Assembly: GCA_963736875.1 (NCBI GenBank) | Contig: CAVTQH010000004.1 | Location: forward strand, 253,899-311,559 | Direction of reading: 5' to 3' | Length of the DNA: 57,661 bases | Source: Candidatus Amesbacteria bacterium | GTDB taxonomy: Bacteria; Patescibacteriota; Microgenomatia; CAZETR01; Amesbacteraceae | In this document: positions 1 through 57,661 of the stretch, piece by piece | Position numbering within the stretch: the stretch's first letter is position 1 | How the letters are laid out: each line of letters begins with the position of its first letter | The notes under the pieces: model-generated | What the model saw: only the letters and a program-made list of their open reading frames with translations | The model's database searches: none | What the model was told of the DNA's origin: nothing | Translations under genes and position numbers: made by a program

Positions 1-325
1 TCTGTTTTTTGGTTTTAACCCCCTGCATCATCTCCCTCACATGCCAGGCTATAGCTTCACCTTCCCGGTCCGGATCTGTGGCCAGTAATATTTTGTCTGC
101 TTTGCCTGCCGCCGTCTCCAGCTCTTTTATCCGGTCCTTTTGCTTGGTTACCACCACATACTGCGGCTCAAAATTGTTCTTAATGTCCACTCCCAATTTT
201 CTCTCCGGCAAATCCCGGACATGCCCGTATGTGGCCAGAACACTGAAGTCAGATCCCAGATACCGGGACAGCGTCCGGGCTTTGGTCGGGCTTTCCACTA
301 CCAGTAAAGTCATGTCTTTTACCAT
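1..325 (-). CDS. topA: DNA topoisomerase I, N-terminal part (runs off window start; absent from ORF track)
   Basis: Manual minus-strand translation from ATG 325: MVKDMTLLVVESPTKARTLSRYLG...ATYGHVRDLP...LATDPDREGEAIAWH, the TOPRIM motifs of type IA topoisomerase. Confidence 0.92.
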   Translation of the reverse strand, partial: MVKDMTLLVVESPTKARTLSRYLGSDFSVLATYGHVRDLPERKLGVDIKNNFEPQYVVVTKQKDRIKELETAAGKADKILLATDPDREGEAIAWHVREMMQGVKTKKQ

Positions 326-373
326 CCCACAATAATACCCTCCCCGTCAACCCCTCCCTTCCGGTTGATAAAT

Positions 374-2113
374 TTACTCCCCCAGTTCCTGCCGGATAGC
401 GCCATATGGATAAGTGTCTTTAACATTAAAATACTTGGCCATGACTTTTCTCACGATCGGCGCTGCCACATTCGATCCTTCCCCGCCTCCTTCAACCAGT
501 ACCGTCACTGAAATCTGCGGGTCATCGGCCGGGGCAAAAGCCGTCAGCCATCCGTGTGTCCGGATTTTTCCGTCACCGGCCACATATTCCGCCGTCCCCG
601 TCTTGCAGGCAATTACCGGAAGTGACTGACCATCCGCAGCTTTAGCAAAGGAAGCCGATCCTGAATCCCGTAAAGCCGCTTCATTCCAGTCAAACAGCGG
701 GAAAGCCGTCCCTCCGGGACTGCAAGCTCCCGTCATCCCCTTCCTGATAATATCCAGAACTTCTTTGGAGATTTCTACCGTCGGACACTTTTCTCCGCCG
801 GTGAATTGTGTCAGGTGAGGTTTACATTTTATCCCCCCGTAGGCTACAACATTGGTCATCAGATTCAGCTGCAGCGGTGTCACTAATGTGTCTTCCTGCC
901 CGATGGCCATCTGGTATGTATTCCCCAGATACCAGCGTTCCCCTGAAGTCTTTTCTTTCTGGCCCGGACCCGCAATCACTCCTCCCACTTCACCCGGAAT
1001 ATCCACCCCCGTTGGCTCACCCAGCCCCATTTTTTCTGCCCAGGTTCCCATTTCCTCCGGTCCGGTCATTTCTCCCACTTTATAAAAGAAAGTATCGGTT
1101 GAACGGGTAATTGCCCTGGCAAAACCGACTATTCCTTCTGTTCCTCCTCCCCGGGTATAAAGCCAGTTGGTAAATACCGTTCCTCCGATCTCAATTCTGC
1201 CTGTATCCAGGTAAGTAAATCCGGGTTTAACTTTCCCTGCCATAATCGCGGCTGTGGTGGTTACCATTTTAAATGTCGATCCCGGCGGATACACCCCTCC
1301 GATGCTCCGGTTTAAAACCGGCAAATTCTCATCCGTGAGCACATTCGTAATCTCATCATTTCCTCGGATGAACAAATCCGGATCATAAGACGGATAGCTG
1401 ACCATAGCCAGTATTTCCCCCGTTCCGGGTACACTGGCTACTACCGCCCCTTTGCCGGCTCTGGTCAAAGCCAGCGACTCAAAAGCCGCTTTCTGCAGAT
1501 TAATATCCAAAGCCAGATGCAGATCCTGCCCGGGTACCGGTTCTTTCCGGCCGAGTTCCCTGGCTATCCCGCCCTGATTATCCACTTCCACCAGTCTCCC
1601 GCCGTCATCCCCCCTTAAGCTTTTCTCAAAGGCAGCTTCCGCTCCGCTTCTGCCTGTCATATCTCCCATTTCATACTTGCTTCCCCGTTCCTTCAAAATT
1701 CCCACTTCTTCCTCCGACACTTCCCCCAGATACCCTATGACGTGGGCTGCTACCGCTGCCTGCGGATACACCCGCTTCCACCTTTCCCTGCGGATCTTAT
1801 TGACCGTTTCTTCAGTTTTTACATTTGTTGCCAGCACTTCACCTTTCCGGTCGTAGATTATCCCTCTCGGGGCGGACAGTTTTATCTTCTCCACCCGGTT
1901 TTCATCGGACAGCAGCCGGTATCTCTCTCCGTAAAATATCTGCAGCGAAGCCAACCTGACCGCCAGTATTCCCAGCCCGGCTATAACCGCGAGCCACACC
2001 AGCCACCCCCTCCTAAAATCCCGCTCCACATCGCTTCCCACCCGGCTCTTCCGCACCATCTTATCCGTTACCACAAAATCCCCGAACGACACTCCCGGCC
2101 TGAATTTCTTCAT
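374..2113 (-). CDS. mrdA: Penicillin-binding protein 2 (class B transpeptidase)
   Basis: N-terminal TM, APRGIIYDR motif, SxxK (STFK), SxD (STD) and KTGT motifs; directly downstream of mreB. Confidence 0.9.
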   Translation of the reverse strand: MKKFRPGVSFGDFVVTDKMVRKSRVGSDVERDFRRGWLVWLAVIAGLGILAVRLASLQIFYGERYRLLSDENRVEKIKLSAPRGIIYDRKGEVLATNVKTEETVNKIRRERWKRVYPQAAVAAHVIGYLGEVSEEEVGILKERGSKYEMGDMTGRSGAEAAFEKSLRGDDGGRLVEVDNQGGIARELGRKEPVPGQDLHLALDINLQKAAFESLALTRAGKGAVVASVPGTGEILAMVSYPSYDPDLFIRGNDEITNVLTDENLPVLNRSIGGVYPPGSTFKMVTTTAAIMAGKVKPGFTYLDTGRIEIGGTVFTNWLYTRGGGTEGIVGFARAITRSTDTFFYKVGEMTGPEEMGTWAEKMGLGEPTGVDIPGEVGGVIAGPGQKEKTSGERWYLGNTYQMAIGQEDTLVTPLQLNLMTNVVAYGGIKCKPHLTQFTGGEKCPTVEISKEVLDIIRKGMTGACSPGGTAFPLFDWNEAALRDSGSASFAKAADGQSLPVIACKTGTAEYVAGDGKIRTHGWLTAFAPADDPQISVTVLVEGGGEGSNVAAPIVRKVMAKYFNVKDTYPYGAIRQELGE

Positions 2114-2144
2114 ACCAAAACATTATACATACCCAAATAGACAG

Positions 2145-3257
2145 CTATCTCAATCCCCCCACCACTTTTACTTTCCTCAGCAAATTTTCATCCTCCAGCA
2201 CTTTTCCGCACCCCCGGACCACAGCCGTCATCGGATCATCCGTCACATACACCGGCATCCGGGTTTCGTCCGAAAAAAGTTTTTCTATCCCCGCAATCAT
2301 ACTGCCTCCGCCGCACATCATGATTCCCCGCTCCAGAATATCGGATACCAATTCCGGGGGAGTTTCTTCAATCAGATCGGCAGCGGCAGAAGTAACCTGC
2401 TTCAACACCGGCATCAGAGCTTCCCGGATTTCATCGGAAGTAATCTTTAGACTTCGCGGCAGTCCCGTTTCCAGATCCCGGCCTCTGATGACCATCATTT
2501 TTACTCCCGACTTTCTCTCCTCTTTTTCCGTCATATCCTGAACACCCGGTGTCAGACTTTGAGCACTGTGAAAGGCCGAAACGTGCGCATTTCCCAAAGC
2601 AATTTTTACTTCCTCGGCCGTTCTCTCCCCCAATAAGACGTTGTACTTAAGGCGGATGTAATGAATTATTGCCTCGTCCATTTCATCCCCGGCTATCCTG
2701 ACCGATTTATTGATGACTATTCCCCCCAGTGAAATCACCGCGATTTCACTCGTCCCACCTCCAATATCAATCACCATTACCCCTCCGGCATCGGAAATGG
2801 GTAAATTGGCACCGATCGCCGCCGCCATCGGTTCTTCGATCAGGTAGCATTTCCGGGCACCGGCCGAAAGCGCTGCCTCCTGCACCGCCCGTCTTTCCAC
2901 TTCGGTCACACCTGAAGGAATACCCACCACCACCCGGGGCCGCGGTACCCGGGGAATCATCCGGCCCGATTCATGTACCATTGATATATAGTGTTTAAGC
3001 ATTACTTCGGTCGCATCAAAATCGGCAATTACCCCGCCTTTTAACGGCCTGATGGCTTCAATAGTCGCCGGTGTCCTGCCCAGCATCTTTTTCGCCTCTT
3101 CACCGATTGCCAGTATCTGCTTGGTTTTTTTATGCCGGGCAACGACCGATGGCTCCCGGATGACAATCCCCTTGCCTTTGACATGGACCAGAGTATTAGC
3201 CGTCCCCAGGTCAATTCCCACGTCATGCGATAAGAGCCCGAATATATAGTCAAACAT
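2145..3257 (-). CDS. mreB: Rod shape-determining protein MreB
   Basis: GIDLGTANT, IREPSVVA, IEEPMAAAIGA, DIGGGTSE motifs; start moved to ATG 3257 (MFDYIFG). Confidence 0.96.
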   Translation of the reverse strand: MFDYIFGLLSHDVGIDLGTANTLVHVKGKGIVIREPSVVARHKKTKQILAIGEEAKKMLGRTPATIEAIRPLKGGVIADFDATEVMLKHYISMVHESGRMIPRVPRPRVVVGIPSGVTEVERRAVQEAALSAGARKCYLIEEPMAAAIGANLPISDAGGVMVIDIGGGTSEIAVISLGGIVINKSVRIAGDEMDEAIIHYIRLKYNVLLGERTAEEVKIALGNAHVSAFHSAQSLTPGVQDMTEKEERKSGVKMMVIRGRDLETGLPRSLKITSDEIREALMPVLKQVTSAAADLIEETPPELVSDILERGIMMCGGGSMIAGIEKLFSDETRMPVYVTDDPMTAVVRGCGKVLEDENLLRKVKVVGGLR

Positions 3258-3342
3258 CCTAAGCCGCAATATATGATTAATAACTTGATTGTGCAAGTGC
3301 TAACTCCTAACTTTTTTTGCCGACCTATAGTATAATAATCCC

Positions 3343-3636
3343 ATGGGTAAAGAAGATAAATACGGTTTAACCCCCACAGAATGGAATCAAATAAATCCTG
3401 GCCAGGGGAAACCCAGGGTAACGAGGGAGGGCAATCTTACTAAGATCATTTATCCTGATGGCACTACCATCACCAGTCACAAAAGTGTTGAAGACTATGG
3501 TTTTGTGTTAATGCTCGTCAAGGGTATCGGCCAGGTACTGATGCTTCCTGTTGCCCTGGTTCGCACCTTTCATGGAGATCCTTGCGAAAAACAAAGCCGC
3601 CTGGCAGGCGGTGATGGTTATCCCCGGAAAAAATAG
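3343..3636 (+). CDS. Small hypothetical protein with one hydrophobic segment
   Basis: 97-aa ORF; TATAAT at 3331-3336 lies 7 nt before the ATG. Confidence 0.55.
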   Translation: MGKEDKYGLTPTEWNQINPGQGKPRVTREGNLTKIIYPDGTTITSHKSVEDYGFVLMLVKGIGQVLMLPVALVRTFHGDPCEKQSRLAGGDGYPRKK

Positions 3637-3741
3637 ATCCCGTAAACATTACTAAACCCCAACTAACCACACTTGATAAGACCTATATTATATCTTAATC
3701 CACTTGAAATTTCCCCAGTCTTCATTTAACATACCTCTTTT

Positions 3742-3981
3742 ATGGCTTCAAACAACTTTGAATCATGTAGAATCTGGTCCGAACTTTCAAAAACTGGGAT
3801 TTTGGGTAAATATCCTTCTTCCGAATGCCCTTTTTATGGCTGCGATGGCAGTTCATGCAGATTGGGAATAAACCCTTCCAATACACCTGCCTCAGCTGAA
3901 ATAGTTCAGGGTTTGATCGCTGGTTTAGTGGAAGAAGCTGCCCACGGTCCTCGTAAACCCAGAATACCACCGTTCAACTGA
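3742..3981 (+). CDS. Small Cys-containing hypothetical protein
   Basis: 79-aa ORF (CPFYGCDGSSC) in an AT-rich intergenic context with upstream TTGATA. Confidence 0.45.
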   Translation: MASNNFESCRIWSELSKTGILGKYPSSECPFYGCDGSSCRLGINPSNTPASAEIVQGLIAGLVEEAAHGPRKPRIPPFN

Positions 3982-4024
3982 CATCTCTTGACAAGACCTA
4001 TAATAATAGTGTATTATGTAAGAC

Positions 4025-4306
4025 ATGGGAAATAAACCAGAACTCGCCTCCATGGCTCACACTCCAGAAAATGGTCTTAAATACCTTTTTAAAATGGGAA
4101 AATTAGGTGGCATAGCCGTTGCATTAGGAGGTAGCGTTACCGCTGTTATCAACCATATTAACGCTGGTGCCTCAAAGGAAGCTGGTGACATGCTCACAGC
4201 CGCTATTAAAACCGGAAACACAGAAATGCTTGCAGGTGTAGCTGGTATTGGTCTTGGCATCTATGCCCTTGCTGTAATTGCTGACGTAATTACGGCTCCC
4301 CGGTAA
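4025..4306 (+). CDS. Small Gly/Ala-rich membrane protein
   Basis: 93-aa ORF with two hydrophobic Gly-rich segments; TTGACA (3988-3993) and TATTAT (4012-4017) upstream. Confidence 0.55.
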   Translation: MGNKPELASMAHTPENGLKYLFKMGKLGGIAVALGGSVTAVINHINAGASKEAGDMLTAAIKTGNTEMLAGVAGIGLGIYALAVIADVITAPR

Positions 4307-4318
4307 AAACCTACTATT

Positions 4319-4633
4319 CTATACTCCTTGCTTTTTCCGCTTCTTGAGCCTGAGTTTTGCTGTCTGTTCTTCACTTAATTTCTTGCTATCGTCAAATTCG
4401 GAAACATCAACTGGTTTACTTTCCCTAATCCCATATATTTTCTTTAATCCCGCCATTATCTCCCCCTTCCCCAATCCTAATAATCCAATTATTTCATTCT
4501 TTTGCCCTTCATCTTCAACGGACCTATCCAATTTCTCAAGTATTTTCTGGTCATCATCAGAGGTCAAGGCACGGTATAGCCTCCAGACTTTTATCGTCAA
4601 ATCGCTGTTTTCCGGTTTCATTTGTGCCCACAA
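4319..4633 (-). CDS. Hypothetical protein
   Basis: 104-aa charged ORF filling the gap downstream of galU. Confidence 0.5.
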   Translation of the reverse strand: MWAQMKPENSDLTIKVWRLYRALTSDDDQKILEKLDRSVEDEGQKNEIIGLLGLGKGEIMAGLKKIYGIRESKPVDVSEFDDSKKLSEEQTAKLRLKKRKKQGV

Positions 4634-4659
4634 TTATACCGTATCGCGTAAAATTCTCC

Positions 4660-4860
4660 CTATTTGCTCTCCCTCTTATGCCGTACTATTGCCTGCTCCC
4701 GTTGTATCCTTGCCACCACAGGATCATCCGATACCCCGTGTCCAAAAAGTTTTTCGTACCAAGAATTTAGAACCGATACCGCAACGTGTTCCCTTCTTGA
4801 ACCGGCAGCTTTCTCCAATTCTGAATTACTTGTGCAAGTCTCATGGGTCTCGTCTGTCAT
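4660..4860 (-). CDS. Small hypothetical protein (start uncertain)
   Basis: Open frame between galU and the 4319 ORF; ATG 4860 chosen to avoid overlap with galU. Confidence 0.3.
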   Translation of the reverse strand: MTDETHETCTSNSELEKAAGSRREHVAVSVLNSWYEKLFGHGVSDDPVVARIQREQAIVRHKRESK

Positions 4861-4892
4861 AATTTGATTATAATCCAAAATGGGTATACCTG

Positions 4893-5784
4893 TTATAAAT
4901 TCTTCAGCCACTTGCCGAATTCTTCCCCGATCTCCGGATGCACCAGGCCGAATTCAACCACGGTTTTTAAATATTCCAGCTTGCTTCCGGTATCATAGTA
5001 CTTTCCGCCTGTTATCTCTTTGGCCAAAATCCGCTTTTTATCTGCAAGCATCAGTTTCATCATGTCGTTATAATAAAGCTCCTGACCGGCAGGCAGATCC
5101 GCCACCACCCGGTCCAGATACTGTAAATATTTCGGGGGTTAATAAAAATCCCGAAACCGTAGCCAGATCAGACGGCGCTTTGTCTTTTCCCGGTTTTTCG
5201 ATTACTTTGCTCACCTCCACCAGACCCGGCTCAATTTCCTTTCCCGCCGCATATCCGTACCTCAAAAAATCCTTTTCATCGCAAGTCCTGATACACCCCA
5301 AAACCGGACAATTATATTTTCTATAAACGTCAATCAATTGCCTGACCCGGGAAACCGGTCGGGCAGCAATAAAGTCATCTCCCCACAGATATAAAAACGG
5401 TTCGTTCCCTATCAGGTGCCGGACATTAAGAAGCGGCGTCCCGTTACCATATGGCCCTTTCTGCCGCACATATACAAAATTAGCCATGTTGGCAATCCGC
5501 ATTACTTCCTCCCTGATTTTCCGCTTCTTCTCTCCCCCGCTTTCCAGAATTGCCGCAAGTTCCGCTGACGGTGCGTCAAAATAGTCTTCTATGCTTTTTT
5601 TACTGTATCCGGTGACAATAAAGATATCCGTAATCCCGGCCTCCACTAATTCTTCCACCACGTACTGGATCACCGGCTTGTCCACGATCGGCAGCATTTC
5701 TTTAGGCATAGCCTTCGTCTGTGGTAGAAACCGGGTTCCTAACCCTGCCGCCGGAATTACGGCTTTGGTCACCTTCTTTACCAT
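4893..5784 (-). CDS. galU: UTP--glucose-1-phosphate uridylyltransferase, one-base frameshift near 5124
   Basis: KAVIPAAGLGTRFLPQTKAMPKEMLPIVDKP motif. Removing one base after PEIF gives QYLDRVV...YYDTGSKLEYLK, joining ORFs 5068-5844 and 4893-5108. Confidence 0.9.
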
Positions 5785-5821
5785 GATAGGCCTCAATGTT
5801 ACACTCCCCGCTTTTAAACCG

Positions 5822-6133
5822 CTAGTGTCTCTTCTCAGGCTCAAGAGGTGGCGGAGCTGCCATTTGCATGCCTATAGCCCCCTCCATCGGTTTTACCTTT
5901 TTCGAGCTGGATGTTGGATGAGGATGATCTATATTCCAACGTCTATCGGCTCTCTCGGTTTGTTCCGAATCTAATTGCACATCAATTTTTGGTTGCTTTG
6001 GCCTGTTTTTCATTCTCTCCTCAACCAGTTTCACTTGCTTGTCGTATTCTGAATAACTAATTTTTCTATCCACCATTTGCTGAAACAACTCCCCCAGTGG
6101 TGTTAATTCCAGTTGCCCGGTATCATCAGACAT
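5822..6133 (-). CDS. Hypothetical protein
   Basis: 103-aa hydrophilic ORF upstream of galU, same strand. Confidence 0.5.
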   Translation of the reverse strand: MSDDTGQLELTPLGELFQQMVDRKISYSEYDKQVKLVEERMKNRPKQPKIDVQLDSEQTERADRRWNIDHPHPTSSSKKVKPMEGAIGMQMAAPPPLEPEKRH

Positions 6134-6189
6134 AACACTACTTCAACACATTTCTATAATAATTTCAAATATCTGCTAAACTGATTTAC

Positions 6190-8217
6190 ATGTCCTGGCC
6201 GGTTAAAATCATCCGTCTTTCCTTCCACCTGATTGTGTTTCTGGTTCCCCTGATTTTTCTTCCCAACACCTCGGAACTGTTTGAATTCAACAAGATGATT
6301 GTTACTTACATTCTGACTGCCGTTATTGCCGCGGCCTGGGTGATTGAAATGATACTCGAAAAACGGTTTATCTTCCGCCGCACTATGCTTGATTGGCCGA
6401 TAATCATCTTTATCGGCATTCAGTTTCTCAGTCTTCTGGCATCAATCAACCCCCGCACTTCCTGGCTTGGTTACTACTCCCGCTTCAACGGCGGTCTGGT
6501 TTCCTTAATCTGCTACTCTGCTCTCTACTGGGCATTCGTTACTTTCATGGATTTCAAATCCACTCTCAAAATCATCACAACGGCTCTTTTCACCGCCGCT
6601 TTGATTTCTTTTTACGGTGTCCTGGAACACTTCGGTATTGACGCTTCGCTCTGGGTTCAGGACGTCCAAAACCGGGTCTTTTCCACCCTCGGTCAGCCCA
6701 ACTGGCTCGCTGCCTATTTGATTATCCTTCTCCCCCTGGCCATCTCCCGGAGTTTATCGGCCAAAAAGCTGCCCCAAAAAATCACTTCCGCCTGCCTGAG
6801 TCTTTTAATTCTTGTTACCATTCTTTACACCAAAAGCCAGTCCGGAATCGGTGTCACTCTGGTCGTTCTTTTTGTCTACCTGCTGCTGGTACTTATCAGA
6901 AACCGCTCCTGGAAAATACTTCTGACCGGTTCCGGCATCTTTCTGGTTTTGGTTATTTTAAATCTTAAAATTATTACCATCAGTCTCGAATCGCTTTCGT
7001 ATATCTTCACCGCCGGGGACATTACTTCCGTAGCCCGTGAAAAAAGCCTTACTACTATAGCCGGCAGCTCTTCCACCCTTATCCGCCGCATTGTCTGGCA
7101 GGGAGCATTTAATATCTGGCGCTCTTCCTCCAAAACCTTCTGGCTGGGTACCGGCCCGGAAACTTTTGCCATGTCTTATTACCAATACCGTCCCGTAGCT
7201 CATAACTACACCTCGGAGTGGGAACTTCTCTACAATAAAGCTCACAATGAATTCGTCAACTATCTGGCCACTACCGGGGTTCTGGGCCTGGGTTCATATC
7301 TGCTGCTGCTATTTTTATCTGTCCTGCAGCTTCTGAAAAACACTTTTCCCAAGCCCCCTTCCGTTCCTGAGAAGGACCGGAAGAAAGTACAGGTAAAAAG
7401 TTATTTACTCCCGGGCCTGGAGGGTAATATGTTGCAGATTGCCCTTCTCGCCGGCTGGTTATCGGTTTCCGTCACCAACTTCTGGGGTTTCTCGGTCGTC
7501 ATGGTGCAGATTCTGATGTTTCTTCTCCCTGCCATGGCAATTACGCTAAACATTACTGTTACCCCGCCGGCATCCGCCGCTTCAAAAAACTATTCCTTCC
7601 CGCAGATTATCGGCTTTCTGTCCTGTCTTTTTATTCTGGGTTTTACCCTTATTGCCATCGGCAAATATTGGCTGGCGGACGTCAGATATGCCACCGGCCA
7701 GCATGACTTAAAAGCATTTACTATGACCGATGAAATAAGTTATATCCTTTCCTCATACAATAACTACAGCGAGGCTTTCAGTCTCAATTCTTCTGATCCG
7801 GCCATCACTTCCGACCTGGCCGTGGTCACTTCTTACATTTCAGTCCTGTCCTCCCAGTCCGATGCCACTACCAGCAGTTCCATGGCTGAAAATGCCCTGG
7901 TGCTTTCCCAAAAAGCGGTATCAGACAATCCCGCCCACCCCAATTACTACAAATCCCGGGCTCGGACTGCGATCATCCTCTCCTCCATTGATCCCAAATA
8001 TCTGGATGTGGCAGTCCAAACTCTTCAGAAAGCGGAAGTTATTTCCCCTACCGATCCCCGAATTCCATACAATCTCGGTGTGGTTTCCCGATATCAGGGG
8101 AACATCGACCAGGCTATACGTTATTTTGAAAAGGCTCTCCGGCTCAAACCGAATTTCGGCGACGCGGCCGTCCAGATCACCGAAATTACCTCTTCCCCCA
8201 CTAAAACTACTCAATAA
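6190..8217 (+). CDS. O-antigen ligase/oligosaccharyltransferase-family membrane protein with C-terminal TPR
   Basis: Many TM helices, RVFSTLGQPNWLAAYL, R..VWQGA...GTGPETF, KAHNEFVNYLATTGVLG (Wzy_C-like), and a TPR (YNLGVVSRYQGNIDQAIRYFEKAL). Confidence 0.88.
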   Translation: MSWPVKIIRLSFHLIVFLVPLIFLPNTSELFEFNKMIVTYILTAVIAAAWVIEMILEKRFIFRRTMLDWPIIIFIGIQFLSLLASINPRTSWLGYYSRFNGGLVSLICYSALYWAFVTFMDFKSTLKIITTALFTAALISFYGVLEHFGIDASLWVQDVQNRVFSTLGQPNWLAAYLIILLPLAISRSLSAKKLPQKITSACLSLLILVTILYTKSQSGIGVTLVVLFVYLLLVLIRNRSWKILLTGSGIFLVLVILNLKIITISLESLSYIFTAGDITSVAREKSLTTIAGSSSTLIRRIVWQGAFNIWRSSSKTFWLGTGPETFAMSYYQYRPVAHNYTSEWELLYNKAHNEFVNYLATTGVLGLGSYLLLLFLSVLQLLKNTFPKPPSVPEKDRKKVQVKSYLLPGLEGNMLQIALLAGWLSVSVTNFWGFSVVMVQILMFLLPAMAITLNITVTPPASAASKNYSFPQIIGFLSCLFILGFTLIAIGKYWLADVRYATGQHDLKAFTMTDEISYILSSYNNYSEAFSLNSSDPAITSDLAVVTSYISVLSSQSDATTSSSMAENALVLSQKAVSDNPAHPNYYKSRARTAIILSSIDPKYLDVAVQTLQKAEVISPTDPRIPYNLGVVSRYQGNIDQAIRYFEKALRLKPNFGDAAVQITEITSSPTKTTQ

Positions 8218-8434
8218 TTATTCCCCTGCCTTTTGACTTACAGGTATTACATAAACCGTGGGATACATGTTTTCTTCCCTTCACCTTTTCAAAATCTGCT
8301 TTTGGCCATCGGGCTGTCTCAACTTTTATTATTCCCTCACACTCCGGAAACTTTCCTTCCCACACACATCTTGTTTCCATCTCGAATTCAACCATTTCAC
8401 CCGGACTTGTCAGATTCTCACCTTTTAAACTCAT
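8207..8434 (-). CDS. Small putative Zn-binding protein
   Basis: CVW...C and SHGLCNTC motifs; divergent from def. Confidence 0.4.
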   Translation of the reverse strand: MSLKGENLTSPGEMVEFEMETRCVWEGKFPECEGIIKVETARWPKADFEKVKGRKHVSHGLCNTCKSKGRGIIIE

Positions 8435-8473
8435 AGAATCGGATTCTAACGCATTTCCTGATAAAATCACAAT

Positions 8474-9019
8474 ATGACCCCTATTGTCACCGTTCCCCAC
8501 CCGGTCCTGCGCCAGGTGGCCAAACCGGTTACCGAAGTAGATAAAAGAGTCCTGGATACTATTCAGAACATGACCCGGGCTCTGCTTTCGGCCAAAGACC
8601 CGGAAGGTATCGGCCTGGCCGCCCCCCAGATCGGAGTCCCGTTAAAACTCTTTCTCATCCGTCCCGATCTGAAAAAACCTCCGATTCTGTTCATCAATCC
8701 CGAAATCACTGTATATTCCCAGCGCCAGCAGACTCCGGAAACCAAAAAAGGGGTCTATGAAGGCTGTCTCTCTGTCCCCCACCATTATTCCCCCATCAAA
8801 CGCTCCATGTCAGTTACCGTCAAATACCAGGTCTTGAAAAAAGTAAACGATAAATGGGAAATGATAAACAAAACCGGCGTCTTCACCGGTTTTACGGCCC
8901 ACATCATCCAGCACGAAATGGACCATCTAAACGGGATTCTTTTTATCGACCACGTCCTGGCTCAAAATTCTAAGCTGTATCTGATCAAAGGTGACGTCTG
9001 CGAAGAAATCAGCCTCTAG
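8474..9019 (+). CDS. def: Peptide deformylase
   Basis: GIGLAAPQIG, EGCLS and HEMDHLNG motifs. Confidence 0.96.
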   Translation: MTPIVTVPHPVLRQVAKPVTEVDKRVLDTIQNMTRALLSAKDPEGIGLAAPQIGVPLKLFLIRPDLKKPPILFINPEITVYSQRQQTPETKKGVYEGCLSVPHHYSPIKRSMSVTVKYQVLKKVNDKWEMINKTGVFTGFTAHIIQHEMDHLNGILFIDHVLAQNSKLYLIKGDVCEEISL

Positions 9020-9028
9020 AATATAAAG

Positions 9029-9433
9029 TTACTTCTTAACCGATTTCTTTTCTCTCTTCCGGATTCTCCTTCTCTCACCGTCCCTTTCCAAAGCCAACCT
9101 TATAGCCTGACCCATCGGACCTAATGCCTGTAAATCCTCAACCGACATTTGCCGAGCCGTATTAATATCACCGGAAACTTCAAAAATTTCTCTGTTACCT
9201 CCGGAAGATACCTGTAAAACCGTAGCTTTATTTCGCCGTCTCTTTTGACTTTGTTGCCCTATCTGCTTTTCTTCCGGGTGAATTCTACCCTCAACCAGTA
9301 ATAATTTTGTCACTTCAGGCTCCAATTCAATATCATCACTGTATCCCAAAATATCAGGCGCTAACTCTTGCAATCGCGCATACTTCTCAGGAGTAATTAA
9401 ATAACCTACTAATAACTCTCTCGATAGCGGCAT
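9029..9433 (-). CDS. Hypothetical protein inserted antisense between def and fmt
   Basis: ATG at 9433 is 7 nt from a minus-strand TATAAT (9440-9445); basic C-terminus. Confidence 0.55.
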   Translation of the reverse strand: MPLSRELLVGYLITPEKYARLQELAPDILGYSDDIELEPEVTKLLLVEGRIHPEEKQIGQQSQKRRRNKATVLQVSSGGNREIFEVSGDINTARQMSVEDLQALGPMGQAIRLALERDGERRRIRKREKKSVKK

Positions 9434-9439
9434 AAATGC

Positions 9440-9447
9440 ATTATAAT
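9440..9447. promoter_or_regulatory. Palindromic bidirectional -10 element ATTATAAT
   Basis: TATAAT on + (9442-9447) and on - (9440-9445), each 7 nt from a start codon (GTG 9454; ATG 9433). Confidence 0.6.
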
Positions 9448-9453
9448 CCACCT

Positions 9454-10275
9454 GTGAAGACCCGGTTAATCTTTTTCGGTTCCTTTCAAAACTATTCCGT
9501 CCAAATACTGGAACGATTATGCCGTGACTTTCAGGTAACGGCGGTAATAACCACCCCACCGGCCCCCAAAGGCCGGCATTTACACCTAGTCAAGAATGAA
9601 GCCCAAATTTACTCGGAAAAGCACAATCTTCCCTGTTTTACACTTGATACTTTGGATAATATCCCCTCTGATATTTCTCGGAATCCTCCCGATTTTATCG
9701 TCGTCTCCGGGTATGGAAAATTAATCCCCAAGATCTGGTTAAACCATCCCCAAATTATGTCGGTCAACATGCACCAATCATTACTCCCCCACTACGCCGG
9801 CCGGTGTCCTGCTGAATGGGCGATATTAAACGGGGAGACTCAAACCGGTGTAACTCTGATCCAAATGACGGAAAAATTTGATTCCGGGCCGATCTTGGCC
9901 CAAAAATCTCTTCCGATTGATCCCGAAGATACCCGCGAAACCCTCTACCGGAAGCTTTACGCCATGGGAGCGGAAATGTTAGTTTCCGCTCTACCTCAAA
10001 TCGCTTCCGGCCAAATTCAAGCTTATTCTCAACCCGGCGGAGACAATTTTTACGCCCGCCAGATTACCCGTCAGGACGGCTTCGTCCCCTGGGAAGAATT
10101 TCAGCATCAGCTGAAAACAAACGACCGGCAATTGGCGACAAAGCTGCGTGCCCTGGCCGGCTGGCCCGGGGTCTGGACTACCGATCCGGCAGGTAAACGT
10201 CTCAAATTGGTTTCTCTTTCTCCTCCCCTAGTGCAGTCCGAAGGTAAAACTCCTATACCGTGGCGGCAGCTTTAG
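9454..10275 (+). CDS. fmt: Methionyl-tRNA formyltransferase
   Basis: LIFFGS, VSGYGKLIP, NMHQSLLPHYAG..P, TGVTLIQM...DSGPI motifs; start placed at GTG 9454. Confidence 0.92.
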   Translation: MKTRLIFFGSFQNYSVQILERLCRDFQVTAVITTPPAPKGRHLHLVKNEAQIYSEKHNLPCFTLDTLDNIPSDISRNPPDFIVVSGYGKLIPKIWLNHPQIMSVNMHQSLLPHYAGRCPAEWAILNGETQTGVTLIQMTEKFDSGPILAQKSLPIDPEDTRETLYRKLYAMGAEMLVSALPQIASGQIQAYSQPGGDNFYARQITRQDGFVPWEEFQHQLKTNDRQLATKLRALAGWPGVWTTDPAGKRLKLVSLSPPLVQSEGKTPIPWRQL

Positions 10276-10489
10276 TTCCGGTCTCTGTCGCTTTTCTGCT
10301 TTCGCCTTTCAAAAGCCTCAGACACTTGGTACACAGCTTCATTCCCATCCATTTGTGCAGATTGGGTTTGAAAACCTTTCTGGTTCGCGGTGCCCGTTTC
10401 TTCCACCGTCCGCCGGCTACACCCCGCCTGTGGGCGTGAGTTCCGCCGTATTGGATTCCCCTGGCACAGTTGTCGCAAACGTATGACAT
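10253..10489 (-). CDS. rpmB: 50S ribosomal protein L28
   Basis: MSYVCDNC...RTRKVFKPNLH...KLCTKCLRLLK, the L28 pattern with CxxC pairs. Confidence 0.88.
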   Translation of the reverse strand: MSYVCDNCARGIQYGGTHAHRRGVAGGRWKKRAPRTRKVFKPNLHKWMGMKLCTKCLRLLKGESRKATETGTKAAATV

Positions 10490-10528
10490 AATAGATAGTG
10501 ATTTTATCATTGCCCGGTACCTTTTACT

Positions 10529-11146
10529 ATGTTGGATTTACTTTTATCCCAGCCTGCCGCTTTTGTATTGATCTTCGGTGGTCTGATTATCGCCATCGGG
10601 ATCCACGAAGCCGCTCATGCCTTCATGGCAGACTATCTGGGTGATCCTACTCCCCGATCGCTGGGCCGTACCAACCTTAATCCCCTGGTTCACCTTGATC
10701 CCCTGGGAACAATGGTGATTCTGGTTACAGGTGTCTTTGGTTGGGGTAAACCCGCCCCCTATGATCCCTTTAACCTCCGGCACCCCCGTCAGGATACCGC
10801 CCTGATCGCTCTGGCCGGGCCGGCGAGTAACATTATCCTGGCGGTTATTCTGTCAGCTGTTCTGCATTTTGTATCATTTCCACCTATTGTCTATACCATT
10901 TTTATCCGCCTCATAATTATCAACGTCTCATTGTCCGTCTTTAACCTCATGCCTGTCCCGCCTCTTGACGGTTCAAAAATCATCGGATTGTTTATGTCCA
11001 ACGAATCCGCTCTCCGGTTTCAAAATCAAAATGGCCTGATGCTTCTGGTTCTCATCCTCCTGCCTATTTTCGGAGGTTACTCCATCGCTTCCATTGTTAT
11101 TTCTCCCATTGCCACGGCAATTCTCAGGCTTCTCCTGCCGTCGTAA
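10529..11146 (+). CDS. Site-2 protease (M50) family membrane metalloprotease
   Basis: HEAAH, ALAGPASN and NLMPVPPLDG motifs. Confidence 0.93.
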   Translation: MLDLLLSQPAAFVLIFGGLIIAIGIHEAAHAFMADYLGDPTPRSLGRTNLNPLVHLDPLGTMVILVTGVFGWGKPAPYDPFNLRHPRQDTALIALAGPASNIILAVILSAVLHFVSFPPIVYTIFIRLIIINVSLSVFNLMPVPPLDGSKIIGLFMSNESALRFQNQNGLMLLVLILLPIFGGYSIASIVISPIATAILRLLLPS

Positions 11147-11160
11147 AGACATTGACAGCT

Positions 11161-11169
11161 TGGTATAAT
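11161..11169 (+). promoter_or_regulatory. Extended -10 promoter (TGn-TATAAT)
   Basis: TGGTATAAT; the predicted start at 11176 coincides with the first base of a long closing stem. Confidence 0.65.
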
Positions 11170-11175
11170 TAAATT

Positions 11176-11389
11176 GTCCTGCCGAGAGGGCAAGAACAAG
11201 GATATTTTCCTTGACTGTTTAAATCCCTTAGGGCTGGATATAAATAAGTAAAATTATATATATCCTAGGGCATAATTCTGCAAAGGTCCTAGTACCTGTG
11301 CAGACATTCCCGATTCGAAATTATTTCGGGAGAGCTCGCCCACTTAAATGAGCCTCGGGGAAAAACCTTGTCTACCCAATTGGCGGGAC
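11176..11389 (+). ncRNA. Structured non-coding RNA of unknown class (6S-like closing stem plus 4 hairpins)
   Basis: End-to-end pairing: GTCCTGCC/GGCGGGAC, GGG/CCC, ACAAGG/CCTTGT, TTTTCCTTGA/TCGGGGAAAA. Four internal hairpins. T7 tract at 11391-11397. No ORF. Confidence 0.7.
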
Positions 11390-11438
11390 ATTTTTTTCGT
11401 GTAGCGTAGATTGTTGTAAAATTACTCTGGCTACTATT

Positions 11439-11510
11439 GCCGCCTTAGCTCAGTGGCAGAGCAATTGTTTTGTAAACAATAGGTCCTCGGTCCGAATCCG
11501 AGAGGCGGCT
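11439..11510 (+). tRNA. tRNA-Thr(TGT)
   Basis: Acceptor GCCGCCT/AGGCGGC, anticodon arm ATTGT-TTTGTAA-ACAAT. Confidence 0.95.
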
Positions 11511-11557
11511 CCCAAAAACAAACACTAATTTGCAAATGGTAATATAATCTAGTTAAC

Positions 11558-12187
11558 ATGGACATTGACACGATAAAGAAGCTGTACTACAGAGAAAAAT
11601 TAGGTTCACGGGAAATCGCCACAAGGCTAAATAAAACAGTTTGGCAAATTCTCCGTTTTATGAAAAAACACCATCTCAAATGCAGAACTACCGCAGAAAC
11701 CAATAAATTTAAATTTAACAGAACTCCCCTCTCTTATAATAAAAAGGTTCATATGAACGCTCAGGAAAAACAATTATTTGAAAACGGTTTAATGCTGTAT
11801 TGGGCAGAAGGATGTAACCAAACTAATAAAGTCGTGGATATGTCAAATTCTAATCCTAAAATGGTAAAAATATTTCTAAATCTATTAACAAATGTTTATC
11901 AGGTGGATCAAAAACGTATTAGAGTGCTTCTGTATTGCTATCAAAATCAGGATATTAATAATCTCAGAAAATTCTGGTCAAATTTTTTAGACATCCCCCT
12001 GTCCCAGTTCATTAAACCGTATATCAGAAAGGACTTTGATCTCAATAAAAATACAAAAATGCCATATGGCTTGGCACACATTCGCTACGCAGATACGAGA
12101 TTACTGGCTCAAATATTCAAAGATATTGATATAATTTCAGGTAAACTTTGCCGGGATGGTGGAGTGGACAATCACACGAGTCTGTAA
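11558..12187 (+). CDS. HTH + LAGLIDADG-like endonuclease-family protein
   Basis: N-terminal HTH-like segment (SREIATRLNKTVWQILRFMKK), GLMLYWAEG helix and SNSNPKMVKIF; 3' end overlaps tRNA-Tyr. Confidence 0.7.
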   Translation: MDIDTIKKLYYREKLGSREIATRLNKTVWQILRFMKKHHLKCRTTAETNKFKFNRTPLSYNKKVHMNAQEKQLFENGLMLYWAEGCNQTNKVVDMSNSNPKMVKIFLNLLTNVYQVDQKRIRVLLYCYQNQDINNLRKFWSNFLDIPLSQFIKPYIRKDFDLNKNTKMPYGLAHIRYADTRLLAQIFKDIDIISGKLCRDGGVDNHTSL

Positions 12188-12232
12188 AACTCGCGCCTTA
12201 TGGCTACCCAGGTTCGAATCCTGGTCCCGGCA
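12150..12232 (+). tRNA. tRNA-Tyr(GTA)
   Basis: Acceptor GCCGGGA/TCCCGGC, anticodon arm CGAGT-CTGTAAA-ACTCG, long variable arm, TTCGAAT T-loop. Confidence 0.95.
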
Positions 12233-12253
12233 CAAATCTGCTACAATTACCCT

Positions 12254-12607
12254 ATGGCTTTTAAATTCCAGTCCCATGTTGTCTATGAACAGCTAAGCCT
12301 TTTTACTAAAGAAATCTTCGTTCTAACCGGCCGTCTTCCCAATTATGAAAGCAATGGTTTGATCCAGCAAATCAGAAACTTAGGGAGCGGTCTCCTTCAG
12401 GATTTTGCCCAGGGATATATCCGTACCGAGCATTCGGATCCCAAAGTCGCTTTGGATAAATGCATCATTTCCGTCGCCAAAATCGCTTCCTTAATAGATC
12501 TGAGTTGTCAGCTGGGGTATATTGATCACCCCACCCACACCAAACATATTTTATCCTGTGACGAGATTACCAAGCGCTTGTACGAAACGCAAAAATCCCA
12601 CAAGTAA
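12254..12607 (+). CDS. Four-helix-bundle protein (23S rRNA IVS/bAvd-like family)
   Basis: LPNYESNGLIQQIRNLG...FAQGY...LSCQLGYI pattern; TGCTACAAT 7 nt before ATG 12254. Confidence 0.75.
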   Translation: MAFKFQSHVVYEQLSLFTKEIFVLTGRLPNYESNGLIQQIRNLGSGLLQDFAQGYIRTEHSDPKVALDKCIISVAKIASLIDLSCQLGYIDHPTHTKHILSCDEITKRLYETQKSHK

Positions 12608-12630
12608 ACCGTTAGAAAATCAGTCGGTTA

Positions 12631-13107
12631 TTACTTCCCGGCCGATCTCTTCTTTAAAAAAGGCGGCAATTCCGAGTGTGTCAGGCTTTTAATTTCCGGC
12701 TTATTCTCCTTCAATATTCGTAAAGTAGCTCTACTTCTGCGCTTCATTTCTTTTAGTATTTGATCCGTTTGCTCTTTTAATACGGCTACCCGTTCCGGGG
12801 CATCCTTTTCCAAAGACGCCAGGACCGCAGGCACTTTAATAGCCCAGATATCCGCAATCTCTGACCGGGTTTGAGCAATCTTTAATTTTGCAGCCTCCAG
12901 CCTCTGCCTGTCTGCTTCTAATCTCAGGTGTTCCCGCCAGGCTGCCGACTCAGGCGATTCGGGAAAGGCTTTGCTAATAAATTTCAATGCTTCATCCGAA
13001 ACCTGCTTCCATGCAGGCGTATACTGCCTGATCAGGATTAAACGCCGGTTTAGGTTCTCATCTGCTTCCGGAGTTTGCCCTCCAAATCCGTTTTTCCTTT
13101 CAGGCAT
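12631..13107 (-). CDS. Hypothetical coiled-coil protein
   Basis: ATG 13107 overlaps the upstream stop codon (ATGCCTGA), consistent with translational coupling. Confidence 0.6.
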   Translation of the reverse strand: MPERKNGFGGQTPEADENLNRRLILIRQYTPAWKQVSDEALKFISKAFPESPESAAWREHLRLEADRQRLEAAKLKIAQTRSEIADIWAIKVPAVLASLEKDAPERVAVLKEQTDQILKEMKRRSRATLRILKENKPEIKSLTHSELPPFLKKRSAGK

Positions 13108-14662
13108 CGGTTTCACCTCCGTTCTCCGGTTTATTCGGCCCCCCGCAACGGGAACAGACCGAACCGGCCTCAAGCGTCTGGCCGCAATATTCACAAACTC
13201 TCATCACTCCCCGCTTCCTGTCCTGATCAACTATCAAATCGCGCAATTTTGTAATATTTTCCTCAACACCCTCTATCAAACGCCGGCCGGCATTTAATGT
13301 TACTATGTCACTCTTTCTCGTCGGTATACCGCTTTCGTCAACCCAGTTTGAAGCTTCTATCGCTGTTCGAAACAACCTCTCTTCGATTTGCCGCTTCTTT
13401 TCCATCAACCGCTGAATCGGTGAACTATAATCCATTTGGGCATCCTTTCCCAACTCAATATCAACTTCCGTGACCAGATCCCCCTGAGGCAGTAAACCTA
13501 AAACCACTTTCGGCCTGATCGGAAATTCATAAACCGCTTCATGCTCAAAAAGTGCCTTCCTGGCAAATTCTTCCGCCTGTATAAAATCCCGGTTTAGCAG
13601 TGCCAAATCAGCAATCCGTCTGATGGCATGATCCGCATCTCTGACCACCATTCTGGCCAAATCCTCATCCTTCTCATAATCCACCAGCACCATCACTTCA
13701 CTTAAATTCAGTTTATTCTGGAGGGAATTTACTGTCGGCTGCAGAAATTGAGTTGCCTTTTGCCGCAGCAGGTCAAAGGTGGAAATTGAACCTTTTTGGA
13801 TCAGAATATCTTGTACCGCCTGTTCCCCGCTGCTGATCTTGTCCAGGGGGAATTTTTTAAAATCCGGAGACCCACCCCTGGATTTCATCCGGCGTACGTC
13901 ACTGACTGACAGATAAGTCGGGCTTAGCCCCCACAATGTATTTTCCAGTTCCGTCTGCTCTCCCGGATCCATTATTAAATGCGCCGTAATCAGATCCGGT
14001 ATAAACACTACTTTGGGTGTTTGCCCCTGCATCGCCTCTAATGCCTGGTGAATTCTGTCATAAAACGATTGCAATTCCGCTCTGCTTCTGGCCAGAGCCA
14101 TATCATTTGACCTGGAGCTTACATGTCGGTGTAATATGCCTGCCAGATCCTTGGCTTTTCTAATTCCCAGCAGTAGCTGCAGTTCAGCGGCAATTACTTT
14201 TTCTTCCCGGGTCGGAGGATATTCATTGTCCAACTGGCCGGTATTTACTCTTTTGGTTAATTCTTTCGCCTCACTTATAATTTTTGATTCCAAATCCCTG
14301 ATTAAATCATAGTTTTCCGGAATAATACCCATGAATTTTTGCTCCAGACCCGTTACTACCCTCTCCACATTTTCAGGAAATGACAATTCCGCTTTTTCTG
14401 CTCCGGCTTTTCCGGCTACGGCATTTCCCAGACCGGCGATTTTCTCCTGCTGCCTGTCTATCCATGACATCCCTCCCCGGGGCGTTTTCCTGGTTAAAAT
14501 ATATGCCAGACCGATTCTGGCTAAAGCTTCTGCTACTCCCGGCTCATGGTTAAACGGTATAACTTCACCATCGGGTGATATATTTGTCTCCGGCGGCAAA
14601 CCTAATCTCTCACGCCTTTCAGCTTGGAGCTGTGCCCATTTGGCCTCGTACGGATTTGGCAT
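13100..14662 (-). CDS. Hypothetical helical protein with C-terminal zinc ribbon
   Basis: 520-aa ORF ending CEYCGQTLEAGSVCSRCGGP. Confidence 0.75.
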   Translation of the reverse strand: MPNPYEAKWAQLQAERRERLGLPPETNISPDGEVIPFNHEPGVAEALARIGLAYILTRKTPRGGMSWIDRQQEKIAGLGNAVAGKAGAEKAELSFPENVERVVTGLEQKFMGIIPENYDLIRDLESKIISEAKELTKRVNTGQLDNEYPPTREEKVIAAELQLLLGIRKAKDLAGILHRHVSSRSNDMALARSRAELQSFYDRIHQALEAMQGQTPKVVFIPDLITAHLIMDPGEQTELENTLWGLSPTYLSVSDVRRMKSRGGSPDFKKFPLDKISSGEQAVQDILIQKGSISTFDLLRQKATQFLQPTVNSLQNKLNLSEVMVLVDYEKDEDLARMVVRDADHAIRRIADLALLNRDFIQAEEFARKALFEHEAVYEFPIRPKVVLGLLPQGDLVTEVDIELGKDAQMDYSSPIQRLMEKKRQIEERLFRTAIEASNWVDESGIPTRKSDIVTLNAGRRLIEGVEENITKLRDLIVDQDRKRGVMRVCEYCGQTLEAGSVCSRCGGPNKPENGGETDA

Positions 14663-14707
14663 AAAGTAATAATTTCAAAATAATAATATCGGGCAGAAGA
14701 AAAACCG

Positions 14708-15157
14708 TTATGACCGGGCAGTGTCGCGGGATTTGCTCTTGTTTGTGTCAGTGTTTTGGCCAATATTACCGTTTTTGGGTATTGGTTTTGTTCGCACACC
14801 CTGCTTCCGGCTTTCCGCTTGTGCCATTGAAAATAAGGCCAGTGTTATTCTCTGAAACAAAGTCCCCCAGTACCCGGTCTGCTTTTCCCTTCCGGCCTTT
14901 ACCGGTACTTCTTCATCGGGTATTTGCTTCTCTGTTTTCCTCCCCTGAGATTTTTCTCCGATCATGGCCCGCCACCTGTCCGCCCCGGGCGGCTGCCACC
15001 CCTCGGTTTTTTTCATGCCTTCCGCAAATTCATCAACTGCGGACTGTCCCGCCTGATATAAACGGGTTTTCATCCGGTCATCCGCTCCGGCCAGAAAAGC
15101 CCCGATTTTCCCGACTTTTTTATCATTTTCTTTAAAAGACATATGGTATTCTAACAA
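14708..15157 (-). CDS. Hypothetical protein
   Basis: 149-aa ORF co-oriented with its neighbours. Confidence 0.55.
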   Translation of the reverse strand: MLEYHMSFKENDKKVGKIGAFLAGADDRMKTRLYQAGQSAVDEFAEGMKKTEGWQPPGADRWRAMIGEKSQGRKTEKQIPDEEVPVKAGREKQTGYWGTLFQRITLALFSMAQAESRKQGVRTKPIPKNGNIGQNTDTNKSKSRDTARS

Positions 15158-15461
15158 TCAACCTATAATATTTCAAGTAAAAAAATACACTTGCGTCGGT
15201 CATGGTGATGGGGGGTTTAAAAAAAGCTCTTGAAAAACTGAAAATAAATTCAGTGGCTTAAACCCGTATCCATACAAACCCTGCCGACGCAAGTGTTGAG
15301 GTGAATCTAAATAGTTACTTCTTGTTGAGTATCCTCCAATCTTTAATGTTGGATCGTTGCCGCATGTAACCAGCCCTCTAAATCGTTCCATATCACCCTT
15401 ACCCTTCTGGTCTCTCCCCCAATATCGTAATCATCGATGCATGATGTTTCAAGCACGTTTA

Positions 15462-15965
15462 CTACTTGATTTTTTGGTATTTCGGCAATAATGGGTGTGG
15501 TTCCGAGAGGACCGGAGTGTAAGCGAGGCAGTGGGATCCCATATGACTGATGTGATTACCGGTGGGGATTTGCGGACAAACTGACTGGGTTGGATTTGGA
15601 GTGTTGGCTTGCGTTGGACTGGGTCCTCCTTGTGTTGGTACAACCATCGGAGTTCCGATTGGCGGCAAAGCTCCCCATTCCTCACGGATTTCGATTATGG
15701 TGTTATTGGCTGCAATAAAAGCCTTTAGAGGGAACCATCCCGCATACCAAATCAATCCTAAGGCTAATCCGCTTAGAGCTGCAAAAAACAGAACTGTTAG
15801 CAACAAATGGATTACTCCCAACATACGTCCTGCAGCATACTCTTCAGCTTTATGCCAAATCTTCAATCCGATCCATATTCCAAAACCAAACAGTGCCAAT
15901 GCCCACCAGTATTCGGCTATGTAACCCGCTATGAAATTTAATATACTGAGAAATTTTTCAAACAT
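15462..15965 (-). CDS. Membrane protein with Pro/Thr-rich tail
   Basis: Two TM helices; AGGAGG Shine-Dalgarno upstream of ATG 15965. Confidence 0.7.
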   Translation of the reverse strand: MFEKFLSILNFIAGYIAEYWWALALFGFGIWIGLKIWHKAEEYAAGRMLGVIHLLLTVLFFAALSGLALGLIWYAGWFPLKAFIAANNTIIEIREEWGALPPIGTPMVVPTQGGPSPTQANTPNPTQSVCPQIPTGNHISHMGSHCLAYTPVLSEPHPLLPKYQKIK

Positions 15966-16067
15966 TTTATTACCTCCTGGTCAAATCTTTTGTTGTTATT
16001 CATTTCTTATCTCTTATCGTAATTTTTATCTCTTTGCCTCCTTTCTTTTTCTGTCATTTCTCATTTC

Positions 16068-18356
16068 TTACCTCCATTGAAGGTACTTCGCCATTACCAG
16101 ATCTATGTATTCCTGTCCCCCATACCAGTTGTAATGATGAGCGGCCTCAGCATAGCTTCCGTATTGGCGGTAATGTGATGCCAAAATTTGTGATCCCCAG
16201 AGAACATTCATTTCCGGATCTTTGAGTTCTTCGATTGTAGGTCGACCTTTGAAGCAATGTCCTCCGCAGCTTAAGGCTCCGCAGGCAATCGTTTTCGGGG
16301 TTAAATCCGAAGGCATTATCTGCATCAGTCCTACTGCATCACACTCAGACATCGCGTCCGGATCTCCTTTTGACTCTACATCCATAACTGCTGCAATAAA
16401 CGCAGAGTCAATCGAAAACTCTTCGGAATTTTGGTCGATAAGGTCACACCAGCGTCGGATTCTCTCGGGAACACTTGATTTTAACGAACATTCCCCCGGA
16501 ACCGGTGGAGTCGGTGGATCAGGTGTTTCACCCGAAACTTTCCCTGCCAGGTAAGCCGCCACCAGTATAAAAAGCACCAGTGCTGTAACGACTATACCCA
16601 GATTCCCCAGACATCCTCTTAACTTTTTTCTCACTACATAGTGACCTTTATGATTCCTGGTAACCCGGACATATACTCTCACCCTTAAAAACAGGTTGAT
16701 TACAATGGCTGTTGCCAAAGCTGCAATCTTCCAGTTTGCTAAAAGAGTGATTCCGGTCAGCCAAGCCCAAAGAGCCTGTGAACTTATTTCTCTTATTTGC
16801 GGCCAGAAAAGCCATATTAAAGCCAGCTCAACTAACCACCACCTCAGACTCTCGAAAAAGGCTGACTTCCCTATTCTCCACCAATATGGACCATGATCTT
16901 TAATCCACACCAGTGCCTCTGATGACTTATGCGGAAATAACCACACAATCAACAGGAAGACAATCCCCGTCATCAGTAGTCCGCCCAGGCAGTAAAGCCA
17001 GGAAGGAATAGCCGGAGGAGTGGGATTTGGTGGAACTTCAGATTCAGATTCCATCCACATGGTCAGGGTATCCCCGTCAATCTTCCAGTGCAAAATAACC
17101 GGATAGTCAAAGGGGTTAGTTACCCTGACATCCATCTCGGCACATTTGTAGTTCACTGAGGGGATACATACCGTAGCTACATATTGCTGGGGTACACCGG
17201 GTACAGGTGCATGTGTCGGATTATCACGCTCGACCTCCAATTTTCCCATAGATGCCACATAAGACACCATGGAGGCTGAATTGCATGAACCATCACCGAT
17301 TCCACCTGTACTTGGTACTACCATTCCCTGCTCCCTTTCGTATTTTTTACTTCCGAAAAAGGCGTTTACACTGTGTGTACCTGGGGTTATGGTCCATCCG
17401 CCTTCAAAATTGTTTAAATCCATCTGGTTCATTTTCGAAAGATCTTCTCCCGAAGTCGGCCAGGCAAAAAATGCACGGACATTGTGTTGATAATCCGTAT
17501 CGCCGGGTTTTTGGTCACTGATGGAAAATTGGAATTTTGAAGGTTCAGGTGTTGGTACTGGTGTTGGAATTGGTGTAGGAATGACTTCTTCCCTGCCACG
17601 AATCAGGTTAAACAAAACCCCGAATCCGTCTTCCAGATATTTTGTTATCCGGGTAATTTCCGGGTGGTCGTCAAACCAATTAATGATGACGTCTAAAATT
17701 TTCACCCAGGCTGATAATTTATCACGCAGTTCTTTAAGTTTTTTAAGCCATTCCGGATCATTTGGATTTGGTGGATTTGGCGGTTCAGGTGGTTCAGGTG
17801 GTTCAGGCGGACCCGGAGGGGTATCATCTATTCCATCCCAAAATTGGTCATGGTTTTTAATGTTTTCCCCTGAAATCAGGTCCCTAAACCAGCAATGACA
17901 ATGCGGTTCCGAACTCCTGCCGATTGAATCAACCCAACCTATCACTTCACCCGCATCCACATGCTTAATTCCGTTAACTTTGCATCTTAGATGTAGAGCT
18001 CCGAACTCGTATTTTCCGCTGTCGCTTTTTAAAGCAAAAACAGTGTTCCCGACACCGTCATGGTAACAGGTGGCAGTGGTCGTACCGGAAAACGGGGCTA
18101 AAATCTCAGTACCTCTCGAAGCTATGTAATCATAACCTTTGATAGGCCCTGCAACGCAGCTCCCGTCTTCACATCCGTCATGATAATAGGGTGACCCCCA
18201 TCTCTCCAGGATGTACCAATCAGTACCTTCCGGGAATATAAAAAATGGTCCCGGGTGAGACGACGCACGTGTAGTTGAGACATCAAAGATGCTCAACAGC
18301 GCAACCAGGAGTAATAATCCCAGTGCGCAAAGTAAGACTTTCTTTCTTTCCCGCAT
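16068..18356 (-). CDS. Multidomain cell-wall enzyme: M23-like + VanW-like + TM helices + SLT lytic transglycosylase
   Basis: GYDY..TEILAPFSG..VDAGEVIG..SSEPHCH (M23); GDGSCNSASMV..VATV..TNPFDYPVIL (VanW-like); AVMDVESKGDPDA..GLMQIMP (SLT); AAGGAG SD before ATG 18356. Confidence 0.82.
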   Translation of the reverse strand: MRERKKVLLCALGLLLLVALLSIFDVSTTRASSHPGPFFIFPEGTDWYILERWGSPYYHDGCEDGSCVAGPIKGYDYIASRGTEILAPFSGTTTATCYHDGVGNTVFALKSDSGKYEFGALHLRCKVNGIKHVDAGEVIGWVDSIGRSSEPHCHCWFRDLISGENIKNHDQFWDGIDDTPPGPPEPPEPPEPPNPPNPNDPEWLKKLKELRDKLSAWVKILDVIINWFDDHPEITRITKYLEDGFGVLFNLIRGREEVIPTPIPTPVPTPEPSKFQFSISDQKPGDTDYQHNVRAFFAWPTSGEDLSKMNQMDLNNFEGGWTITPGTHSVNAFFGSKKYEREQGMVVPSTGGIGDGSCNSASMVSYVASMGKLEVERDNPTHAPVPGVPQQYVATVCIPSVNYKCAEMDVRVTNPFDYPVILHWKIDGDTLTMWMESESEVPPNPTPPAIPSWLYCLGGLLMTGIVFLLIVWLFPHKSSEALVWIKDHGPYWWRIGKSAFFESLRWWLVELALIWLFWPQIREISSQALWAWLTGITLLANWKIAALATAIVINLFLRVRVYVRVTRNHKGHYVVRKKLRGCLGNLGIVVTALVLFILVAAYLAGKVSGETPDPPTPPVPGECSLKSSVPERIRRWCDLIDQNSEEFSIDSAFIAAVMDVESKGDPDAMSECDAVGLMQIMPSDLTPKTIACGALSCGGHCFKGRPTIEELKDPEMNVLWGSQILASHYRQYGSYAEAAHHYNWYGGQEYIDLVMAKYLQWR

Positions 18357-18643
18357 GGGACACACTCCTTTCGTATCTAAAATGTATTTTTTTCCCTTAA
18401 TAAGGGCCGAGCGGTACCGACCTGTTCACAAAAATATGTAACTCAGATCACCACTGCTCGGCCCCCAAATGGGAAAGTATCTCAACCTATAGACTGTAAC
18501 TAATCTCGATTCACTTGTTAAAGTGCTATTTCCAACATTTCTAACTCATCGGCGCATATGCCGATCAGAAATATCTGAAATAAGGCAGATTAAATTACAA
18601 TCCAAAAATGGCTTCTGCGAATAGAAGCCTTTTGGATGACCGC

Positions 18644-18672
18644 ATTGTACCTTCTGCTGAACCTATAGTCAA
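18644..18672 (-). promoter_or_regulatory. Sigma70-type promoter TTGACT-N17-TACAAT
   Basis: -35 at 18667-18672, -10 at 18644-18649, 17-bp spacer; points toward the M23/SLT gene. Confidence 0.7.
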
Positions 18673-18698
18673 TCTAATTTTCCTTCTTCTGAAGTGAG

Positions 18699-18770
18699 AG
18701 CCTGGAGTGGGAATCGGACCCACGACCTCATTCTTACCAAGAATGCGTTCTGCCACTGAACTACCCAGGC
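18699..18770 (-). tRNA. tRNA-Thr(GGT)
   Basis: Acceptor GCCTGGG/TCCAGGC, anticodon arm CATTC-TTGGTAA-GAATG. Confidence 0.93.
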
Positions 18771-18781
18771 AGCCTGTCCTA

Positions 18782-20026
18782 TTATAACCGATGGCTATCT
18801 GGCGTCGTACATCGTTCTGATAAATTCCGGCAAGGACTGGTCACCCCTTCGTCCACCAGCCTCAATCCCTCCTGTAAAAGCCCGACAAAACCCGCCTTTT
18901 CCAGTTCCAGTTTAAACTCCGTCTCCCCCGCTCCGGAAGTAATCAGCCTTCGGACTTCATCCCCGATTTCAATTAGCTCATATATTCCCACCCGCCCCCG
19001 GTATTTGGACTGGTAGCACAGATCACATCCCCGTCCCTGCATCAGTCTTCCGGGATTTAATCCTTTCTCCCTGATATAAACTGCATGCTCGGGAGGTGTC
19101 GGCAGATATTCCTCCCGGCAATGTTCACATACCCGCCGCATCAGCCGCTGGGACAATACCGCCCGTAAAGCATAATTGAGCATATACCGGTCCACTCCCA
19201 GATCAATCATCCGGTAAAGCGCTCCCACGCTGTTTCTGGCATGAACCGTGGAAATTACCAGATGCCCGGTCAGTGAAGCCTGAATGGCAATTTTGGCTGT
19301 TTCCGCATCCCTGATTTCGCCGACAAACACAATGTCGGGATTAAGCCTTAAAATCATTTTCAGTCCTGACACAAAATCCATCCCGATATCCTCCCCTACC
19401 TGGATCTGGTTTATCCCCGGCATCAGGTATTCAACCGGGTCTTCCAGAGTCATGATATTGACTTCACCGTTATTTAGGTACTTCAGACAGGAATGCACCG
19501 TTGTCGTCTTCCCCGACCCGGTAGGACCGCATACCAGAAACAATCCGTACCTTCCCGTAATATTGCGTTTGATTTTTTCCGCCAGATCGGGGGACATTCC
19601 CAGCTGGTCAAATTCGGTAAATTTCGGCGCGTCAAGGACTCTTAGAGCAATCATCTGTCCGAAATTAGTGGTTACAATCGCCGCCCGCAGGACGTACGGA
19701 TGTTCCTCCACGTCAAAGCGGATTTTGCTTTCCTGGGGTTTCCGGTTTTCCGTCACGTCCATATTTCCCAGCACCTTTATCCGCGAAATCACCTGGTCAT
19801 AAGAGCCGTGCGGCATTACCCCGAACGTCTGCAGCACCCCGTCCACCCGAAGCCTGACTATGATTTCCTTTTCCTGCGGTTCAAACAGAATATCCGAAGC
19901 GGACAGCTTAATCGCCTGGGCAATTACCTGGTCTACAATTTCCACCGGCGAAGACATTCCCGAAAGTGAAAAACTTTGTGAGTCCACCCTTTTATTGTCA
20001 AGCGTCTTGACCTGGGTGTCAATCAC
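18782..20026 (-). CDS. PilB/GspE-family secretion/pilus ATPase (C-terminus probably frameshifted)
   Basis: ASDILFEP, RLRVDGVL, GPTGSGKTT, TLEDPVEY, LRLNPDIVFVGEIRD, AVLSQRLMRRVC..C, C..C..YRGR. An alternative frame ends VTSLAEFIRTMYDAR*. Confidence 0.9.
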   Translation of the reverse strand: MIDTQVKTLDNKRVDSQSFSLSGMSSPVEIVDQVIAQAIKLSASDILFEPQEKEIIVRLRVDGVLQTFGVMPHGSYDQVISRIKVLGNMDVTENRKPQESKIRFDVEEHPYVLRAAIVTTNFGQMIALRVLDAPKFTEFDQLGMSPDLAEKIKRNITGRYGLFLVCGPTGSGKTTTVHSCLKYLNNGEVNIMTLEDPVEYLMPGINQIQVGEDIGMDFVSGLKMILRLNPDIVFVGEIRDAETAKIAIQASLTGHLVISTVHARNSVGALYRMIDLGVDRYMLNYALRAVLSQRLMRRVCEHCREEYLPTPPEHAVYIREKGLNPGRLMQGRGCDLCYQSKYRGRVGIYELIEIGDEVRRLITSGAGETEFKLELEKAGFVGLLQEGLRLVDEGVTSPCRNLSERCTTPDSHRL

Positions 20027-20086
20027 CCCTTATAGTAAGTTGTTAGAAATTAGTCTTAAAACCTTTTCGAAGGGCGGTGAATATTT

Positions 20087-20479
20087 TTGGACCCTAAACC
20101 TGTTTCCTGTATCAATTGCCAAGCCGTAACCACCAATGATGGCCGGACAGTCTGGGTGTGTGAACAGTGCGGAATCGAAAATACGCCCGCCGCTCCCGCC
20201 CCGGTCGATGCAGCTGATGCCCAGGCTGAAATTTCCAGCGCCGCCGCTGCCGTGGAAGCCCCTCCCGTTCCGGAGGTAGCCGCCCCCGTAGTCGAGCCGC
20301 CGCTTACCATGCCGGTCACTCCGCCCGTTCAGCCTATCAGACCCGCACCGCCGGTTACTCCGGCTGCTGCCACCACCACCACCACCACTACGCTGCCTCT
20401 TCCATGGCATCCATGCCCTCTTTCAAACAGCCGGTTTAAATCGCAGTTTAAGTCTGCCGCTTTACCGGGATCGGGATAA
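20087..20479 (+). CDS. Zinc-ribbon protein with Pro/Ala-rich tail
   Basis: CINC...VCEQCG, then PA/PV-rich low complexity; true C-terminus uncertain. Confidence 0.65.
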   Translation: MDPKPVSCINCQAVTTNDGRTVWVCEQCGIENTPAAPAPVDAADAQAEISSAAAAVEAPPVPEVAAPVVEPPLTMPVTPPVQPIRPAPPVTPAAATTTTTTTLPLPWHPCPLSNSRFKSQFKSAALPGSG

Positions 20480-20496
20480 TAGGGTAAAATCCTCGC

Positions 20497-20670
20497 ATGG
20501 CAAAAAAAGGTGCCCGCCAAATTTTTGGGTTTACTTGCTCTGTCTGTAAATCCCAGAATTATATTTCGGAAAAAAATAAGGTCAACATACCTGAAAAGAT
20601 TGAGTTGTCCAAATTCTGTTCCAAGTGCCGCAAACACACTCCCCACAAGGAAAACACCAAGCTCAAATAG
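20497..20670 (+). CDS. rpmG: 50S ribosomal protein L33 (57 aa, absent from ORF track)
   Basis: Manual translation MAKKGARQIFGFTCSVCKSQNYISEKNK...IELSKFCSKCRKHTPHKE; adjacent to tRNA-Trp. Confidence 0.93.
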   Translation: MAKKGARQIFGFTCSVCKSQNYISEKNKVNIPEKIELSKFCSKCRKHTPHKENTKLK

Positions 20671-20712
20671 ACTTTCTTCTCCCGTTTGGATAAGTTAAAA
20701 TTACTCTTATAT

Positions 20713-20783
20713 AGGGGTGTCGTTCAATGGCAGGACGGTGGTCTCCAAAACCACTAATGGAGGTTCGACTCCTCCCACCCCTG
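20713..20783 (+). tRNA. tRNA-Trp(CCA)
   Basis: Acceptor AGGGGTG/CACCCCT, anticodon arm GTGGT-CTCCAAA-ACCAC, TTCGACT T-loop. Confidence 0.95.
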
Positions 20784-20799
20784 CATTTAGCTTCAAAAA

Positions 20800-21324
20800 T
20801 TGTATTTGTTTAAACTCACTACTTACTTTGTTAATATTAACTTAATGTTTTGGGTAGTTACTCTTTCCATTATCGCTTTAGCTTTGCTGGGTGATGAACT
20901 GGGGGTTTTAGATGAAAAACCTTCAATAAAAGTTGGCAAACTATGTATTAAGAAACCCCTCTCTAAAAAAACAAAAGAAGTCGAAATAAATACGATAACT
21001 CAGGCTAGGATGCTTTTAAACGACAAGGGAATTTCCATTCTAATGCCTGGTATATACGGAAGAAGTGTTATACAAATTAAAGCAAAAGAAACGTGGGAAA
21101 CTATTGCCGTTAATAGACTATTTAACCATTCCAGAAACAAAACAGTTGTTAATACTTTGCTTTCTCAAAATCCGTCAATTGTTGCCAATTCCATATTGAA
21201 CGAATACATATCAGCTAGAAATATTGGAGATTTTTATATAAATAAAAAACAAATATTAAGAGGCTTACTTTTACTTGGAATAATTGCATTATTTCTACTT
21301 CTAGCAGAAATCTTATCCTGGTAA
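20800..21324 (+). CDS. AT-rich hypothetical membrane protein
   Basis: TM helices at both ends; start may be ATG 20846. Confidence 0.55.
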   Translation: MYLFKLTTYFVNINLMFWVVTLSIIALALLGDELGVLDEKPSIKVGKLCIKKPLSKKTKEVEINTITQARMLLNDKGISILMPGIYGRSVIQIKAKETWETIAVNRLFNHSRNKTVVNTLLSQNPSIVANSILNEYISARNIGDFYINKKQILRGLLLLGIIALFLLLAEILSW

Positions 21325-21412
21325 AGAATTAAATCTAAAGCTATTCAAGTTCACCCACCCGTTCCTAATTACGTCCAATAGCCCCTGCAAATTAGCTTCA
21401 AACTACTAATTT

Positions 21413-22490
21413 TCAATACATTCCGGTTTTATCTTTTGCCTTCTTAATAAATTTTCCGAACTTCCGGTCTTTAGCTCTTCTTTCCACCTCATTCATTTTG
21501 TAGAATTCAGTTTCTTTTTGTAATTTTTTGTAATTCAGATATTTATCTTTATCCATTGTCCCTGTCTCCACCGCTTCCAAAATCGCACAGTCAGGTTCGT
21601 TTGTATGAGTACAGTCTGAATATCTGCAATTCCGGGATAGTAAACCTACTTCATCAAACACATTTTCTATACCCGTATCCAAATCTCCCATACCCACCTC
21701 TCTTGTACCCGGATTATCAATAACTATCCCCCCGTTTTTCAAAAAATACATCTCTCTCACAGAAGTTGTATGTTTTCCTCTGCCCGTAGTTTCGCTTAAT
21801 CCCCGCTGTTTTAATGTCATTTTTCCCAAGTAATTTATTTATAAGCGTTGATTTTCCCACCCCGGAAGAACCCAAAAAACAATATGTCTTACCTTTGGAA
21901 ATATACTTTTCCAGTTCATCCAAACCCGTTTCCGTGACAGTACTTGTCAGAAGAATATAAACATCCCCGAACCTTTCTTTAATCCCGGTTATCTTGATGT
22001 CTAATTCAGCCTCGGAAATTAAATCAGTTTTATTAATAATTATCACCGGCTTAATTCCTCCGTCTTTGGCTAATACCAAATATCTCTCAAAACGATTCAA
22101 ACTGTAATCTCTATCCGGTGACCCCACAATAAATGCCGTGTCTATGTTAGTCGCTATTAGTTGATTTTCATCCTTATTACTGTACTTCTTTGAAAGTACC
22201 GTCTTTCTGGGTAACACTTGACGAATAACTGCTTTTCCTCCGGATAATTCGTTTATCACTACAAAGTCCCCCACCGCCGGATAATCTTCTCTTTTTACCG
22301 CCAAAAACTGCTGTTTACCGGTAATTTTGGCTAAATATTCTCCATCCACCCCTCTTACTTTGTACGCTTCCCGGTATTCAGCCACCACCCTGGCTATCTC
22401 ATGTCCGGTTAAATCTGACTTTCTTAGTCCTATCTTATAAAACCCGTCAAAACCTAAATCCTCCAGAGTGCTTGTTTGAGTTTCATTCAT
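21413..22490 (-). CDS. rsgA: Ribosome small-subunit GTPase RsgA, one-base frameshift near 21800
   Basis: PAVGDFV, QLIATNID, NKTD, GSSGVGKST. Removing one base gives ...SETTGRGKHTT..IDNPGTRE..CRYSDCTHTNEPDCAI. Confidence 0.9.
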
Positions 22491-22633
22491 AAGAAATAAT
22501 TATAACGAAAAATAACTTTTAGGATACTTATATCTAAACCACGTTCCAACATAGTCCTCCGGCCCTTTCAAAAAAAATCAGTACCTGATAACTGTATCAA
22601 TCTATTAAACACTAGTCCATTGTATTTCAATAC

Positions 22634-22800
22634 TTACTTTCCGTAGTTATTTGCCCAGATGGTATAGTCCAGATCGTCCACTCTGTGGTCGTTGTTAAAA
22701 TCCCCCTGTCTTGGTCCGGTGGCATTGATTATTCCGTAGTTATTCGCCCAGATGGTATAGTCCAGATCATCTATTCTTCCGTCTCCGTTGGCATCGCCGG
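22634..22800 (-). repeat. Dockerin module copy 1 (others at ~25366-25530, ~27028-27195, ~35140-35306)
   Basis: Copies 1-3 share an identical 34-nt core GTTAAAATCCCCCTGTCTTGGTCCGGTGGCATTG; all four encode DDLDY(T/A)IWANNYG twice. Confidence 0.9.
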
Positions 22801-25324
22801 GTTTAAGCATTGGAGTTGGTGTTGGTATGGCTGTAACCGTGATAGACGGAGAGGAAGTGGGACCGGCTGAATAATCTCCGATTCTCACAGCCAAATCTGT
22901 AACCAAATTGTTAATACTTATAGGTAAATTTCCGGATGCATCGGAACTAATTGTTTGCGTAGAAGTTACTGTCCCGGTATGGGTATTCCACCACTCCGCT
23001 TTATACCCACTGTTAGGTGAAAACCCTGTGACTGTTACTGTTCCGGAAACTGCGGCCGGAGTTTGGTTGTTCCATTGATAATTAGAATTAGCAATCCACA
23101 GATGGGCTCTTTTATTTACCAAATCCTTCTGGCCCCAAGCCCGGACACCCCCGGACACATTAGCTACCGCATCCCGGTAATTTCCGTTTGACAGCGGAAT
23201 ACTACTGATAAAGTTGTAATATTTTCCAAATTCCGGCCGTAGATCCCGGCCTGAAGGGTAAATATGCTGGGTTGTATACCAATAACCGCTGTCAATTAAA
23301 CCTCCGGGGTTGACCTGGCCCCACAAAAGATTATGCAGCCAAACACCATTGGAATCAGCGGATATGTCACCCGTATAACCATCTGTATTATTATCAGAAT
23401 TAATTAAACCGGTTTCTCCGCGCATCACCGGCTTTCCTGTCCCGGCAATCATCTGATACAGGGGAACATCAGGAAGACCATTGCCGGGATGAGCGGTGTA
23501 TGAAGCAGAAGCTGTATCGTAGAAACCGCTGTTGGGATTATCCCGACTGATATAACGGTGAAAATCAGCATAGTCAAGATTGGAATAGCCGGGATTAGTC
23601 CAAAGAGCAGTCTGGGGAAAACCGGCCCACAGGGAGGTCGTAACCAGATGGTCATTCGGTTTAAACTGGTGCATATAAGCGCCAAAATTATTAGCCAAAG
23701 TATAGTGTAAATCACTTCCCGGATCGCCTTCATTCAGAAGTTCCCAGGAGTGAATATTTGTGGAATAACCCCAGCGGGCCTGCAGATAGCGCCACCATGC
23801 CCGCTGCAGCCAATAGACTTTTGTCATATCACCCCTGTAGCCATAAAAACAGTTATTCCCCGGACAGGAAGCGGTATCGTTATCCGGAATATTATTCCCG
23901 TCATAATCAATGTGGTTTAGGATATAATCATTTTTATCCATACCTACCACCTTTAAATAAATACCTTCCTGATGGGCTAAATCAACTACTTTATCAAAGG
24001 CATATGATTTTTCCTGCTGGAAATATTGATGATGTGCCATCAGGGCCTTAGGAATAATATTCGGTCCCAAACCCCCTCCGGGTAAAACCTCCTGGATTGT
24101 TAGTTCATCAATAAATACCTGATTGGAAGGATTCGGCCGGCTAACATTTTCCATTACCACATACAGCATTGGCAGAAAGTTGATATCACCCGTTGTCCAA
24201 TCACCTGTGATTGTATCCCAAGTTCCTCCGGAGCTTATTTTATCAGCTGCAATTCTAATTCCCGCAGTTGGTAACGTCGGATCATCAAGCCAGCCGCCAC
24301 CGGAGATCGTCCCTCCCAGTTTCATTGTAAAACCATATGTCCCGGTTACTCTCGGTCCCGTTAAGGTCCTCGGTGTAAAAAATCGGGTTGAAAATCTATA
24401 GGTGGTATTTGGTTTTACTGCAGGCGTCCTGTACATCCAACCAATTGATGAATAATCACCGTTTTGGCTGTATAACCTTTCCCAGTCACTGTCCAGTGAC
24501 AGTGAAAAATCATGACCGGGGTAGGCATAATCCGCAGCTAACATATCCCAGTCACTCCCCAACGAAGCATTCCGCCATGGATTGTCAAATGATCCAAAGA
24601 TCGACCATTGTGATAACCACATCCGGATTAGCTGAATACCATTATTACCCATTATCGTAAAATTATCCCTGTTTCCCTGTACCGGATCATTCCATGAAAT
24701 CTGATCGAAATTCATATTGTAGCCCAACCCGGGAAAGTATGTCCCGTCACTAAATTCAAAGTAACGGGAGTCTTTTTGTGATACCCTGACAAACCCCTTA
24801 CTGGTTCCGCTGGTAACTGTAAAGGACTGGTTGGTTGAAGTAGAACTTCCTCCGGCATCCTGAACTGTTAGCCTGTACATCCAGTTACCTGAAACATTTG
24901 GTGTAAATCTTACTTTCCACATAAAAGTATTTTTCGGATATATCCAATCCTGTCCATTTTTTACCTGATAATCGAAATCCTGATAATAAAAAGCCGGTTG
25001 GGTATAAACAGTTTGCCAATTATCGGAGGTAAATTGTGCATTAACGGTTATCCCCTGCCCGGACTGTATCCCTGCCGGAGTCTGTGTATCATACGGCCAC
25101 TGGTAATTGGTAGCGGTAACCCCGGTTAAACCAAAAGAGATTTCCAATTTCTCGTACCTAGGAATTTGGTTATTGGGGTAGTCTCCCCTGTTATCGCTGA
25201 TATTGCTAATTGCCGGGGCAGCTTGAATACGTGCCGGATAAAGGAAAGTGCCGACAGCTAATCCGGCAAAAATTATTATTACCGGATTACACAGGAATGA
25301 TTTCATGAGTATTACCTTTATCAT
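22634..25324 (-). CDS. Secreted glycoside-hydrolase-like protein (DUF5060-like N-terminus, clan GH-A-like barrel) with C-terminal dockerin
   Basis: Signal/TM segment, WKVRFTP, WELLNEG and MRGETG (candidate catalytic Glu pair), YKAEWWNT, PT linker, duplicated DxNxDxRxDDLDYTIWANNYG. Confidence 0.78.
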   Translation of the reverse strand: MIKVILMKSFLCNPVIIIFAGLAVGTFLYPARIQAAPAISNISDNRGDYPNNQIPRYEKLEISFGLTGVTATNYQWPYDTQTPAGIQSGQGITVNAQFTSDNWQTVYTQPAFYYQDFDYQVKNGQDWIYPKNTFMWKVRFTPNVSGNWMYRLTVQDAGGSSTSTNQSFTVTSGTSKGFVRVSQKDSRYFEFSDGTYFPGLGYNMNFDQISWNDPVQGNRDNFTIMGNNGIQLIRMWLSQWSIFGSFDNPWRNASLGSDWDMLAADYAYPGHDFSLSLDSDWERLYSQNGDYSSIGWMYRTPAVKPNTTYRFSTRFFTPRTLTGPRVTGTYGFTMKLGGTISGGGWLDDPTLPTAGIRIAADKISSGGTWDTITGDWTTGDINFLPMLYVVMENVSRPNPSNQVFIDELTIQEVLPGGGLGPNIIPKALMAHHQYFQQEKSYAFDKVVDLAHQEGIYLKVVGMDKNDYILNHIDYDGNNIPDNDTASCPGNNCFYGYRGDMTKVYWLQRAWWRYLQARWGYSTNIHSWELLNEGDPGSDLHYTLANNFGAYMHQFKPNDHLVTTSLWAGFPQTALWTNPGYSNLDYADFHRYISRDNPNSGFYDTASASYTAHPGNGLPDVPLYQMIAGTGKPVMRGETGLINSDNNTDGYTGDISADSNGVWLHNLLWGQVNPGGLIDSGYWYTTQHIYPSGRDLRPEFGKYYNFISSIPLSNGNYRDAVANVSGGVRAWGQKDLVNKRAHLWIANSNYQWNNQTPAAVSGTVTVTGFSPNSGYKAEWWNTHTGTVTSTQTISSDASGNLPISINNLVTDLAVRIGDYSAGPTSSPSITVTAIPTPTPMLKPGDANGDGRIDDLDYTIWANNYGIINATGPRQGDFNNDHRVDDLDYTIWANNYGK

Positions 25325-25365
25325 GGGTCATAATATTTTACGTGTCAACGGATAAGAGAGAGGGG

Positions 25366-26943
25366 TTACCTTCCGTAGTTGTTGGCCCAGATCGTGTAGT
25401 CCAGATCATCGACTCTGCGGTCGCCGTTAAAATCCCCCTGTCTTGGTCCGGTGGCATTGGTTATTCCGTAGTTATTCGCCCAGATGGTGTAGTCCAGATC
25501 ATCGACTCTTCCGTCCCCGTTTGTATCTCCGCGCATTGGGGTTTGTGTAGGAATACTTGTAGGAATAACACTGGGAATAGATGTCAGAACCAGAGTTGGT
25601 ATTGTTGTTGGAGCTACTGTGGGAGCAATAACAGTTACATTAAGGCAGGAATTAGGCCCGGTACAAGCATAAACCAAACCTCCGATGCCGCCAAAACCAG
25701 CCGGACGGCATTCAGCCACTCCATCGTTCCAGGCTCTGCAGCAGACCGAATATGTTCCAATAGCCGGAGGGGTCCATGATGTACTTATTACGGCATTTGG
25801 CGGTGTAATGTCCTGGTATGTAATGCGGTTAACGGTTCCGTTGAAATAATTTATTTCTCCGCTTAATGCACTACCCGGAGAATATACGCTTGCGCTGTAT
25901 GTGCCGGAACCGCCCATAATAAGATTAGTAGGGCCGGTAACATTACTGCAGTTGGGCTGAATCGGTGCTTGTGTTGGTATAGGAGTGGGAAATGAAAGTT
26001 GGTATCTGCGGACGCCAATGCTGGAATTAAATCCCCAAAAAGTAGGATAAGGACCTCCGGTGTTACCGGCATAATATACACGCATTTCATTATTCTGGAT
26101 ATAAGCATGAGGACTCCACATCAGTGATCCATCCCATCCGCTGCCGTTACTTTGAGCCAGCTTGACCTCCCCTGAGAAATTTATCCCGTCAGTTGATGTC
26201 GATAGGTACATTACGTAGGGAGCATCATTTACGTTGCCGGGATTATATGAATATACATAATAATATATGCCGTTGGTATATGTGACCCTTCCTGCCTGAA
26301 CCGAGCGGGTGTTGGGGAGATTAACAAATTCACCGAATCTGTGTCCGTCCGTACTTTCGCTTCGGTATAAACCGCCGCCTCCGGCGATATACAGAATATA
26401 TTTATTATTTAAAAATATCGGCGAGGGTGTTTCATAATAACCTGGTATGGAAGGAGTCTCAATTTCCCCTAATTTGGTCCAATTTACACCCGGAGAAGAT
26501 GCAGTTGCGTGCATAAGAAATAAAGTCATAAAGCTATTACGGTTAGCAGTGACATAATACATATGCCATATTCCGTTATTGTCTATTAAAACACCCGGAC
26601 TGCATGACAGATCATCTTTCGCGGTGCTGTCTGTTCCTTCCACTACTATCATGTCGTTGGACTGCGGAGTTGTCCATCCGGATAAACCATCCGTCCAGCT
26701 TTCACGCCTATAAACTTTGTCTCTCCAGAAATCGTTAATCGGTACACTTTTACAGTAATACATTAACCAGCTTCCCCAGCCTGGTTGATGCATAATATAA
26801 GGAGAATACTGGGAATTGTAAATTCCGATGGGACCGACAAGTTCCGATTTTGATATTTCGGTTATCTGGATTTGGGCATATACACGAGGGATTCCCAAGA
26901 AAATAAACGCAATAATGAATAATATACGAAATATTACTTTCAT
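25366..26943 (-). CDS. Secreted beta-propeller glycosidase-like protein with C-terminal dockerin
   Basis: Signal peptide, repeated blades (SPGV, ETPS, MWSPH; STDG repeats) resembling GH43/32/130 folds, PT linker, dockerin. Confidence 0.7.
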   Translation of the reverse strand: MKVIFRILFIIAFIFLGIPRVYAQIQITEISKSELVGPIGIYNSQYSPYIMHQPGWGSWLMYYCKSVPINDFWRDKVYRRESWTDGLSGWTTPQSNDMIVVEGTDSTAKDDLSCSPGVLIDNNGIWHMYYVTANRNSFMTLFLMHATASSPGVNWTKLGEIETPSIPGYYETPSPIFLNNKYILYIAGGGGLYRSESTDGHRFGEFVNLPNTRSVQAGRVTYTNGIYYYVYSYNPGNVNDAPYVMYLSTSTDGINFSGEVKLAQSNGSGWDGSLMWSPHAYIQNNEMRVYYAGNTGGPYPTFWGFNSSIGVRRYQLSFPTPIPTQAPIQPNCSNVTGPTNLIMGGSGTYSASVYSPGSALSGEINYFNGTVNRITYQDITPPNAVISTSWTPPAIGTYSVCCRAWNDGVAECRPAGFGGIGGLVYACTGPNSCLNVTVIAPTVAPTTIPTLVLTSIPSVIPTSIPTQTPMRGDTNGDGRVDDLDYTIWANNYGITNATGPRQGDFNGDRRVDDLDYTIWANNYGR

Positions 26944-27027
26944 ATATCTATTATAGTTTAAAACGATTGTGTTAAGTATTGATTATCTGGAGCAACTTGT
27001 CCGTTTTAAGCCACCTCTTTATTGAAT

Positions 27028-29866
27028 TTATTTACCATAATTGTTTGCCCAGATGGTGTAGTCCAGGTCATCTACTCTGTGATCATTGTTAAAATCCCCC
27101 TGTCTTGGTCCGGTGGCATTGGTTATTCCGTAATTATTCGCCCAGATGGTGTAGTCCAGGTCATCCACATGCCTGTCCCCGTTGGCATCTCCGGGTATGG
27201 AGGGTATTGGTGTCGGAGTCGGAGCGGGGGTAGTGGTAGTTGTAAGAGTAGGTTGAGGTGTCGGAGCAGGAGTTGATGATCCGTTTGATACAGCTTCGAT
27301 GGTTGTAACTAAATTATTGATATAAAAAAGATCCCCGATGGCTGTCGCCGGAACATCCAGGTATTTGGCCAGTTCTTCCCGCGAAGATTTTTGAATATAT
27401 GCTTTAGCGTTAAACATTGCCTCATAATCATATAAAGGCTGTATTGACCCCTCCGCATAAGTAGCACCAAAACGAGAGACAAACCAGTAAGGGGCTATCC
27501 AACTATATTCATTAATTGCTGCAGATGTTTTACCTGGCAGCGTTTTGGGATAGATAATCCCCCAGCTCGGGAATCATGAGCATAAAGTTGGAAGCAACGG
27601 ACATGACATGGGTATAATCATTGGCAGTATCGCCGGGATTACCGACATCTTTGGTAAAACCGGCAGCCCGGGCAGCCAGCTGATTGTTAAGCGTGGTTTG
27701 GGCCCAATTAGCTTCGGAAGTATTGCCCGCCATTCTGGCTAATTCCAGATAGCCTTTGGTACCGGCAATAGCGGCATTAAACTGGAAAGGGAAAGGAAAA
27801 GAAGCAGATGAACTGGGCCGGCCACCCAAAGCACTGAAAATCGTCTGTGCCTGGGATGGAAACACTTTCGCATACTGCCACATTCCGTAATCCCTGTAGT
27901 AGTTGTAGACCATCCCTGTATCCCGCGGTCCGAACGAACCCATCGCATTTAAAACATCCTGGGGAAGCTGAAATGGTTCTCTGGAAGTACCCGTATTCCA
28001 ACCGTTATGTTCATATTCAATCGGAGAATGGTTGGTGTATTCACTTTGGAGGTAGGTTCTTAATTTGGTCTGGGTCGCAACCGGGAGGTGAAAATATGCC
28101 CGACCCAAGACTGCCAATAATTCGGCGGTATTATGAAAATTATCCATAAAAGCTTCTCCAAAATTCCGGGGCATACCTCCGTCAGAATTACCGGAAATGC
28201 TATACGCCGGTTTCAGATGTCCGGCATTAATCATTTTATTGACCTCCCTGTCCAGACGGCTAATCAAATCGTTGACATTCACCCCCGGATTTGTGGGAGC
28301 GGTATTAACCGTGACGCGCGGGGTAACCAGACCCGTGCTACTGCCGGAACCAAAAGCTAAGACAGCGTTACTCCGGTGAAGATATAAATGACCCTGGTAG
28401 GGAACTATGGGATTATTGTCACCATGTCCCCCGTAGACTCCGTTAAAAGTCCCATAGAGCTTGTTGAGGCCGGATTCGGCTTGACCCCAATACATCTGGT
28501 CGTAATTCGGAGCCAGGGAGTCTAAATTATATGACCATAGATATCCCCCTCCGGTGCTGTCGACGGTAAACCAATCTGCATCCCTGTCACAGCAAAGTAC
28601 CTGATAGATCACTTTGCCGCCTGAAGAAATAGCCATGGGTTCGTCACTTGCATTCATACTTCCGGGATTACATAATCCGGTTCCGCACCTTGGAACCGTA
28701 ATTGTATTCGTACCGATAATCCAGCCGCTTGCACCACCCCTTGTCCCGAAAATCGCTCCCTTATCTGTCCAAAATGTATTGGTCTGATAGATAATATTAT
28801 CAATGCCGTTGACTAAGGGTGGATAGCGGGAACCTGCCCGGGTGCCGTACCAGGCTATGGGTGCGTAATACCCGTTACCGTAGATATATTCGGTACCGTT
28901 CGCGGCATTTAAAACGAAATAAGTACGGCGGTAGGGCATACTTTTAAGATAATCGGCAAGATTTGTCACATCCATTCTTAACCCGTTTCTGGGACCAATG
29001 TCTCCATTCGGTGAAGCGGATGTATAAAAAAAGTCTTCGGCATCAAGATTTTGGAGATCCCAATTTCCCGGTACAGATGGGCCGACCGTCCGATATGGTG
29101 TCGTGCCGACAAACACCACCTTATCCTGATAAACTACCGGCCACCAATTACGGAAACCCAAACCGGGCAGCAGATTAGATTTCCATACCAAAGCTCCGGA
29201 TACAGCGTTCAGCGCGTAACCATGGCCATCGTTGGAAGCAAAATACAGGGTTTGATTATTGGTCGATATAGCAGCCGAAAAAGGAATCGGCCCGTCAGTT
29301 TGATAACGCCATGCCAGTTGTCCTTTTTGAGCATGATCATTTGAGTAAATTGCATAAAAATACCCGTCTCTGTTCCCCAGATAAACCATATTATTAATCA
29401 CCAACGGGTTTGTGTCATAGCCGGCTCCGGCTCCGTCGTAAGACCACAGTTTATTCCCGTTTGTAATATCAAGGGCATACAACTTATGGTCAAACCCGCC
29501 CACATATGCTACCCCGTTATAGATGGTAGGTGAATTTCCCAGAGGCATATCAGTGGGAAAAATCCATTTGGTAGCGCCATTGCTTGGATTCAGAGCAATT
29601 AACCCTTTGGCTGTTGAGATAAACAGAGTGCTGTTGGCAGCTATTATCTGTATATATGGGGCTATATATGGGTCGATCTGCCTATACCATAATATCCCTC
29701 CGCCATGAACCTCTTCAGGAGTCCAGGAAGTCCGCTGCTGATTGGCCCCTGCCATCGGCCAAGTGTTTTCTGTTTGAGCCGAAACACTCCCGACCCAAAA
29801 ACACAACGTTATCCCGGTAATTAATATCCCTAATCCGCATGCAACTATTCCCTTCCTGTATCTCAT
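27028..29866 (-). CDS. PQQ/BamB-like beta-propeller protein with C-terminal dockerin, one-base frameshift near 27545 (~945 aa)
   Basis: WPMAGANQQRTS and LYALD..NG..LWSY repeats. The shifted frame LPGKTSAAINEYSWIAPYWF...EAMFNAKAY runs into ORF 27028-27417. AGGAGG SD upstream. Confidence 0.8.
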
Positions 29867-29954
29867 AACCGGATAACCTCCTTACTAAATATATCTCTTT
29901 CCGGCTCCCCCTGCAAAAAATCTGCAACTCGTATCTACAATAACACCAAAAAGG

Positions 29955-30266
29955 TTATTTTTTGTTACCTCTTTCCCATAAACTGAAAACCTCAACCAGT
30001 ATTAGGGTAAATACTGATATTACAGGCAGAAAAACAAGAGCGAAGACTTTACCCCAGGGTTCAATAAAATACAGAATAAACGCAATAAATAAATATGCAA
30101 TACCAACCATTAAAATGCTTGATTTAAATGTTGTTCGTTTCCCTTTTCCCTTTTTCACCGATTGAATTATTCCCAACACCACTGAAACAATGACAACGAA
30201 AACAAAAATAACAAAAATTAGAATTGCTCCCCAATAAAGTGTTGCCAAATCATCCATCCTTATCAA
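29955..30266 (-). CDS. Small 3-TM membrane protein
   Basis: 103-aa hydrophobic ORF. Confidence 0.6.
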   Translation of the reverse strand: MIRMDDLATLYWGAILIFVIFVFVVIVSVVLGIIQSVKKGKGKRTTFKSSILMVGIAYLFIAFILYFIEPWGKVFALVFLPVISVFTLILVEVFSLWERGNKK

Positions 30267-30293
30267 ATTCTAGCATATTCAGCCGTAAATCTG

Positions 30294-30779
30294 CTAAATT
30301 CTTGAGCGAAAGTATTGTTGTGCAAATCTCCTGTACATCTCTCCCGCATCATTCGGAATCTCGTATGTAATCACCAGCTTTTTGTCATAATTTTTGGGAT
30401 TAGGTGTCAATCTCGCTGATGAATCAACCGTGACAGCCCAGCAGGTCGTCAGATCCAACCTTTCAATCCCGTCTTTTTTTTGATTAAATCTGACCACCTG
30501 CTGACCTACAAACCCAAGCTTCCCGGGATTGATATCCAAACCTATTTCCTCTTGTGCAACTCTTTTTAATAATTCTTCCCACGAATTGTCAGTCATCAAC
30601 ACTCTTACCCCAAAAGTCGCCAGCATGCCTTTCATAGGCGGATTCAGCCGTCTGCCCCAAGCTATTCCTTGCCCCTTAACATCTACCAGTATATCTATAC
30701 ATGGCATGGGAAACAGCTTTAGGTGCTCAATAAATTGTTCATACGGTACCCAACCCGGCCTCTCCACCCCTTTCATCAT
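30294..30779 (-). CDS. Nudix-like hydrolase (degenerate box)
   Basis: PMPCIDILV..RRLNPPMKG..LKRVAQEEIGL resembles GDP-mannose mannosyl hydrolase-type Nudix proteins. Confidence 0.6.
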   Translation of the reverse strand: MMKGVERPGWVPYEQFIEHLKLFPMPCIDILVDVKGQGIAWGRRLNPPMKGMLATFGVRVLMTDNSWEELLKRVAQEEIGLDINPGKLGFVGQQVVRFNQKKDGIERLDLTTCWAVTVDSSARLTPNPKNYDKKLVITYEIPNDAGEMYRRFAQQYFRSRI

Positions 30780-30879
30780 AAGAGCATTATACCCAAACCC
30801 TCCAATTCAGGCTAAACCTGGTTCCAGTATAATCATCCGCCATCCCCTGTTTAAAAAAGGCCTATGTTATAGTTAATAA

Positions 30880-32280
30880 ATGGATCCGCAGGTTACTGTC
30901 CCGGAAACCCCGCCGCCGCAAAGCCCGACCCCTCCGGTCTCCTCAACTCCTCCTCCTTCCAAATCCCGTCTGCCGTTAATAATCATCCTGGGTTTATTGT
31001 TTTTTGCTGTTTCCGTATCAGGAGGAATTTTTTGGTGGAGCAGATCCCGCCCCCAACCCCCGTCTCCGGCTGATCAGGCACTGACTCCTTCTCCTTCACC
31101 TGAAATATTTCGCCTTCAGGCCGGCGTCCAATATCTCTCCGGAACTGCCTGGAAGCTTGTGGACGGCCGGAAAACCGAAATCAGGGAAAAGGATATTTTG
31201 TCTGAAAATGATGTGATATCAACCGATCCCCAATCCCGTCTGGTGCTGGCTTTGGATGACGGATCAATCGTCCGCCTGGATGAAAACACCACTCTGGCCT
31301 TAAGTGAACTGAAACCCGAAAAAATCAGCTTAAATAACCAAACGGGCACGGTCTTTGCCCGGGTTCAGAAAGACCCTCTGCATAAATTTCTGATCCTGGC
31401 CAAAAACATCACCGTGGAATCTTCCGGCACTGCTTTCCTGGTTGAAAATACGGACGAGGTCAAAGTCCTGGTCTATGAAAGTGCGGTCCGGATTTCTACT
31501 CCGAGCGGTCAACCGGCTGAAGTTAAAAACCAACAGCAATGGTCGGAGAGTCAGACCGCACCGAAAAAAATCGATACCAAGAAGCTGGCCAGCCGGGAAT
31601 TTGCCGAGTGGAGTCTGAAAGCAGAAAACGTCGCTCCCTCTCCCGTGGTTACCGAAACACCCGCCAAAAAATCTGAACCTGCAAGTGGTATAACTTTAAC
31701 CGGCAAGATTGCCGACAATGGCATCCTTTTGGAATGGAATATTTCGGGCATCGATACCCCCAACGGGGTTAAGGTAGTCAAATCGGATATTACCAATCCC
31801 GTTTATCCCGGAAGTGAGTTTGTATACCTGTCAGACCCCGCTGTCCGTTCATACACCTGGACTATTAAAGACGGCCGTCAGTGGCATTTCCGGGTCTGCC
31901 GGTATACCGGCAATGTCTGCGGGGTTTACTCAAATGATATCAAGGTTACTGCCCCTGCAGGCGGCAAAACCTCTGAGCCGGGTCAGGGCCAAGTCACCGG
32001 CATCAGCCTGACCGCTGTGAAAGGTGATTCCGGAAAAGCCGTACTTGAATGGTCCGTTACCGGTACTTCCTCTCTGGGTTTTAAGATTGTCTGGTCTGGA
32101 AATTCCGATCCCACTTACCCCACCCGGGAAGGTGACCAGTTCCATTATCTTTCAGACCCTTCCGTCCGCCGGGACGAAATTACCGGCCTGGAAACCGGTA
32201 AAACCTATTATTTCCGTGTCTGTGAATATTTGGGCGGAAGCTGCGGTACCTACTCCAATCAGGTTTCCCTCCCTCTGTAA
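30880..32280 (+). CDS. TM-anchored FecR-domain protein with two fibronectin-III-like repeats
   Basis: DVISTDPQSRLVLALDDGSIVRLDENT (FecR); two repeats LEW..G..K.V.S...P.YP...YLSDP.VR...FRVC.Y.G..CG.YSN. Confidence 0.78.
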   Translation: MDPQVTVPETPPPQSPTPPVSSTPPPSKSRLPLIIILGLLFFAVSVSGGIFWWSRSRPQPPSPADQALTPSPSPEIFRLQAGVQYLSGTAWKLVDGRKTEIREKDILSENDVISTDPQSRLVLALDDGSIVRLDENTTLALSELKPEKISLNNQTGTVFARVQKDPLHKFLILAKNITVESSGTAFLVENTDEVKVLVYESAVRISTPSGQPAEVKNQQQWSESQTAPKKIDTKKLASREFAEWSLKAENVAPSPVVTETPAKKSEPASGITLTGKIADNGILLEWNISGIDTPNGVKVVKSDITNPVYPGSEFVYLSDPAVRSYTWTIKDGRQWHFRVCRYTGNVCGVYSNDIKVTAPAGGKTSEPGQGQVTGISLTAVKGDSGKAVLEWSVTGTSSLGFKIVWSGNSDPTYPTREGDQFHYLSDPSVRRDEITGLETGKTYYFRVCEYLGGSCGTYSNQVSLPL

Positions 32281-32297
32281 GTTCAAATGACCTATTT

Positions 32298-32882
32298 TCA
32301 GTGATTGGCGGCGAGTAAAATCCGGTTAAAAAACACCATCCTTCTTCTGACATACTCCCTTATCGGGTGATTGTTCAGTTCAATCTTCAGATTTCTGTAT
32401 TCAATTAAATAATCGGGATTGTTTTTCAGCAAATTGAATAACAAAATCTGGTTGTTAAAATCCTTATCTTCGGGATTCGCCACATGCAATTCAGCCGGGG
32501 ATCCCTTGTATCTAAATTTCCATTCTCCAAACGTTTTCCCCCTCTTTACGGGTTTACCGAATACGGAGATTATTTTGGAGAAAGTTTCAGAAAGCAAAGC
32601 TGACGGCGTAACGGCGTACAAATCTATATCTCCCCGGCCTTCGATTTGCATCCCTATAGAGCCGATCAAATATAGATCCAGTTTCGGACACAACTTTTTT
32701 ATTTTCCTTATCAATTCCTGAGCCCGGATATTTGATTCGGGATCATAGGGGTAAATTTTCAGTGTTTCTTTTACGGAAAATCTGTAGGGATGTATCCACA
32801 ATAACACCAAACAGTATAAATATTTCCTGGGGTTTTTAAAAAACCGGGTGAATTCAGTTTTGATATTACTTGGCATACTCAA
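32298..32882 (-). CDS. GrpB/UPF0157-like nucleotidyltransferase-fold protein
   Basis: LIGSIGMQIEGRGDIDL and LKNNPDYLIEYRNLK patterns. Confidence 0.7.
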   Translation of the reverse strand: MSMPSNIKTEFTRFFKNPRKYLYCLVLLWIHPYRFSVKETLKIYPYDPESNIRAQELIRKIKKLCPKLDLYLIGSIGMQIEGRGDIDLYAVTPSALLSETFSKIISVFGKPVKRGKTFGEWKFRYKGSPAELHVANPEDKDFNNQILLFNLLKNNPDYLIEYRNLKIELNNHPIREYVRRRMVFFNRILLAANH

Positions 32883-32898
32883 CCTTTAAGTGCAGAAA

Positions 32899-32927
32899 AT
32901 TATAATATTATAGGTCGTTTTTGTCAA
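32899..32927 (-). promoter_or_regulatory. Consensus sigma70 promoter TTGACA-N17-TATAAT
   Basis: -35 at 32922-32927, -10 at 32899-32904; the spacer contains GACCTATA. Confidence 0.8.
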
Positions 32928-32970
32928 CCTGATTGACGTTTACATAGATCTATATATACTTACATTCAGA

Positions 32971-34701
32971 ATGTATTCCCGCCTCCACCGCGGCATGGCT
33001 CTGTTGCCCTTACTTCCGGTATTGGTTTTAGCTATCGGCCTTATTACCAGCGTTATTGTTACCCAAAGTCCCCAGCGGATATCTACCCGGGCTGCCAACG
33101 GTGATTTATGCCGGGCTAATGGTTTCAACTGCTACCCCAACTATTATTACTGTCAATATACCTATTCTCAGTTTAACGACTGCAATGCCGGTTATAAGTG
33201 CGGATACAACTGTGCCGCCCCGACTGCCACTCCCTACCCTACCCCGGTTCCCTGTTCCGGAGACTGTATTCCCAATGGTGAAGACTGTTATGATCCCGGA
33301 TCCGGCCATTGCCAACCGAATTTTATCTGTTGTGACCGGATTGACCCGCCTCCCGCACCTACCAGTACTCCCCGACCGCCAACGGCCACACCCACCCGCA
33401 CTCCCACCCCTACTCCTGCCTGTTCAGGTCTGTGCATTCCAAACGGTGAGTATTGCTATGACCCGGGTACCGGCTATTGTCAACCATATTTTATCTGTTG
33501 CGACCAGGCAGATCCTCCTCCGACACCCACCAGGACACCGACCCCCCGCCCGCCTACATCCACACCCACCCGCACCCCGACTCCTATAAGGACACCTACA
33601 CCCACTCCCATATGTTCCGGCATGTGTATCCCCAACGGTGAAAACTGTTATCAATTAGGTACCGGATACTGTCCGCCCTACCACATTTGCTGTAATCAAC
33701 CTGACCCCACCCCTTCTCCCATCCGTACCCCCACCCCCGCCCGCACCCCGACTCCTGCTCCGGTCCCTATTTGTGTCCCCGGCACCAGAAAATGTACCGA
33801 TCCTCCCGCCAATTCCTCCAACGGTCCGATGTTAGAAATATGCAATACCCAAGGTACCGGCTGGAATATTTCTTACTGCGATACCTCAAAAATCTGTACC
33901 TGGAACCGGACTTATTGCATCTCTCCCATCTACATCACCCCTACCCCGGAATGTGTAAATGGGACTACTACATGCATAGGCCAAAGGAAATTTGGATGTG
34001 TCGGTGGCGAATGGATGCCTTACGTAAATCCCGGTAATTGCATGAGTGCCACCCCCACACCCCCGCCACCGACCCCGACTCTCCCGCCCAGCCTTATTAA
34101 TTGTGTCATCCGTAACGGATGGGCATACTGCACCCAAAACAACCCTTTATGGGCAAATATCCGGCTTCCGTACTGTTACGATGATGACGGAAATTATATT
34201 CCTAACCCCTATTCCATCTCCCAGCGGGGTTGCGGCGAAGCTGTTACCTGTTCTCTCCTGTGCACATGTAAACGTACACCTCAATACTGCAACCTGGATC
34301 AATGTATCGCTTCAATTGACCGTTACCAGTCCCTTAGTTGCCGGGGTACCGGTGTAGACTTAAATGTACTTGTTCTGCAGGATTTTCCCGAATGCTTCAG
34401 TGCCACTTACACTGCTATCCCTGATGATATCCATGATCCTGAAATTCATTTGGTAAGCTGGGCTAAAATCGACGAGGCGCTGGCTTACGGACCGGTAGAA
34501 ATTCAGGGAATATTTGTGCGTAAAACTAATGATGTATCTTTCAGTCATAATTCACTCATTGTCGGCAGAGATGCTCATGGACGAATCTATAATGACCCTT
34601 ACTTCAACGCCCAGAATTCCAATCCTAATTACCAAATTACATCACCGTATCTGGAGGATTATTTTGACATTACTTTGGTCGGAGCCATTTCCGTCAAATA
34701 A
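32971..34701 (+). CDS. Secreted Cys-rich repeat protein with C-terminal C39-like peptidase domain
   Basis: TM segment, three CSGxCIPNGExCYxxGxGxCxPxxICC repeats separated by PT linkers; SQRGCGEA / SHNSLIVG / IYNDPY triad-like motifs. Confidence 0.72.
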   Translation: MYSRLHRGMALLPLLPVLVLAIGLITSVIVTQSPQRISTRAANGDLCRANGFNCYPNYYYCQYTYSQFNDCNAGYKCGYNCAAPTATPYPTPVPCSGDCIPNGEDCYDPGSGHCQPNFICCDRIDPPPAPTSTPRPPTATPTRTPTPTPACSGLCIPNGEYCYDPGTGYCQPYFICCDQADPPPTPTRTPTPRPPTSTPTRTPTPIRTPTPTPICSGMCIPNGENCYQLGTGYCPPYHICCNQPDPTPSPIRTPTPARTPTPAPVPICVPGTRKCTDPPANSSNGPMLEICNTQGTGWNISYCDTSKICTWNRTYCISPIYITPTPECVNGTTTCIGQRKFGCVGGEWMPYVNPGNCMSATPTPPPPTPTLPPSLINCVIRNGWAYCTQNNPLWANIRLPYCYDDDGNYIPNPYSISQRGCGEAVTCSLLCTCKRTPQYCNLDQCIASIDRYQSLSCRGTGVDLNVLVLQDFPECFSATYTAIPDDIHDPEIHLVSWAKIDEALAYGPVEIQGIFVRKTNDVSFSHNSLIVGRDAHGRIYNDPYFNAQNSNPNYQITSPYLEDYFDITLVGAISVK

Positions 34702-34703
34702 CC

Positions 34704-35306
34704 ATGCCTGAAAAAAACTTTTTCAAACAACTTTCTCTGCTGACTTTTACTCTCTTGCTTTTAATTTCCGCAATCGGATTAGCTTCCCGGATATCCCCGG
34801 AAAAAAGCCGCTTAAATCTTACAGGACGTGCTTTCACTGAACCTACAGATAATACCGGTTCCTACATAATACCCCACAGCCCCCAGCAACTTGTGATTGA
34901 ACACCAGTCATCTGCCCTGTTGCACGCAGTTCCGATATCCGGTAATAATTTCGTCATTTCTTTTGATTATTACCGCGACGTATTCCAAATCACTTTGTAT
35001 CCTCCTTTCGAAACATCTAAAGCAAATTTCTTTTCTTATCTGCAACAAAACGGCTATAGCCAACTACCGAAAGACATGTTTGAATATCTGGTCAACCCTA
35101 CCGTCCCTTCAACCCCTACCCCCATTCCGGTAGAAAAACCCGGGGATGCTAACGGGGACGGGAAAGTCGACGATCTGGACTATGCAATTTGGGCGAATAA
35201 CTACGGTATAACTAATACCACCGGGCTAATGCAGGGAGATTTCAACAATGATCACAGAGTCGATGACCTGGACTACACAATCTGGGCAAACAACTACGGA
35301 AAGTAA
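34704..35306 (+). CDS. Membrane-anchored protein with C-terminal dockerin
   Basis: N-terminal TM, PT linker, PGDANGDGKVDDLDYAIWANNYG...DFNNDHRVDDLDYTIWANNYGK. Confidence 0.82.
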   Translation: MPEKNFFKQLSLLTFTLLLLISAIGLASRISPEKSRLNLTGRAFTEPTDNTGSYIIPHSPQQLVIEHQSSALLHAVPISGNNFVISFDYYRDVFQITLYPPFETSKANFFSYLQQNGYSQLPKDMFEYLVNPTVPSTPTPIPVEKPGDANGDGKVDDLDYAIWANNYGITNTTGLMQGDFNNDHRVDDLDYTIWANNYGK

Positions 35307-35337
35307 GCCGATAAATACTTTTTAATCCCTTGCTCAC

Positions 35338-35688
35338 TTGGATATAATTAATACTATGACCAAATACCAACCCACTCCACTCTTCCTTTCCTTCCTTCAG
35401 GCAACCGGTTTACTCATCTATTGCAGCCTTATCGGCTTGATTTTTTGGAAAGGCAATAATATTTTCGGTCCGGCCCCCAGCCTCTTCGGACCTGTGGCTT
35501 TTTTTCTCCTGTTTATGGTTTCTGCCGTGATCTGCGCTCTCCTCTACCTGGGATACCCGTTTTGGCTGTTCTGGGAGAAAAAGCAAACCAAAGCGGCTCT
35601 TCTCCAGGTCGCTTTCACCACTTTTTGGTGTGCTGTTTTTCTGGGTATCATTCTGTCGGGTTTTGCCATGACCGGATTTTTGATTTGA
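35338..35688 (+). CDS. Small 3-TM membrane protein
   Basis: 116-aa hydrophobic ORF. Confidence 0.65.
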   Translation: MDIINTMTKYQPTPLFLSFLQATGLLIYCSLIGLIFWKGNNIFGPAPSLFGPVAFFLLFMVSAVICALLYLGYPFWLFWEKKQTKAALLQVAFTTFWCAVFLGIILSGFAMTGFLI

Positions 35689-35719
35689 CTTCTCCCCCCG
35701 TCCACCTTAATATCCGCCT

Positions 35720-36124
35720 ATGGAAGAAAACACCTCCCCCGGCCCCGCTGCCAAACCTTCACCATGGCCGAAAATTATCGGAATTCTTCTTATAATCATC
35801 GCACTTTTACTGATTGCCGCCGGAGCTTACTTTACAGGAATGCGCAGTCAAAACCCTACTGCTGTTACTCCCACTCCCCAAACTGAAGTGTTGGGCACCG
35901 AGAACATCTCTCCCGCCCCCACCGAAATCCCGTCCCTGGCAGATGAAACCACTCCCACTCCCACCCTCTCCCCCTCACCCGCACCCACATCTACCCCGGT
36001 ACCGGTAAATCCCACCTTTAAAATCCTCAGGCCTTCAATAAAATTATATATCTCCCCCACAGCTACTCCCACCCCCACCATCAAATTCCAGCAATTCCAA
36101 CCCCCGCTCCAAATTCAGCCCTAA
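35720..36124 (+). CDS. TM-anchored Pro/Thr-rich protein
   Basis: Single TM followed by TPTP-rich tail; TAATAT 7 nt before the ATG. Confidence 0.7.
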   Translation: MEENTSPGPAAKPSPWPKIIGILLIIIALLLIAAGAYFTGMRSQNPTAVTPTPQTEVLGTENISPAPTEIPSLADETTPTPTLSPSPAPTSTPVPVNPTFKILRPSIKLYISPTATPTPTIKFQQFQPPLQIQP

Positions 36125-36964
36125 AACCGCCTCATCCTCCTCCACCATCTCCACCACCAATTCTCCGGCCGTAAGTATAGATCGATCAATCGGAGAGTCT
36201 GTTTTGGCCGGCTGACAAACACATCATGCCCCGCTCCCCGGATAATATGTATTTTCCTTTTCAGCCACTTCTCCGCTCCGGCTTTCAGTTTATCGTGCTC
36301 CCCGTATACAAACCACATGGGACTTTTTACTTGCTGGATCAGCCAGGGCAGGTCTTTTTCCACTTCTTCGATCAGATTCGCATCCACCATAGCTCTCGGA
36401 TCGGTGGTATTCAGAAGTTTTAAATACTTCGGAGCAAAAGCTTTATCAGCCATTCCGATAATTTCTTTTAATACGCTCAGCAGTAATCCCCCCCGGGTAA
36501 TTTCGTTACCGGCCAGAGCGTGCCTAGCCGGAAGCGGCAGCCGCATAATCTTTTCCAGAAGCCGGCTTTCCAGCCGGATCGGCATTCCGACCAGTACCAG
36601 CTTGCCATTAATTCCCCTTCCGGCAGCTGCCCGGATCGCTACCACCGTTCCCAGGGAAAAAGCCACGACCGGAGCCCTTGTAAGCCCCGTCACTCTGGCA
36701 AACTCCGTCAAAAGCCTCACCGAATAGCTGGGTGTCATGTACCCGCCCCGGTACGGTCTCAGAAGCCCCGAAACCGGGTAATTCCGGTAAATACACCTGA
36801 TAATGCCTGGCCAAAAGTTTTTCAAATCCTCCCCAGGGATCGGCCACCATCGATCCGTGCAGTAATATCACCGGTTTTCCCGACCCGGTCACCCGGTAAT
36901 TTAATTTCGCCCCAGAAAACTCATATTCCCTTTCCCGGGGCAGTATGGTCCGCTTATTTGACAT
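36121..36964 (-). CDS. Alpha/beta hydrolase, one-base frameshift near 36711
   Basis: PVILLHG, LPGFGAS, AFSLG nucleophile elbow, YGEHD, GAGHD. Removing one base from the 36710-36713 run joins the two ORFs. Confidence 0.82.
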
Positions 36965-36970
36965 TTATTT

Positions 36971-37703
36971 CTAAGGCTTAAAATCCTCACCCACAATTAG
37001 CAGCAAATCTGTTTCCGGTTTGTTTTCACCTTCAGGTAAATTTGAGCCGATGCCGGTATTCAACAAATCTTTCAGTTTTGTTCCCATTTCCTGCGCCTGC
37101 GGAATTTAAAATCACCACCATAGTTTCTTTATAATTACCTTTGGCGTTGGTCTTTGTAATTGGTTGCAGGGCCGGTATCCGGCTTGTAATCTGCTCTTCA
37201 GCCTCACCTGCCAGACCTTTGGTATTGGTGCCGTTTAATATTGTCAGGCTGGCGCTTTGAAGCTGCGCCGAAACCGTGCTGGTTCCGGCTACCTCCTGCC
37301 CCAAATTTACCGTGGTAATCTCAATAATTTTATCTATTTCCGGACGGTACAATATTGCTTTACCGGAAGTAACATAGATCAGTACCGTATCACCCGGCTG
37401 GGCATTAGCAAAAAACGGCTGGTCTTTAAGCTGGGACACGTCTGAAACTTTGGCTATTGTCGGTACTTCCCCTGCCGGCAGCTGGATATGCCTGCCGACT
37501 TTGGAAATCAGGTTATTGGTTTCTTCCCGTGTTGCTGCCACCGGATCCTTCAATAAAGCCTGGCTATGTTGAAAACGGCTGTAAAAATAAATACTTACCC
37601 CCACTAATGCCGCCAAGACTGCTGCCAGTAACACCGCTTTCCAGCTTATCCTGATCTGTCGCCTTTTTTCTGTTACTTCTGACTCCATTTCAGAAAACAG
37701 CAT
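36971..37703 (-). CDS. TM protein with LytR C-terminal-like domain, frameshift near 37100
   Basis: LTILNGTNTKGLAG; the shifted frame ends NLPEGENKPETDLLLIVGEDFKP*, a typical LytR_C end. Confidence 0.75.
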
Positions 37704-37746
37704 AATCTACCCTTTTCGGGTAGTCAACGTCCTGGCTCACAGACCT

Positions 37747-47607: not shown

Positions 47608-48641
47608 CTGTCCCTAAAATCGTTACCTTCGGTGGCGGTACCGGTTCGCCTGCCGTCCTCAAAGCCCTGGTTCTTTCCGGTTTCTCTGATATTCAGGCTG
47701 TATGCGCTTCAACCGACTCCGGAGGCCGGACCGGGATTATCCGCTCCGATGAACGCGACCAGGTCATAGCCATCTCCGACCTTTTACGAAACCTGCTGGC
47801 TCTGATTTCCGACCGGCAGAATCATCAGAAACAGGTGGCAGCCTTTACCGATATGGCCGGTTTTGTGGACGGCCGCAGCCGCAACCTCGGCTATACCCTC
47901 TACTACGCCCTGCTGGAAAAATACTCCGGTGATTTTCTCAAAGTCCAGGACCACCTGGAAAAGCTTCTTTCCATAAAATTTCACGGTACCGCCATTCCCA
48001 TCACTCTCAAATCAGCCAATATCTGCTTCTCCACCTCCAACGGCCAGAAGTTTTACGGCGAACACGAGCTTGACCGTCAGACTCTTTCCACCAACACTAT
48101 CACCCGGATCTGGCTTGACCGCCGGGTCACCGCCACCCCCCAGTCTATAAAAAGTATTGCCGGAGCTTCTCATATCATCTACAGTCCGGGAAGTCTCTAC
48201 GGTTCGGTTCTGGTCAATTTCCTTCCCCAAGGTGTTTCCACTGCCCTCAAAGCTTCAAAAGCCAAAAAAATTCTCATCACCAATCTGGTTTCCAACCGCA
48301 ATCAGACACACCGTTTTTCCCCTCTGGATTACTGGAATTTATTCCGCAAATACACCCGGCTTAAAAAACCTTTTGACTATATTATTATCCCAAATCTGAC
48401 TGAAAAGGAATTTGACTTCAAATATCCTCAGGTTGCCGGCACTTATGCCACCGAACACTCCCATTTCCTGGGTTGGTCGGACAAAGAACTCCGGCCGTTG
48501 GATTCACTTGGTATTAAATACATCTCCGCCGATATTTTCTCTATCACCAGTCACCTCAATCGCATCCGTCACGACCCGCAGAAACTGGCACCGGTTCTCA
48601 AAGCCATCATCCGGAATAATAAAATCAAATCTACCTCTTGA
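47604..48641 (+). CDS. YvcK/CofD (UPF0052) family protein
   Basis: IVTFGGGTG, TDSGGRTG, SPGSLYGSVLVN, RHDPQKLA motifs. Confidence 0.88.
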   Translation: MTVPKIVTFGGGTGSPAVLKALVLSGFSDIQAVCASTDSGGRTGIIRSDERDQVIAISDLLRNLLALISDRQNHQKQVAAFTDMAGFVDGRSRNLGYTLYYALLEKYSGDFLKVQDHLEKLLSIKFHGTAIPITLKSANICFSTSNGQKFYGEHELDRQTLSTNTITRIWLDRRVTATPQSIKSIAGASHIIYSPGSLYGSVLVNFLPQGVSTALKASKAKKILITNLVSNRNQTHRFSPLDYWNLFRKYTRLKKPFDYIIIPNLTEKEFDFKYPQVAGTYATEHSHFLGWSDKELRPLDSLGIKYISADIFSITSHLNRIRHDPQKLAPVLKAIIRNNKIKSTS

Positions 48642-48664
48642 CATTCATTTTGTCTTCCGCAAAC

Positions 48665-48684
48665 ATGATTGGGTTCCCAATCAT
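48665..48684. promoter_or_regulatory. Perfect 8-bp inverted repeat, candidate operator
   Basis: ATGATTGG-GTTC-CCAATCAT between TTGACA (48638-48643) and ATG 48687. Confidence 0.5.
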
Positions 48685-48686
48685 AT

Positions 48687-49124
48687 ATGATTACCCGGCC
48701 CCGCAGTTTCATTATTGTTTTATTCCTGGTTTGCCTCGGCCTGGTTCTACTTTACCGCCCGGCTTCCTACAACTCCTTTTCCCCCGCGGCTCCCCCGGCT
48801 ACTCGTTCACCCGCACCGACAGTTTCTGCCACTTTGGTAATTGACTTTGGTAGTCAAAAAAGTACTTCCTCCACCCGGGACTTACCCGCCACCTCCTCCG
48901 CCTTCAGTCTTCTTAGGAAAGTCACTACCCGGCAAAATATTCCTCTTACTTTCAAAGAGTACCCTTTCGGAACCATGGTGGAATCTATTAATGGTTTAAA
49001 AAACAATTCTCAGAAATCTTGGATCTATTTTGTCAACGGCAAATCACCCGATGTCGGTGCCGACAAATACATTATAAATTCCGGTGACCGGATCGAATGG
49101 CGATATATTAAACCAGCTATTTGA
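48687..49124 (+). CDS. DUF4430 (transcobalamin-like C-terminal domain) protein
   Basis: TM segment, YPFGTMVESING, SWIYFVNGKSPDVGADKY, GDRIEWRY. Confidence 0.82.
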   Translation: MITRPRSFIIVLFLVCLGLVLLYRPASYNSFSPAAPPATRSPAPTVSATLVIDFGSQKSTSSTRDLPATSSAFSLLRKVTTRQNIPLTFKEYPFGTMVESINGLKNNSQKSWIYFVNGKSPDVGADKYIINSGDRIEWRYIKPAI

Positions 49125-49125
49125 T

Positions 49126-49680
49126 ATGCATATATACATATATATACTGTTTATTTTAGCCTTTTTTGAACGCACTGTTTTGGACCTGGGTCCGAATGTC
49201 GAGCTGGTCACTCTGGCTATGCTGGCCGGAAGCATTTACCTTTCCCGGTCGAAAACTTTCAAACTGACTTTTTTACTCATGGCAGCCACCGACCTGGTTA
49301 TCGGTAACACCTCCATCTTTATTTTTACCTGGACCGGCTTTCTGCTACCGATATTTTTAATTTCTCTTTTAAGAATCAGAAACTCTAAACTCGAGGTTTT
49401 TAAAGCTACCGGCCTAGGCGTCATCTCGAATCTCTTCTTCTTCGTCTGGACCAACTTCGGCGTCTGGCTATTGGATACCTGGGGAATGTATCCTCATAAT
49501 TTGCCCGGCCTTATTCACTGCTATGTCAATGCTCTTCCTTTCCTGCGTCTGCAGCTTGCATCTACCCTCCTCTTTGTCCCTGTCGGTTTCTACTTGCTGT
49601 CCAGGTATTCTCTGGCCCGCTCCACTGCCGCATCCAGCTTGGCATCCTCCACCGGTAAACATACCAGTCTGACAATTTGA
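49126..49680 (+). CDS. ECF S-component-like membrane protein (DUF6580-like)
   Basis: PNVELVTLAMLAG, SNLFFFVWTNFGVW, CYVNALPFLR; multiple TM helices. Confidence 0.72.
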   Translation: MHIYIYILFILAFFERTVLDLGPNVELVTLAMLAGSIYLSRSKTFKLTFLLMAATDLVIGNTSIFIFTWTGFLLPIFLISLLRIRNSKLEVFKATGLGVISNLFFFVWTNFGVWLLDTWGMYPHNLPGLIHCYVNALPFLRLQLASTLLFVPVGFYLLSRYSLARSTAASSLASSTGKHTSLTI

Positions 49681-49937
49681 CTTCGAAACCGCAGAATCCG
49701 GTATATTCTCTCCTTATCCAAAGTCTCTCCTTGCCCGAACAAATTATTCAGTTCATCAAATAAAGCATCATATACCGCTACCGCCGCACTCAGACTGGGG
49801 GCGGAATGCACTTTTCCGGCCTGACCCAAAGCTTCCGCGCCCACCTCTGTTTTAAACACATTTTTATACATACCTATCCAGTATACCCGAAATTGTACAT
49901 TGATTATCGGGAAACTTTAAACTATAATGCTTGACAC

Positions 49938-49956
49938 GAGTCGCAAGACTCTTTTT
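49938..49956 (+). terminator. Short GNRA hairpin with U-tract
   Basis: GAGTC-GCAA-GACTC-TTTTT upstream of secE. Confidence 0.45.
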
Positions 49957-49983
49957 GTTTGGTATAAATGCTAAACTAATGAC

Positions 49984-50166
49984 ATGAACGTTATCACCTA
50001 TCTCAAAGAGACGGTTTCTGAGCTTAAGCTGGTCCGCTGGCCCACCCGTCAGGAAACTATCAATTTGACGCTGATCGTCATCGCCATTTCCGTCTTTGTG
50101 GGAGCCTATGTCGGCGGTCTCGATTTTGTTTTTACCAATATTCTTAAACTCGTATCATCCAAATAA
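49984..50166 (+). CDS. secE: Preprotein translocase subunit SecE
   Basis: YLKETVSELKLVRWPTRQET plus one TM; precedes nusG. Confidence 0.95.
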   Translation: MNVITYLKETVSELKLVRWPTRQETINLTLIVIAISVFVGAYVGGLDFVFTNILKLVSSK

Positions 50167-50167
50167 T

Positions 50168-50803
50168 ATGCCCGATACTACAACCCCATCCCCCGCCCCC
50201 GAATCCATTACCGAGCGCGGTTTGGGATCCAAAGTCATCCCGGGTCACATGATCATCAGCACCAATGATGAACTGTCGGCCAAAGCTCACTGGTACGTAG
50301 TCCACACCTATAGCGGCCATGAAGCCCGCGTGGCAGAAACCCTGCGCCAGAGAGTGGCTACCCTCGGTCAAACCGACAAAGTTTTCGAGGTATTGATCCC
50401 CACCCAGGACAAAATCCAAATCCGTCACGGCAAAAAATCCTCGGTCAAGGAAAAAATCTTCCCCGGTTATCTCCTGGTCAAAATGCTTCTGGATGACGAT
50501 TCCTGGCTGGTGGTTCGGACCACCGCCGGTGTTACCGGATTCGTGGGTGTTGGTTCCAAACCTACCCCCCTCTCAACTCCGGAAGTGGAAGCAATTATGC
50601 AGTTTGCCCAGATCGGAGCCCCCAAATACAAAGCCAACTTCAGTGTCGGAGAAGCGGTAAAAATTACCGACGGTCCGTTTGCCGACTTTTTGGGTTCAAT
50701 CGAAAGTATTGATGAAGATGCCGGCAAGCTCAGGGTTCTTGTCTCCATTTTCGGCCGCGAAACCCCCGTGGAACTCGATTTTTTACAGGTTAAAAAGATA
50801 TAA
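50168..50803 (+). CDS. nusG: Transcription factor NusG
   Basis: WYVVHTYSGHE, FPGYLLVKM, GVTGFVG, KOW domain GEAVKITDGPFADF...IFGRETPVEL. Confidence 0.96.
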   Translation: MPDTTTPSPAPESITERGLGSKVIPGHMIISTNDELSAKAHWYVVHTYSGHEARVAETLRQRVATLGQTDKVFEVLIPTQDKIQIRHGKKSSVKEKIFPGYLLVKMLLDDDSWLVVRTTAGVTGFVGVGSKPTPLSTPEVEAIMQFAQIGAPKYKANFSVGEAVKITDGPFADFLGSIESIDEDAGKLRVLVSIFGRETPVELDFLQVKKI

Positions 50804-50812
50804 TCCCATCCC

Positions 50813-51238
50813 ATGGCTCCCAAAAAAGTTAAAGTCATTCTCAAAATAAATTTACCGGCCGGAGAAGCTACACCCGCTCCTCCTGTCGGACCGGCTCTCG
50901 GCCAGCACGGCGTTCCGATCATGGACTTTGTCAAGCTTTACAATGACAAAACCAAGGACCTGAAAGGTGACATTATTCCGGCCGTTATCACAGTCTACGA
51001 GGACCGGTCATTTACATTTATCACCAAACTCCCTCCGGTTTCCGCTATGATCAAAAAAGTATTAGGTTTGAAAATCGCTTCCCAAAAACCCGGACGGGAA
51101 ACCGCCGGTACCATCACTTCAGATCAGGTCAGGGAAATTGCCGGTAAGAAACTGGGGGATTTAAATTGCACCACTCTGGAAGCCGCTGTTAAAACTGTTG
51201 AAGGCACCGCCCGCTCCATGGGTATTAAAGTCTCCTAG
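50813..51238 (+). CDS. rplK: 50S ribosomal protein L11
   Basis: AGEATPAPPVGPALGQHGV, YEDRSFTF, GTARSMGI. Confidence 0.97.
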   Translation: MAPKKVKVILKINLPAGEATPAPPVGPALGQHGVPIMDFVKLYNDKTKDLKGDIIPAVITVYEDRSFTFITKLPPVSAMIKKVLGLKIASQKPGRETAGTITSDQVREIAGKKLGDLNCTTLEAAVKTVEGTARSMGIKVS

Positions 51239-51319
51239 ATTCTCTTCTCAATCACTTTATAGCCTTCTTGAATCAATTCCCCGGTAGAAATATTTTCTCA
51301 CGCCTAGCCAGTCTGAAGA

Positions 51320-51661
51320 TTAATTCTTCCTAATTTCTCCCCTTCCTGACTCAATTTCTTCCATCCATCCGTTTACTGTTATCTTATCCAACATCCGTTT
51401 CACTTCCGCACGTATATATTGATCCGTCTGAACCAGAAGCACTCCCAAAGCCCTTCTCACTTGAAAATCCTGGGCGCATTTCAATTGCTCCTCTATTCCC
51501 ATACTTTCTTCGTTAAGCTCGGTAAGTTTCTTTAACCAATCCGAATATTCAGGCTTAATCCTGACAGATCCAGACATACTTCTCCATCTCTCCCTAATTT
51601 GCCGGGTTTTCCGGTCTTCATCCCAGCCTTGTGAAAAATTACCTCTTTTCTCCATTTTCAA
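51320..51661 (-). CDS. Hypothetical helical protein
   Basis: 113-aa charged ORF downstream of dprA. Confidence 0.5.
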   Translation of the reverse strand: MKMEKRGNFSQGWDEDRKTRQIRERWRSMSGSVRIKPEYSDWLKKLTELNEESMGIEEQLKCAQDFQVRRALGVLLVQTDQYIRAEVKRMLDKITVNGWMEEIESGRGEIRKN

Positions 51662-51722
51662 AGCTAATTATATACCATAACATTTGCTATACAATCTATA
51701 ACAATATATATATGTATGTTAC

Positions 51723-52403
51723 TTATAGATCTATTTCTGCCTTAACATCAGGATATAAACCCAGTTGTTGTTGCGGCACCCACATTTTCGCCCGGCCCGT
51801 GGCGATTAGCCAATTTGTACCCTCGGATACTTTACTGGTAACCGGACCGGGTACGGCCCAGACAGTCTTCCCTAGCTTTCTTCCCCATTCCGCGGTGATC
51901 AGTGATCCGCTTTTTATTGCTCCCTCAACCACATATATGTCTGAGGCCATGGCGGCCATGATTCTGTCTCTGTGGGGAAACATCCATAAAGTTGATCTCT
52001 CATTTAACCACTCAGAGACCACCGCCCCTCTATGAGCCACAATTTCGTTTACCAGCTCCTTCTCTTCGTTTCCTGCTCCATCCCAATTTATTCCCCATCC
52101 CAGAACCGCAATGGTTTTCCCTCCGTATTTAAGGCATTCCCGGTGTACATGCTGATCAACTCCGTACATCAATCCTGACACGATTATTTTCCCTGATGCG
52201 ACCAGGTTTGCTACCAGTTTTTTTGTAACAATTATTCCGTATTCGGTTATTCTTCTGGTTCCGACTACAGCCACACACGAAGAAAGTTCCTTTTGATCAA
52301 ACTGTCCCAGATAAAATAACCCTACAGGTTTCGAACTTAACTGTTTAAAGCTTATAGTGATGGTTTTTACTTCCCTGTCTATTTGTCCGTTTTTATCAAT
52401 CAT
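51723..52403 (-). CDS. dprA: DNA-processing protein DprA (Rossmann core only)
   Basis: VAVVGTRR, IVSGLMYGVD, VVSEW, FPHRDRIMAAMA, VVEGAIKSGSLITA, AVPG..SEGTNWLI. Confidence 0.9.
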   Translation of the reverse strand: MIDKNGQIDREVKTITISFKQLSSKPVGLFYLGQFDQKELSSCVAVVGTRRITEYGIIVTKKLVANLVASGKIIVSGLMYGVDQHVHRECLKYGGKTIAVLGWGINWDGAGNEEKELVNEIVAHRGAVVSEWLNERSTLWMFPHRDRIMAAMASDIYVVEGAIKSGSLITAEWGRKLGKTVWAVPGPVTSKVSEGTNWLIATGRAKMWVPQQQLGLYPDVKAEIDL

Positions 52404-52557
52404 CAGTATCTTTAACTTACCATAAATACGGCCAATATTTCATGTAGTAACAAAAATACTTTGATTATAAGACCGGTTTCCCTTTCTTAGTTCACAAATC
52501 AAACTCATTCACCCATTGACTTCGCTATGTAACAATATTAATAATATATACATCAGG

Positions 52558-52588
52558 TGTTAAAAACTTGTAAAAACTTGTAAAAACC
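52558..52588. promoter_or_regulatory. 10-bp tandem direct repeats (TAAAAACTTG x2 plus a partial copy), candidate operator
   Basis: TGT at 52558, 52569 and 52579, immediately upstream of the HTH_17 start at 52601. Confidence 0.6.
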
Positions 52589-52600
52589 AGCCTCCTGCCC

Positions 52601-55600
52601 ATGCCCAAAACATTTACCGTCAAGCAAGTAGCCGAAGCTCTCGGAGTATCCACTAACACTGTCTACAAGTACCTCGAAGAAGGAAAAATCCACGCCACCC
52701 GTCTTGAGACTGAAGGACGGTTTCATATCCCCGAATCGGAAATCATCAAACTCACGGGTACTCCCATCCATCCCCCGGCTTTACAAATAACCACCCCGCC
52801 GAGTCTTCCCAATTACCTCCCCCGCCTCCCCTAAGGAAAACCTATAACCGGAACATATCAGCTCTGGCTGTTTTCGTAATTGCGGTACTACTTTCCGTCC
52901 TCTCCCTCTACTCCCGGCAAATCAGTTATCTGGTCCGAAATTCCCTCGGCCAGCTTTCCGGCCTGAATCTGGAAAAAGAAATTTCGTCAGTTTACATAGA
53001 CCAGGATTTAATCCGCTCCGCCCGGGTAATTGGCGGAACCCTGGGAATAATACTTCTTCCGGATAATTCCTTCTCATCTTTCAAAGTTGAGGCCGGAAAG
53101 CTGGAAACGCGTTTTGATGTTACCCGATTCTCCGGACCTGTTACCGTCACTTACCCTTCAAAAGAACAGGTTTCCAAACCTATAGACTCAGATCAGGTTT
53201 CCCCCTTTGTTTTGAAAAACGGACAGCAGACCCTGGGAAAGGTTCTTGATGAAGCAGTATTCATGCTTCAGCTCAGAGACGGACGGATATTGGCCTTAAA
53301 GCTTTTGGATGGTCAAGTCCTGAATAATCAGGTCCGTGGCTACTTCAAAGCCCAAACCTTCAGCACCGGGTACTTTGTTTCAGGAGAAATTGACCCACAG
53401 AGTCAGCAGCTGACCCGTGTTTCTCTCCGGTCCGGAGCTTTGAAAATTCCCGATCCCCGGACCCTGATTACTTACCACGCTCTCAATTACCACTTCCCCG
53501 TTTCCAAACCGGACGGCAAAGTCCTGGGAATCAGTAATTCACCTTTTCCTGAATCAAACATTATTCTGGAAATTCCGGGCTTAAATTGGCCTGTACTTGT
53601 TTTCAACTCTGAATTGGAAACCTGGTCGTTTAAAAACCTGATTGACGAAACACAGCTTCCCCGACTGGTAACCACCTCTGATGTCATCAATTACTTCGAT
53701 CAGCAGATCAGTAAACTCCAAACCGTGTCGGTATCTCAAACCGAACTCACCAGTCTTACCAGTTTTTTGACCGTCACCCCTTCCGGCAACAATTACCAGC
53801 TCTCTCTAAACCTCCAAAATACCATCAATTCCGCCAGTGTCATCAATGGCTCCCTGACATCGGATGATTTGGGTGGTGGCAGTGTTAATTCCTCTCAAAT
53901 TGCCGATCATACAATAACAGACAGTGACATAAAGGGTGATACTATATCAACTGATCAGCTTACTTCCGATCTGACATTTTCCGCCGGTGATTTATTGGAT
54001 CTTTCAGCTATTAATCACTCTGACACCACATCACAGGGACTGCTTCTGCCCAACGTTTCCTCTGCTTCCCCGTCCTTACCCACTTCCGGAGAAGGTTACC
54101 TGGCTTACGACACCTCCGGGGATCAGGTGGTTTATTACGACGGTTCATCCTGGAATCAAATCGGGGGAACTACCACTTTATACACCGGAGTATTGGATAG
54201 CTCCGTAGCCTCATCAGTTTCCGGCCTGGAATTGATTGATACCAACCAGCTGTCTTTAATCCGGGGTTGCAGTGATACCCAGGTGCTTAAATGGGATGAG
54301 GCGGGAAAACTCTGGCAATGTGCGAATGATTCGGGTGTAGGTTCGGGAATATCTGCTATTGAAGAAAATAATTCTTCTGTTGTCACCTCTGCTGTTACGA
54401 TTGATTTTTCCGGTACTGACTTTGATGTAATTAATGCCGGAGGCGGTGAAGGAGATATCGCCATTGACTATACAAATTCCGGTATTACCAGAAATTCCCG
54501 AAACGAAAGCATTTCCGGTGCCTGGACCTTCTCCAGTGATATTTCCTTAAATAACGCCGGTGCTGAAGTAAAAATCCTGGAATCAGGCGGCACCCCCACT
54601 CTTTACGGCATCCTGGACGTCGACGACCTGTCAGGTTCCGATGCTACTTACCTCTTCTCCGGAGCGTCAGGCACGGTCCTCACTTCCGCCAATGCCGCCA
54701 CCGCTCTCTCCGGCTGGGATCAGAACAGCTCTGACGATCTGACGACGAGTAACTACACCGGGACTCTCGACTCCGTCTACGTCAACGTCGGGGAAAGTCC
54801 CACCGCCGGTGACATTTCCGGCTCCTTCACCGCCGGGCTGACCATAGGCGGCGACTCCGTGGCTCTGGGTACCGACACCACCAATAACTATGTCGCCACA
54901 GGCGCCTCCGGTAATGGTGTTTCCTTGTCCGGCGGCGGCAGTGAAGGCGCTACTCTAACAGCTGCTCTGGGAGTCCTGACCGCCAACTGGAACCAGACCG
55001 GTGCCTTTGATATTTCCTTAAATAACGCCGGTTCTGAAATTCAAATTCTGGAATCAGCCGGTGATACTTTCTTCGGTATCCTGGACGTGGGAGATTTGTC
55101 CGGCAGTAGTTCTACCTACCTCTTCTCCGGAGCGTCAGGCACGGTCCTCACTTCCGCCAATGCCGCCACCGCTCTCTCCGGCTGGGATCAGAACAGCTCT
55201 GACGATCTGACGACGAGTAACTACACCGGGACTCTCGACTCCGTCTACGTCAACGTCGGGGAAAGTCCCACCGCCGGTGACATTTCCGGCTCCTTCACCG
55301 CCGGGTTAACCATCGCCGGCGACTCCGTGGCTCTGGGCACCGACACCACCAACAACTACATCGCCGGAGCCACTGTCAACGGCGGACTGACCATGTCCGG
55401 TACCGAAGGCGGGACTCTGGGACTTCTCACTTCCTGCTCCCCCAATGAAATCCTCAAATGGAACGGTTCCGTCTGGGGTTGCAGCGCCGATGCCGACACC
55501 GGCGGCACCAACTACTGGCAGCTGGTCAATTCCGATACCGGCCTGGCCCCGGTCAACGCCGCCGTCTCCGATATCTTTGCCGGCGGGACGGCTACCGGTT

Positions 55601-57661
55601 CCGCCCGCTTCCAGGTGGAAGGCTTAACCGGCAATGTCACCGCCGCCGGCACTCTGACTTTGACCGCCGCTGCTGCCCAGATAAAGCTTCTGGAATCAGG
55701 CGGCACCCCGTCCCTTTACGGCATCCTGGACGTCGATGACCTCTCCGGTTCCGATGCTACTTACCTCTTCTCCGGAGCGTCAGGCACGGTCCTCACTTCC
55801 GCCAACGCCGCCACCGCTCTCTCCGGCTGGGATCAAAACAGCTCTGACGATTTGACCACCGGCAACTACACCACTACTTTGGACTCCGTCTACGTTAATA
55901 CCGGCGAGAGTCCCACGGCCGGCGACATTTCCGGCTCCTTCACCGCCGGGTTAACCATCGCCGGCGACTCCGTGGCTCTGGGCACCGACACCACCAACAA
56001 CTACATCGCCGGAGCCACTGTCAACGGCGGACTGACCATGTCCGGTACCGAAGGCGGGACTCTGGGACTTCTCACTTCCTGCTCCCCCAATGAAATCCTC
56101 AAATGGAACGGTTCCGTCTGGGGTTGCAGCGCCGATGCCGACACCGGCGGCACCAACTACTGGCAGCTGGTCAATTCCGATACCGGCCTGGCCCCGGTCA
56201 ACGCCGCCGTCTCCGATATCTTTGCCGGCGGGACGGCTACCGGTTCCGCCCGCTTCCAGGTGGAAGGCTTAACCGGCAATGTCACCGCCGCCGGCACTCT
56301 GACTTTGACCGCCGCTGCTGCCCAGATAAAGCTTCTGGAATCAGGCGGCACCCCGTCCCTTTACGGCATCCTGGACGTCGATGACCTCTCCGGTTCCGAT
56401 GCTACTTACCTCTTCTCCGGAGCGTCAGGCACGGTCCTCACTTCCGCCAATGCCGCCACCGCTCTCTCCGGCTGGGATCAGAACAGCTCTGACGATCTGA
56501 CCACGGGTAACTACACCAGGACTCTGGACTCCGTCTACGTCAACGTCGGCGAGAGTCCCACGGCCGGTGACATTTCCGGCTCCTTCACCGCCGGGTTGAC
56601 CATCGCCGGCGACTCCGTGGCTCTGGGCACCGACACCACCAACAACTACATCGCCGGAGCCACTGTCAACGGCGGACTGACCATGTCCGGTACCGAAGGC
56701 GGGACTCTGGGACTTCTCACTTCCTGCTCCCCCAATGAAATCCTCAAATGGAACGGTTCCGTCTGGGGTTGCAGCGCCGATGCCGACACCGGCGGCACCA
56801 ACTACTGGCAGCTGGTCAATTCCGATACCGGCCTGGCTCCGGTCAACGCCGCCGTCTCCGATCTCTTTGCCGGCGGGACGGCTACCGGTTCCGCCCGCTT
56901 CCAGGTGGAAGGCTTAACCGGCAATGTCACCGCCGCCGGCACTCTGACTTTGACCGCCGCCGCTGCCCAGATAAAGCTTCTGGAATCAGGCGGCACCCCG
57001 TCTCTTTACGGCATCCTGGACGTCGATGACCTGTCCGGTTCCGATGCTACTTACCTCTTCTCCGGAGCGTCAGGCACGGTCCTCACTTCCGCCAATGCCG
57101 CCACCGCTCTTTCCGGCTGGGATCAGAACAGCTGCTGACGATCTGACCACCGGTAACTACACCACTACTCTGGACTCCGTCTACGTCAACGTCGGGGAGA
57201 GTCCCACGGCCGGCGACATTTCCGGCTCCTTCACCGCCGGGCTGACCATCGGCGGCGACTCCGTGGCTTTGGGCACCGACACCACCAACAACTACATCGC
57301 CGGAGCCACTGCCAACGGCGGACTGACCATGTCCGGTACCGAAGGCGGGACTCTGGGACTTCTGACTTCCTGCTCCCCCAATGAAATCCTCAAATGGAAC
57401 GGTTCCGCCTGGGGCTGCAGCGCCGATGCCGACACCGGCGGCACCAACTACTGGCAGCTGGTCAATTCCGATACCGGCCTGGCTCCGGTCAACGCCGCCG
57501 TCTCCGATCTCTTTGCCGGCGGGACGGCTACCGGTTCCGCCCGCTTCCAGGTGGAAGGCTTAACCGGCAATGTCACCGCCGCCGGCACTCTGACTTTGAC
57601 CGCCGCCGCTGCCCAGATAAAGCTTCTGGAATCAGGCGGCGCCCCGTCTCTTTACGGCATC
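52601..57661 (+). CDS. Predicted HTH_17-TM-giant repeat surface protein (frameshifts near 52770 and 57134; runs off window end)
   Basis: HTH_17 (FTVKQVAEALGVSTNTVYKYLEEGKIHA). The frame of ORF 53212 is open from 52708 and contains a TM (ALAVFVIAVLLSVLSLY) but no ATG upstream of it. An extra G at 57134 relative to the other repeat copies creates the TGA. Confidence 0.72.
55117..57661 (+). repeat. Near-identical 645-bp (215-aa) coding tandem repeat, ~4 copies, plus a shorter related unit from ~54580
   Basis: TACCTCTTCTCCGGAGCGTCAGGCACGGTCC recurs at 54649, 55117, 55762, 56407 and 57052; shadow ORFs recur at 55445, 56090, 56735 and 57381. Confidence 0.95.

What the first reader, a model, noticed from the sequence alone, without database searches (positions are those of the whole stretch)
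11161..11397. Unannotated ~214-nt highly structured RNA with its own promoter and U-tract
An extended -10 predicts +1 at G11176, the first base of an interrupted ~30-bp helix pairing the 5' and 3' ends (11176-11183/11382-11389; 11196-11201/11366-11371; 11205-11214/11355-11364). The helix encloses four hairpins: GGATATA/TATATCC, TCTGCA-AGGT/ACCT-TGCAGA, TCCCGA/TCGGGA and GCTC/GAGC. It contains G-U pairs and is followed by T7. I see no SRP, RNase P or tmRNA signature motifs. It may be a divergent 6S RNA or a new ncRNA class, located just upstream of a tRNA cluster.
Basis: partly seen in the sequence, partly recalled or inferred. Interest (0 to 1): 0.75.

Follow-up and report, generated by a model that had tools for sequence, protein, structure and literature searches.

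The report
Divergent 6S-type RNA in a CPR bacterium
The flagged gap holds a real, abundantly expressed ~215-nt structured RNA gene, conserved in ultra-small (CPR, Microgenomates/Amesbacteria-type) bacteria, which is most likely their unrecognised version of 6S RNA, the RNA that regulates RNA polymerase by mimicking an open promoter.

Summary
Window 11176-~11392 (+) is a stand-alone RNA gene. It has an invariant -10 box ending 6-7 nt upstream, a long end-to-end helix and a U-tract. It folds far better than shuffles (z = -6.85).

I found about 50 homologues, almost all directly downstream of the same M50 protease gene in CPR contigs. Across 36 of them, 47 of 50 modelled base pairs show compensatory changes (0 of 500 shuffles reach this).

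Contigs from nine metatranscriptome runs cover only 11176-11386. One starts exactly at G11176.

The window RNA matches no Rfam family. Its simpler relatives, however, are plain rods: closing stem, central bubble, apical stem. Four of them give full-length, co-located, correct-strand matches to Rfam 6S (RF00013) at 22.7-38.4 bits (best E = 2.9e-4), below the 46.4-bit gathering score. They share the 6S consensus motifs on both sides of the bubble.

My verdict is a divergent, lineage-specific 6S-type RNA. Its apical stem is branched, with an extra hairpin B plus a species-specific AT-rich hairpin. RNA polymerase binding and product-RNA synthesis are inferred, not shown. The main rival is a new CPR RNA that only looks like 6S (about 25%).

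The parts
10529..11146 (+). Upstream neighbour: M50 (site-2 protease family) membrane protease gene, the syntenic anchor of the RNA gene
   Evidence: Pfam PF02163, E = 8.6e-14. Homologues come from Amesbacteria, Moranbacteria and other Patescibacteria. The RNA lies directly downstream of this gene in about 50 loci.
11152..11157 (+). TTGACA hexamer only 6 nt upstream of the -10 box, too close to act as a canonical -35; role unknown
   Evidence: The same 6-8 nt spacing recurs in many homologues. TTGAC-N6-10-TAWAAT occurs 4 times in the window against 0.37 expected.
11161..11169 (+). Extended -10 promoter element, TGgTATAAT
   Evidence: TATAAT is invariant in the 10 close homologues and ends 6-7 nt before the RNA's first base. 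24 of 36 family members have a match of 5/6 or better at that position.
11176..11392 (+). The RNA gene (mature RNA about 11176 to 11390-11397)
   Evidence: Covariance-model match of 190 bits (R1) and 166.7 bits (R2), against 27.5-28.9 bits on the minus strand. A metatranscriptome contig spans 11176-11384 and starts exactly at G11176. Other RNA-run contigs lie within 11184-11386.
11176..11201 (+). Closing stem, 5' strand. P1a is 11176-85, the GA loop is 11186-87, P1b is 11188-90, P1c is 11193-95 and P1d is 11197-11201.
   Evidence: Pairs with 11366-11389. Helices 1-3 are 93-95% paired, and nearly all pairs show compensatory changes.
11205..11214 (+). P2 5' strand, UUUUCCUUGA: the helix just below the central bubble and the most sequence-conserved element. 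It is the predicted template region for product RNA.
   Evidence: Pairs with 11355-11364 (UCGGGGAAAA). Helix 6 is 92.6% paired, with 7 of 8 pairs changed on both sides. It aligns to the 6S consensus 'ccCuGAgCCgAaaau' in relatives.
11215..11230 (+). 5' side of the central bubble (CUGUUUAAAUCCCUUA, 16 nt)
   Evidence: No conserved pairing partner is visible by eye in the 36-sequence alignment; this was not counted with any tool. The CCC/GGG mini-hairpin of the minimum-free-energy fold is absent in L084 and L086.
11231..11234 (+). P3a 5' strand (GGGC), pairing with GCCC at 11338-11341. This is the first helix above the bubble.
   Evidence: GGG/CCC is nearly invariant in 36 sequences (helix 7). 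It corresponds to 'GGGag...caCCCAC' of the Rfam 6S consensus.
11236..11265 (+). AT-rich hairpin insertion (GGAUAUA...UAUAUCC), private to this species
   Evidence: Absent from all other homologues. Other lineages (L114, L123, L121, L151) carry unrelated insertions at the same site. It varies among strains in metagenomes.
11268..11271 (+). P3b 5' strand (GGGC), pairing with GCUC at 11334-11337
   Evidence: The two outer pairs were not in the model and still covary: GC 17, AU 8, GU 1; and GU 10, GC 8, AU 6, UA 3.
11277..11304 (+). Apical hairpin A (UCUGCAAAGGU-CCUAGU-ACCUGUGCAGA), with a conserved loop, CC(U/A)(A)GU, in the close subfamily
   Evidence: Helix 9 has 10 of 10 pairs with compensatory changes. 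Among strains, 11280 G>A is accompanied by 11301 C>U.
11308..11331 (+). Apical hairpin B (UCCCGA...UCGGGA). It is present in the window's subfamily and a few others, and absent from the simplest relatives.
   Evidence: Helix 10 has 6 of 6 pairs with compensatory changes. It is missing (0-1 nt) in L017, L010, L028, L031 and others.
11342..11354 (+). 3' side of the central bubble (ACUUAAAUGAGCC, 13 nt)
   Evidence: Follows the invariant GCCCAC. It corresponds to 'CCCACCUggaAc' of the 6S consensus.
11355..11389 (+). 3' strands of P2 (11355-64) and of the closing stem (11366-11389)
11391..11397 (+). U7 tract. With the long closing helix it forms a terminator-like 3' end.
   Evidence: 30 of 36 homologues have at least 5 T in an 11-nt stretch made of the last 3 nt of the model match plus the next 8 nt downstream. 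The simple terminator scan did not call it because the stem is too long for its rule.
11439..11512 (+). Downstream neighbour: tRNA-Thr(UGU), the first gene of the tRNA cluster
   Evidence: ARAGORN and Rfam. A tRNA follows the RNA in most homologous loci, but it is on the opposite strand in L010 and L027.

Best explanation
**What it is.** This is the ssrS-type gene of a Microgenomates/Amesbacteria-like CPR bacterium. It encodes a divergent 6S RNA.

**Transcription.** The RNA is transcribed from its own extended -10 promoter, starting at G11176. It ends at the U-tract after the closing helix.

**Structure, from base to tip:**
- a roughly 35-bp interrupted closing stem (P1-P2);
- a large central bubble (16 nt on the 5' side, 13 nt on the 3' side);
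- an apical stem (P3a-P3b) that, in this subfamily, ends in a three-way junction with hairpins A and B;
- one extra species-specific AT-rich hairpin.

**Inferred mechanism.**
- Like other 6S RNAs, it would mimic an open promoter and occupy the active-site cleft of the housekeeping sigma-RNA polymerase holoenzyme, damping transcription when nucleotides are scarce.
- When nucleotides return, the polymerase would use the 5' bubble and P2 strand as a template for a short product RNA. If initiation is opposite U11216, that product would begin 5'-AGUCAAGGAAAA....
- Product synthesis would unzip P2 and release the enzyme.

**Shown here:** the gene, its ends, its fold, its conservation, its expression, and its sub-threshold but specific similarity to 6S.

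**Inferred only:** RNA polymerase binding, product-RNA synthesis and the physiological role.
For: 1. **Real structured RNA.** Fold z = -6.85. 36 homologues are 92.3% paired, against 68.9% in shuffles. 47 of 50 pairs and 382 cells show compensatory change, against 112 cells in shuffles (0 of 500 reach it). P3b pairs that were not in the model also covary.
2. **Independent transcription unit.** TATAAT is invariant in the 10 close homologues. 24 of 36 have a -10 match of 5/6 or better ending 6-7 nt upstream. 30 of 36 have U-rich tails.
3. **Expression as a discrete, abundant RNA.** Contigs from nine RNA runs (soil, freshwater, sediment, estuary) cover only 11176-11386. One spans 11176-11384 at depth 22.6. 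Contigs from DNA runs run on into the flanks.
4. **Strong purifying selection.** Among strains the RNA body shows 4 changes, two of them a compensatory pair. The spacer 11395-11438 is full of substitutions and indels.
5. **6S architecture.** Relatives found with a model built only from the window's subfamily (L017, L010, L028, L031, L134 and others) lack hairpin B. They are simple rods: closing stem, bubble, apical stem, 141-170 nt.
6. **Similarity to Rfam 6S.** RF00013 is the only family that hits these RNAs. The hits are full length (model 1-187), on the same coordinates and on the same strand:
   - L134: 38.4 bits, E = 2.9e-4;
   - L017: 33.5 bits, E = 4.5e-3, or 1.6e-5 in a local search;
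   - L023: 25.2 bits;
   - L142: 22.7 bits.

   There were no minus-strand 6S hits, so rod shape alone does not explain them. The alignment matches the 6S consensus motifs on both sides of the bubble: CCgAaaau, GGGAg and caCCCACCUggaA.
7. **Alternative hairpin.** 20 of 36 members can form a stable hairpin (5-7 bp) between the 3' bubble and the 3' strand of P2. The arm sequences differ between members (CCUGG/CCAGG, CCUUG/CAAGG, CCUAG/CUAGG, CUUGUG/CACAGG). This is the rearrangement known to release 6S after product-RNA synthesis. The mirror segment on the 5' side does so in only 6 of 36 by z (9 of 36 by energy).
8. **Other housekeeping RNAs are excluded.** There are no SRP, RNase P or tmRNA hits.
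Against: - The window RNA itself gives no 6S hit even at E <= 10.
- No family member reaches the 6S gathering score of 46.4 bits.
- The family model R2 aligns E. coli ssrS end to end, but at only 0.9 bits.
- The window's apical domain is a three-way junction plus an inserted hairpin, not the single irregular stem of canonical 6S.
- The window RNA and most of its nearest relatives lack the alternative 3' hairpin (energy 0.0 kcal/mol).
- Other control segments of the rod also self-fold, so that test is only suggestive.
- Covariation alignments were fitted to the model, which favours the modelled pairs.
- Earlier unchecked notes report several other '6S-like' RNA families in CPR, and another conserved small RNA in this same genome. 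This RNA may therefore not be the only candidate.
- There is no biochemical evidence of any kind.
Confidence: 0.64

Rival explanations
1. It is a new CPR-specific housekeeping or regulatory RNA that only resembles 6S in shape. It would be the RNA part of a different ribonucleoprotein. Its partner would recognise the invariant single-stranded motifs (GACUAUUU, GCUCGCCCACUU) and the conserved hairpin-A loop (CCUAGU).
For: - No Rfam family reaches threshold.
- E. coli 6S is not recognised by the family model.
- The apical domain is branched and carries a very conserved loop.
- The window subfamily lacks the alternative 3' hairpin.
- No literature on a CPR 6S RNA was found.
- Earlier unchecked notes describe several uncatalogued 6S-like CPR RNAs.
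Against: - Four members hit 6S specifically. The hits are full length, on the correct strand, and match the consensus sequence motifs on both bubble flanks.
- The simplest members have exactly the 6S layout and size.
- Sequence conservation peaks where 6S would be templating product RNA.
Confidence: 0.27
2. It is a cis-acting leader or processing scaffold of the downstream tRNA operon. It would be co-transcribed with tRNA-Thr and tRNA-Tyr and cut off by RNase P or RNase E, with no function of its own.
For: - A tRNA gene follows within 20-110 nt in most loci with a downstream + strand tRNA.
- Some homologues lack a clear U-tract, for example L001, L089 and L017.
Against: - In L010 and L027 the neighbouring tRNAs are on the opposite strand. 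In L122 the RNA itself is inverted relative to the M50 gene.
- Most members have a U-rich tail right after the closing helix.
- RNA-run contigs stop at about 11386 and never bridge to the tRNA.
- The spacer to the tRNA is unconserved.
- A mere leader would not keep about 190 nt under such strong sequence and structure constraint.
Confidence: 0.05
3. It is a DNA-level feature: a palindromic mobile element (MITE or REP-like), or simply the terminator of the M50 gene.
For: - There is a long inverted repeat.
- The minus strand also folds well (z = -5.0).
- Reverse-strand model hits of 20-39 bits occur.
Against: - It is single-copy in the window and fixed at one syntenic site.
- G-U pairs make the + strand clearly better: -84.5 against -74.6 kcal/mol, and 166.7 against 27.5 bits.
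- It has its own conserved promoter.
- It is expressed as a discrete RNA.
- Loops and bubbles are conserved in sequence.
Confidence: 0.01

Closest known systems
6S RNA (SsrS), Rfam RF00013; E. coli ssrS and B. subtilis 6S-1/6S-2 as reference members
   Same: - Size of 150-220 nt.
- Its own strong promoter and a stable, abundant transcript.
- A long interrupted closing stem, a large central bubble (16/13 nt) and an apical stem.
- Relatives match the 6S consensus motifs on both sides of the bubble: CCgAaaau, GGGAg and caCCCACCUggaA.
- Many relatives can form the alternative 3' hairpin that is used for release after product-RNA synthesis.
   Different: - All scores are below the Rfam gathering score. 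The window RNA gets no hit at all.
- The apical stem is branched into hairpins A and B, and carries a species-specific 30-nt hairpin between P3a and P3b.
- The window subfamily lacks the alternative 3' hairpin.
- The gene sits between an M50 protease gene and a tRNA cluster, not next to a 5-formyl-THF cyclo-ligase gene as in E. coli.
- RNA polymerase binding is untested.
Ms1 RNA of mycobacteria (a 6S-like RNA that binds RNA polymerase core). This comparison is from my own knowledge and was not tested here.
   Same: A rod-like, abundant RNA that was first taken for 6S on structural grounds and lies outside the 6S covariance model.
   Different: Ms1 is about 300 nt, is restricted to Actinobacteria and binds core polymerase rather than holoenzyme.
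Other uncatalogued '6S-like' small RNAs of Patescibacteria noted earlier in this scan (for example the pilB-ruvB spacer RNAs)
   Same: CPR-specific, strongly promoted RNAs of 170-220 nt closed by a long terminal helix, with no Rfam family above threshold.
   Different: - Those sit at another locus (pilB-ruvB) and are described as four-way junctions or cloverleaves that fail 6S tests.
- A sequence look-up found no earlier finding sharing words with this RNA.
- This family does give specific sub-threshold 6S matches.

Membership tests
6S RNA (Rfam RF00013) | Scores at or above the curated gathering score (46.4 bits) of the 6S covariance model | tested here: not met
   The window gives no 6S hit at E <= 10. 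The best family members score 38.4 bits (L134), 33.5 (L017), 25.2 (L023) and 22.7 (L142). These hits are full length, co-located and on the correct strand, but all are below 46.4 bits.
6S RNA (Rfam RF00013) | Long closing stem formed by the 5' and 3' ends, then a large central bubble with both sides unpaired | tested here: met
   P1-P2 (11176-11214 / 11355-11389) is supported by covariation. The bubble is 11215-11230 / 11342-11354. No conserved pairing is visible there by eye in the 36 sequences; this was not counted.
6S RNA (Rfam RF00013) | A single, unbranched apical (terminal) stem above the bubble | tested here: not met
   The window RNA has P3a-P3b followed by a three-way junction (hairpins A and B) and an inserted hairpin. 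The feature is met in distant family members that lack hairpin B.
6S RNA (Rfam RF00013) | Conserved sequence flanking the bubble, as in the Rfam consensus (ccCuGAgCCgAaaau ... GGGag ... caCCCACCUggaAc ... GGuUCaAggg) | tested here: inconclusive
   L017 matches well: CCUCACCGAAAAU, GGGAGGGC and CUCACCCACCUGGAAU. The window has related but diverged versions: CCUUGACUGUUUAAAU, GGGCU..GGGC and CUCGCCCACUUAAAU.
6S RNA (Rfam RF00013) | Independent, abundant and stable transcript of about 150-220 nt | tested here: met
   The -10 box and U-tail are conserved. Contigs from nine RNA runs are confined to 11176-11386, at depths up to 22.6. Contig depth is only a rough measure of abundance.
6S RNA (Rfam RF00013) | Potential for the alternative hairpin in the 3' bubble and stem strand that forms after product-RNA synthesis | tested here: inconclusive
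   It is present in 20 of 36 family members with differing arm sequences. It is absent from the window RNA (energy 0.0 kcal/mol) and from most of its nearest relatives. The controls are mixed.
6S RNA (Rfam RF00013) | Binds the housekeeping sigma-RNA polymerase holoenzyme and serves as template for product RNA | not testable with these tools
   This needs biochemistry or small-RNA sequencing. Only assembled contigs of the runs were available.
SRP RNA (RF00169 / RF01854) | Match to the SRP covariance models | tested here: not met
   No SRP hit at E <= 10 in 11050-11520.
RNase P RNA (RF00010 / RF00011) and tmRNA (RF00023) | Match to the RNase P or tmRNA covariance models, or a tmRNA call by ARAGORN | tested here: not met
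   No Rfam hit. ARAGORN finds only tRNAs. Earlier unchecked notes place RNase P and tmRNA candidates elsewhere in this genome.

The most novel reading that the evidence does not exclude
The RNA is not a 6S RNA. It would be the RNA core of a previously undescribed, abundant ribonucleoprotein specific to Microgenomates-type CPR bacteria. In that case its invariant bubble sequences and the hairpin-A loop would be recognised by a partner other than RNA polymerase.

A milder version: it is a 6S RNA whose branched apical domain and missing 3' collapse hairpin point to a different way of docking to, or being released from, the CPR polymerase.
Probability: 0.27. Interest if true: 0.75.

Novelty: new variant of a known kind. 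Interest (0 to 1): 0.5.

Why it matters
- **Regulation in CPR bacteria.** These bacteria make up a large share of bacterial diversity, have tiny genomes, and have almost no characterised regulators. Neither Rfam nor the open literature I could search describes a 6S RNA for them.
- **A global transcription brake in a minimal genome.** If this family is their 6S RNA, a global brake on RNA polymerase has been kept even in these very small genomes.
- **Abundance in the environment.** The RNA appears among the transcripts assembled from soil, sediment, freshwater and estuary metatranscriptomes.
- **Annotation.** The family gives pipelines a model for an RNA they currently miss.
- **How much variation the fold tolerates.** The branched apical stem and the recurrent insertion site between P3a and P3b show how far the 6S scaffold can vary.
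- **If it is not 6S.** It would then be a new housekeeping RNA, which would be the more interesting outcome.

Tried and rejected
- I could not count copies in the genome, look for a second 6S gene, or check SRP and RNase P genes in the genome.
- **Weak Rfam hits rejected.** In a permissive Rfam scan of 11050-11520, the best non-tRNA hits were RsaD (E = 0.37), SNORA81 and YrlA. I rejected them as chance: scores are low, the alignments are poor and the taxa are wrong.
- **Promoter and terminator scan.** It found no sigma-70 promoter, because no -35 lies at 16-18 nt. It missed the terminator because the stem is too long for its rule. The promoter call rests on conservation instead.
- **Reciprocal test.** Model R2 against E. 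coli ssrS gave a full-length alignment but only 0.9 bits, which is not significant.
- **No 6S or family hit in some loci.** An Rfam scan of 13 other CPR loci (Gottesmanbacteria, Pacebacteria and others) found no 6S there. These loci also lack a family hit, apart from one weak R2 match in L012 (3391-3549, 22.5 bits), so synteny is not universal.
- **SRP, RNase P, tmRNA and raiA-type RNAs.** I considered these and rejected them for lack of any hit.
- **MITE or terminator.** Rejected on strand asymmetry, single copy, promoter and expression.
- **Alternative-hairpin test.** It is suggestive only, because some control segments of the rod also self-fold. For example, the 5' strands of P1d and P2 can pair with each other.
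- **Literature.** Searches for 6S RNA together with CPR, Patescibacteria, Saccharibacteria or Microgenomates returned nothing relevant.
Full report
**1. The observation**

The stretch lies in a 292-nt gap between an M50 protease gene (10529-11146; Pfam PF02163) and tRNA-Thr(UGU) (11439-11512). No ORF of 30 aa or more lies on the + strand there.

- An extended -10, TGgTATAAT, at 11161-11169, which places +1 at G11176.
- A long interrupted helix joining the two ends.
- Internal hairpins.
- A T7 tract at 11391-11397.

As RNA, the + strand folds to -84.5 kcal/mol (z = -6.85; 0 of 200 shuffles as good). The minus strand is weaker, at -74.6 kcal/mol (z = -5.0), as expected when G-U pairs are used.

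**2. No known family claims the window RNA**

- Rfam 15 at gathering thresholds finds only the four tRNAs of the window.
- A permissive scan of 11050-11520 gives nothing better than E = 0.37 (RsaD, spurious). There is no 6S, SRP, RNase P, tmRNA or raiA hit.
- ARAGORN finds no tmRNA.

**3. Organism and homologues**

- The M50 protein's relatives come from Amesbacteria, Moranbacteria and other Patescibacteria. Earlier notes of this scan call the genome Candidatus Amesbacteria.
- I fetched loci around M50 homologues from genome contigs, metagenome contigs and exact-protein look-ups.
- A profile search with nhmmer found the RNA directly downstream of M50 in five lineages.
- In a six-way alignment, TATAAT is invariant and ends 6 nt before the conserved 5' end GUCCUGCC. 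A U-rich tail follows the conserved 3' end GGCGGGAC.
- A covariance model built from these six sequences (R1) found weaker matches at the same syntenic position in many more Microgenomates and Patescibacteria loci.
- A second model built from 23 sequences (R2) raised the family to about 50 members. It found none in the non-CPR loci L032-L080.
- Forward-strand scores always far exceed reverse-strand scores. For the window they are 166.7 against 27.5 bits.

**4. Structure**

On 36 sequences aligned to R2:

| Measure | Observed | Controls |
|---|---|---|
| Cells forming standard pairs | 92.3% | 68.9% in column shuffles; 39-56% when partners are slid by 1-3 columns |
| Pairs with changes on both sides | 47 of 50 | mean 32.4 in shuffles; 0 of 500 reach 47 |
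| Cells with compensatory change | 382 | 112 ± 10 (0 of 500 shuffles reach it) |

The alignment is fitted to the model, which favours the modelled pairs. However, two pairs I added afterwards (P3b) were not in the model and still covary: GC 17, AU 8, GU 1; and GU 10, GC 8, AU 6, UA 3.

Anatomy in window coordinates:

| Element | Coordinates |
|---|---|
| P1a | 11176-85 / 11380-89 |
| P1b | 11188-90 / 11375-77 |
| P1c | 11193-95 / 11371-73 |
| P1d | 11197-201 / 11366-70 |
| P2 | 11205-14 / 11355-64 |
| 5' bubble | 11215-30 |
| P3a | 11231-34 / 11338-41 |
| Inserted AT-rich hairpin | 11236-65 |
| P3b | 11268-71 / 11334-37 |
| Hairpin A | 11277-11304 |
| Hairpin B | 11308-31 |
| 3' bubble | 11342-54 |
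| U7 tract | 11391-97 |

- The AT-rich hairpin is private to this species. Other lineages carry unrelated insertions at exactly the same site.
- The GCTC/GAGC hairpin is not conserved. GCUC is the 3' strand of P3b.
- The CCC/GGG mini-hairpin of the minimum-free-energy fold is not conserved.

**5. Expression and selection**

- Many public metagenome runs hold near-identical copies.
- In DNA runs the contigs run on into the flanks.
- In nine RNA runs (soil, freshwater, sediment, estuary; several studies) the contigs lie entirely within 11176-11386. One 210-nt contig at depth 22.6 spans 11176-11384 and so begins at the predicted +1.
- Among strains the RNA body shows very few changes. One pair, 11280 G>A with 11301 C>U, keeps a base pair of hairpin A. 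The spacer 11395-11438 is riddled with substitutions and indels.
- Contig depth is a poor measure of abundance, and DNA carry-over cannot be fully excluded. The confinement to the gene in every RNA run argues for a discrete, abundant transcript.

**6. What it is**

The distant relatives lack hairpin B. They are plain rods of 141-170 nt: closing stem, central bubble of about 15/12 nt, then a single irregular apical stem. That is the architecture of 6S RNA.

Rfam's 6S model (RF00013) is the only family that hits these RNAs. Each hit is a full-length alignment (model 1-187) on the same coordinates and strand as my own model's match:

| Locus | Coordinates | Bits | E-value |
|---|---|---|---|
| L134 | 2122-2272 | 38.4 | 2.9e-4 |
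| L017 | 3181-3329 | 33.5 | 4.5e-3 (1.6e-5 in a local search) |
| L023 | 2055-2217 | 25.2 | 0.42 |
| L142 | 1172-1324 | 22.7 | 1.5 |

- No minus-strand 6S hits appeared, so generic rod shape does not explain them.
- The L017 alignment matches the sequence-conserved parts of the 6S consensus on both flanks of the bubble: CCgAaaau, GGGAg and caCCCACCUggaA.
- The window RNA carries diverged versions of the same motifs: CCUUGACUGUUUAAAU, GGGC and GCCCACUUAAAU.
- The link from the window RNA to these relatives rests on two things. R1 was built only from the window's subfamily and still finds them (for example L017 at E = 2.5e-6). They also sit at the same position, immediately after the M50 gene and usually just before a tRNA gene.

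One further 6S-like trait concerns the 3' bubble. In 20 of 36 members the 3' bubble can pair with the 3' strand of P2 to form a stable 5-7-bp hairpin, and the arm sequences differ between members. This is the kind of rearrangement that releases 6S from polymerase after product-RNA synthesis. The mirror segment on the 5' side does so in only 6 of 36 by z (9 of 36 by energy).

Against the 6S reading:
- The window RNA and most of its closest relatives lack this alternative hairpin.
- Other control segments of the rod also self-fold.
- All 6S scores are below the 46.4-bit gathering score.
- R2 does not significantly recognise E. coli ssrS (0.9 bits).

**7. Mechanism**

My best explanation (about 0.64) is a lineage-specific 6S RNA. 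It would mimic an open promoter, bind the housekeeping holoenzyme, and be released when the polymerase copies the 5' bubble and P2 strand into a short product RNA. That product is predicted to start 5'-AGUCAAGGAAAA... if initiation is opposite U11216.

- Shown here: the gene, its ends, fold, conservation, expression and 6S-like signatures.
- Inferred only: binding, templating and physiology.

Rivals:
- A new CPR RNA that only looks like 6S (about 0.27).
- A tRNA-operon leader (about 0.05). Against it: in L010 and L027 the nearby tRNAs are on the other strand, in L122 the RNA is inverted relative to M50, most members have U-tails, and RNA contigs never bridge to the tRNA.
- A DNA palindrome or mobile element (about 0.01).

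**8. Novelty**

I found no paper linking 6S RNA with CPR, Patescibacteria, Saccharibacteria or Microgenomates. Rfam does not capture the family.

Earlier notes of this scan describe other uncatalogued 6S-like RNAs in CPR, mostly at a pilB-ruvB locus and with other folds. A sequence look-up found none sharing words with this RNA. Those notes are unchecked leads.

I classify the finding as a new variant of a known kind: a 6S-type RNA with a branched apical domain and a recurrent insertion site.

**9. Limits**

I could not count copies in the genome or look for a second 6S gene.
- Only assembled contigs of the runs were available, not reads. Strand, exact 3' end and product RNAs therefore could not be examined.

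Noticed in passing
window 11152-11169, and homologous promoters in L081, L090, L093, L089, L017, L134, L010 and L031: A TTGACA-like hexamer sits only 6-8 nt upstream of the -10 box, not 17 nt, in many family members. Members with a weaker -10 instead have TTGACA at 15-18 nt. TTGAC-N6-10-TAWAAT occurs 4 times in the window against 0.37 expected (also at 3988, 15984 and 32927). This may be a lineage-specific promoter layout or a regulator site.
   Followed up: partly
window 11558-12187 (+), overlapping tRNA-Tyr at 12150-12233: A 209-aa ORF with no Pfam hit fills the spacer between tRNA-Thr and tRNA-Tyr and runs into the tRNA-Tyr gene. In the Amesbacteria relative L001 the two tRNAs are only 26 nt apart (2822-2895 and 2922-3004).
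   Followed up: partly
alignment A7 between P3a and P3b (window 11235-11267; also L114, L123, L121, L151): The 5' strand between P3a and P3b is a recurrent insertion site. At least five lineages carry unrelated extra hairpins of 10-37 nt at exactly this position.
   Followed up: partly
window 11197-11213, and the same region in homologues: The 5' strands of P1d and P2 are complementary to each other (CAAGGA / UCCUUG). The rod could therefore switch to a local 5' hairpin. 24 of 36 members show this (mean z = -3.2). Its meaning is unknown.
   Followed up: partly
L086 and L087, 2109-3089 (-): In this Amesbacteria-type lineage a minus-strand gene of about 290-330 aa is called between the M50 gene and the RNA. 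The RNA lies about 900 nt downstream of M50 instead of about 30 nt. The gene call overlaps the RNA's promoter and first about 70 nt in L086, but ends before the RNA in L087 (2109-2972).
   Followed up: no
run X29, contig laid on window 11199-11220 and 11285-11311: A sediment metatranscriptome holds a more divergent relative of the RNA. In it the 64 nt between these two conserved blocks are replaced by 33 other letters. This shows expressed family members without the AT-rich hairpin.
   Followed up: no
window 12200-12607 (+): A gene for a '23S rRNA intervening-sequence protein' family member (PF05635, E = 1.4e-8) follows the tRNA-Tyr gene. The same family sits downstream of the tRNAs in L081.
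   Followed up: no

Follow-up and report, generated by a model that had tools for sequence, protein, structure and literature searches.

The question raised by this locus is what kind of gene has come to lie between two tRNA genes of an ultra-small bacterium, with its stop codon inside the anticodon loop of the second. The window, by which we mean the whole stretch of DNA that was analysed (57,661 nucleotides), derives from a Candidatus Amesbacteria bacterium whose own genome, of 1.0 Mb, served as a control for the arrangements described below. The features of the locus are as follows:

11439..11512, forward strand: tRNA-Thr(UGU), the upstream neighbour (ARAGORN; Rfam RF00005, 68.9 bits)
11543..11548, forward strand: TATAAT hexamer, candidate promoter judged from the sequence, ending 9 nt before the ATG
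11558..12187, forward strand: open reading frame (ORF) of 209 amino acids, C-terminus ...GGVDNHTSL followed by the stop (ORF listing)
12127..12135, forward strand: TGATATAAT, extended -10-like element within the 3' end of the ORF (from the sequence), 14 nt before tRNA-Tyr
12150..12233 (ARAGORN) or 12150-12232 (Rfam, 57.1 bits), forward strand: tRNA-Tyr(GUA), anticodon GTA at 12184-12186
12164..12187, forward strand: tail of the ORF, its last seven codons and TAA, inside the tRNA overlap and predicted to be disordered (AF2 pLDDT <50 at residues 203-209)

The 3' end of the ORF is also the 5' part of tRNA-Tyr, the overlap amounting to 38 nt (12150-12187) by the ARAGORN, Rfam and ORF coordinates, and its TAA stop (12185-12187) is made up of anticodon bases 2 and 3 and the following A, within the anticodon loop. 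Both observations agree with a preliminary description of this DNA, whose span of 11558-12232 begins correctly at the ORF start and ends with the tRNA, the ORF itself ending at 12187. That description had also proposed a free-standing endonuclease-like gene in the Thr(UGU)-Tyr(GUA) spacer, with no intron visible, and this is supported by the present results. The ORF lies between two complete tRNAs (ARAGORN) and not inside a group I or group II intron or an intein, no intron or further Rfam family was found within positions 10000-14000 (Rfam, E<=1), and nine relatives proved to have an empty Thr(tgt)-Tyr spacer of merely 3-34 nt. The tRNA-Tyr(GUA) at 12150..12233 (ARAGORN) is the sole tRNA-Tyr gene of the assembly. 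The same genome holds 1043 long frames (stop-to-stop, at least 150 codons), of which only three, each endonuclease-like, end within a tRNA on the same strand; the arrangement exceeds what chance would produce.

No match to the protein was found in Pfam or NCBIfam, the ESM Atlas yielded only clusters named 'hypothetical protein' (scores <=0.85) and, among the open-access main texts searched, no paper was found on the family or on tRNA leaders as a niche. The family is large. There were 102 homologues at E<=1e-3 in a search of 90% clusters, the representatives of 50% clusters numbered 2099 at E<=1e-3 and 406 at E<=1e-10, and a relative is encoded in at least 569 of 600 scanned stretches of GTDB species genomes. 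Members occur in Patescibacteria (CPR) as well as in records titled Omnitrophota, and 31 of 61 related genomes carry the family, in one to four copies each. The Tyr type (E<=1e-77) was present in five of these 61 genomes, across four family codes, and a sixth (G003) carries a Tyr-type copy severed by a contig end. Relatives were also found on 13 IMG/VR viral contigs, where the flanking 2 kb on the two sides contain 1-19 tRNA genes in each case, and the GenBank phage collection gave no match to the family.

The predicted architecture of the protein is the following:

11558..11722, forward strand: predicted N-terminal helix-turn-helix (HTH) domain, residues 1-55 (AF2 helices at residues 3-12, 17-23, 28-37 and 45-55)
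11729..12163, forward strand: predicted LAGLIDADG-like core domain, residues 58-202 (AF2 pLDDT 94.3; structural matches; predicted homodimer)
11759..11812, forward strand: motif helix, residues 68-84 (...LMLYWAE), with G85; codon of E84 at 11807-11809

The ORF had initially been described as LAGLIDADG-like, and for this assignment the evidence is divided, with the predicted fold, the motif helix and the predicted dimer in its favour and the HMM, Foldseek and profile-profile comparisons against it. AF2 modelled the full protein with a pLDDT of 92.1. When the core was compared with 48,161 PDB chains by the VIA structural search, LAGLIDADG folds made up nine of the top ten matches, the best being 7qsu_A (Z 8.4, rmsd 3.2, 91 of 145 residues aligned), and further matches included I-DmoI (Z 6.4), WhiA (6.4), E-DreI (6.2), I-Vdi141I (5.6) and I-Tsp061I (5.3), with comparable results from a second structural search; these Z-scores are middling and, according to the caution given with the tool, values under about 8 may reflect a common arrangement. 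In contrast, Foldseek searches of the PDB with the full and core models gave no match at E<=0.001 and no LAGLIDADG protein. OmpA-like Foldseek rows (E ~3e-3) were not taken as real given a TM of <=0.41 and an rmsd of about 7 A. The alpha-beta-beta-alpha-beta-beta-alpha core of the LAGLIDADG fold is present in the predicted model, subject to the middling Z-scores and to the Foldseek searches that gave no LAGLIDADG match, and it is elaborated by an additional helix between strands 3 and 4 and by a short first hairpin. Residues 1-48 resemble HTH DNA-binding domains in the structural search (Z 4.4-5.9), and weak Pfam and PDB profile matches to HTH domains were also obtained.

The motif helix (residues 68-84) leads into a conserved acidic residue followed by glycine. 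All 51 sequences compared have the same residues at Y81, E84 and G85, and position 84 is acidic in all 46 of a wider set (E in 45, D in one). From the alignment ranges and residue numbering, E84 is the putative counterpart of the catalytic Asp/Glu of I-DmoI. A homodimer of the core was predicted with an ipSAE of 0.72, against 0.00 for the best of three controls. Among proteins of solved structure, 20 of 30 same-chain pairs attained this mark, as did one of 23 single-chain proteins. At least 90% of contacts agreed between runs and the partner pLDDT was at least 86. In the predicted interface, helix 69-84 of one copy packs against that of the other (83:83, 76:76, 79:79), together with residues 101-112 and 193-201, such that the motif helices are paired. 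This outcome may stem from the memory that the model has of solved LAGLIDADG dimers, and it speaks to likeness rather than to binding.

At the level of sequence profiles, the window protein matched none of the Pfam LAGLIDADG families PF00961, PF03161, PF14528 and PF14527 at threshold, and sub-threshold matches to PF14528 appeared in three of 51 family members (best E 0.0035). Searches of the PDB with phmmer and hmmsearch returned weak HTH matches only and no LAGLIDADG protein, and hhalign comparison with the canonical LAGLIDADG_3 protein of the same genome gave a probability of 0.6%, or 0.2% with its 32-sequence alignment. The ORF also lacks a match to PF01541, the GIY-YIG catalytic domain, and to PF14527, and with one core domain and an N-terminal HTH its layout is not that of WhiA. 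Judged chiefly from the models, the protein probably consists of an N-terminal HTH and a single divergent LAGLIDADG-like domain which pairs as a homodimer.

The association with tRNAs was surveyed at 111 loci, comprising the 80 top-ranked GTDB matches, out of at least 569, together with the own-genome loci and the best-scoring loci of the 61 relatives; being made up of best-scoring loci, the census does not constitute a random sample. Among 115 family ORFs, 113 are intact, and 113 were counted after two lacking the C-terminal part or the closing stop had been dropped. The stop codon lies inside a same-strand tRNA in 51 of the 113, and gaps between ORF and tRNA of 0-20 nt and 21-100 nt occur in a further 25 and 12, respectively. 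With the last residue of the conserved core as reference point, 88 of 113 ORFs come within -23 to +58 nt of a same-strand tRNA start (median -0.5), whereas a comparably close tRNA was found for only 13 of the 1043 long frames of the control genome. Another eight ORFs, additional to the 88, lie against tRNAs that a group I intron interrupts; such tRNAs were missed by ARAGORN and recovered only with Rfam and nhmmer, and the eight are a bare count that carries no claim of enrichment. At one of these loci (L014) the intron of tRNA-Tyr lies between U35 and A36. The ORF core and start are always upstream of the 5' exon and never inside the intron, and at two loci (L023 and L026) the open frame continues through the 5' exon into the intron. 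For 12 of the 113 there is no tRNA inside 130 nt. A stop within the tRNA is thus a family-wide by-product of a gene abutting the 5' end of a tRNA and is not unique to this locus.

Protein clades track tRNA identity, each being tied to one tRNA species, and the window copy is a member of the tRNA-Tyr(GUA) clade. On a tree of 113 proteins, constructed with FastTree only, the tRNA label changes 20 times, close to the minimum of 18 and far from the 53-60 changes seen in 200 shuffles; the count is based on 88 labelled rows in 19 states and excludes 25 unlabelled rows. Records titled as different phyla share tRNA-specific clades, Omnitrophota and Patescibacteria in those for Tyr and Lys(ctt) for example, many record titles being unreliable.

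Occupancy is patchy. A family gene is present at four of 30 tRNA-Tyr loci and in 31 of 61 genomes, and this presence or absence at the same site among relatives is the pattern expected of a mobile free-standing gene. Vertical descent combined with loss could yield the same distribution, given that the clades of the tree correspond broadly to host groups. Moreover, only one candidate with an internal stop was found (G005), giving little sign of a decay cycle. Thr-Tyr spacers of 291-918 nt (L115, L116, L118 and L124) are occupied by other genes, and hmmsearch --max detected no remnants of the family gene within them. Comparison of tRNA-Tyr sequences from occupied and empty sites revealed no separating allele, and D-arm variants occur on both sides; an inference of immunity or of target differences was therefore dropped. 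An integrative element was also considered and discarded, since integrase families had no match among the nine window neighbours scanned. At a paralogous locus (L002) an integrase-like ORF lies downstream, recognised by eye only.

With respect to transcription, the TATAAT at 11543..11548 is a possible promoter of a nearly leaderless mRNA, and no Shine-Dalgarno-like motif precedes the ORF start. A two-hexamer promoter scan produced nothing above shuffled sequences and did not list this hexamer. Within the family, a -10-like hexamer occurs 4-10 nt ahead of the start codon in 34 of 108 ORFs, as compared with 115 of 466 long frames genome-wide, and Shine-Dalgarno-like motifs precede two of 108 and 49 of 466, respectively. 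The leaderless layout, being common across the genome, is a genome trait rather than a family trait, and we have dropped it as an argument concerning the family. The element TGATATAAT at 12127..12135 could provide tRNA-Tyr with a transcript of its own. In relatives lacking the ORF, a -10-like hexamer lies 5-22 nt upstream of tRNA-Tyr at 18 of 26 sites, while just 17 of 90 ORF-occupied tRNAs have such a hexamer upstream.

Other nuclease genes use the same sites. The Thr-Tyr spacer of L124 is filled by a GIY-YIG gene (PF01541, E 1.1e-15) and, in the genome of the window, a canonical gene for an HTH and double LAGLIDADG_3 protein (PF14528, E 2.8e-10) ends 15 nt inside tRNA-Ser(GCU); five of eight examined copies of this type end at or inside tRNA-Ser. 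These proteins, of about 330 amino acids and some of them named 'LAGLIDADG family homing endonuclease' by NCBI, resemble the present family in their N-terminal HTH and endonuclease layout and in their tRNA niche. They differ in carrying two canonical motifs, on account of which they are presumably monomers, in passing the Pfam threshold and in showing no hhalign similarity to the window family.

WhiA, a LAGLIDADG-derived transcription factor, has two degenerate LAGLIDADG domains and a C-terminal HTH and has lost the acidic motif residue; it is universal in its lineages and is not known to be linked to tRNAs. It shares with the window family a LAGLIDADG-like scaffold combined with an HTH, and is among the top structural matches, whereas the window family is patchily distributed, retains the acidic residue and combines a single core domain with an HTH at the N-terminus.

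The single motif helix ending in an acidic residue and glycine, the predicted dimerisation through that helix and the predicted LAGLIDADG-like core recall single-domain, homodimeric LAGLIDADG homing endonucleases, namely enzymes of the I-CreI type and I-ShaI, the latter from CPR rRNA insertions described in PMC11270868, a paper in which the word tRNA does not occur. I-ShaI also shares the CPR host group. In contrast to these enzymes, the window family shows no detectable sequence or profile similarity to them, possesses the additional helix between strands 3 and 4, the short first hairpin and the N-terminal HTH, and lies free in a tRNA 5' leader, outside any intron, intein or rRNA gene. A second parallel, used here as a working analogy only, is T4 SegB (PMC2330249), a homing endonuclease whose free-standing gene lies within a cluster of tRNA genes; the enzyme recognises the T-psi-C motif of tRNA genes, and its gene is missing from otherwise homologous tRNA regions of relatives. 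The window gene is likewise free-standing among tRNA genes, and its relatives on tRNA-bearing viral contigs fit the SegB precedent. SegB is a phage-borne GIY-YIG enzyme cleaving the 3' ends of many tRNA genes, unlike the window family, which is LAGLIDADG-like and mainly chromosomal, and whose genes each adjoin the 5' end of a particular tRNA.

We therefore favour, with somewhat better than even confidence, the explanation that the ORF is a functional member of an unnamed family and represents a free-standing selfish gene of the homing-endonuclease type residing in a tRNA 5' leader; that it is a nuclease, where it cuts, that it homes and what RNase P processing does to its message are elements that we infer. 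In a genome lacking the gene, the dimer would recognise and cut either the unoccupied junction of leader and tRNA or a site in the 5' portion of the tRNA gene itself, and repair from an occupied copy would then copy the gene into the cut site. The coding region extends to base 1 of the tRNA, and many copies accordingly lack a stop codon of their own and are read on, as a short disordered tail, to the first in-frame stop within the tRNA, at nt 8-10, at nt 13-15 or, in the anticodon loop, at the TAA of nt 36-38. Gene and tRNA are probably co-transcribed, and RNase P cleavage at +1 of the tRNA would leave the mRNA of the window copy without a stop. The preliminary description had likewise suggested that tRNA processing could limit expression of the ORF.

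Four other explanations have been weighed. If the protein were a domesticated DNA-binding protein, as WhiA is, it could regulate the downstream tRNA from the promoter or leader, having given up both cleavage and mobility; the high structural rank of WhiA chains (8dy9_I, Z 6.4; 3hyj_D, Z 5.6), the HTH, the strong conservation of a family with so few broken ORFs and the broad agreement of clades with host groups are all in keeping with this. However, the acidic residue of the motif helix has been kept throughout the 46 sequences, and one would hardly expect a regulator in 1-Mb genomes to show a distribution of 0-4 copies, in about half of the relatives and at clade-specific tRNAs. The niche is also shared by genuine nuclease genes (GIY-YIG and canonical LAGLIDADG_3) and relatives occur on viral contigs, and we regard this explanation as unlikely. 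It is rather less likely still that a once-mobile endonuclease gene persists as an inactive, decaying passenger whose deletion would endanger the promoter or 5' end of tRNA-Tyr. The single-copy status of tRNA-Tyr, the position of the ORF between a -10-like element and the tRNA, and the scarcity of -10-like elements proper to occupied tRNAs, which may consequently depend on transcription through the ORF, would explain such retention, yet the frame is full-length with every family-invariant residue present, the AF2 model is confident and the family as a whole is strongly conserved and not decaying.

LAGLIDADG maturases exist, and a helper of this type or a leader factor for pre-tRNA, directed at RNA and serving the neighbouring pre-tRNA or its group I intron, could be envisaged from the eight ORFs abutting intron-split tRNAs, L014 with its intron between U35 and A36 among them. 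We consider it a very improbable role since 88 of 113 ORFs, that of the window included, abut intron-less tRNAs, the ORF is never inside an intron and the conserved acidic residue suggests DNA catalysis. Almost no weight attaches to a chance ORF, or to a frame lengthened by a sequencing error that conceals an earlier stop, a possibility which the preliminary description had itself raised. Only the unusual overlap speaks for it, against hundreds of homologues and the confident model; moreover, a second assembly encodes a homologue of 93% identity with the same length of 209 amino acids, and the ending at +38/+39 recurs in 14 of 113 family ORFs, which makes a hidden stop unlikely.

Starting from the preferred reading of a free-standing homing-type gene, a wider and decidedly tentative proposal, which we hold to be doubtful, is that tRNA 5' leaders constitute a dedicated homing niche in ultra-small bacteria, in which the mRNAs of the family (about 45% of them, the window's included) are made non-stop by RNase P and cleared by tmRNA, thereby placing a brake on dose. 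The niche would be used by at least two LAGLIDADG-type lineages lacking mutual sequence similarity and by GIY-YIG genes. The endonuclease gene would itself be the pre-tRNA leader, its transcription being ensured by the cell's need for the tRNA, and the non-stop messages left by RNase P would turn endonuclease dose into a race between translation and tRNA maturation. Such a built-in brake could allow a nuclease aimed at an essential tRNA gene to be tolerated in a 1-Mb genome.

If these interpretations hold, a family of thousands of proteins that lacks a Pfam or NCBIfam name would gain a structure-based assignment and a precise genomic rule, namely a position directly against the 5' end of a particular tRNA. 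Annotation usually shortens or discards ORFs that extend into tRNAs. The overlap of mRNA and tRNA would offer a testable coupling of RNase P processing, rescue of non-stop mRNAs and the dosage of a selfish gene, and the clades, apparently matched to different tRNA genes, would provide natural enzymes suited to studying the evolution of target specificity. For the CPR bacteria, the known range of homing endonucleases would extend from rRNA insertions to tRNA leaders, both in chromosomes and in phage-like tRNA arrays.

The window ORF, which begins with ATG, lies in the spacer between two tRNA genes.

Features of the window referred to in the text
11439-11512, forward strand: tRNA-Thr(tgt), detected by ARAGORN and Rfam
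11558-12187, forward strand: window ORF of 209 aa, between both tRNAs, from the ORF listing
12150-12233, forward strand: tRNA-Tyr(gta), detected by ARAGORN and Rfam
12234-20712: interval with four ORFs that match no Pfam family
16068-18365: M23/SLT/VanW protein, within 12234-20712
18782-20026: T2SSE-type ATPase, within 12234-20712

The final 38 nt of the ORF double as nt 1-38 of tRNA-Tyr, and its stop codon TAA (12185-12187) consists of anticodon bases 2-3 and the next A. The coordinates of tRNAs, ORF and sequence bear out the preliminary description of an ORF in the Thr-Tyr spacer with its stop in the Tyr anticodon loop; only the end given there, 12232, needs correction, being that of the tRNA. 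The absence of intron structure also holds, and no intron or other RNA family was found with Rfam in 10000-14000. Since tRNA-Tyr is single-copy in the assembly according to ARAGORN, it must work. Directly 3' of it, a 117-aa gene (12254-12607, forward strand) matches the 23S rRNA-intervening-sequence protein family (PF05635, E 9.1e-09; 35.9 bits, cut-off 33.8), which often occurs beside mobile or inserted DNA. In relatives, Thr(tgt)-Tyr-Thr(ggt)-(Trp) form a tight cluster on one strand; in the window, tRNA-Thr(ggt) is found 6.5 kb off at 18698-18770 on the opposite strand, and the arrangement of 12234-20712 looks like an insertion or inversion.

A search of proteins clustered at 90% yielded 102 homologues at E<=1e-3, one of which, from another assembly, is 93% identical and also 209 aa long; those named are from Gottesmanbacteria, Woesebacteria and "Patescibacteria group" records. 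An exhaustive search of 50%-cluster representatives gave 2099 matches at E<=1e-3, 406 at <=1e-10 and 46 at <=1e-30, and a relative is encoded in at least 569 stretches of GTDB species genomes (569 of 600 scanned). No Pfam domain covers the core in the homologues, and the window protein matches no Pfam or NCBIfam family. Judged from these sequences, the window ORF is a real gene.

Several homologues in the first alignment shared the tRNA-coded C-terminal peptide of the window ORF, and ending within a tRNA is characteristic of the family. We pooled 111 loci (the best 80 of at least 569 GTDB loci, two from the window's own genome and 29 from relatives), in which an HMM located the family ORFs and ARAGORN the tRNAs; this gave 115 non-redundant ORFs, and the 113 with an intact C-terminus and closing stop were counted. 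The survey of homologues ending inside tRNAs, raised in the preliminary description, places the stop within a same-strand tRNA in 51/113, with gaps of 0-20 nt in 25 and 21-100 nt in 12 others. Extrapolated to its end, the conserved core reaches a point -23 to +58 nt from the tRNA start in 88/113 (median -0.5 nt). Many seeming exceptions arise because ARAGORN misses tRNAs split by group I introns, and eight further ORFs adjoin such tRNAs (Rfam RF00028; nhmmer). For the rest, two have a tRNA at 61-130 nt, three loci end too early and 12 lack a tRNA. As a control, 13 of 1043 long frames in the own genome lie equally near a tRNA, and only three stop inside one, namely the window ORF, a paralog at tRNA-Ile(tat) and a LAGLIDADG_3 gene at tRNA-Ser(gct). 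Overlaps of 10 nt (n=13), 15 nt (n=10) and 38/39 nt (n=14) recur among the 113 ORFs and can be read from the sequences as the first in-frame stops at conserved tRNA positions, one per frame.

The tRNA-Ile(tat) paralog (locus L002, 1471-2148; contig C3:54177-54872) ends 21 nt inside its tRNA; visual inspection places a VirD4/TraG-like ATPase upstream of it and, downstream on the opposite strand, an ORF resembling an integrase. Tandem pairs of family ORFs precede a single tRNA at L070 (2689-3360 and 3339-4019; Lys(ctt)) and L095 (Met(cat)).

A FastTree phylogeny of 113 proteins, excluding the tRNA-coded tails, carried 88 labelled rows with 19 tRNA states. The identity of the abutted tRNA changes 20 times on the tree, the minimum possible being 18, against 53-60 in 200 label shuffles; label conservation alone is no proof of targeting, since kin share labels. 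Separate clades adjoin Tyr(gta), Ile(tat), Arg(gcg), Trp(cca), Leu(gag), Lys(ctt), Gln(ttg), Met(cat), Thr(ggt), Ala(ggc), Arg(tct) and Gly(gcc). The tree does show each lineage staying with its own tRNA in hosts whose record titles cover several candidate phyla.

Among 61 related genomes, 31 carry one to four family copies each. The Tyr type occurs in five (G000, G009, G027, G028 and G045), and a copy in G003 is cut by a contig end. Thirty tRNA-Tyr loci were taken from these genomes, four of them occupied. The preliminary description had looked to relatives with an empty Thr-Tyr spacer, and in nine of the 30 Thr(tgt) immediately precedes tRNA-Tyr, at spacers of 3, 7, 22, 22, 25, 25, 27, 33 and 34 nt. 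In four, spacers of 291-918 nt are filled by other genes, including a GIY-YIG gene (L124, 1081-1395; PF01541, E 1.1e-15), a 260-aa zinc-finger protein with sub-threshold matches only (L116, 1677-2456; Phage_endo_I, E 0.0054) and a TatA-like peptide identified by eye (L115). The other 13 have a tRNA other than Thr(tgt) as the nearest same-strand neighbour upstream, or no such tRNA within the locus. The family gene looks inserted and is patchy among relatives. In G001 and G003, a member of the Thr(ggt) clade occupies the next spacer, between Tyr and Thr(ggt).

Group I introns split the tRNA 3' of the family ORF at L014 (2797-3110), L006, L015, L023, L026, L059, L092 and L102. They lie just upstream of the ORF at L048, L068, L072, L054, L087 and L089, and upstream on the opposite strand at L091 and L095. 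In L014 the intron separates U35 from A36 of tRNA-Tyr(GUA), a position that recalls collaborative homing as outlined in PMC3984707 and would make the anticodon loop a possible target. In the own genome, two group I intron matches narrowly miss the Rfam cut-off of 50 bits (C3:57737-57937, reverse strand, 49.3 bits; C2:23186-23389, reverse strand, 38.8 bits). Intron-split tRNAs may be hidden there, because the ARAGORN listing contains a single CAU tRNA and lacks tRNA-Asn.

The preliminary description had termed the ORF LAGLIDADG-like. HMM and profile methods detected no LAGLIDADG domain in the window family, and Foldseek with full and core models returned nothing convincing; support comes from an exhaustive structure search, a motif helix and a predicted dimer. 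AlphaFold2 with the family alignment modelled the full protein at pLDDT 92.1 and the core alone at 94.3. A helical HTH spans residues 1-55, the core comprises helices at 68-84, 100-113, 133-144 and 180-199 (the last) and strands at 93-97, 122-128, 155-157 and 172-177, and residues 203-209, the seven encoded by the tRNA, are disordered. With VIA-align against 48,161 representative chains, LAGLIDADG domains ranked first and took nine of the top ten places for the core model, led by the TliVMA intein endonuclease domain (Z 8.4, rmsd 3.2, 91 aligned) and followed by I-DmoI (6.4), WhiA (6.4), E-DreI (6.2), I-Vdi141I (5.6), WhiA (5.6 and 5.4), I-Tsp061I (5.3) and PI-PkoII (5.2); these Z values are middling, as the tool itself warns, and the argument is the consistency of the match list. 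I-CeuI, I-CreI, I-MsoI, PI-SceI, PI-PfuI and I-CvuI rank lower, and the full model gave a similar result. The helix ...LMLYWAEG ends with E84-G85, invariant in 51/51, and the position is acidic in 46/46 of a broader set. Two copies of the core were predicted to pair with ipSAE 0.72 vs 0.00 for the best of three controls, a mark reached by 20/30 solved one-chain pairs vs 1/23 solved single chains; contact agreement between runs was >=90% and partner pLDDT >=86. The symmetric interface, formed by helix 69-84 of both copies, has in prediction the LAGLIDADG dimer geometry, but the score may stem from solved dimers that the model has learnt. Given likeness in predicted fold and dimer but no HMM or profile detection, the family is called divergent LAGLIDADG-like, outside every Pfam LAGLIDADG family.

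Other genes that use this tRNA niche lend the endonuclease-like reading support. The own-genome gene at tRNA-Ser(gct) encodes 333 aa (L163 1456-2457, reverse strand; C2:39758-40777), lies upstream of that tRNA, ends 15 nt inside it and scores above the PF14528 cut-off (E 2.8e-10). Visual inspection shows an HTH at its N-terminus and two motifs, the canonical layout of an HTH with double LAGLIDADG_3. At E<=1e-10 its family numbers 470 proteins, some of which NCBI names "LAGLIDADG family homing endonuclease", and the family is present in 8/61 relatives; five of the eight copies end at or inside tRNA-Ser (overlaps 0, 15, 15, 52 and 52), and for the others one locus ends too early, one is truncated and one lacks a tRNA. 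Relatives of the window family occur on 13 IMG/VR contigs, where 1-19 tRNA genes accompany each of them in the 2 kb on either side, and three adjoin a tRNA within 75 nt; none was found in the GenBank phage set. These loci (L164-L176) are tRNA-rich stretches in large viral contigs of 11.7-499 kb, with 19 tRNAs in 4.2 kb at L166, and some contigs could be misbinned cellular DNA.

LAGLIDADG endonucleases are known from CPR rRNA insertions (PMC11270868, in whose text "tRNA" occurs nowhere) and free-standing endonucleases from phage tRNA clusters (SegB, in the account of PMC2330249). Full-text searches of open-access literature found no paper that describes the family, and none that presents tRNA 5' leaders as a homing niche on chromosomes. 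Beyond the anatomy, abutment, specificity, empty sites and predicted fold and dimer documented here, the dimer would cut an unoccupied leader/tRNA junction or the 5' part of the tRNA gene, and repair would then copy the family gene in; T4 SegB is described as homing likewise, recognising a conserved tRNA motif (PMC2330249).

The window ORF has TATAAT 9 nt 5' of its ATG and no SD, a layout common in its genome. Across all contigs, SD-like motifs precede only 49/466 long frames, and a TATAAT-like hexamer ends 4-10 nt 5' of the first ATG in 115/466, a pattern suggesting that leaderless mRNAs are widespread in the organism. Among occupied tRNAs, 17/90 have their own -10-like element, vs 18/26 tRNA-Tyr genes without a family ORF. 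Since most occupied tRNAs lack one, gene and tRNA are likely co-transcribed; the window locus nonetheless has the -10-like TGATATAAT 14 nt 5' of tRNA-Tyr. RNase P cleavage at tRNA +1 would strip the stop codon from the window ORF mRNA, and the genome carries a tmRNA gene (C2:41558-41943). Because that cut would give a stop-less mRNA and tmRNA is encoded, it is plausible, as the preliminary description proposed, that tRNA processing could limit expression of the window ORF.

What the first reader, a model, noticed from the sequence alone, without database searches (positions are those of the whole stretch)
16068..18356. Single polypeptide combining M23-like, VanW-like and lytic transglycosylase domains across a multi-TM core
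The order is N-terminal anchor, M23-like domain, PEPP linker, VanW-like domain, about four TM helices, Pro linker and SLT domain (catalytic ES and GLMQ intact). An even TM count would put both the peptide-cutting and glycan-cutting modules outside the cell. The M23 HxH (PHCH) is present, but the usual HxxxD His appears replaced (IKGYD), so that domain may only bind. It is a candidate tool for opening host or own peptidoglycan in an epibiont, or a VirB1-like transfer factor.
Basis: partly seen in the sequence, partly recalled or inferred. Interest (0 to 1): 0.65.

Follow-up and report, generated by a model that had tools for sequence, protein, structure and literature searches.

The report
Three-enzyme wall-remodelling membrane protein cassette
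An ultra-small (CPR) bacterium encodes one membrane protein carrying a cross-link cutter, a likely cross-link maker and a glycan cutter for the cell wall; it leads a rare, self-contained five-gene cassette that sits at different genome sites in related genomes and whose purpose is unknown.

Summary
Window 16068-18356 (-) is a real 762-aa gene under purifying selection (dN/dS 0.13). Its order is signal/anchor, M23, PEPP stalk, VanW-like core, four TM helices, Pro linker, SLT. Hydropathy and the positive-inside rule place all three enzyme domains outside the cell.

- VanW is now known as an L,D-transpeptidase catalytic domain. The family's invariant C358 and H382 align with the VanW catalytic Cys and His (profile-profile probability 95%). 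The protein therefore probably pairs two wall cutters with a cross-linker.
- The gene heads a five-gene cassette found in the same order in all seven independent loci. Partners are a 2-TM protein (with an SH3 domain in relatives), a ~500-aa protein with no fold match, and two small cytoplasmic proteins. An 18-nt promoter/operator motif, unique in the genome, and a long leader hairpin precede it.
- The cassette is rare (2 of 301 class genomes) and occupies different sites. Sister genomes show empty sites both here and where a relative carries its own copy.

No link to type IV secretion, phage or known defence systems was found.

Most likely it is a localised cut-and-re-crosslink wall machine. 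Whether it acts on its own wall or a host's wall is unresolved.

The parts
18509..18526 (-). Conserved promoter/operator motif GCACTTTAACAAGTGAAT (arms CACTT/AAGTG). It overlaps a -35-like TTAACA, with an A/T-rich -10-like hexamer 17 nt downstream.
   Evidence: The 13-mer TTAAMAAGTGRAT occurs exactly once, upstream of g1 and on its strand, in every cassette locus that includes the upstream DNA (eight independent contexts). It is absent from the 32 other loci fetched. The 18-mer is unique in the 998-kb genome even with 3 mismatches allowed. Alignment; promoter scan.
18391..18476 (-). Long, near-perfect hairpin in the 5' leader, between the promoter-like site and the ribosome-binding site.
   Evidence: MFE -61 kcal/mol, z -5.8. 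Comparable hairpins occur in the leaders of L045, L005 and L007 (z -7.2, -7.1, -4.5) and L002, with different sequences. The leader is about 97% identical to L044 although coding dS is 0.51. No Rfam match.
16068..18356 (-). g1: the 762-aa multidomain wall enzyme, the subject of the finding.
18258..18356 (-). g1 residues 1-33: signal peptide or signal anchor (helix 7-25; possible TRA|SS cleavage site).
   Evidence: Hydropathy. An N-terminal hydrophobic helix is conserved in relatives. Cleavage is inferred only.
17841..18239 (-). g1 residues 40-172: M23/LytM domain. Key residues are I72 (in place of the canonical His), D76, H122, H152 and H154, plus an upstream YYHDGCEDGSC motif at 57-67.
   Evidence: Pfam 39.1 bits. 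Foldseek probability 1.00 to EnpA, lysostaphin and LytM. pLDDT 70-82. Motif classes.
17541..17825 (-). g1 residues 178-272: stalk made of a PEPP linker (180-201), a helical spacer (201-255) and a PT linker (259-273).
   Evidence: Sequence. AlphaFold helices 202-253 at low confidence.
17043..17540 (-). g1 residues 273-438: VanW-like core, the most conserved part of the family. Invariant residues are N292, N331, G354, C358, H382, G387, V388, D409, W424 and W434.
   Evidence: Alignments A2 and A3. VanW matched in 13 of 20 members, best E 4.9e-9. hhalign against canonical CPR VanW domains: probability 95.2%, E 2.6e-8, with Cys and His aligned. pLDDT 70-91.
16536..17003 (-). g1 residues 452-607: four-helix membrane core with conserved A499, W506, W532, W542 and N554 and two K/R-rich cytoplasmic loops.
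16071..16535 (-). g1 residues 608-762: Pro linker and family-1 lytic transglycosylase (SLT) domain, with E661-S662, GLMQ 676-679 and YN 742-743.
   Evidence: Pfam 62.1 bits. Alignment to EmtA, with the E-S and GLMQ motifs matched.
15462..15965 (-). g2: 167-aa protein with two TM helices. Relatives carry a C-terminal bacterial SH3 (SH3_3) domain; the window copy has a shorter tail.
   Evidence: Synteny. SH3_3 scored above the cut-off in L005, L007 and L045.
14708..15157 (-). g3: small, charged, probably cytoplasmic protein with an amphipathic C-terminal helix.
   Evidence: Conserved position in all cassettes. No family match.
13100..14662 (-). g4: 520-aa soluble protein with a C-terminal zinc ribbon (present in some relatives) and an invariant PIRP motif.
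   Evidence: Alignment A4. AlphaFold mean pLDDT 79. No PDB or BFVD fold match at E<=0.001. No PDB sequence match. Found in 2 of 301 class genomes.
12631..13107 (-). g5: roughly 158-aa helical protein ending in a PPFL(K/R) motif. Its likely ATG overlaps the end of g4.
   Evidence: The PPFL-type motif recurs in the g5 of L002 and L005 (three copies in L005), with a degenerate PPPW in L001. No family match.
18698..18770 (-). tRNA-Thr(GGT), marking the upstream edge of the insertion. It is inverted relative to sister genomes. A terminator hairpin follows at 18610-18629.

Best explanation
g1 is a functional, membrane-embedded peptidoglycan-remodelling enzyme of a CPR (Microgenomatia) bacterium. A four-helix membrane core displays three wall-active domains outside the cell.
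- An M23 endopeptidase sits on a ~100-residue proline/helix stalk and cuts peptide cross-links.
- A VanW-type Cys/His domain lies next to the membrane. It is an L,D-transpeptidase or L,D-carboxypeptidase that re-forms or trims 3-3 cross-links.
- A family-1 lytic transglycosylase cuts glycan strands.

g1 is the enzymatic head of a self-contained five-gene cassette. The other genes are g2 (two TM helices, plus a wall-binding SH3 domain in relatives) and three cytoplasmic proteins, g3-g5, with no detectable relatives outside the cassette family; g4's confident model has no fold match. The cassette has its own conserved promoter/operator and a leader hairpin.

Most likely mechanism (inferred): the complex excises a small patch of the sacculus, most probably the producer's own, and re-stitches its rim, making or maintaining a local reinforced opening. 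The cytoplasmic partners act through the conserved TM core and its loops.

The cassette is an accessory unit that occupies different genome sites in related genomes, not housekeeping.

Shown: the domains, the conserved catalytic residues, purifying selection, the synteny, the rarity and the empty sites.
Inferred: the topology, the enzymatic activities, the cut-and-re-crosslink logic and the target wall.
For: Domains:
- M23 and SLT score above the Pfam cut-offs.
- Foldseek matches M23 structures at probability 1.00.
- The catalytic E-S and GLMQ motifs of SLT align with EmtA.
- The VanW-like core matches canonical CPR VanW domains at hhalign probability 95.2%. C358 aligns with the GGGVC Cys and H382 with the AHAYRV His. 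Both are invariant in 20 members, as is D409.
- VanW domains are Cys-dependent L,D-transpeptidases and carboxypeptidases (PMC11348318; PMC12729407).

Selection: dN/dS is 0.13 overall and 0.03-0.20 per domain.

Topology: the hydropathy and K/R pattern is conserved across about 15 relatives. The weak TM2 of the window protein is clearly hydrophobic in P0006, P0009, P0012 and P0013.

Cassette:
- The g1-g5 order is identical in seven independent loci.
- The 13-mer motif occurs once upstream of every cassette and nowhere else in the genome.

Accessory and site-variable:
- g4 is present in 2 of 301 class genomes.
- The full-length core is present only in this genome among 27 family genomes.
- Sister genomes G011 and G013 have IVP and tRNA-Thr(GGT) adjacent, with no cassette.
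- A related genome (L002; flanking genes 46-87% identical) carries a 40%-identical cassette between its NUDIX and RNR genes. In this genome those two genes are 30 bp apart.
Against: - No enzymatic, expression or topology experiment exists.
- VanW scores below the Pfam cut-off in the window protein (23.7 against 27 bits).
- One of the two invariant Asp residues of canonical VanW (the DATV motif) is not kept, and some VanW proteins lack transpeptidase activity (PMC12729407).
- The M23 domain lacks the canonical first zinc-binding His.
- Rarity, fast divergence and module swapping fit a conflict or host-interaction role better than work on the cell's own wall. M23 is replaced by Amidase_2 in P0144, and the SLT domain by unknown domains in P0005 and P0007.
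Confidence: 0.6

Rival explanations
1. Host-directed tool. The cassette acts at the epibiont-host contact. The stalked M23 (after signal-peptide cleavage) and the SLT open the host's peptidoglycan. The VanW-type transpeptidase may covalently stitch epibiont components to the host wall. The cassette would then be a host-range or attachment determinant.
For: - The distribution is extremely patchy.
- Cassette proteins diverge far more than flanking genes (g1 40% and g4 25%, against 46-87% for neighbours).
- Wall-enzyme modules are swapped between members, as in lysins that track target wall chemistry.
- The M23 domain sits on a ~100-residue stalk.
- CPR bacteria are thought to be largely epibiotic (PMC11665869 abstract).
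Against: - Both enzyme-bearing ends are tethered to the producer's membrane. The VanW-like and SLT domains have linkers of only 13-15 residues, too short to cross the cell's own wall (inference).
- There is no secretion or injection apparatus in the cassette.
- No host is known for this organism.
Confidence: 0.2
2. VirB1/PrgK-like assembly factor. The protein locally opens the wall so that a type IV secretion system, type IV pilus or competence apparatus can be assembled.
For: - Multidomain LytM+SLT hydrolases such as PrgK serve monoderm T4SSs (PMC12102498).
- A T2SSE-family ATPase lies upstream in the window.
- A VirD4-like (T4CP-like) gene lies 2.8 kb from the cassette in L002.
Against: - The ATPase is separated from g1 by a tRNA gene and a terminator.
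- The ATPase is conserved at this position in about 14 family genomes, and the four sister loci examined lack the cassette.
- The genome's only AAA_10 (VirB4-type) match is on contig C2.
- This genome's 87%-identical copy of the L002 VirD4-like gene sits next to an empty site.
- L001, L005, L007, L043 and L045 have no such gene nearby.
- VirB1 homologues are generally not tightly linked to virB4 in Patescibacteria, so absence of linkage is not fully decisive.
Confidence: 0.07
3. Conflict or selfish module. The cassette is a new defence island (abortive infection through regulated self-lysis) or the remnant lysis or entry module of a mobile element or phage.
For: - It lies in a tRNA-cluster hotspot that holds different inserts in relatives.
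- It is rare, occupies different sites and diverges quickly.
- It has a dedicated, genome-unique promoter/operator.
- Generic PHROG lysin hits match the M23 and SLT domains.
Against: - No PADLOC hit for any cassette protein.
- g2-g5 have no PHROG hit.
- No relatives of g1 or g4 in 2.9 million IMG/VR contigs.
- g4 has no fold match among viral proteins.
- No integrase, terminase, att repeats or terminal inverted repeats.
- A cross-linking domain as the invariant core is an odd choice for a lysis device.
Confidence: 0.08

Closest known systems
PrgK of Enterococcus plasmid pCF10, and related monoderm T4SS hydrolases (TraG of pIP501, CwlT of ICEBs1)
   Same: A membrane-anchored, multidomain wall hydrolase that combines a LytM/M23-type domain with an SLT domain in one polypeptide. 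It opens the producer's own wall locally (as cited in PMC12102498; the PrgK domain order is from my own knowledge).
   Different: - PrgK has one N-terminal anchor and a CHAP domain. It has no VanW domain and no polytopic core.
- PrgK is encoded inside a T4SS operon. Here no T4SS linkage was found, and the partners g2-g5 are unrelated to T4SS parts.
VanW-type L,D-transpeptidases Ldt4 and Ldt5 of Clostridioides difficile (PMC11348318)
   Same: The same catalytic domain superfamily with the Cys and His conserved. Both are membrane-tethered and extracytoplasmic.
   Different: - Canonical VanW proteins carry PG4 and G5 domains and no hydrolase modules. This genome, like 31 of 31 relatives, has such a canonical ~570-aa protein as well.
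- The core here is a divergent subfamily at or just below the Pfam threshold.
- It lacks the DATV Asp and has a family-specific N-terminal extension (residues 273-310).
SpoIID/SpoIIM/SpoIIP (DMP) engulfment machine of Bacillus subtilis (comparison from my own knowledge)
   Same: A lytic transglycosylase and a peptide-cutting enzyme organised by a polytopic membrane protein, so that wall degradation is localised and processive.
   Different: - DMP consists of three separate proteins, and its peptide cutter is an amidase/endopeptidase of another family.
- It has no cross-linking domain and no homology to the TM core or to g2-g5.
FtsEX-EnvC/PcsB/RipC type regulated hydrolase systems, and LytM factors (EnvC, NlpD, DipM)
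   Same: A LytM-fold domain with an incomplete zinc site. Foldseek hits include EnvC and DipM. The idea of cytoplasmic proteins controlling an outside wall enzyme through a membrane protein is shared.
   Different: - The cassette has no FtsE/FtsX-like ABC ATPase.
- EnvC and NlpD have lost most ligands, whereas only one is missing here, with a co-varying upstream His.
EmtA/MltC-type family-1 lytic transglycosylases
   Same: These are the best sequence matches for residues 629-727. The catalytic E-S and GLMQ motifs are shared.
   Different: - Those enzymes are outer-membrane lipoproteins of diderms.
- NCBIfam scores here (about 41 bits) are far below the equivalog cut-offs (233-375 bits), so the relation is at domain level only.

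Membership tests
Peptidase M23 / LytM | Profile match above the curated threshold | tested here: met
   PF01551 scored 39.1 bits against a cut-off of 28.7. 16 of 20 family members match.
Peptidase M23 / LytM | LytM fold | tested here: met
   Foldseek probability 1.00 and target-normalised TM-score 0.6-0.66 to EnpA, lysostaphin and LytM. The domain's pLDDT is 70-82.
Peptidase M23 / LytM | Complete zinc site: the His and Asp of HxxxD plus the second His of HxH, together with the catalytic His residues | tested here: not met
   The Asp (D76), HxH (H152, H154) and H122 are present, but the first His is Ile72. A conserved upstream His (H59; YHxGC in nine of the ten His-less members, LHD in P0006) occurs in all ten members that lack the canonical His and in none of the five that keep it. 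Whether it replaces the ligand could not be measured, because no coordinates were available.
Peptidase M23 / LytM | Endopeptidase activity | not testable with these tools
   This needs zymography or muropeptide assays.
VanW-type L,D-transpeptidase | Profile match above the curated threshold | tested here: inconclusive
   The window protein scored 23.7 bits against a cut-off of 27, and 27.5 bits in the six-frame search. P0005 (28.2) and P0010 (27.9) pass. The family profile against canonical VanW domains gave hhalign probability 95.2%, E 2.6e-8.
VanW-type L,D-transpeptidase | Catalytic Cys and His conserved | tested here: met
   C358 and H382 are invariant in 20 members and align with the GGGVC Cys and the AHAYRV His of 15 canonical VanW domains.
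VanW-type L,D-transpeptidase | Third triad residue (Asp) | tested here: inconclusive
   D409 is invariant and aligns with the invariant Asp of the canonical xDFKF motif. The other invariant canonical Asp (DATV) is not conserved here. The papers' text does not say which Asp belongs to the triad.
VanW-type L,D-transpeptidase | 3-3 cross-linking activity | not testable with these tools
   This needs a tetrapeptide-probe or muropeptide assay as in PMC11348318.
SLT (family 1 lytic transglycosylase) | Profile match above threshold, with the catalytic Glu (E-S), GLMQ and YN motifs | tested here: met
   PF01464 scored 62.1 bits against a cut-off of 21.3. E661-S662 and GLMQ align with EmtA.
SLT (family 1 lytic transglycosylase) | Extracytoplasmic location | tested here: inconclusive
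   There is an even number of TM helices, and the loop before the last helix is K/R-rich (7 of 23 residues in the window; 3-14 K/R in relatives), which points to an outside location. No dedicated predictor or experiment was available.
VirB1-like / T4SS-associated wall hydrolase | Encoded with, and needed by, a type IV secretion gene set (VirB4, VirB6, T4CP) | tested here: not met
   The only AAA_10 match is on contig C2. A T4CP-like gene is near the cassette only in L002, and this genome's 87%-identical copy lies beside an empty site.
Phage virion or tape-measure lysin | Phage structural or packaging genes nearby, or relatives on viral contigs | tested here: not met
   No relatives of g1 or g4 in IMG/VR. 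g2-g5 have no PHROG hit. The flanks are housekeeping genes.
Known anti-phage defence systems | Match to a PADLOC model | tested here: not met
   No hit for g1-g5.

The most novel reading that the evidence does not exclude
The five genes, with their private palindromic promoter/operator and leader hairpin, form an undescribed, horizontally exchanged envelope machine of CPR bacteria. A tri-enzymatic head cuts peptide and glycan bonds and re-forms 3-3 links. An SH3 anchor fixes the complex to the wall. Three cytoplasmic proteins with no detectable relatives outside the cassette family control it across the membrane. The machine would build a reinforced portal in the wall, or covalently suture the epibiont to a host's peptidoglycan. 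That would make the VanW-type domain the first transpeptidase used for cell-cell attachment.
Probability: 0.2. Interest if true: 0.85.

Novelty: new variant of a known kind. Interest (0 to 1): 0.6.

Why it matters
VanW domains were assigned a function, L,D-transpeptidation, only in 2024. Here a divergent VanW core with the catalytic Cys and His intact is the invariant centre of a protein family. That family bolts interchangeable wall cutters (M23 or Amidase_2; SLT or unknown domains) onto a conserved four-helix membrane core.

If the activities are confirmed, this would be a single polypeptide that both breaks and re-makes peptidoglycan bonds. It would be a compact model for how a wall can be opened without losing integrity.

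CPR bacteria have tiny genomes and an epibiotic lifestyle that is poorly understood at the molecular level. A rare envelope cassette that sits at different genome sites, with novel partners and its own operator, is therefore a concrete, testable candidate for a lineage-specific surface function.

A side result is that every one of 31 sampled Microgenomatia genomes carries a canonical VanW protein. This hints that 3-3 cross-linking may be a core feature of their walls.

Tried and rejected
- T4SS link: rejected.
- Functional coupling to the upstream T2SSE ATPase: rejected. A tRNA gene and a terminator lie between them, and the ATPase is conserved in sister genomes while the four sister loci examined lack the cassette.
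- Phage origin: no relatives on viral contigs, no PHROG hits for g2-g5, and no viral fold match for g4.
- Known defence system: no PADLOC hit.
- Mobile-element boundaries: no att-like direct repeats and no terminal inverted repeats in the window or L002. The other cassette loci are not next to tRNA genes.
- Riboswitch or known RNA in the leader: no Rfam match.
- Fold assignment for g4: the model is confident (pLDDT 79) but nothing matched at E<=0.001 in PDB or BFVD. No PDB sequence hit.
- VanW-like core against the PDB by profile: only spurious antibody hits.
- Alternative C-terminal domains of P0005, P0144 and P0015: no Pfam or PDB match.
- Full-length AlphaFold model of g1: useful only for the M23 domain and the core. 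The TM and SLT parts were below pLDDT 50, and Foldseek returned only M23 hits.
- Zinc-site and triad geometry: not measurable, because model coordinates are not exposed to the Python box.
Full report
**The gene.** The window holds an open frame at 16068..18365 on the minus strand. Pfam finds Peptidase_M23 (72-158, 39.1 bits, cut-off 28.7) and SLT (639-743, 62.1 bits, cut-off 21.3). It also finds VanW (350-433, 23.7 bits, below the cut-off of 27, E 3.6e-5). NCBIfam and PDB sequence searches give only domain-level matches, to EmtA/MltC for the C-terminus and to lysostaphin, LytM and NMB0315 for the N-terminus. The EmtA alignment matches E661-S662 and GLMQ.

**Topology.** Hydropathy gives an N-terminal helix (7-25) and four helices between 452 and 607.
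- The loop after TM1 and the loop before the last helix are K/R-rich (the latter 7 of 23 residues). The loop between TM2 and TM3 is short and nearly uncharged.
- This alternation recurs in about 15 relatives. The weakly hydrophobic TM2 of the window protein is clearly hydrophobic in several of them.
- Some relatives insert an extra hairpin before the last helix, which keeps the count even.
- The AlphaFold secondary structure shows the same helices.

With an exported N-terminal part, this puts the SLT domain outside. This is an inference: no dedicated predictor was available.

**The family.** The word-indexed search of 5.8 billion clusters found seven relatives. The exhaustive HMMER search of 1.84 billion representatives found 19 with E<1e-30, about 15 of them full length. 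Named relatives are Microgenomates and Gottesmanbacteria MAGs. The window's genome is 998 kb in 5 contigs and 91% complete, so it is a CPR bacterium.

The most conserved part is neither hydrolase. It is the central region 273-438 together with the membrane helices. The outer modules vary:
- 16 of 20 members have M23 and 11 of 20 have SLT.
- P0144 has Amidase_2 in place of M23.
- P0015 has a second M23 after the core.
- P0005 and P0007 have an unassignable C-terminal domain.

**The central domain.** VanW was shown in 2024 to be the catalytic domain of a second family of L,D-transpeptidases. It has an essential Cys in a Cys-His-Asp triad and also has L,D-carboxypeptidase activity (PMC11348318; review PMC12729407).
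- In 20 members the invariant residues of the core include C358, H382 and D409.
- I built a profile of 15 canonical VanW domains from this genome and its relatives. Profile-profile comparison gave probability 95.2%, E 2.6e-8.
- In that alignment C358 falls on the GGGVC cysteine, H382 on the AHAYRV histidine, and D409 on the invariant Asp of xDFKF. The other invariant canonical Asp (DATV) is not kept.

The core is therefore a divergent VanW-superfamily domain with the nucleophile and general base intact. Whether it cross-links or only trims is open.

The canonical ~570-aa VanW protein is present in 31 of 31 sampled relatives. The domain here is therefore an extra, specialised copy.

**The M23 site.** By register (G74, D76), Ile72 occupies the position of the first zinc-binding His. 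D76, H122, H152 and H154 are kept. Across the family there are two classes.
- Five members have a canonical H-x-G-x-D.
- Ten members have I or T at that position, and all ten carry a conserved His about 13 residues upstream (YHxGC in nine, LHD in P0006). The five canonical members lack it.

In the model, residues 58-60 form a strand next to strand 73-78, which would put H59 on the same face as D76. The domain has the lowest dN/dS in the protein (0.03). I read this as a probable relocated ligand rather than a dead domain, but it is untested.

**The cassette.** The same four genes follow g1 in the same order in every locus with enough downstream DNA. These loci are the window, L001, L002, L005, L007, L043 and L045. 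The four genes are:
- a protein of about 170-210 aa with two TM helices, carrying an SH3_3 domain in relatives;
- a small charged protein;
- a protein of about 480-560 aa;
- a helical protein of about 156-196 aa ending in a PPFL-type motif.

None matches Pfam, PHROGs or PADLOC. The ~500-aa protein models confidently (mean pLDDT 79). It has no structural neighbour at E<=0.001 in the PDB or among viral proteins.

**Regulatory region.** The 13-mer TTAAMAAGTGRAT lies upstream of g1 in every cassette locus that includes the upstream DNA. It occurs exactly once per locus, on the gene's strand, and is absent from the 32 other loci held.
- The 18-mer GCACTTTAACAAGTGAAT is unique in the whole genome, even with three mismatches allowed.
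- It contains the inverted arms CACTT/AAGTG and overlaps a -35-like TTAACA, with an A/T-rich hexamer 17 nt downstream in each locus.
- A long hairpin lies between it and the ribosome-binding site (z -5.8 in the window; -7.2, -7.1 and -4.5 in L045, L005 and L007). Its sequence differs between loci.
- No Rfam family matches.
- The leader is about 97% identical to that of the 88%-identical homologue, although synonymous divergence in the gene is 0.51.

I reached the motif independently from the alignments here.

**Distribution and mobility.** The g4 profile hits 2 of 301 genomes of the class. The full-length core occurs only in this genome among 27 of its family.

Sister genomes G011 and G013 have the order M50, tRNA-Thr(TGT), tRNA-Tyr, IVP, tRNA-Thr(GGT), short T2SSE ATPase, with no cassette. 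In the window, the 5.7-kb cassette lies between IVP and a tRNA-Thr(GGT) that is inverted relative to those genomes. Two other relatives carry different inserts in the same tRNA cluster.

Conversely, locus L002 comes from a fairly close relative: its flanking genes are 46-87% identical, including an 87%-identical VirD4-like gene. It carries a cassette whose g1 is only 40% and whose g4 only 25% identical, placed between its NUDIX and RNR genes. In this genome those two genes are 30 bp apart.

So related genomes hold divergent versions at different sites, each with an empty counterpart site. I found no integrase inside the cassette, no att-like repeats and no terminal inverted repeats. How it moves is unknown.

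**Hypotheses tested and rejected.**
- The upstream T2SSE ATPase is not a partner. A tRNA gene and a terminator separate it from g1, and it is conserved at this position in about 14 family genomes, with no cassette in the four sister loci examined.
- A VirB1-like role lacks support. The only AAA_10 match is on another contig. The VirD4-like neighbour seen in L002 sits beside an empty site in this genome.
- Phage origin lacks support, as does a known defence system.

**Interpretation.** I am confident (about 0.9) that this is an extracytoplasmic, membrane-anchored peptidoglycan-remodelling enzyme with three wall-active domains. I am also confident that it is the head of a conserved accessory cassette.

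The working model is a cut-and-re-crosslink device that makes a local, reinforced opening in the producer's own wall, controlled from the cytoplasm through the conserved TM core. This model rests on three things:
- the short linkers (13-15 residues) that hold the VanW-like and SLT domains close to the membrane;
- the SH3 anchor on g2;
- the analogy with PrgK and the SpoIIDMP machine.

Rarity, fast divergence and module swapping argue instead for a role in conflict or host interaction. I give the host-directed rival 0.2.

Noticed in passing
own genome contig C2:82498-82881 (locus L008); relatives L020-L033: A canonical ~570-aa VanW protein (143-159 bits) is present in 31 of 31 sampled Microgenomatia genomes, including this one. 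VanW-type L,D-transpeptidation may therefore be a core wall function in this CPR class.
   Followed up: partly
window 11439-12607 and 18698-18770; L036-L039: The cluster tRNA-Thr(TGT), tRNA-Tyr, IVP, tRNA-Thr(GGT) is an insertion hotspot in this family. G017 has a different ~10-kb insert between IVP and tRNA-Thr(GGT). G014 has a 5.5-kb insert between tRNA-Thr(TGT) and tRNA-Tyr. The window has a LAGLIDADG-like ORF in that second slot.
   Followed up: partly
window 21413-22490 (-): The RsgA GTPase gene is split into two overlapping ORFs, 21717-22490 and 21413-21829. Both match PF03193, covering profile positions 1-142 and 129-173. This is a frameshift or an assembly error.
   Followed up: no
L011-L019 (class-level relatives), e.g. 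L012:1159-1815: Nine relatives have small (~200-240 aa) proteins carrying only the C-terminal, Cys/His-bearing half of the VanW-like core (43-55 bits). The one in L012 lies directly after a penicillin-binding-protein gene.
   Followed up: partly
window 18782-20026 (-): This is a short (414-aa) T2SSE-family ATPase that lacks the long N-terminal region of its ~560-600-aa PilB-like paralogues. About 14 family genomes have it at 63-78% identity, and it lies beside the tRNA cluster in the four sister loci examined. The genome has three T2SSE paralogues.
   Followed up: partly
own genome contig C3:51793-56469: A VirD4-like gene lies next to a XerC-like integrase gene and a DivIC gene. It is 87% identical to the L002 protein annotated DUF8128/TraG-D_C. 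A 31%-identical paralogue lies at C4:115946-118117.
   Followed up: partly
window 1-57661: GC skew is strongly and almost uniformly negative on the plus strand, about -0.1 to -0.27 over nearly the whole window. A paper title in the literature search (PMC7143001) reports an unusual strand composition disparity in a complete Microgenomates genome.
   Followed up: no
window 16496-16531, 17012-17047, 17753-17788: The three proline-rich linkers of g1 share DNA-level similarity (61-72% over 36 nt). This suggests the linkers arose by duplication or are kept alike.
   Followed up: no

What the first reader, a model, noticed from the sequence alone, without database searches (positions are those of the whole stretch)
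22634..35306. Family of four secreted proteins with virtually identical dockerin tails: a candidate 'CPR-osome'
A GH-A-like enzyme, a propeller glycosidase-like protein, a ~945-aa PQQ-propeller protein and a small TM-anchored protein all end in a PT linker plus two Ca-binding repeats DxNxDxxxDDLDY(T/A)IWANNYG. Three share an identical 34-nt core, implying recent module shuffling or gene conversion. Identical helices in both halves and across proteins predict one common partner and dual-mode binding, as in cellulosomal dockerins. No cohesin is visible in the window. The inference is a modular surface complex for attacking or binding host glycans in an organism with minimal metabolism.
Basis: partly seen in the sequence, partly recalled or inferred. 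Interest (0 to 1): 0.7.

Follow-up and report, generated by a model that had tools for sequence, protein, structure and literature searches.

The report
Dockerin-tagged secreted enzymes of a CPR bacterium
Four secreted proteins of a probable ultra-small (CPR) bacterium end in the same calcium-binding "plug" (dockerin); the matching "socket" (cohesin) is absent from this window but lies beside related and orthologous genes in other genomes, so this looks like a simple surface-display kit, not a cellulosome.

Summary
Four genes end in a Pro/Thr linker plus a 54-residue dockerin. The dockerins are 83-92% identical in protein and 83-89% in DNA. A 34-nt run is identical in the three tandem copies. 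Pfam, PDB profile hits and an AlphaFold model all say dockerin. One correction: the "~945-aa" PQQ-propeller gene is split by a frameshift at homopolymer runs, probably an assembly error.

- The window holds no cohesin.
- Two more proteins with this dockerin subtype lie on the same 311.6-kb contig.
- In a related metagenomic contig, three same-subtype dockerin genes flank a TM-module-PT stalk-LamG-CBM96 protein. Its N-terminal module folds as a cohesin (pLDDT 94; top 38 PDB hits are cohesins).
- In a contig syntenic with this window, an ortholog of the 896-aa enzyme and a PQQ-propeller homolog sit beside two cohesin genes and a third cohesin-like gene.

The anchors carry one cohesin, and no cellulase is present. 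This is a one-enzyme-per-anchor display system, not a multi-enzyme "CPR-osome". Synonymous divergence is high (dS 0.4-1.6; dN/dS 0.04-0.13), so the copies are old and under purifying selection, not recently shuffled. Binding, substrates and the "host glycan" idea remain untested.

The parts
22634..25324 (-). 896-aa secreted protein. Order of parts: signal peptide, DUF5060-type beta-sandwich, clan GH-A-like (beta/alpha)8 domain with a long insertion, C-terminal beta-rich region, PT linker, dockerin (core 22637-22798).
   Evidence: PDB 9gmj 'DUF5060 domain-containing protein' matches at E 4e-18 in two stretches. WELLNEGD aligns with WEFWNEVD and MRGETGL with LVGEFGL. Pfam DUF5060 E 7.5e-4 on the N-terminal piece. 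Dockerin_1 E 1.3e-4. An ortholog in L021 is 33% identical over residues 54-895, E 2e-98.
25366..26943 (-). 525-aa secreted protein. Order of parts: signal peptide, beta-propeller-like domain (weak GH32N-like match), an unassigned region of about 135 aa, PT linker, dockerin (core 25369-25530).
   Evidence: Pfam Glyco_hydro_32N E 3e-5 to 1e-4, but only profile positions 15-89 of 307. Dockerin_1 E 2.3e-6. No PDB sequence hit for the cargo part.
27530..29866 (-). The 778-aa 5' part of the split gene: signal peptide, BamB/PQQ_2-type beta-propeller, unassigned C-terminal region.
   Evidence: Pfam PQQ_2 E 3e-22. The PQQ enzyme model is below its cut-off. PDB hits are propellers only. A homolog lies next to the GH ortholog in L021 (30% identity, E 3e-26).
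27028..27528 (-). The 3' part of the same gene in another frame (167 open codons): end of the cargo, PT linker, dockerin (core 27031-27192). The frame change lies between about 27530 and 27575.
   Evidence: Frame translations. Dockerin_1 E 7e-5. G5, C3 and A4 homopolymers are at the junction. RsgA in the same window is broken in the same way.
34704..35306 (+). 200-aa protein. Order of parts: N-terminal hydrophobic helix (signal peptide or anchor), unassigned domain of about 110 aa, PT linker, dockerin (core 35142-35303).
   Evidence: Dockerin_1 E 6.5e-6. In the AF2 model the dockerin part has pLDDT 82-96, helix 3-29 is confident and residues 30-140 are not predicted. The top five Foldseek PDB hits are all dockerins; the best is 2y3n_B (TM 0.79, rmsd 1.5 A).
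32971..34701 (+). 576-aa secreted Cys-rich, PT-rich protein just upstream of the 200-aa dockerin gene (stop and start 2 nt apart). It is probably co-expressed. It is not a cohesin.
   Evidence: ORF layout. No Pfam, NCBIfam, PHROG or PDB match. No match to the cohesin HMM.

Best explanation
The four genes encode Sec-exported cargo proteins of a non-cellulosomal cohesin-dockerin display system typical of this lineage (said by earlier notes to be Microgenomatia/CPR).

Anatomy. Each protein has a cargo domain, a flexible Pro/Thr linker and a 54-residue type-I-like dockerin. The dockerin has two canonical Ca2+ loops (D1, N3, D5, D9, D12) and two identical recognition helices.

Mechanism. After export, the dockerin plugs, Ca2+-dependently, into the single cohesin of a membrane-anchored protein. 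That protein is built TM helix, cohesin, PT stalk, (LamG), CBM96. It is encoded elsewhere on the same contig, not in this window. The anchor supplies the membrane tether and a carbohydrate-binding module in trans, and the plugged-in protein supplies the activity. At least six cargo proteins in this genome share one dockerin subtype, so they compete for the same sockets. The symmetric helices would allow either of two 180-degree orientations.

Shown here by computation:
- dockerin sequence and fold;
- cohesin fold of the neighbouring module in a relative;
- recurrent gene linkage of the two module types;
- synteny with a contig where orthologous cargo sits beside cohesin genes;
- purifying selection on the dockerin.

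Inferred:
- actual binding and its Ca2+ dependence;
- surface location;
- the substrates (probably non-cellulosic glycans).

The split PQQ-propeller gene is most likely intact in the organism.
For: Dockerin identity:
- Pfam Dockerin_1 on all four tails.
- The A4 profile hits only dockerins among significant PDB sequences; 2y3n_B E 4.5e-4, 5nrk_B E 6.8e-4.
- In the AF2 model the dockerin region has pLDDT 82-96, and the top five fold hits are dockerins.

Same subtype elsewhere in the genome:
Their dockerins are 81-88% identical to the window's.

Cohesin partner class:
- L002 carries three dockerin proteins of this subtype (69-77% identical) around P0010.
- P0010's module 36-190 gets a sub-threshold Pfam Cohesin match (E 1.2e-4).
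- It has 330 representative relatives.
- Its AF2 model has pLDDT 94 and pTM 0.87.
- The top 38 Foldseek PDB hits are all cohesins; the best is CaCohA2 6kgf_C (E 9e-11, TM 0.74-0.80).

Architectures of the family: TM-Coh-PT-CBM96, two or three tandem Coh, and Coh+Dockerin.

Gene linkage:
- Of five loci found through the cohesin, L018 and L019 hold clear dockerin genes and L020 a weak, half-length match. L018 has Coh directly followed by a DUF5060...Doc gene.
- L021/L022 are syntenic with the window: MreB 63%, Def 45%, M50 45%, PBP2 39%, Wzy-TPR 36%, Fmt 33%. There an ortholog of the 896-aa protein with a DGFDYVIWLNNYG dockerin, and a PQQ-propeller homolog, lie beside P0142 (TM-Coh-PT-Doc), a 201-aa protein with Pfam Cohesin above its cut-off (26.8 against 24.1 bits), and a 231-aa cohesin-like protein judged by eye only.

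Own genome: the P0010 cohesin module shares 5 of 33 short words with a stretch of the same genome 32.7 kb before the window. An earlier agent described a TM-cohesin-stalk-CBM96 protein there.

Selection: dN/dS 0.04-0.13.
Against: - No cohesin is in the window, by the family HMM on all six frames, by Pfam on 37 ORFs (two scanned only at E 0.01 and ten only at 0.001), and by tblastn with three L021 cohesin-type proteins.
The cohesin in this genome therefore rests on word sharing and on unchecked earlier notes.
- Two of five cohesin-ascertained loci (L004, L017) show no dockerin within their flanks.
- No binding was modelled or measured.
- Many dockerins in nature have no known cohesin partner.
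- Cargo functions are weakly defined. The GH32N match is partial, the PQQ-like propeller has no catalytic assignment, and the 200-aa domain is unknown.
Confidence: 0.65

Rival explanations
1. The tails are orphan dockerins. They act as stand-alone Ca2+-binding or stabilising tags, or they bind something other than a cohesin (a cell-surface glycan or another protein). No cohesin-based assembly takes place in this organism.
For: The window has no cohesin. Dockerins outnumber known cohesins in many non-cellulosomal organisms (general knowledge of the family). Two cohesin-ascertained loci lack nearby dockerins. The presence of a cohesin in this genome was not verified directly.
Against: Same-subtype dockerin genes flank a high-confidence cohesin-fold protein in L002. 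Orthologous cargo lies beside cohesin genes in the syntenic L021. Cohesin and this dockerin type occur in one polypeptide (P0141). Word sharing places a like module on the same genome.
Confidence: 0.15
2. It is a true cellulosome-type multi-enzyme complex (the 'CPR-osome'). Many dockerin enzymes would assemble together on a multi-cohesin scaffoldin to degrade plant-type or host polysaccharide synergistically.
For: Ten of the 150 listed family members (the query P0010 included) carry two or three tandem cohesin modules, and some carry cohesin plus dockerin like adaptor scaffoldins. At least six dockerin proteins are in the genome. The literature calls similar gene content in Microgenomates 'cellulosome' (PMC9123182).
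Against: The anchors closest to this dockerin subtype (P0010, P0135, P0136, P0138) have one cohesin. No GH5, GH9 or GH48 cellulase or CBM3 scaffoldin was seen. Cargo is heterogeneous and includes non-glycosidases: a BamB-like propeller here and metallophosphatases in relatives.
Confidence: 0.08
3. The near-identity of the tails is a recent event or an artefact: fresh duplication, whole-module gene conversion, or repeat collapse in assembly. On this view it does not reflect a conserved functional interface.
For: The 34-nt identical core, and a central tract of about 60 nt with only 2 variable columns among the three tandem copies (P about 0.0025). The assembly shows indel errors.
Against: dS between copies is 0.43-1.6 while dN is 0.05-0.09. 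The fourth copy and P0003/P0004 keep the same protein motif. So do relatives at 69-77% identity.
Confidence: 0.05

Closest known systems
Minimal cohesin-dockerin pair ClcC/ClcD of Cellulosilyticum lentocellum (PMC13487519)
   Same: A highly reduced system. A single-cohesin protein and dockerin-bearing enzyme(s) form small complexes, not a giant scaffold, and the genes are neighbours in relatives.
   Different: Here several (at least six) cargo proteins share one dockerin subtype. The anchor is membrane-tethered by an N-terminal TM helix with a PT stalk and LamG/CBM96. The cargo is not cellulase. Nothing has been tested biochemically.
Type I dockerins and cohesins of clostridial cellulosomes (e.g. 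C. acetobutylicum CaDoc0917-CaCohA2, PDB 6kgc-6kgf; R. cellulolyticum dual binding mode, PDB 2vn5/2vn6)
   Same: Two Ca2+-loop/helix repeats with internal symmetry. The partner module has the cohesin jelly-roll fold and is 25% identical to CaCohA2.
   Different: There is no multi-cohesin CBM3 scaffoldin, no SLH or sortase anchoring and no cellulases. The helix motif DDLDYxIWANNYG is distinctive. The Pfam Cohesin score is sub-threshold for the main partner family.
Non-cellulosomal cohesin-dockerin pairs (C. perfringens NagH/NagJ, PDB 2ozn; Archaeoglobus fulgidus cohesin, PDB 2xdh)
   Same: Cohesin-dockerin is used outside cellulose degradation to join glycan-active proteins. These entries are among the structural hits.
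   Different: In C. perfringens the modules link secreted toxins and glycosidases to each other, not to a membrane-anchored CBM protein.
Cohesin/dockerin gene content reported in Microgenomates (Cand. Shapirobacterales, Cand. Roizmanbacterium; PMC9123182)
   Same: The same supergroup, if the earlier lineage assignment is right. Cohesin and dockerin domains with glycoside hydrolases are reported and called a cellulosome.
   Different: That report is domain annotation only. I found no description of the TM-Coh-PT-CBM96 anchor, of the shared symmetric dockerin subtype, or of the cargo set.

Membership tests
Dockerin (type I-like, Pfam PF00404) | Two tandem segments of about 22 residues, each a Ca2+-binding loop (D-x-[DN]-x-D-x-x-x-D-x-x-D) followed by a helix | tested here: met
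   All eight half-sites fit, e.g. DANGDGRIDDLD and DFNNDHRVDDLD.
Dockerin (type I-like, Pfam PF00404) | Significant profile match | tested here: met
   Scores of 28.1, 26.7 and 23.4 bits are above the 22.9 cut-off, and one (22.6) is just below it. The A4 profile hits PDB dockerins at E 4.5e-4 and 6.8e-4.
Dockerin (type I-like, Pfam PF00404) | Dockerin fold | tested here: met
   AF2 pLDDT 82-96 over residues 145-200. The top five Foldseek PDB hits are dockerins; 2y3n_B has TM 0.79 and rmsd 1.5 A.
Dockerin (type I-like, Pfam PF00404) | Ca2+-dependent binding to a cohesin | not testable with these tools
   No multimer prediction or experiment was available.
Cohesin-dockerin system | Cohesin encoded in the window | tested here: not met
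   The A3-family HMM on all six-frame ORFs of at least 60 aa scored 2 bits or less. Pfam gave no Cohesin hit on 37 ORFs; thresholds ranged from E 0.1 down to 0.001, so weak matches would be missed in twelve of them. tblastn with the L021 cohesin-type proteins was negative.
Cohesin-dockerin system | Cohesin encoded elsewhere in the same genome | tested here: inconclusive
The P0010 cohesin module shares 5 of 33 words with a stretch 32.7 kb before the window. Earlier notes e1-753737 and e1-1587228 report cohesins.
Cohesin-dockerin system | Cohesin-fold protein genetically linked to this dockerin subtype or to orthologous cargo in relatives | tested here: met
   L002; L018 and L019, with a weak half-length match in L020; the syntenic L021/L022, with Pfam Cohesin at 26.8 bits against a 24.1 cut-off.
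Cellulosome sensu stricto | Multi-cohesin primary scaffoldin | tested here: inconclusive
   The closest anchors have one cohesin. Ten of the 150 listed family members (the query included) have two or three. The own genome was not searchable.
Cellulosome sensu stricto | Dockerin-borne cellulases (GH5, GH9, GH48 and the like) | tested here: not met
   No such family matched any cargo in the window or in relatives.
Clan GH-A glycoside hydrolase (896-aa protein) | (beta/alpha)8 domain with an N-E acid/base motif and a nucleophile Glu | tested here: met
   The alignment to PDB 9gmj conserves WELLNE and GETG against WEFWNE and GEFG. The role of these motifs follows from general knowledge of clan GH-A. 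Neither the activity of 9gmj nor that of this protein is known to me.
GH32 / five-bladed propeller glycosidase (525-aa protein) | Full-length family match and catalytic motifs (WMNDPNG, RDP, EC) | tested here: inconclusive
   The GH32N score is just above its cut-off but covers only 75 of 307 profile positions. The motifs were not evident by eye. No structural model was made.
PQQ-dependent dehydrogenase (split 778+167-codon gene) | Match to the quinoprotein enzyme models | tested here: not met
   PF01011 scores 22.4 against a 26.7 cut-off, and TIGR03075 scores 32 against 480. Only the BamB/PQQ_2 repeat propeller matches.

The most novel reading that the evidence does not exclude
Microgenomatia-type CPR bacteria would possess a lineage-wide, general-purpose surface 'socket'. 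It is a membrane-anchored single cohesin on a PT stalk tipped with LamG/CBM96. A dedicated, internally symmetric dockerin subtype (DDLDYxIWxNxYG) plugs into it, carrying a swappable secretome. The cargo goes well beyond glycosidases: BamB-like propellers, metallophosphatases, Spherulin4/GH135-like enzymes, a probable esterase and small unknown domains. The GH-propeller-cohesin neighbourhood would be ancestral, as seen in the syntenic L021. The system would be the main way these wall-poor episymbionts arm their surface against a host or matrix glycan.
Probability: 0.35. Interest if true: 0.65.

Novelty: new variant of a known kind. Interest (0 to 1): 0.45.

Why it matters
CPR bacteria have tiny genomes and are thought to live on other cells, yet little is known about how they hold enzymes and adhesins on their surface. 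Suppose one dockerin subtype tags six or more secreted proteins in a genome of this size, and single-cohesin, CBM-bearing membrane anchors receive them. That would be an economical way to give many activities a shared tether and a shared targeting module. It would be directly testable with recombinant modules. It would also supply a new orthogonal cohesin-dockerin pair for protein engineering. The find is tempered by earlier literature that already notes cohesin and dockerin domains in Microgenomates, and by other follow-ups of this scan that describe the anchor itself.

Tried and rejected
- The look-up of encoding contigs does not serve the window's contig.
- The genome-contig scan with the four-dockerin alignment used patterns that were too specific. 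It returned one distant Planctomycetota locus.
- The metagenome-contig scan with the 12-dockerin alignment gave only distant dockerins (37-49% identical) on short contigs, plus one 18-residue fragment.
- The search for homologous proteins with the P0010 cohesin region found only the query itself, because the search is word-based. With the LamG/CBM96 region it was swamped by LamG proteins and did not show the own-genome homolog.
- No sequencing run could be listed for the locus, so the frameshift could not be checked against reads.
- The listing of cluster members gave no organism names for cohesin-family members. The CPR/Microgenomatia assignment therefore rests on earlier notes and on the style of the gene content.
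- PHROGs and NCBIfam gave nothing for the cargo beyond BamB-like repeats.
- I found no literature on PDB 9gmj or DUF5060 function.
- The promoter and terminator scan did not differ from shuffled sequence.
- The AF2 model did not resolve the N-terminal domain of the 200-aa protein.
- I considered and rejected a programmed frameshift in the PQQ gene. RsgA and other genes of this assembly are broken in the same way at homopolymers.


Full report
**1. The observation**

The region holds three tandem minus-strand genes: 22634-25324 (896 aa), 25366-26943 (525 aa) and 27028-29866. A plus-strand gene lies at 34704-35306 (200 aa). A six-frame scan for the Ca-loop pattern and for WANNYG finds exactly four modules in the 57.6-kb window, all at the C-termini of these genes.

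The DNA repeats are 166-169 nt long and 83-89% identical. Similarity starts at the PGD codons and stops at the stop codon. The 54-residue cores are 83-92% identical. The run CAATGCCACCGGACCAAGACAGGGGGATTTTAAC is identical in the three tandem copies.

All four proteins have hydrophobic N-termini and Pro/Thr linkers.

One correction is needed. The '~945-aa' propeller protein is not one ORF here. A 778-aa ORF ends at 27530, and the dockerin-bearing frame is open from 27528 down to 27028. The frames change within a stretch that holds G5, C3 and A4 runs. RsgA (21413-22490) is broken in the same way, and earlier notes report further indel-broken genes in this assembly. I therefore read the split as a probable assembly error. 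No read data could be found to check this.

**2. Are the tails dockerins?**

- Pfam Dockerin_1 matches all four (E 2e-6 to 1e-4). Three are above the gathering score and one is 0.3 bit below it.
- Every half-site has the canonical D1, N3, D5, D9, D12 loop followed by a helix.
- A profile of 12 such modules hits only dockerins among significant PDB sequences.
- An AF2 model of the 200-aa protein has pLDDT 82-96 over the dockerin. Its top five PDB fold matches are dockerins; 2y3n_B has TM 0.79 and rmsd 1.5 A.
- The two halves share 16-19 of 22 residues. From D9 to G21 they are identical in three proteins and differ by one residue (T/A) in the 200-aa protein. This is the kind of symmetry that underlies dual binding in clostridial type I dockerins (PDB 2vn5/2vn6, among the hits).

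**3. The cargo**

The 896-aa protein matches PDB 9gmj ('DUF5060 domain-containing protein', E 4e-18). The match covers the N-terminal beta-sandwich and a barrel domain. WELLNE and GETG align with WEFWNE and GEFG, and the sandwich also gets a sub-threshold Pfam DUF5060 match (E 7.5e-4). By general knowledge of clan GH-A, these are the acid/base and nucleophile motifs. 'GH-A-like' is therefore reasonable, but I could find no activity for 9gmj.

The 525-aa protein gets a GH32N match just over the threshold. It covers only 75 of 307 profile positions. I would call it a propeller-like domain of unproven activity.

The split gene has a BamB/PQQ_2-type propeller. It does not match the quinoprotein enzyme models.

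The 200-aa protein's domain is unknown. Its gene starts 2 nt after a 576-aa Cys-rich, PT-rich secreted protein that has no family match.

**4. Is there a partner?**

None is in the window, on three tests:
- the HMM of the relevant cohesin family on all six frames;
- Pfam on 37 ORFs;
- tblastn with three L021 cohesin-type proteins.

A region-restricted search with the dockerin returned two more proteins. They sit on a contig of the same length (311,559 nt) as the window's own proteins. The search also returned 69-77% identical dockerins on varied cargo from one metagenomic sample.

One contig of that sample, L002, carries three such dockerin genes around P0010. P0010 is a 670-aa protein with an N-terminal TM helix, a 155-aa module, a long PT stalk, LamG_3 and CBM96. 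The evidence on the 155-aa module is as follows:
- It has a sub-threshold Pfam Cohesin match (E 1.2e-4).
- It has 330 representative relatives in 1.84 billion proteins.
- With 38 of them it gives an AF2 model of pLDDT 94.
- The top 38 PDB fold matches of that model are all cohesins. The best is CaCohA2 (E 9e-11, TM 0.74-0.80, 25% identity).

Family members come in three architectures: TM-Coh-PT-CBM96, two or three tandem cohesins, and cohesin plus dockerin.

**5. Gene linkage and synteny**

Of five loci found through the cohesin alone, two hold clear dockerin genes (L018 and L019) and a third (L020) only a weak, half-length match. In L018 a cohesin gene is followed directly by a DUF5060...dockerin gene.

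The most telling case is L021/L022. These contigs are syntenic with the left part of the window:

| Protein | Identity to the window's copy |
|---|---|
| MreB | 63% |
| Def | 45% |
| M50 | 45% |
| PBP2 | 39% |
| Wzy-TPR | 36% |
| Fmt | 33% |

There, an ortholog of the 896-aa enzyme (33% identity over residues 54-895, E 2e-98) ends in a DGFDYVIWLNNYG dockerin. It and a PQQ-propeller homolog (30% identity) lie directly beside three genes:
- P0142 (TM-Coh-PT-Doc);
- a 201-aa TM protein with Pfam Cohesin above its cut-off (26.8 against 24.1 bits);
- a 231-aa cohesin-like protein with a C-terminal anchor. Its cohesin likeness is by eye only: neither Pfam nor the A3 HMM matched it.

For the window's own genome the evidence is indirect. 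The P0010 cohesin module shares 5 of 33 short words with a stretch 32.7 kb before the window. Earlier agents described a TM-cohesin-stalk-CBM96 protein there, next to P0003/P0004.

**6. Evolution of the tails**

Nei-Gojobori estimates between the four copies give dS 0.43-1.6, dN 0.05-0.09 and dN/dS 0.04-0.13. The modules are therefore old, and the protein sequence is held by strong purifying selection. This fits one conserved interface and speaks against recent shuffling.

Within the three tandem copies, the central ~60 nt have 2 variable columns, against 30 in the flanking ~100 nt. The 34-nt identical run is unlikely by chance (P about 0.0025). This suggests short-tract conversion or a constraint at the nucleotide level.

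**7. Reading**

The best explanation is a non-cellulosomal display system with one enzyme per anchor. The dockerin-tagged cargo plugs into a membrane-anchored single cohesin, whose stalk carries LamG/CBM96. It is not a cellulosome: no multi-cohesin scaffoldin is seen near this subtype, there are no cellulases, and the cargo is heterogeneous.

The closest described analogue is the minimal ClcC/ClcD pair (PMC13487519). Cohesin and dockerin domains in Microgenomates have already been noted (PMC9123182). A dockerin protein is also listed among essential envelope proteins of a Saccharibacterium (PMC10633639). A RefSeq-wide cellulosome survey does not cover CPR (PMC11557425).

I therefore rate this a new variant of a known kind, of moderate interest. 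Binding, Ca2+ dependence, surface location, substrates and the 'host glycan' idea all remain inferences.

Noticed in passing
window 21413-22490 (-): The RsgA GTPase gene is split into two overlapping ORFs (257 aa and 138 aa) by a frame change near A5, A4 and G4 runs. This is the same kind of break as in the PQQ-propeller gene and suggests homopolymer indel errors in the assembly.
   Followed up: partly
window 32971-34701 (+): A 576-aa secreted protein has repeated Cys-rich mini-domains on PT linkers and an unassigned C-terminal domain. Its stop lies 2 nt before the start of the 200-aa dockerin gene. It has no family or PDB match.
   Followed up: partly
window 42413-46427 (+): Four tandem genes for secreted or anchored proteins have no Pfam match. 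Two end in ...DYADT.TI.AAG.F, and two have C-terminal TM anchors. This looks like a small pilus or WxL-type surface module.
   Followed up: no
window 38076-41588 (-): A 1170-aa secreted G/T/N-rich fibre-like protein has no family match. It is not a cohesin by the family HMM.
   Followed up: partly
window 32899-32960: Divergent promoter-like sites lie between the GrpB-like gene and the Cys-rich gene. One is a perfect TTGACA-17-TATAAT on the minus strand (32927-32899).
   Followed up: no
L021 4864-7067 (also L022): Three cohesin-type genes lie in a row in a contig syntenic with the window: TM-Coh-PT-Doc, TM-Coh (Pfam-significant), and SP-Coh-like-Ser-rich-TM (cohesin-like by eye only). The dockerin on the first (ILDYAVFFEFFGK) is of a different subtype from the one on the neighbouring GH. 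This hints at a two-level (adaptor) arrangement.
   Followed up: partly
P0006 (444 aa, metagenomic relative): Here the same dockerin subtype sits at the N-terminus, directly after the signal peptide and ahead of an alginate-lyase-like domain. In all other cases seen it is C-terminal.
   Followed up: no
L019 6986-8296 (-) and L020 1437-2708 (+): Single half-dockerin-like segments (one Ca loop plus a DYxIW helix) occur in a CBM96 protein and in a beta-helix protein, each next to cohesin genes. They may be truncated dockerins.
   Followed up: no
window 22637-27192, central ~60 nt of each dockerin: Synonymous sites are nearly invariant in the helix-1/linker part of the three tandem copies but saturated in the flanks. 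Either short-tract gene conversion or a nucleotide-level constraint could explain this.
   Followed up: partly

What the first reader, a model, noticed from the sequence alone, without database searches (positions are those of the whole stretch)
52601..57661. DNA-binding HTH apparently fused, via one TM helix, to a giant extracellular repeat fibre
The HTH_17 ORF (52601-52834) overlaps a frame that is open from 52708 to 57138. That frame encodes a Pro-rich linker, a basic patch, a TM helix (ALAVFVIAVLLSVLSLY) and then more than 1400 aa of fibre-like sequence, with no ATG ahead of the TM. A one-base correction near the CCCCC run at ~52770 yields a type II membrane protein with a cytoplasmic Xis/BldC-like HTH and a huge external domain. 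The protein could physically couple host contact to its own promoter (phased repeats at 52558-52588), or tether the chromosome at the attachment pole. If the shift is real, -1 slippage would produce both free HTH and the fusion. This is the best candidate for an undescribed system, together with the HTH-PIN-WxL-like locus.
Basis: partly seen in the sequence, partly recalled or inferred. Interest (0 to 1): 0.82.

Follow-up and report, generated by a model that had tools for sequence, protein, structure and literature searches.

The report
Membrane-tethered HTH fused to giant fibre
A small Xis/BldC-type DNA-binding domain is joined through a proline-rich linker and one membrane helix to a giant repeat-rich surface fibre: relatives encode this as one reading frame, whereas the copy in this window is broken by a small indel that is probably an assembly error or a very recent mutation.

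Summary
The HTH_17 ORF (52601-52834) is followed by a frame open from 52714 to 57138. That frame has no ATG/GTG/TTG for 166 codons, one predicted TM helix (52855-52911) and more than 1,400 aa of fibre.

The fusion is real in relatives. An 85%-identical contig (L002/P0043) carries HTH-linker-TM-N-domain in one ORF. Two other metagenome contigs (X3, X4) are 2 nt shorter in the linker, which puts the two frames in register.

The offset lies at about 52802-52810, not at the C5 run. The window also has a frameshifted rsgA and an extra G in the last fibre repeat, so an assembly indel is likely. I found no frameshift signals.

The nearest HTH relatives are N-termini of HTH_17-multiTM-dCache proteins. 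In three of three loci where the downstream gene is visible, these sit immediately upstream of stand-alone homologues of this fibre. The window's clade therefore appears to have lost the sensor part and fused the HTH to the fibre's own anchor.

Direct repeats (TTGTAA-N4-TTGTAA, 10-bp phase) precede every HTH gene of the clade examined. They fit BldC/Xis-like head-to-tail binding.

Function is inferred. I rate this a new variant of membrane-tethered regulators.

The parts
52516..52545 (+). Sigma-70-like promoter candidate (TTGACT-18-AATAAT) upstream of the repeats
   Evidence: Consensus scan, 10 of 12 matches. This is a prediction only.
52558..52588 (+). Operator-like direct repeats, AA[CG]TTGTAA[AG] with a 10-bp phase (TAAAAACTTG x2.7), 13 nt upstream of the HTH ATG
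   Evidence: TRF finds period 10 with 100% matches. TTGTAA-N4-TTGTAA is expected 0.01 times per window. The same tandem motif lies upstream of the HTH genes in L002, L003, L006 and L007, with one-mismatch versions in L005. It recurs at the HTH-Cache/giant-gene junction in L005, L006 and L007.
52601..52756 (+). HTH_17 (Xis/BldC/MerR-like winged HTH) domain, residues 1-52
   Evidence: Pfam HTH_17 E 1.3e-10. PDB sequence hit to Pukovnik Xis 4j2n. The AF2 model has beta-H-H-beta-beta-H topology. Foldseek top hits are Xis 4j2n, BldC 6ama/6amk (target TM 0.8-0.9) and RacA. dN/dS is 0.076 against L002.
52757..52834 (+). Pro-rich linker read in the HTH frame. Its last 11 codons (SLPNYLPRLP*) are out of register with relatives. 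Stop TAA at 52832-52834.
   Evidence: The AF2 model is disordered after residue 52.
52802..52810 (+). Site of the frame offset. The window has AGTCTTCCC where relative X3 has TCTCCCC (2 nt fewer) and L002 has a 5-nt gap.
   Evidence: X3 aligns without gaps over 52597-52801, then has a loose end TCTCCCCAATTACC.... The L002 alignment has a single 5-nt gap opposite 52802-52806. X4 has 118 letters where the window has 120 between 52740 and 52861.
52804..52854 (+). Linker continuation and basic juxtamembrane patch in the fibre frame (SSQLPPPPPLRKTYNRN). KTYNR matches the KTC[KE]N N-terminus of stand-alone giant homologues.
   Evidence: Translation. P0043 has ...PPPAKTYNRF.... L005 giant starts MLKTCKN, P0056 starts MAKTCEN, and P0151 has KTCKN.
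52855..52911 (+). Single TM helix, ISALAVFVIAVLLSVLSLY
   Evidence: It is the only Kyte-Doolittle peak (2.59) in the conceptual fusion. K+R count is 3 in the N-side flank and 2 in the C-side flank. AF2 models a helix there.
52912..53817 (+). Conserved beta-rich N-domain of the fibre family
   Evidence: Exhaustive phmmer gives 386 hits. N-domain homologues P0008, P0013, P0023, P0034, P0040 and others score E 1e-25 to 1e-53. AF2 pLDDT exceeds 90 for about 53014-53496. No PDB fold match, best E 0.11. No Pfam family.
53818..54300 (+). Widely shared module (IADxxIT-type short repeats plus LLLPNVSSASPxxPxSGEGYxAYDTxxxxxxxYxGSxW)
   Evidence: This is the best-matched stretch in most of the 386 hits, often many times per giant protein.
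54606..57661 (+). Tandem 645-nt (215-aa) fibre repeats with a Cys-loop motif (CSPNEILKWNGSVWGC). They run off the window end.
   Evidence: Copies at 54606, 55074, 55719, 56364 and 57010, with 88-97% identity. Translations.
57134..57134 (+). Extra G that breaks the frame in the last repeat copy (stop at 57136-57138). The repeats continue in the next frame.
   Evidence: AACAGCT-CTGACG in three copies against AACAGCTGCTGACG here. Copy spacing is 646 against 645.

Best explanation
Natively this is one gene. It encodes a bitopic, N-in membrane protein with five parts in order:
1. a cytoplasmic Xis/BldC-type HTH_17 domain of about 52 aa;
2. a disordered Pro-rich linker;
3. a short basic patch;
4. 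one TM helix;
5. a giant extracytoplasmic fibre, made of a conserved beta-rich N-domain, a shared module and at least five 215-aa repeats. At least about 1,690 aa lie within the window, and the gene runs off its end.

Origin: the gene arose in this clade from a conserved two-gene unit, [HTH_17-multiTM-dCache sensor] followed by [TM-anchored giant fibre]. The membrane and Cache part was lost, and the HTH and linker were joined to the first codons of the fibre gene.

The break in the window: the indel at about 52802-52810 is most likely an assembly or sequencing error, or at most a very recent lesion.

Inferred mechanism: the HTH binds head-to-tail to the 10-bp-phased TTGTAA direct repeats between the predicted promoter and its own start codon. 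The protein would then work as a membrane-tethered autoregulator, ToxR/CadC-like in topology and BldC/Xis-like in DNA recognition, whose activity can be coupled to the state of the fibre outside the cell.

Shown: the architecture, its presence in relatives, the synteny, conservation of the repeats, and purifying selection.
Inferred: topology, DNA binding, and any coupling to the fibre.
For: Fusion in relatives:
- P0043 on L002 (MEGAHIT contig, 85% DNA identity) is a continuous ORF of HTH-linker-KTYNR-TM-N-domain.
- The X3 contig reads S P Q L P P P P P P in the HTH frame, across the position of the window's stop. That peptide matches the window's other-frame SSQLPPPPPL.
- X4 is a net 2 nt shorter between anchors on either side of the linker, which puts the two frames in register.

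No independent start:
- There are 166 start-less open codons, the extreme outlier in the window.
- P0043 also has no start codon before the TM helix.

Both parts are under purifying selection between the window and L002: dN/dS 0.076 for the HTH and 0.21 for the TM and N-domain, at dS of about 1.

Other indels in the same window:
- rsgA is split at a T5/A5 run at 21820-21824. Pfam RsgA_GTPase positions 1-142 and 129-173 fall in two different frames.
- There is an extra G at 57134.

Origin from a two-gene unit:
- The closest HTHs are the N-termini of HTH_17+multiTM+dCache proteins P0001-P0005, at 62-77% identity over the locally aligned HTH segment.
- In L003, L005 and L006 these genes are immediately followed by giant genes whose N-domains match the window fibre (30-36% identity, E 3e-54 to 4e-73).
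- The window's KTYNR aligns with the KTC[KE]N N-terminus of stand-alone giants.

Operator:
- TTGTAA-N4-TTGTAA occurs upstream of the HTH gene in the window, L002, L003, L006 and L007, and in one-mismatch form in L005. It is expected 0.01 times per 57 kb.
- BldC protects tracts one helical turn apart and binds direct repeats head-to-tail (PMC5859096).

Fold: Foldseek top hits are Xis, BldC, MerR N-domains and RacA.
Against: - The window sequence as given has the stop, and no reads of the source sample could be examined, so an error is not proven. The offset is not in a homopolymer.
- L002 is only 675 nt. After about position 572 it returns to its own upstream region, so it shows only the first ~165 aa of the fusion.
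- X3 and X4 are 258 and 284 nt. X4's 118 intervening letters were not visible, so a stop within them cannot be excluded.
- No long contig shows HTH plus a full fibre in one ORF.
- The charge bias across the TM helix is weak (+3 against +2).
- DNA binding, the operator role and any signalling are untested.
- The repeats partly overlap coding sequence in L005.
Confidence: 0.68

Rival explanations
1. The frameshift is real in this strain. A 2-nt insertion or 1-nt deletion in the linker has split the ancestral fusion. The cell then makes a free 77-aa BldC-like HTH, and the fibre is silent: a pseudogene in the making, or an 'off' variant of a variable surface protein.
For: The sequence as assembled has the stop. 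The offset is not in a homopolymer, which is less typical of simple base-calling error. The same gene carries a second frame break at 57134. Surface fibres are common targets of on/off variation (general knowledge).
Against: There are no in-frame stops anywhere in 4.4 kb plus 0.5 kb of fibre frame, so any lesion is very recent. The conserved housekeeping gene rsgA is also frameshifted in the same window, which points to assembly quality rather than selective decay. The C tracts are only 4-5 nt long, too short for classical slipped-strand phase variation. The relatives differ at 52802-52810, not in those tracts.
Confidence: 0.22
2. Programmed -1 ribosomal frameshifting yields both a free HTH and the HTH-fibre fusion. 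One conceivable mechanism is P-site tRNA-Pro slippage on C-CCC-TAA at 52828-52834.
For: A C4 run abuts the stop codon. A -1 slip there enters the fibre frame at CTA 52831. This is an inference only.
Against: There is no canonical X_XXY_YYZ heptamer in the HTH frame. There is no stable downstream structure: z 0.55, with 145 of 200 shuffles folding at least as well. Three relatives are simply in frame, so the shift is not a conserved feature.
Confidence: 0.04
3. There are two genes by design. The HTH is a separate small regulator, and the fibre initiates on its own at a non-canonical codon just before the TM helix (ATA 52855, CTG 52864 or ATT 52879).
For: Stand-alone homologues in other lineages do start at the equivalent position, M-x-KTC[KE]N-TM. 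Their HTH-bearing gene is separate.
Against: There is no ATG/GTG/TTG for 166 codons. The only purine-rich stretch (AAGGA, 52833-52837) is 17 nt from ATA, by my reading of the sequence. Close relatives have the HTH in frame and also lack any start.
Confidence: 0.04
4. The architecture is the same but the job is different. The tethered HTH is not a transcription factor. It would be either an architectural DNA anchor that holds its locus or the chromosome at the membrane under the fibre (RacA-like), or a protein-interaction module (as the RodZ HTH binds MreB).
For: RacA and Xis, both architectural proteins, are among the top structural matches. RodZ shares the HTH-TM-outside layout (my own knowledge). 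MreB is encoded in the window (2145-3296) and next to the L003 locus.
Against: The tandem motif occurs as a tandem only at the HTH gene in 57 kb, rather than dispersed as RacA-type sites would be. The only other TTGTAA-N4-TTGTAA hit, at 21518, is a T-rich match inside rsgA. The repeats always sit next to the start of the HTH gene and of the fibre gene, which suggests gene-specific control. The RodZ HTH is XRE-type, not HTH_17.
Confidence: 0.18

Closest known systems
ToxR/CadC-type membrane-integrated one-component regulators (PMC5430869, PMC6320335)
   Same: An N-terminal cytoplasmic DNA-binding domain, a flexible linker, a single TM helix and an extracytoplasmic C-terminal part in one polypeptide. 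Such proteins bind DNA while anchored in the membrane.
   Different: Their DNA-binding domain is the OmpR/PhoB-type winged helix, whereas here it is HTH_17. Their outer domain is a compact sensor of about 100-250 aa, not a fibre of more than 1,500 aa. No ToxS-like partner was seen here.
BldC and phage Xis (small HTH_17/MerR-like proteins; PMC5859096; PDB 6ama, 6amk, 4j2n)
   Same: The same Pfam family and the same predicted fold. They lack the MerR coiled coil and effector domain. Their known binding mode, head-to-tail on direct repeats about one helical turn apart, matches the 10-bp-phased repeats here.
   Different: BldC and Xis are free soluble proteins of 55-70 aa. Here the domain carries a linker, a TM helix and a giant ectodomain.
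HTH_17-multiTM-dCache proteins P0001-P0005 (uncharacterised; for example GCA_000380825.1 AQYS01000016.1)
   Same: They have the closest HTH sequences (62-77% identity over the locally aligned HTH segment; 53-58% over all 77 aa), and the HTH is N-terminal to membrane segments. They carry the same TTGTAA direct repeats upstream. They are genetically coupled to a homologous giant fibre, encoded immediately downstream.
   Different: They have about 8-10 TM segments and an extracytoplasmic dCache sensor, and the fibre is a separate gene with its own anchor. In the window the Cache and multi-TM part is absent and the HTH is joined to the fibre's anchor.
Stand-alone giant N-anchored fibre proteins (P0013 5,838 aa; P0034 2,704 aa; P0040 3,812 aa; the L003, L005 and L006 giants)
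   Same: A homologous N-domain and shared module, an N-terminal TM anchor, repeat-rich giant ectodomains, and a KTC[KE]N-type tail before the anchor in some members.
   Different: They begin with a cytoplasmic tail of only 10-45 aa, with no HTH.
RodZ (my own knowledge)
   Same: A bitopic protein with a cytoplasmic N-terminal HTH, a basic juxtamembrane region, one TM helix and a Pro/Ser/Thr-rich outer part.
   Different: The RodZ HTH is XRE-type and binds MreB rather than DNA. Its periplasmic part is small.
RacA (PDB 5i44) and MYRF (PMC3742443), as functional analogies
   Same: RacA is a MerR-like winged HTH that anchors DNA at a cell pole. MYRF is a membrane-bound transcription factor that combines a DNA-binding domain with a phage-tailspike-derived domain and a TM helix.
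   Different: RacA is tethered through DivIVA, not through its own TM helix. MYRF is eukaryotic, its fibre-like domain is on the same side of the membrane as the DNA-binding domain, and it acts by self-cleavage.

Membership tests
HTH_17 / Xis-BldC-like MerR-type winged HTH (PF12728) | Match to the family profile above the curated cut-off | tested here: met
   41.8 bits against a cut-off of 27, E 1.3e-10, residues 5-50. PHROG excisionase families score E about 2e-7.
HTH_17 / Xis-BldC-like MerR-type winged HTH (PF12728) | Fold: HTH plus beta-hairpin wing plus a short C-terminal helix, without the MerR coiled coil or effector domain | tested here: met
   The AF2 model has beta-H-H-beta-beta-H topology and is disordered after residue 52. 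Foldseek top hits are Xis 4j2n (target TM 0.82) and BldC 6amk/6ama (target TM 0.8-0.9, rmsd 1.3-1.8), at probability 1.00. Model confidence is only moderate (pLDDT 69).
HTH_17 / Xis-BldC-like MerR-type winged HTH (PF12728) | Cooperative head-to-tail binding to direct repeats | not testable with these tools
   Conserved 10-bp-phased direct repeats are present next to the gene. Binding itself needs EMSA or footprinting.
ToxR-like membrane-integrated one-component regulators | OmpR/PhoB-type (Trans_reg_C) winged-helix DNA-binding domain | tested here: not met
   The Pfam scan lists HTH_17, MerR and other HTH families but no Trans_reg_C among the 25 best of 32 families shown.
ToxR-like membrane-integrated one-component regulators | Bitopic layout: cytoplasmic DNA-binding domain, one TM helix, outer domain | tested here: met
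   There is a single hydrophobic peak at residues 85-103 of the conceptual fusion, and the layout is continuous in P0043. Orientation is inferred from the N-anchored homologues and a weak positive-inside bias.
HTH_17-multiTM-dCache sensor family (P0001-P0005) | Extracytoplasmic dCache_1 domain between TM segments | tested here: not met
   There is no Cache hit in 52714-57135 at E up to 0.1, and only one TM helix.
HTH_17-multiTM-dCache sensor family (P0001-P0005) | Clade-specific HTH sequence (MxKTYTVKQVAEALGxSTNTVYKYLxEGKI...) | tested here: met
   53-58% identity over 77 aa and 62-77% over the locally aligned HTH segment. Identity to the window's other HTH_17 gene is only 23%.
Giant N-anchored fibre family (unnamed; P0013, P0034, P0040, L003/L005/L006 giants) | Homologous beta-rich N-domain directly after an N-terminal TM anchor, followed by the shared SGEGYxAYDT module | tested here: met
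   phmmer E 1e-25 to 1e-53 with co-linear alignments starting 5-30 residues after the homologues' N-termini. blastp E 3e-54 to 4e-73.
Programmed -1 ribosomal frameshift site | Slippery heptamer X_XXY_YYZ in the upstream frame | tested here: not met
   None in 52601-52831.
Programmed -1 ribosomal frameshift site | Stable stimulatory RNA structure just downstream, conserved in relatives | tested here: not met
   For 52820-52940, MFE is -19 kcal/mol against a shuffle mean of -20.5, z 0.55. The relatives are in frame.

The most novel reading that the evidence does not exclude
The HTH_17 module, the TTGTAA direct repeats and the giant fibre form a previously undescribed regulatory unit. The sampled loci come from groundwater and sediment metagenomes and look CPR-like, though I did not verify the taxonomy.

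In most members a membrane Cache sensor carries the HTH and controls the adjacent fibre gene. In the window's clade the HTH sits on the fibre itself. The state of the fibre (assembly, tension or contact with a host cell, or proteolytic shedding) would then directly set the activity or release of a BldC-like DNA binder. This would be a one-protein link from surface contact to transcription, or to tethering of the locus at the attachment site.
Probability: 0.2. Interest if true: 0.85.

Novelty: new variant of a known kind. Interest (0 to 1): 0.62.

Why it matters
The gene content of the window and the groundwater and sediment sources of the relatives suggest a CPR/Patescibacteria-like organism, although I did not verify the taxonomy. 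From my own knowledge, such organisms have few classical signalling systems and depend on surface contact with hosts. How they regulate their giant surface proteins is unknown.

This locus offers three things:
- a concrete, testable cis/trans pair: a 52-aa Xis/BldC-type HTH and a conserved TTGTAA-N4-TTGTAA direct-repeat element;
- a conserved genetic link between that HTH, a membrane sensor and a giant fibre;
- a natural fusion that places the DNA-binding domain and the fibre in one bitopic protein.

If the fusion is functional, it extends membrane-tethered transcription factors to a new DNA-binding family and to an ectodomain roughly ten times larger than any known sensor domain.

It is also a caution for annotation. 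The deposited gene call (1,308 aa from TTG 53212) lacks the membrane anchor and the HTH.

Tried and rejected
**Read-level check of the junction was not possible**
- No indexed run holds the window. Shares of sampled words were at most 0.10.
- X6-X8 laid nothing on the region.

**Searches for longer relatives found nothing**
- JGI metagenome contigs and GTDB genome contigs gave no hits, either by peptide patterns or by my own degenerate DNA pattern.

**Word-index protein searches missed the fibre family**
- They found only the HTH relatives.
- The exhaustive phmmer search was what recovered the fibre family and P0043.

**Exact look-ups** of the 77-aa HTH and of DprA found nothing on record.

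**Programmed frameshift rejected:** no heptamer and no RNA structure.

**Frameshift at the C5 run near 52772 rejected:** X3 aligns without gaps through 52801, and the HTH-frame peptide up to PP(52801) resembles that of P0043.

**The fibre remains uncharacterised**
- No Pfam family was found. The only hits are 10-residue fragments.
- No PDB sequence hit and no fold match for the confident N-domain.
- Only weak PHROG hits to families of unknown function.

**Single motif copy at 41439-41448 is coincidental:** it lies in the coding sequence (GKLVD) of a secreted 1170-aa protein.

**Other suspect ORF pairs** showed no split domains, so rsgA is the only other frameshift found.

**No evidence links the M50 peptidase at 10529 to this gene.** It is 42 kb away.

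Full report
**1. The observation**

The ORF at 52601-52834 encodes 77 aa and is a clear HTH_17 domain: Pfam 41.8 bits against a cut-off of 27, E 1.3e-10.

A second frame is open from 52714 to 57138. Its first ATG/GTG/TTG is TTG 53212. That stretch of 166 start-less open codons is the extreme among the 47 ORFs of at least 150 aa in the window, where the median is 5.

The start-less stretch encodes SSQLPPPPPLRKTYNRN followed by ISALAVFVIAVLLSVLSLY. That hydrophobic segment is the only predicted TM helix in the conceptual fusion.

Downstream lie a 300-aa N-domain, a shared module and tandem 645-nt repeats that run off the window end. An extra G at 57134 breaks the frame in the last repeat copy, and the repeats then continue in the next frame. 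The description is therefore correct. The deposited gene call (P0006, 1,308 aa from TTG 53212) lacks any anchor or signal.

**2. Is the fusion real?**

Three independent relatives say yes.

- The exhaustive phmmer search with the TM and N-domain found P0043. Its sequence is MPKTYTVKQVAEALGVSTNTVYKYLEEGKISATRL...LTGTPISPSPQTVTVLPSELSPLPPPAKTYNRFVQVLVITLTAALLSVLSLYSRQIG.... It lies on a MEGAHIT contig, L002. At the DNA level L002 is 85% identical to the window, with a single 5-nt gap opposite 52802-52806.
- Logan contig X3 aligns without gaps over 52597-52801. It then reads TCTCCCCAATTACCTCCTCCGCCTCCCCCC, which has 2 nt fewer than the window and CC in place of the TAA. In the HTH frame this gives SPQLPPPPPP, matching the window's other-frame SSQLPPPPPL.
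- Logan contig X4 anchors at 52682-52740 and 52861-52966, with 118 letters between the anchors against 120 in the window. That difference again brings the two frames into register.

Both halves are under purifying selection between the window and L002: dN/dS 0.076 for the HTH and 0.21 for the TM and N-domain, at dS of about 1.

There are caveats. L002 covers only about 165 aa and then loops back to its own upstream region. X3 and X4 are short, and the middle of X4 was not visible.

**3. What is the break in the window?**

The offset lies at 52802-52810 (CCGCCG[AG]TCTTCCC), not at the C5 run at 52772-52776.

The window has at least one other frameshift, in a conserved gene. rsgA is split at a T5/A5 run at 21820-21824, and Pfam RsgA_GTPase positions 1-142 and 129-173 fall in two frames. 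With the extra G at 57134, that makes three indels in 57 kb. The contig also spans a 3-kb near-perfect repeat, so I consider a residual assembly indel the most likely cause.

A very recent real lesion cannot be excluded. No reads of the source could be reached.

Programmed frameshifting has no support. There is no slippery heptamer, no downstream RNA structure, and the relatives are in frame.

**4. Where did the fusion come from?**

The closest HTH sequences are the N-termini of 610-658-aa proteins with HTH_17, about 8-10 TM segments and a dCache_1 domain (P0001-P0005). The window's second HTH_17 gene (41689-41976) is only 23% identical.

In all three loci where the downstream gene is visible, the HTH-Cache gene is immediately followed by a giant gene:

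| Locus | Source | Downstream gene | Match to window N-domain |
|---|---|---|---|
| L003 | GCA_000380825.1 | >1,334 codons, 4-nt overlap with the HTH-Cache gene | 33% identity, E 3e-54 |
| L005 | Logan SRR22388033 | giant gene called at 2,617 aa; 1,999 codons within the locus | 30% identity, E 2e-59 |
| L006 | Logan SRR6490164 | 622 codons in the locus, which ends with the contig | 36% identity, E 4e-73 |

Each giant gene has its own N-terminal TM anchor.

More distant N-domain homologues all start with a short basic tail and a TM helix and have no HTH. Examples are P0013 (5,838 aa), P0034 and P0040. Some begin M-x-KTC[KE]N, and the window and P0043 have KTYNR at the same place just before the TM helix.

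The simplest history is a deletion. It removed the multi-TM and Cache part and the intergenic start, and so joined the HTH linker to the first codons of the fibre gene.

**5. A conserved cis element**

TTGTAA-N4-TTGTAA is expected 0.01 times per window. It occurs at these places:

- upstream of the HTH ATG in the window (52568), L002 (37), L003 (3911 and 3965; ATG 4001), L006 (2166; ATG 2217) and L007 (1877; ATG 1906);
- in one-mismatch form in L005 (882/902; ATG 945);
- again at the HTH-Cache/giant junction in L005 (2847/2857), L006 (three copies, inverted) and L007 (3750, inverted).

In the window the repeats lie between a predicted promoter (52516-52545) and the start codon.

BldC, the structural relative, binds direct repeats head-to-tail and protects tracts one helical turn apart (PMC5859096). 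The predicted HTH fold matches Xis 4j2n, BldC 6ama/6amk, MerR N-domains and RacA. The inference that the HTH binds these repeats and controls its own gene and the fibre gene is reasonable, but it is untested.

**6. The fibre**

The fibre has no Pfam family and no PDB sequence relative. Its N-domain is modelled with confidence (pLDDT above 90 for about 160 residues, all beta) but has no PDB fold match.

The shared module and the repeats recur in hundreds of giant proteins (386 hits, 114 below 1e-10). Cys-loop motifs and the N-anchored homologues argue for an extracytoplasmic location. This is an inference.

**7. Comparison and verdict**

In layout the protein works like ToxR/CadC. In DNA recognition it probably works like BldC/Xis. 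It is a member of neither functional class as defined: it has no Trans_reg_C domain and it is not a free small protein. It does belong to HTH_17 and to the unnamed giant-fibre family.

I found no description of HTH_17-TM architectures in the searched literature. I rate it a new variant of a known kind (membrane-tethered regulators), with a newly recognised conserved HTH-repeat-fibre unit behind it. Taxonomy (CPR-like) was not verified.

Noticed in passing
window 21413-22490 (- strand), indel at 21820-21824: rsgA (ribosome small-subunit GTPase) is split into two overlapping ORFs by one extra base in an A5 run (T5 on the + strand). With A4 it reads ...LLGKMTLKQRGLSETTGRGKHTT... This indicates indel errors in the assembly, or a real pseudogene.
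   Followed up: partly
window 57134: One extra G (AACAGCT[G]CTGACG) in the fifth fibre repeat creates a stop at 57136-57138. The repeat continues in the next frame to the window end, so the gene is longer than called.
   Followed up: yes
window 41689-42411; L005 62-781; L006 1311-1736; L007 1062-1767: A second HTH_17 gene (95 aa) and a 141-aa PIN-like gene form a pair that is orthologous to pairs lying divergently next to the HTH-Cache-giant operons in L005 and L007 (45% and 39% identity to the L005 pair); in L006 only the PIN gene is seen (24% identity). In the window the pair lies 10 kb upstream of the HTH-fibre gene. It may be a toxin-antitoxin-like pair with conserved linkage to the system.
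   Followed up: partly
L002 572-675 against L002 1-69 and window 52457-52545: The 675-nt relative contig leaves the fibre N-domain at about 572 and continues into the gene's own upstream region. Its last 17 nt equal its first 17 nt. This is either a misassembly or a truncated HTH-TM stub followed by a tandem second copy.
   Followed up: partly
N-termini of the L003, L005 and L006 giants and of P0052, P0056, P0065, P0066, P0121: Stand-alone fibre homologues share a G-[FIVL]-x-P-L motif at the start of the anchor helix, after a short basic leader (for example QAGFIPLVVLLVVAL). This is reminiscent of prepilin-type class III signals but lacks the Glu at position +5. The window's anchor lacks the motif.
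   Followed up: no
window 1-56000: GC skew is negative almost everywhere (about -0.1 to -0.27 in 2-kb windows), whichever strand the genes are on. The + strand is consistently C-rich.
   Followed up: no
window 49990-51238, then 51320-52403: secE-nusG-rplK is not followed by rplA. The next genes are a 113-aa ORF and dprA, both on the opposite strand.
   Followed up: no
window 25366-26943 and 34704-35306: Two proteins carry C-terminal dockerin type I domains (Pfam E 2e-6 and 6.5e-6). Nearby lie a PQQ beta-propeller protein (27530-29866) and a FecR-domain protein (30880-32280).
   Followed up: no
window 21518-21533: The only other TTGTAA-N4-TTGTAA match in the window (TTGTAATTTTTTGTAA) lies inside the rsgA coding region. 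It is T-rich and probably a chance match.
   Followed up: no
window 12150-12232 and 12200-12607: A tRNA (Rfam, 57 bits) overlaps the end of ORF 11558-12187 and the start of an ORF with a 23S rRNA-intervening-sequence-protein domain. Four tRNAs were found in all (11439, 12150, 18699, 20713).
   Followed up: no
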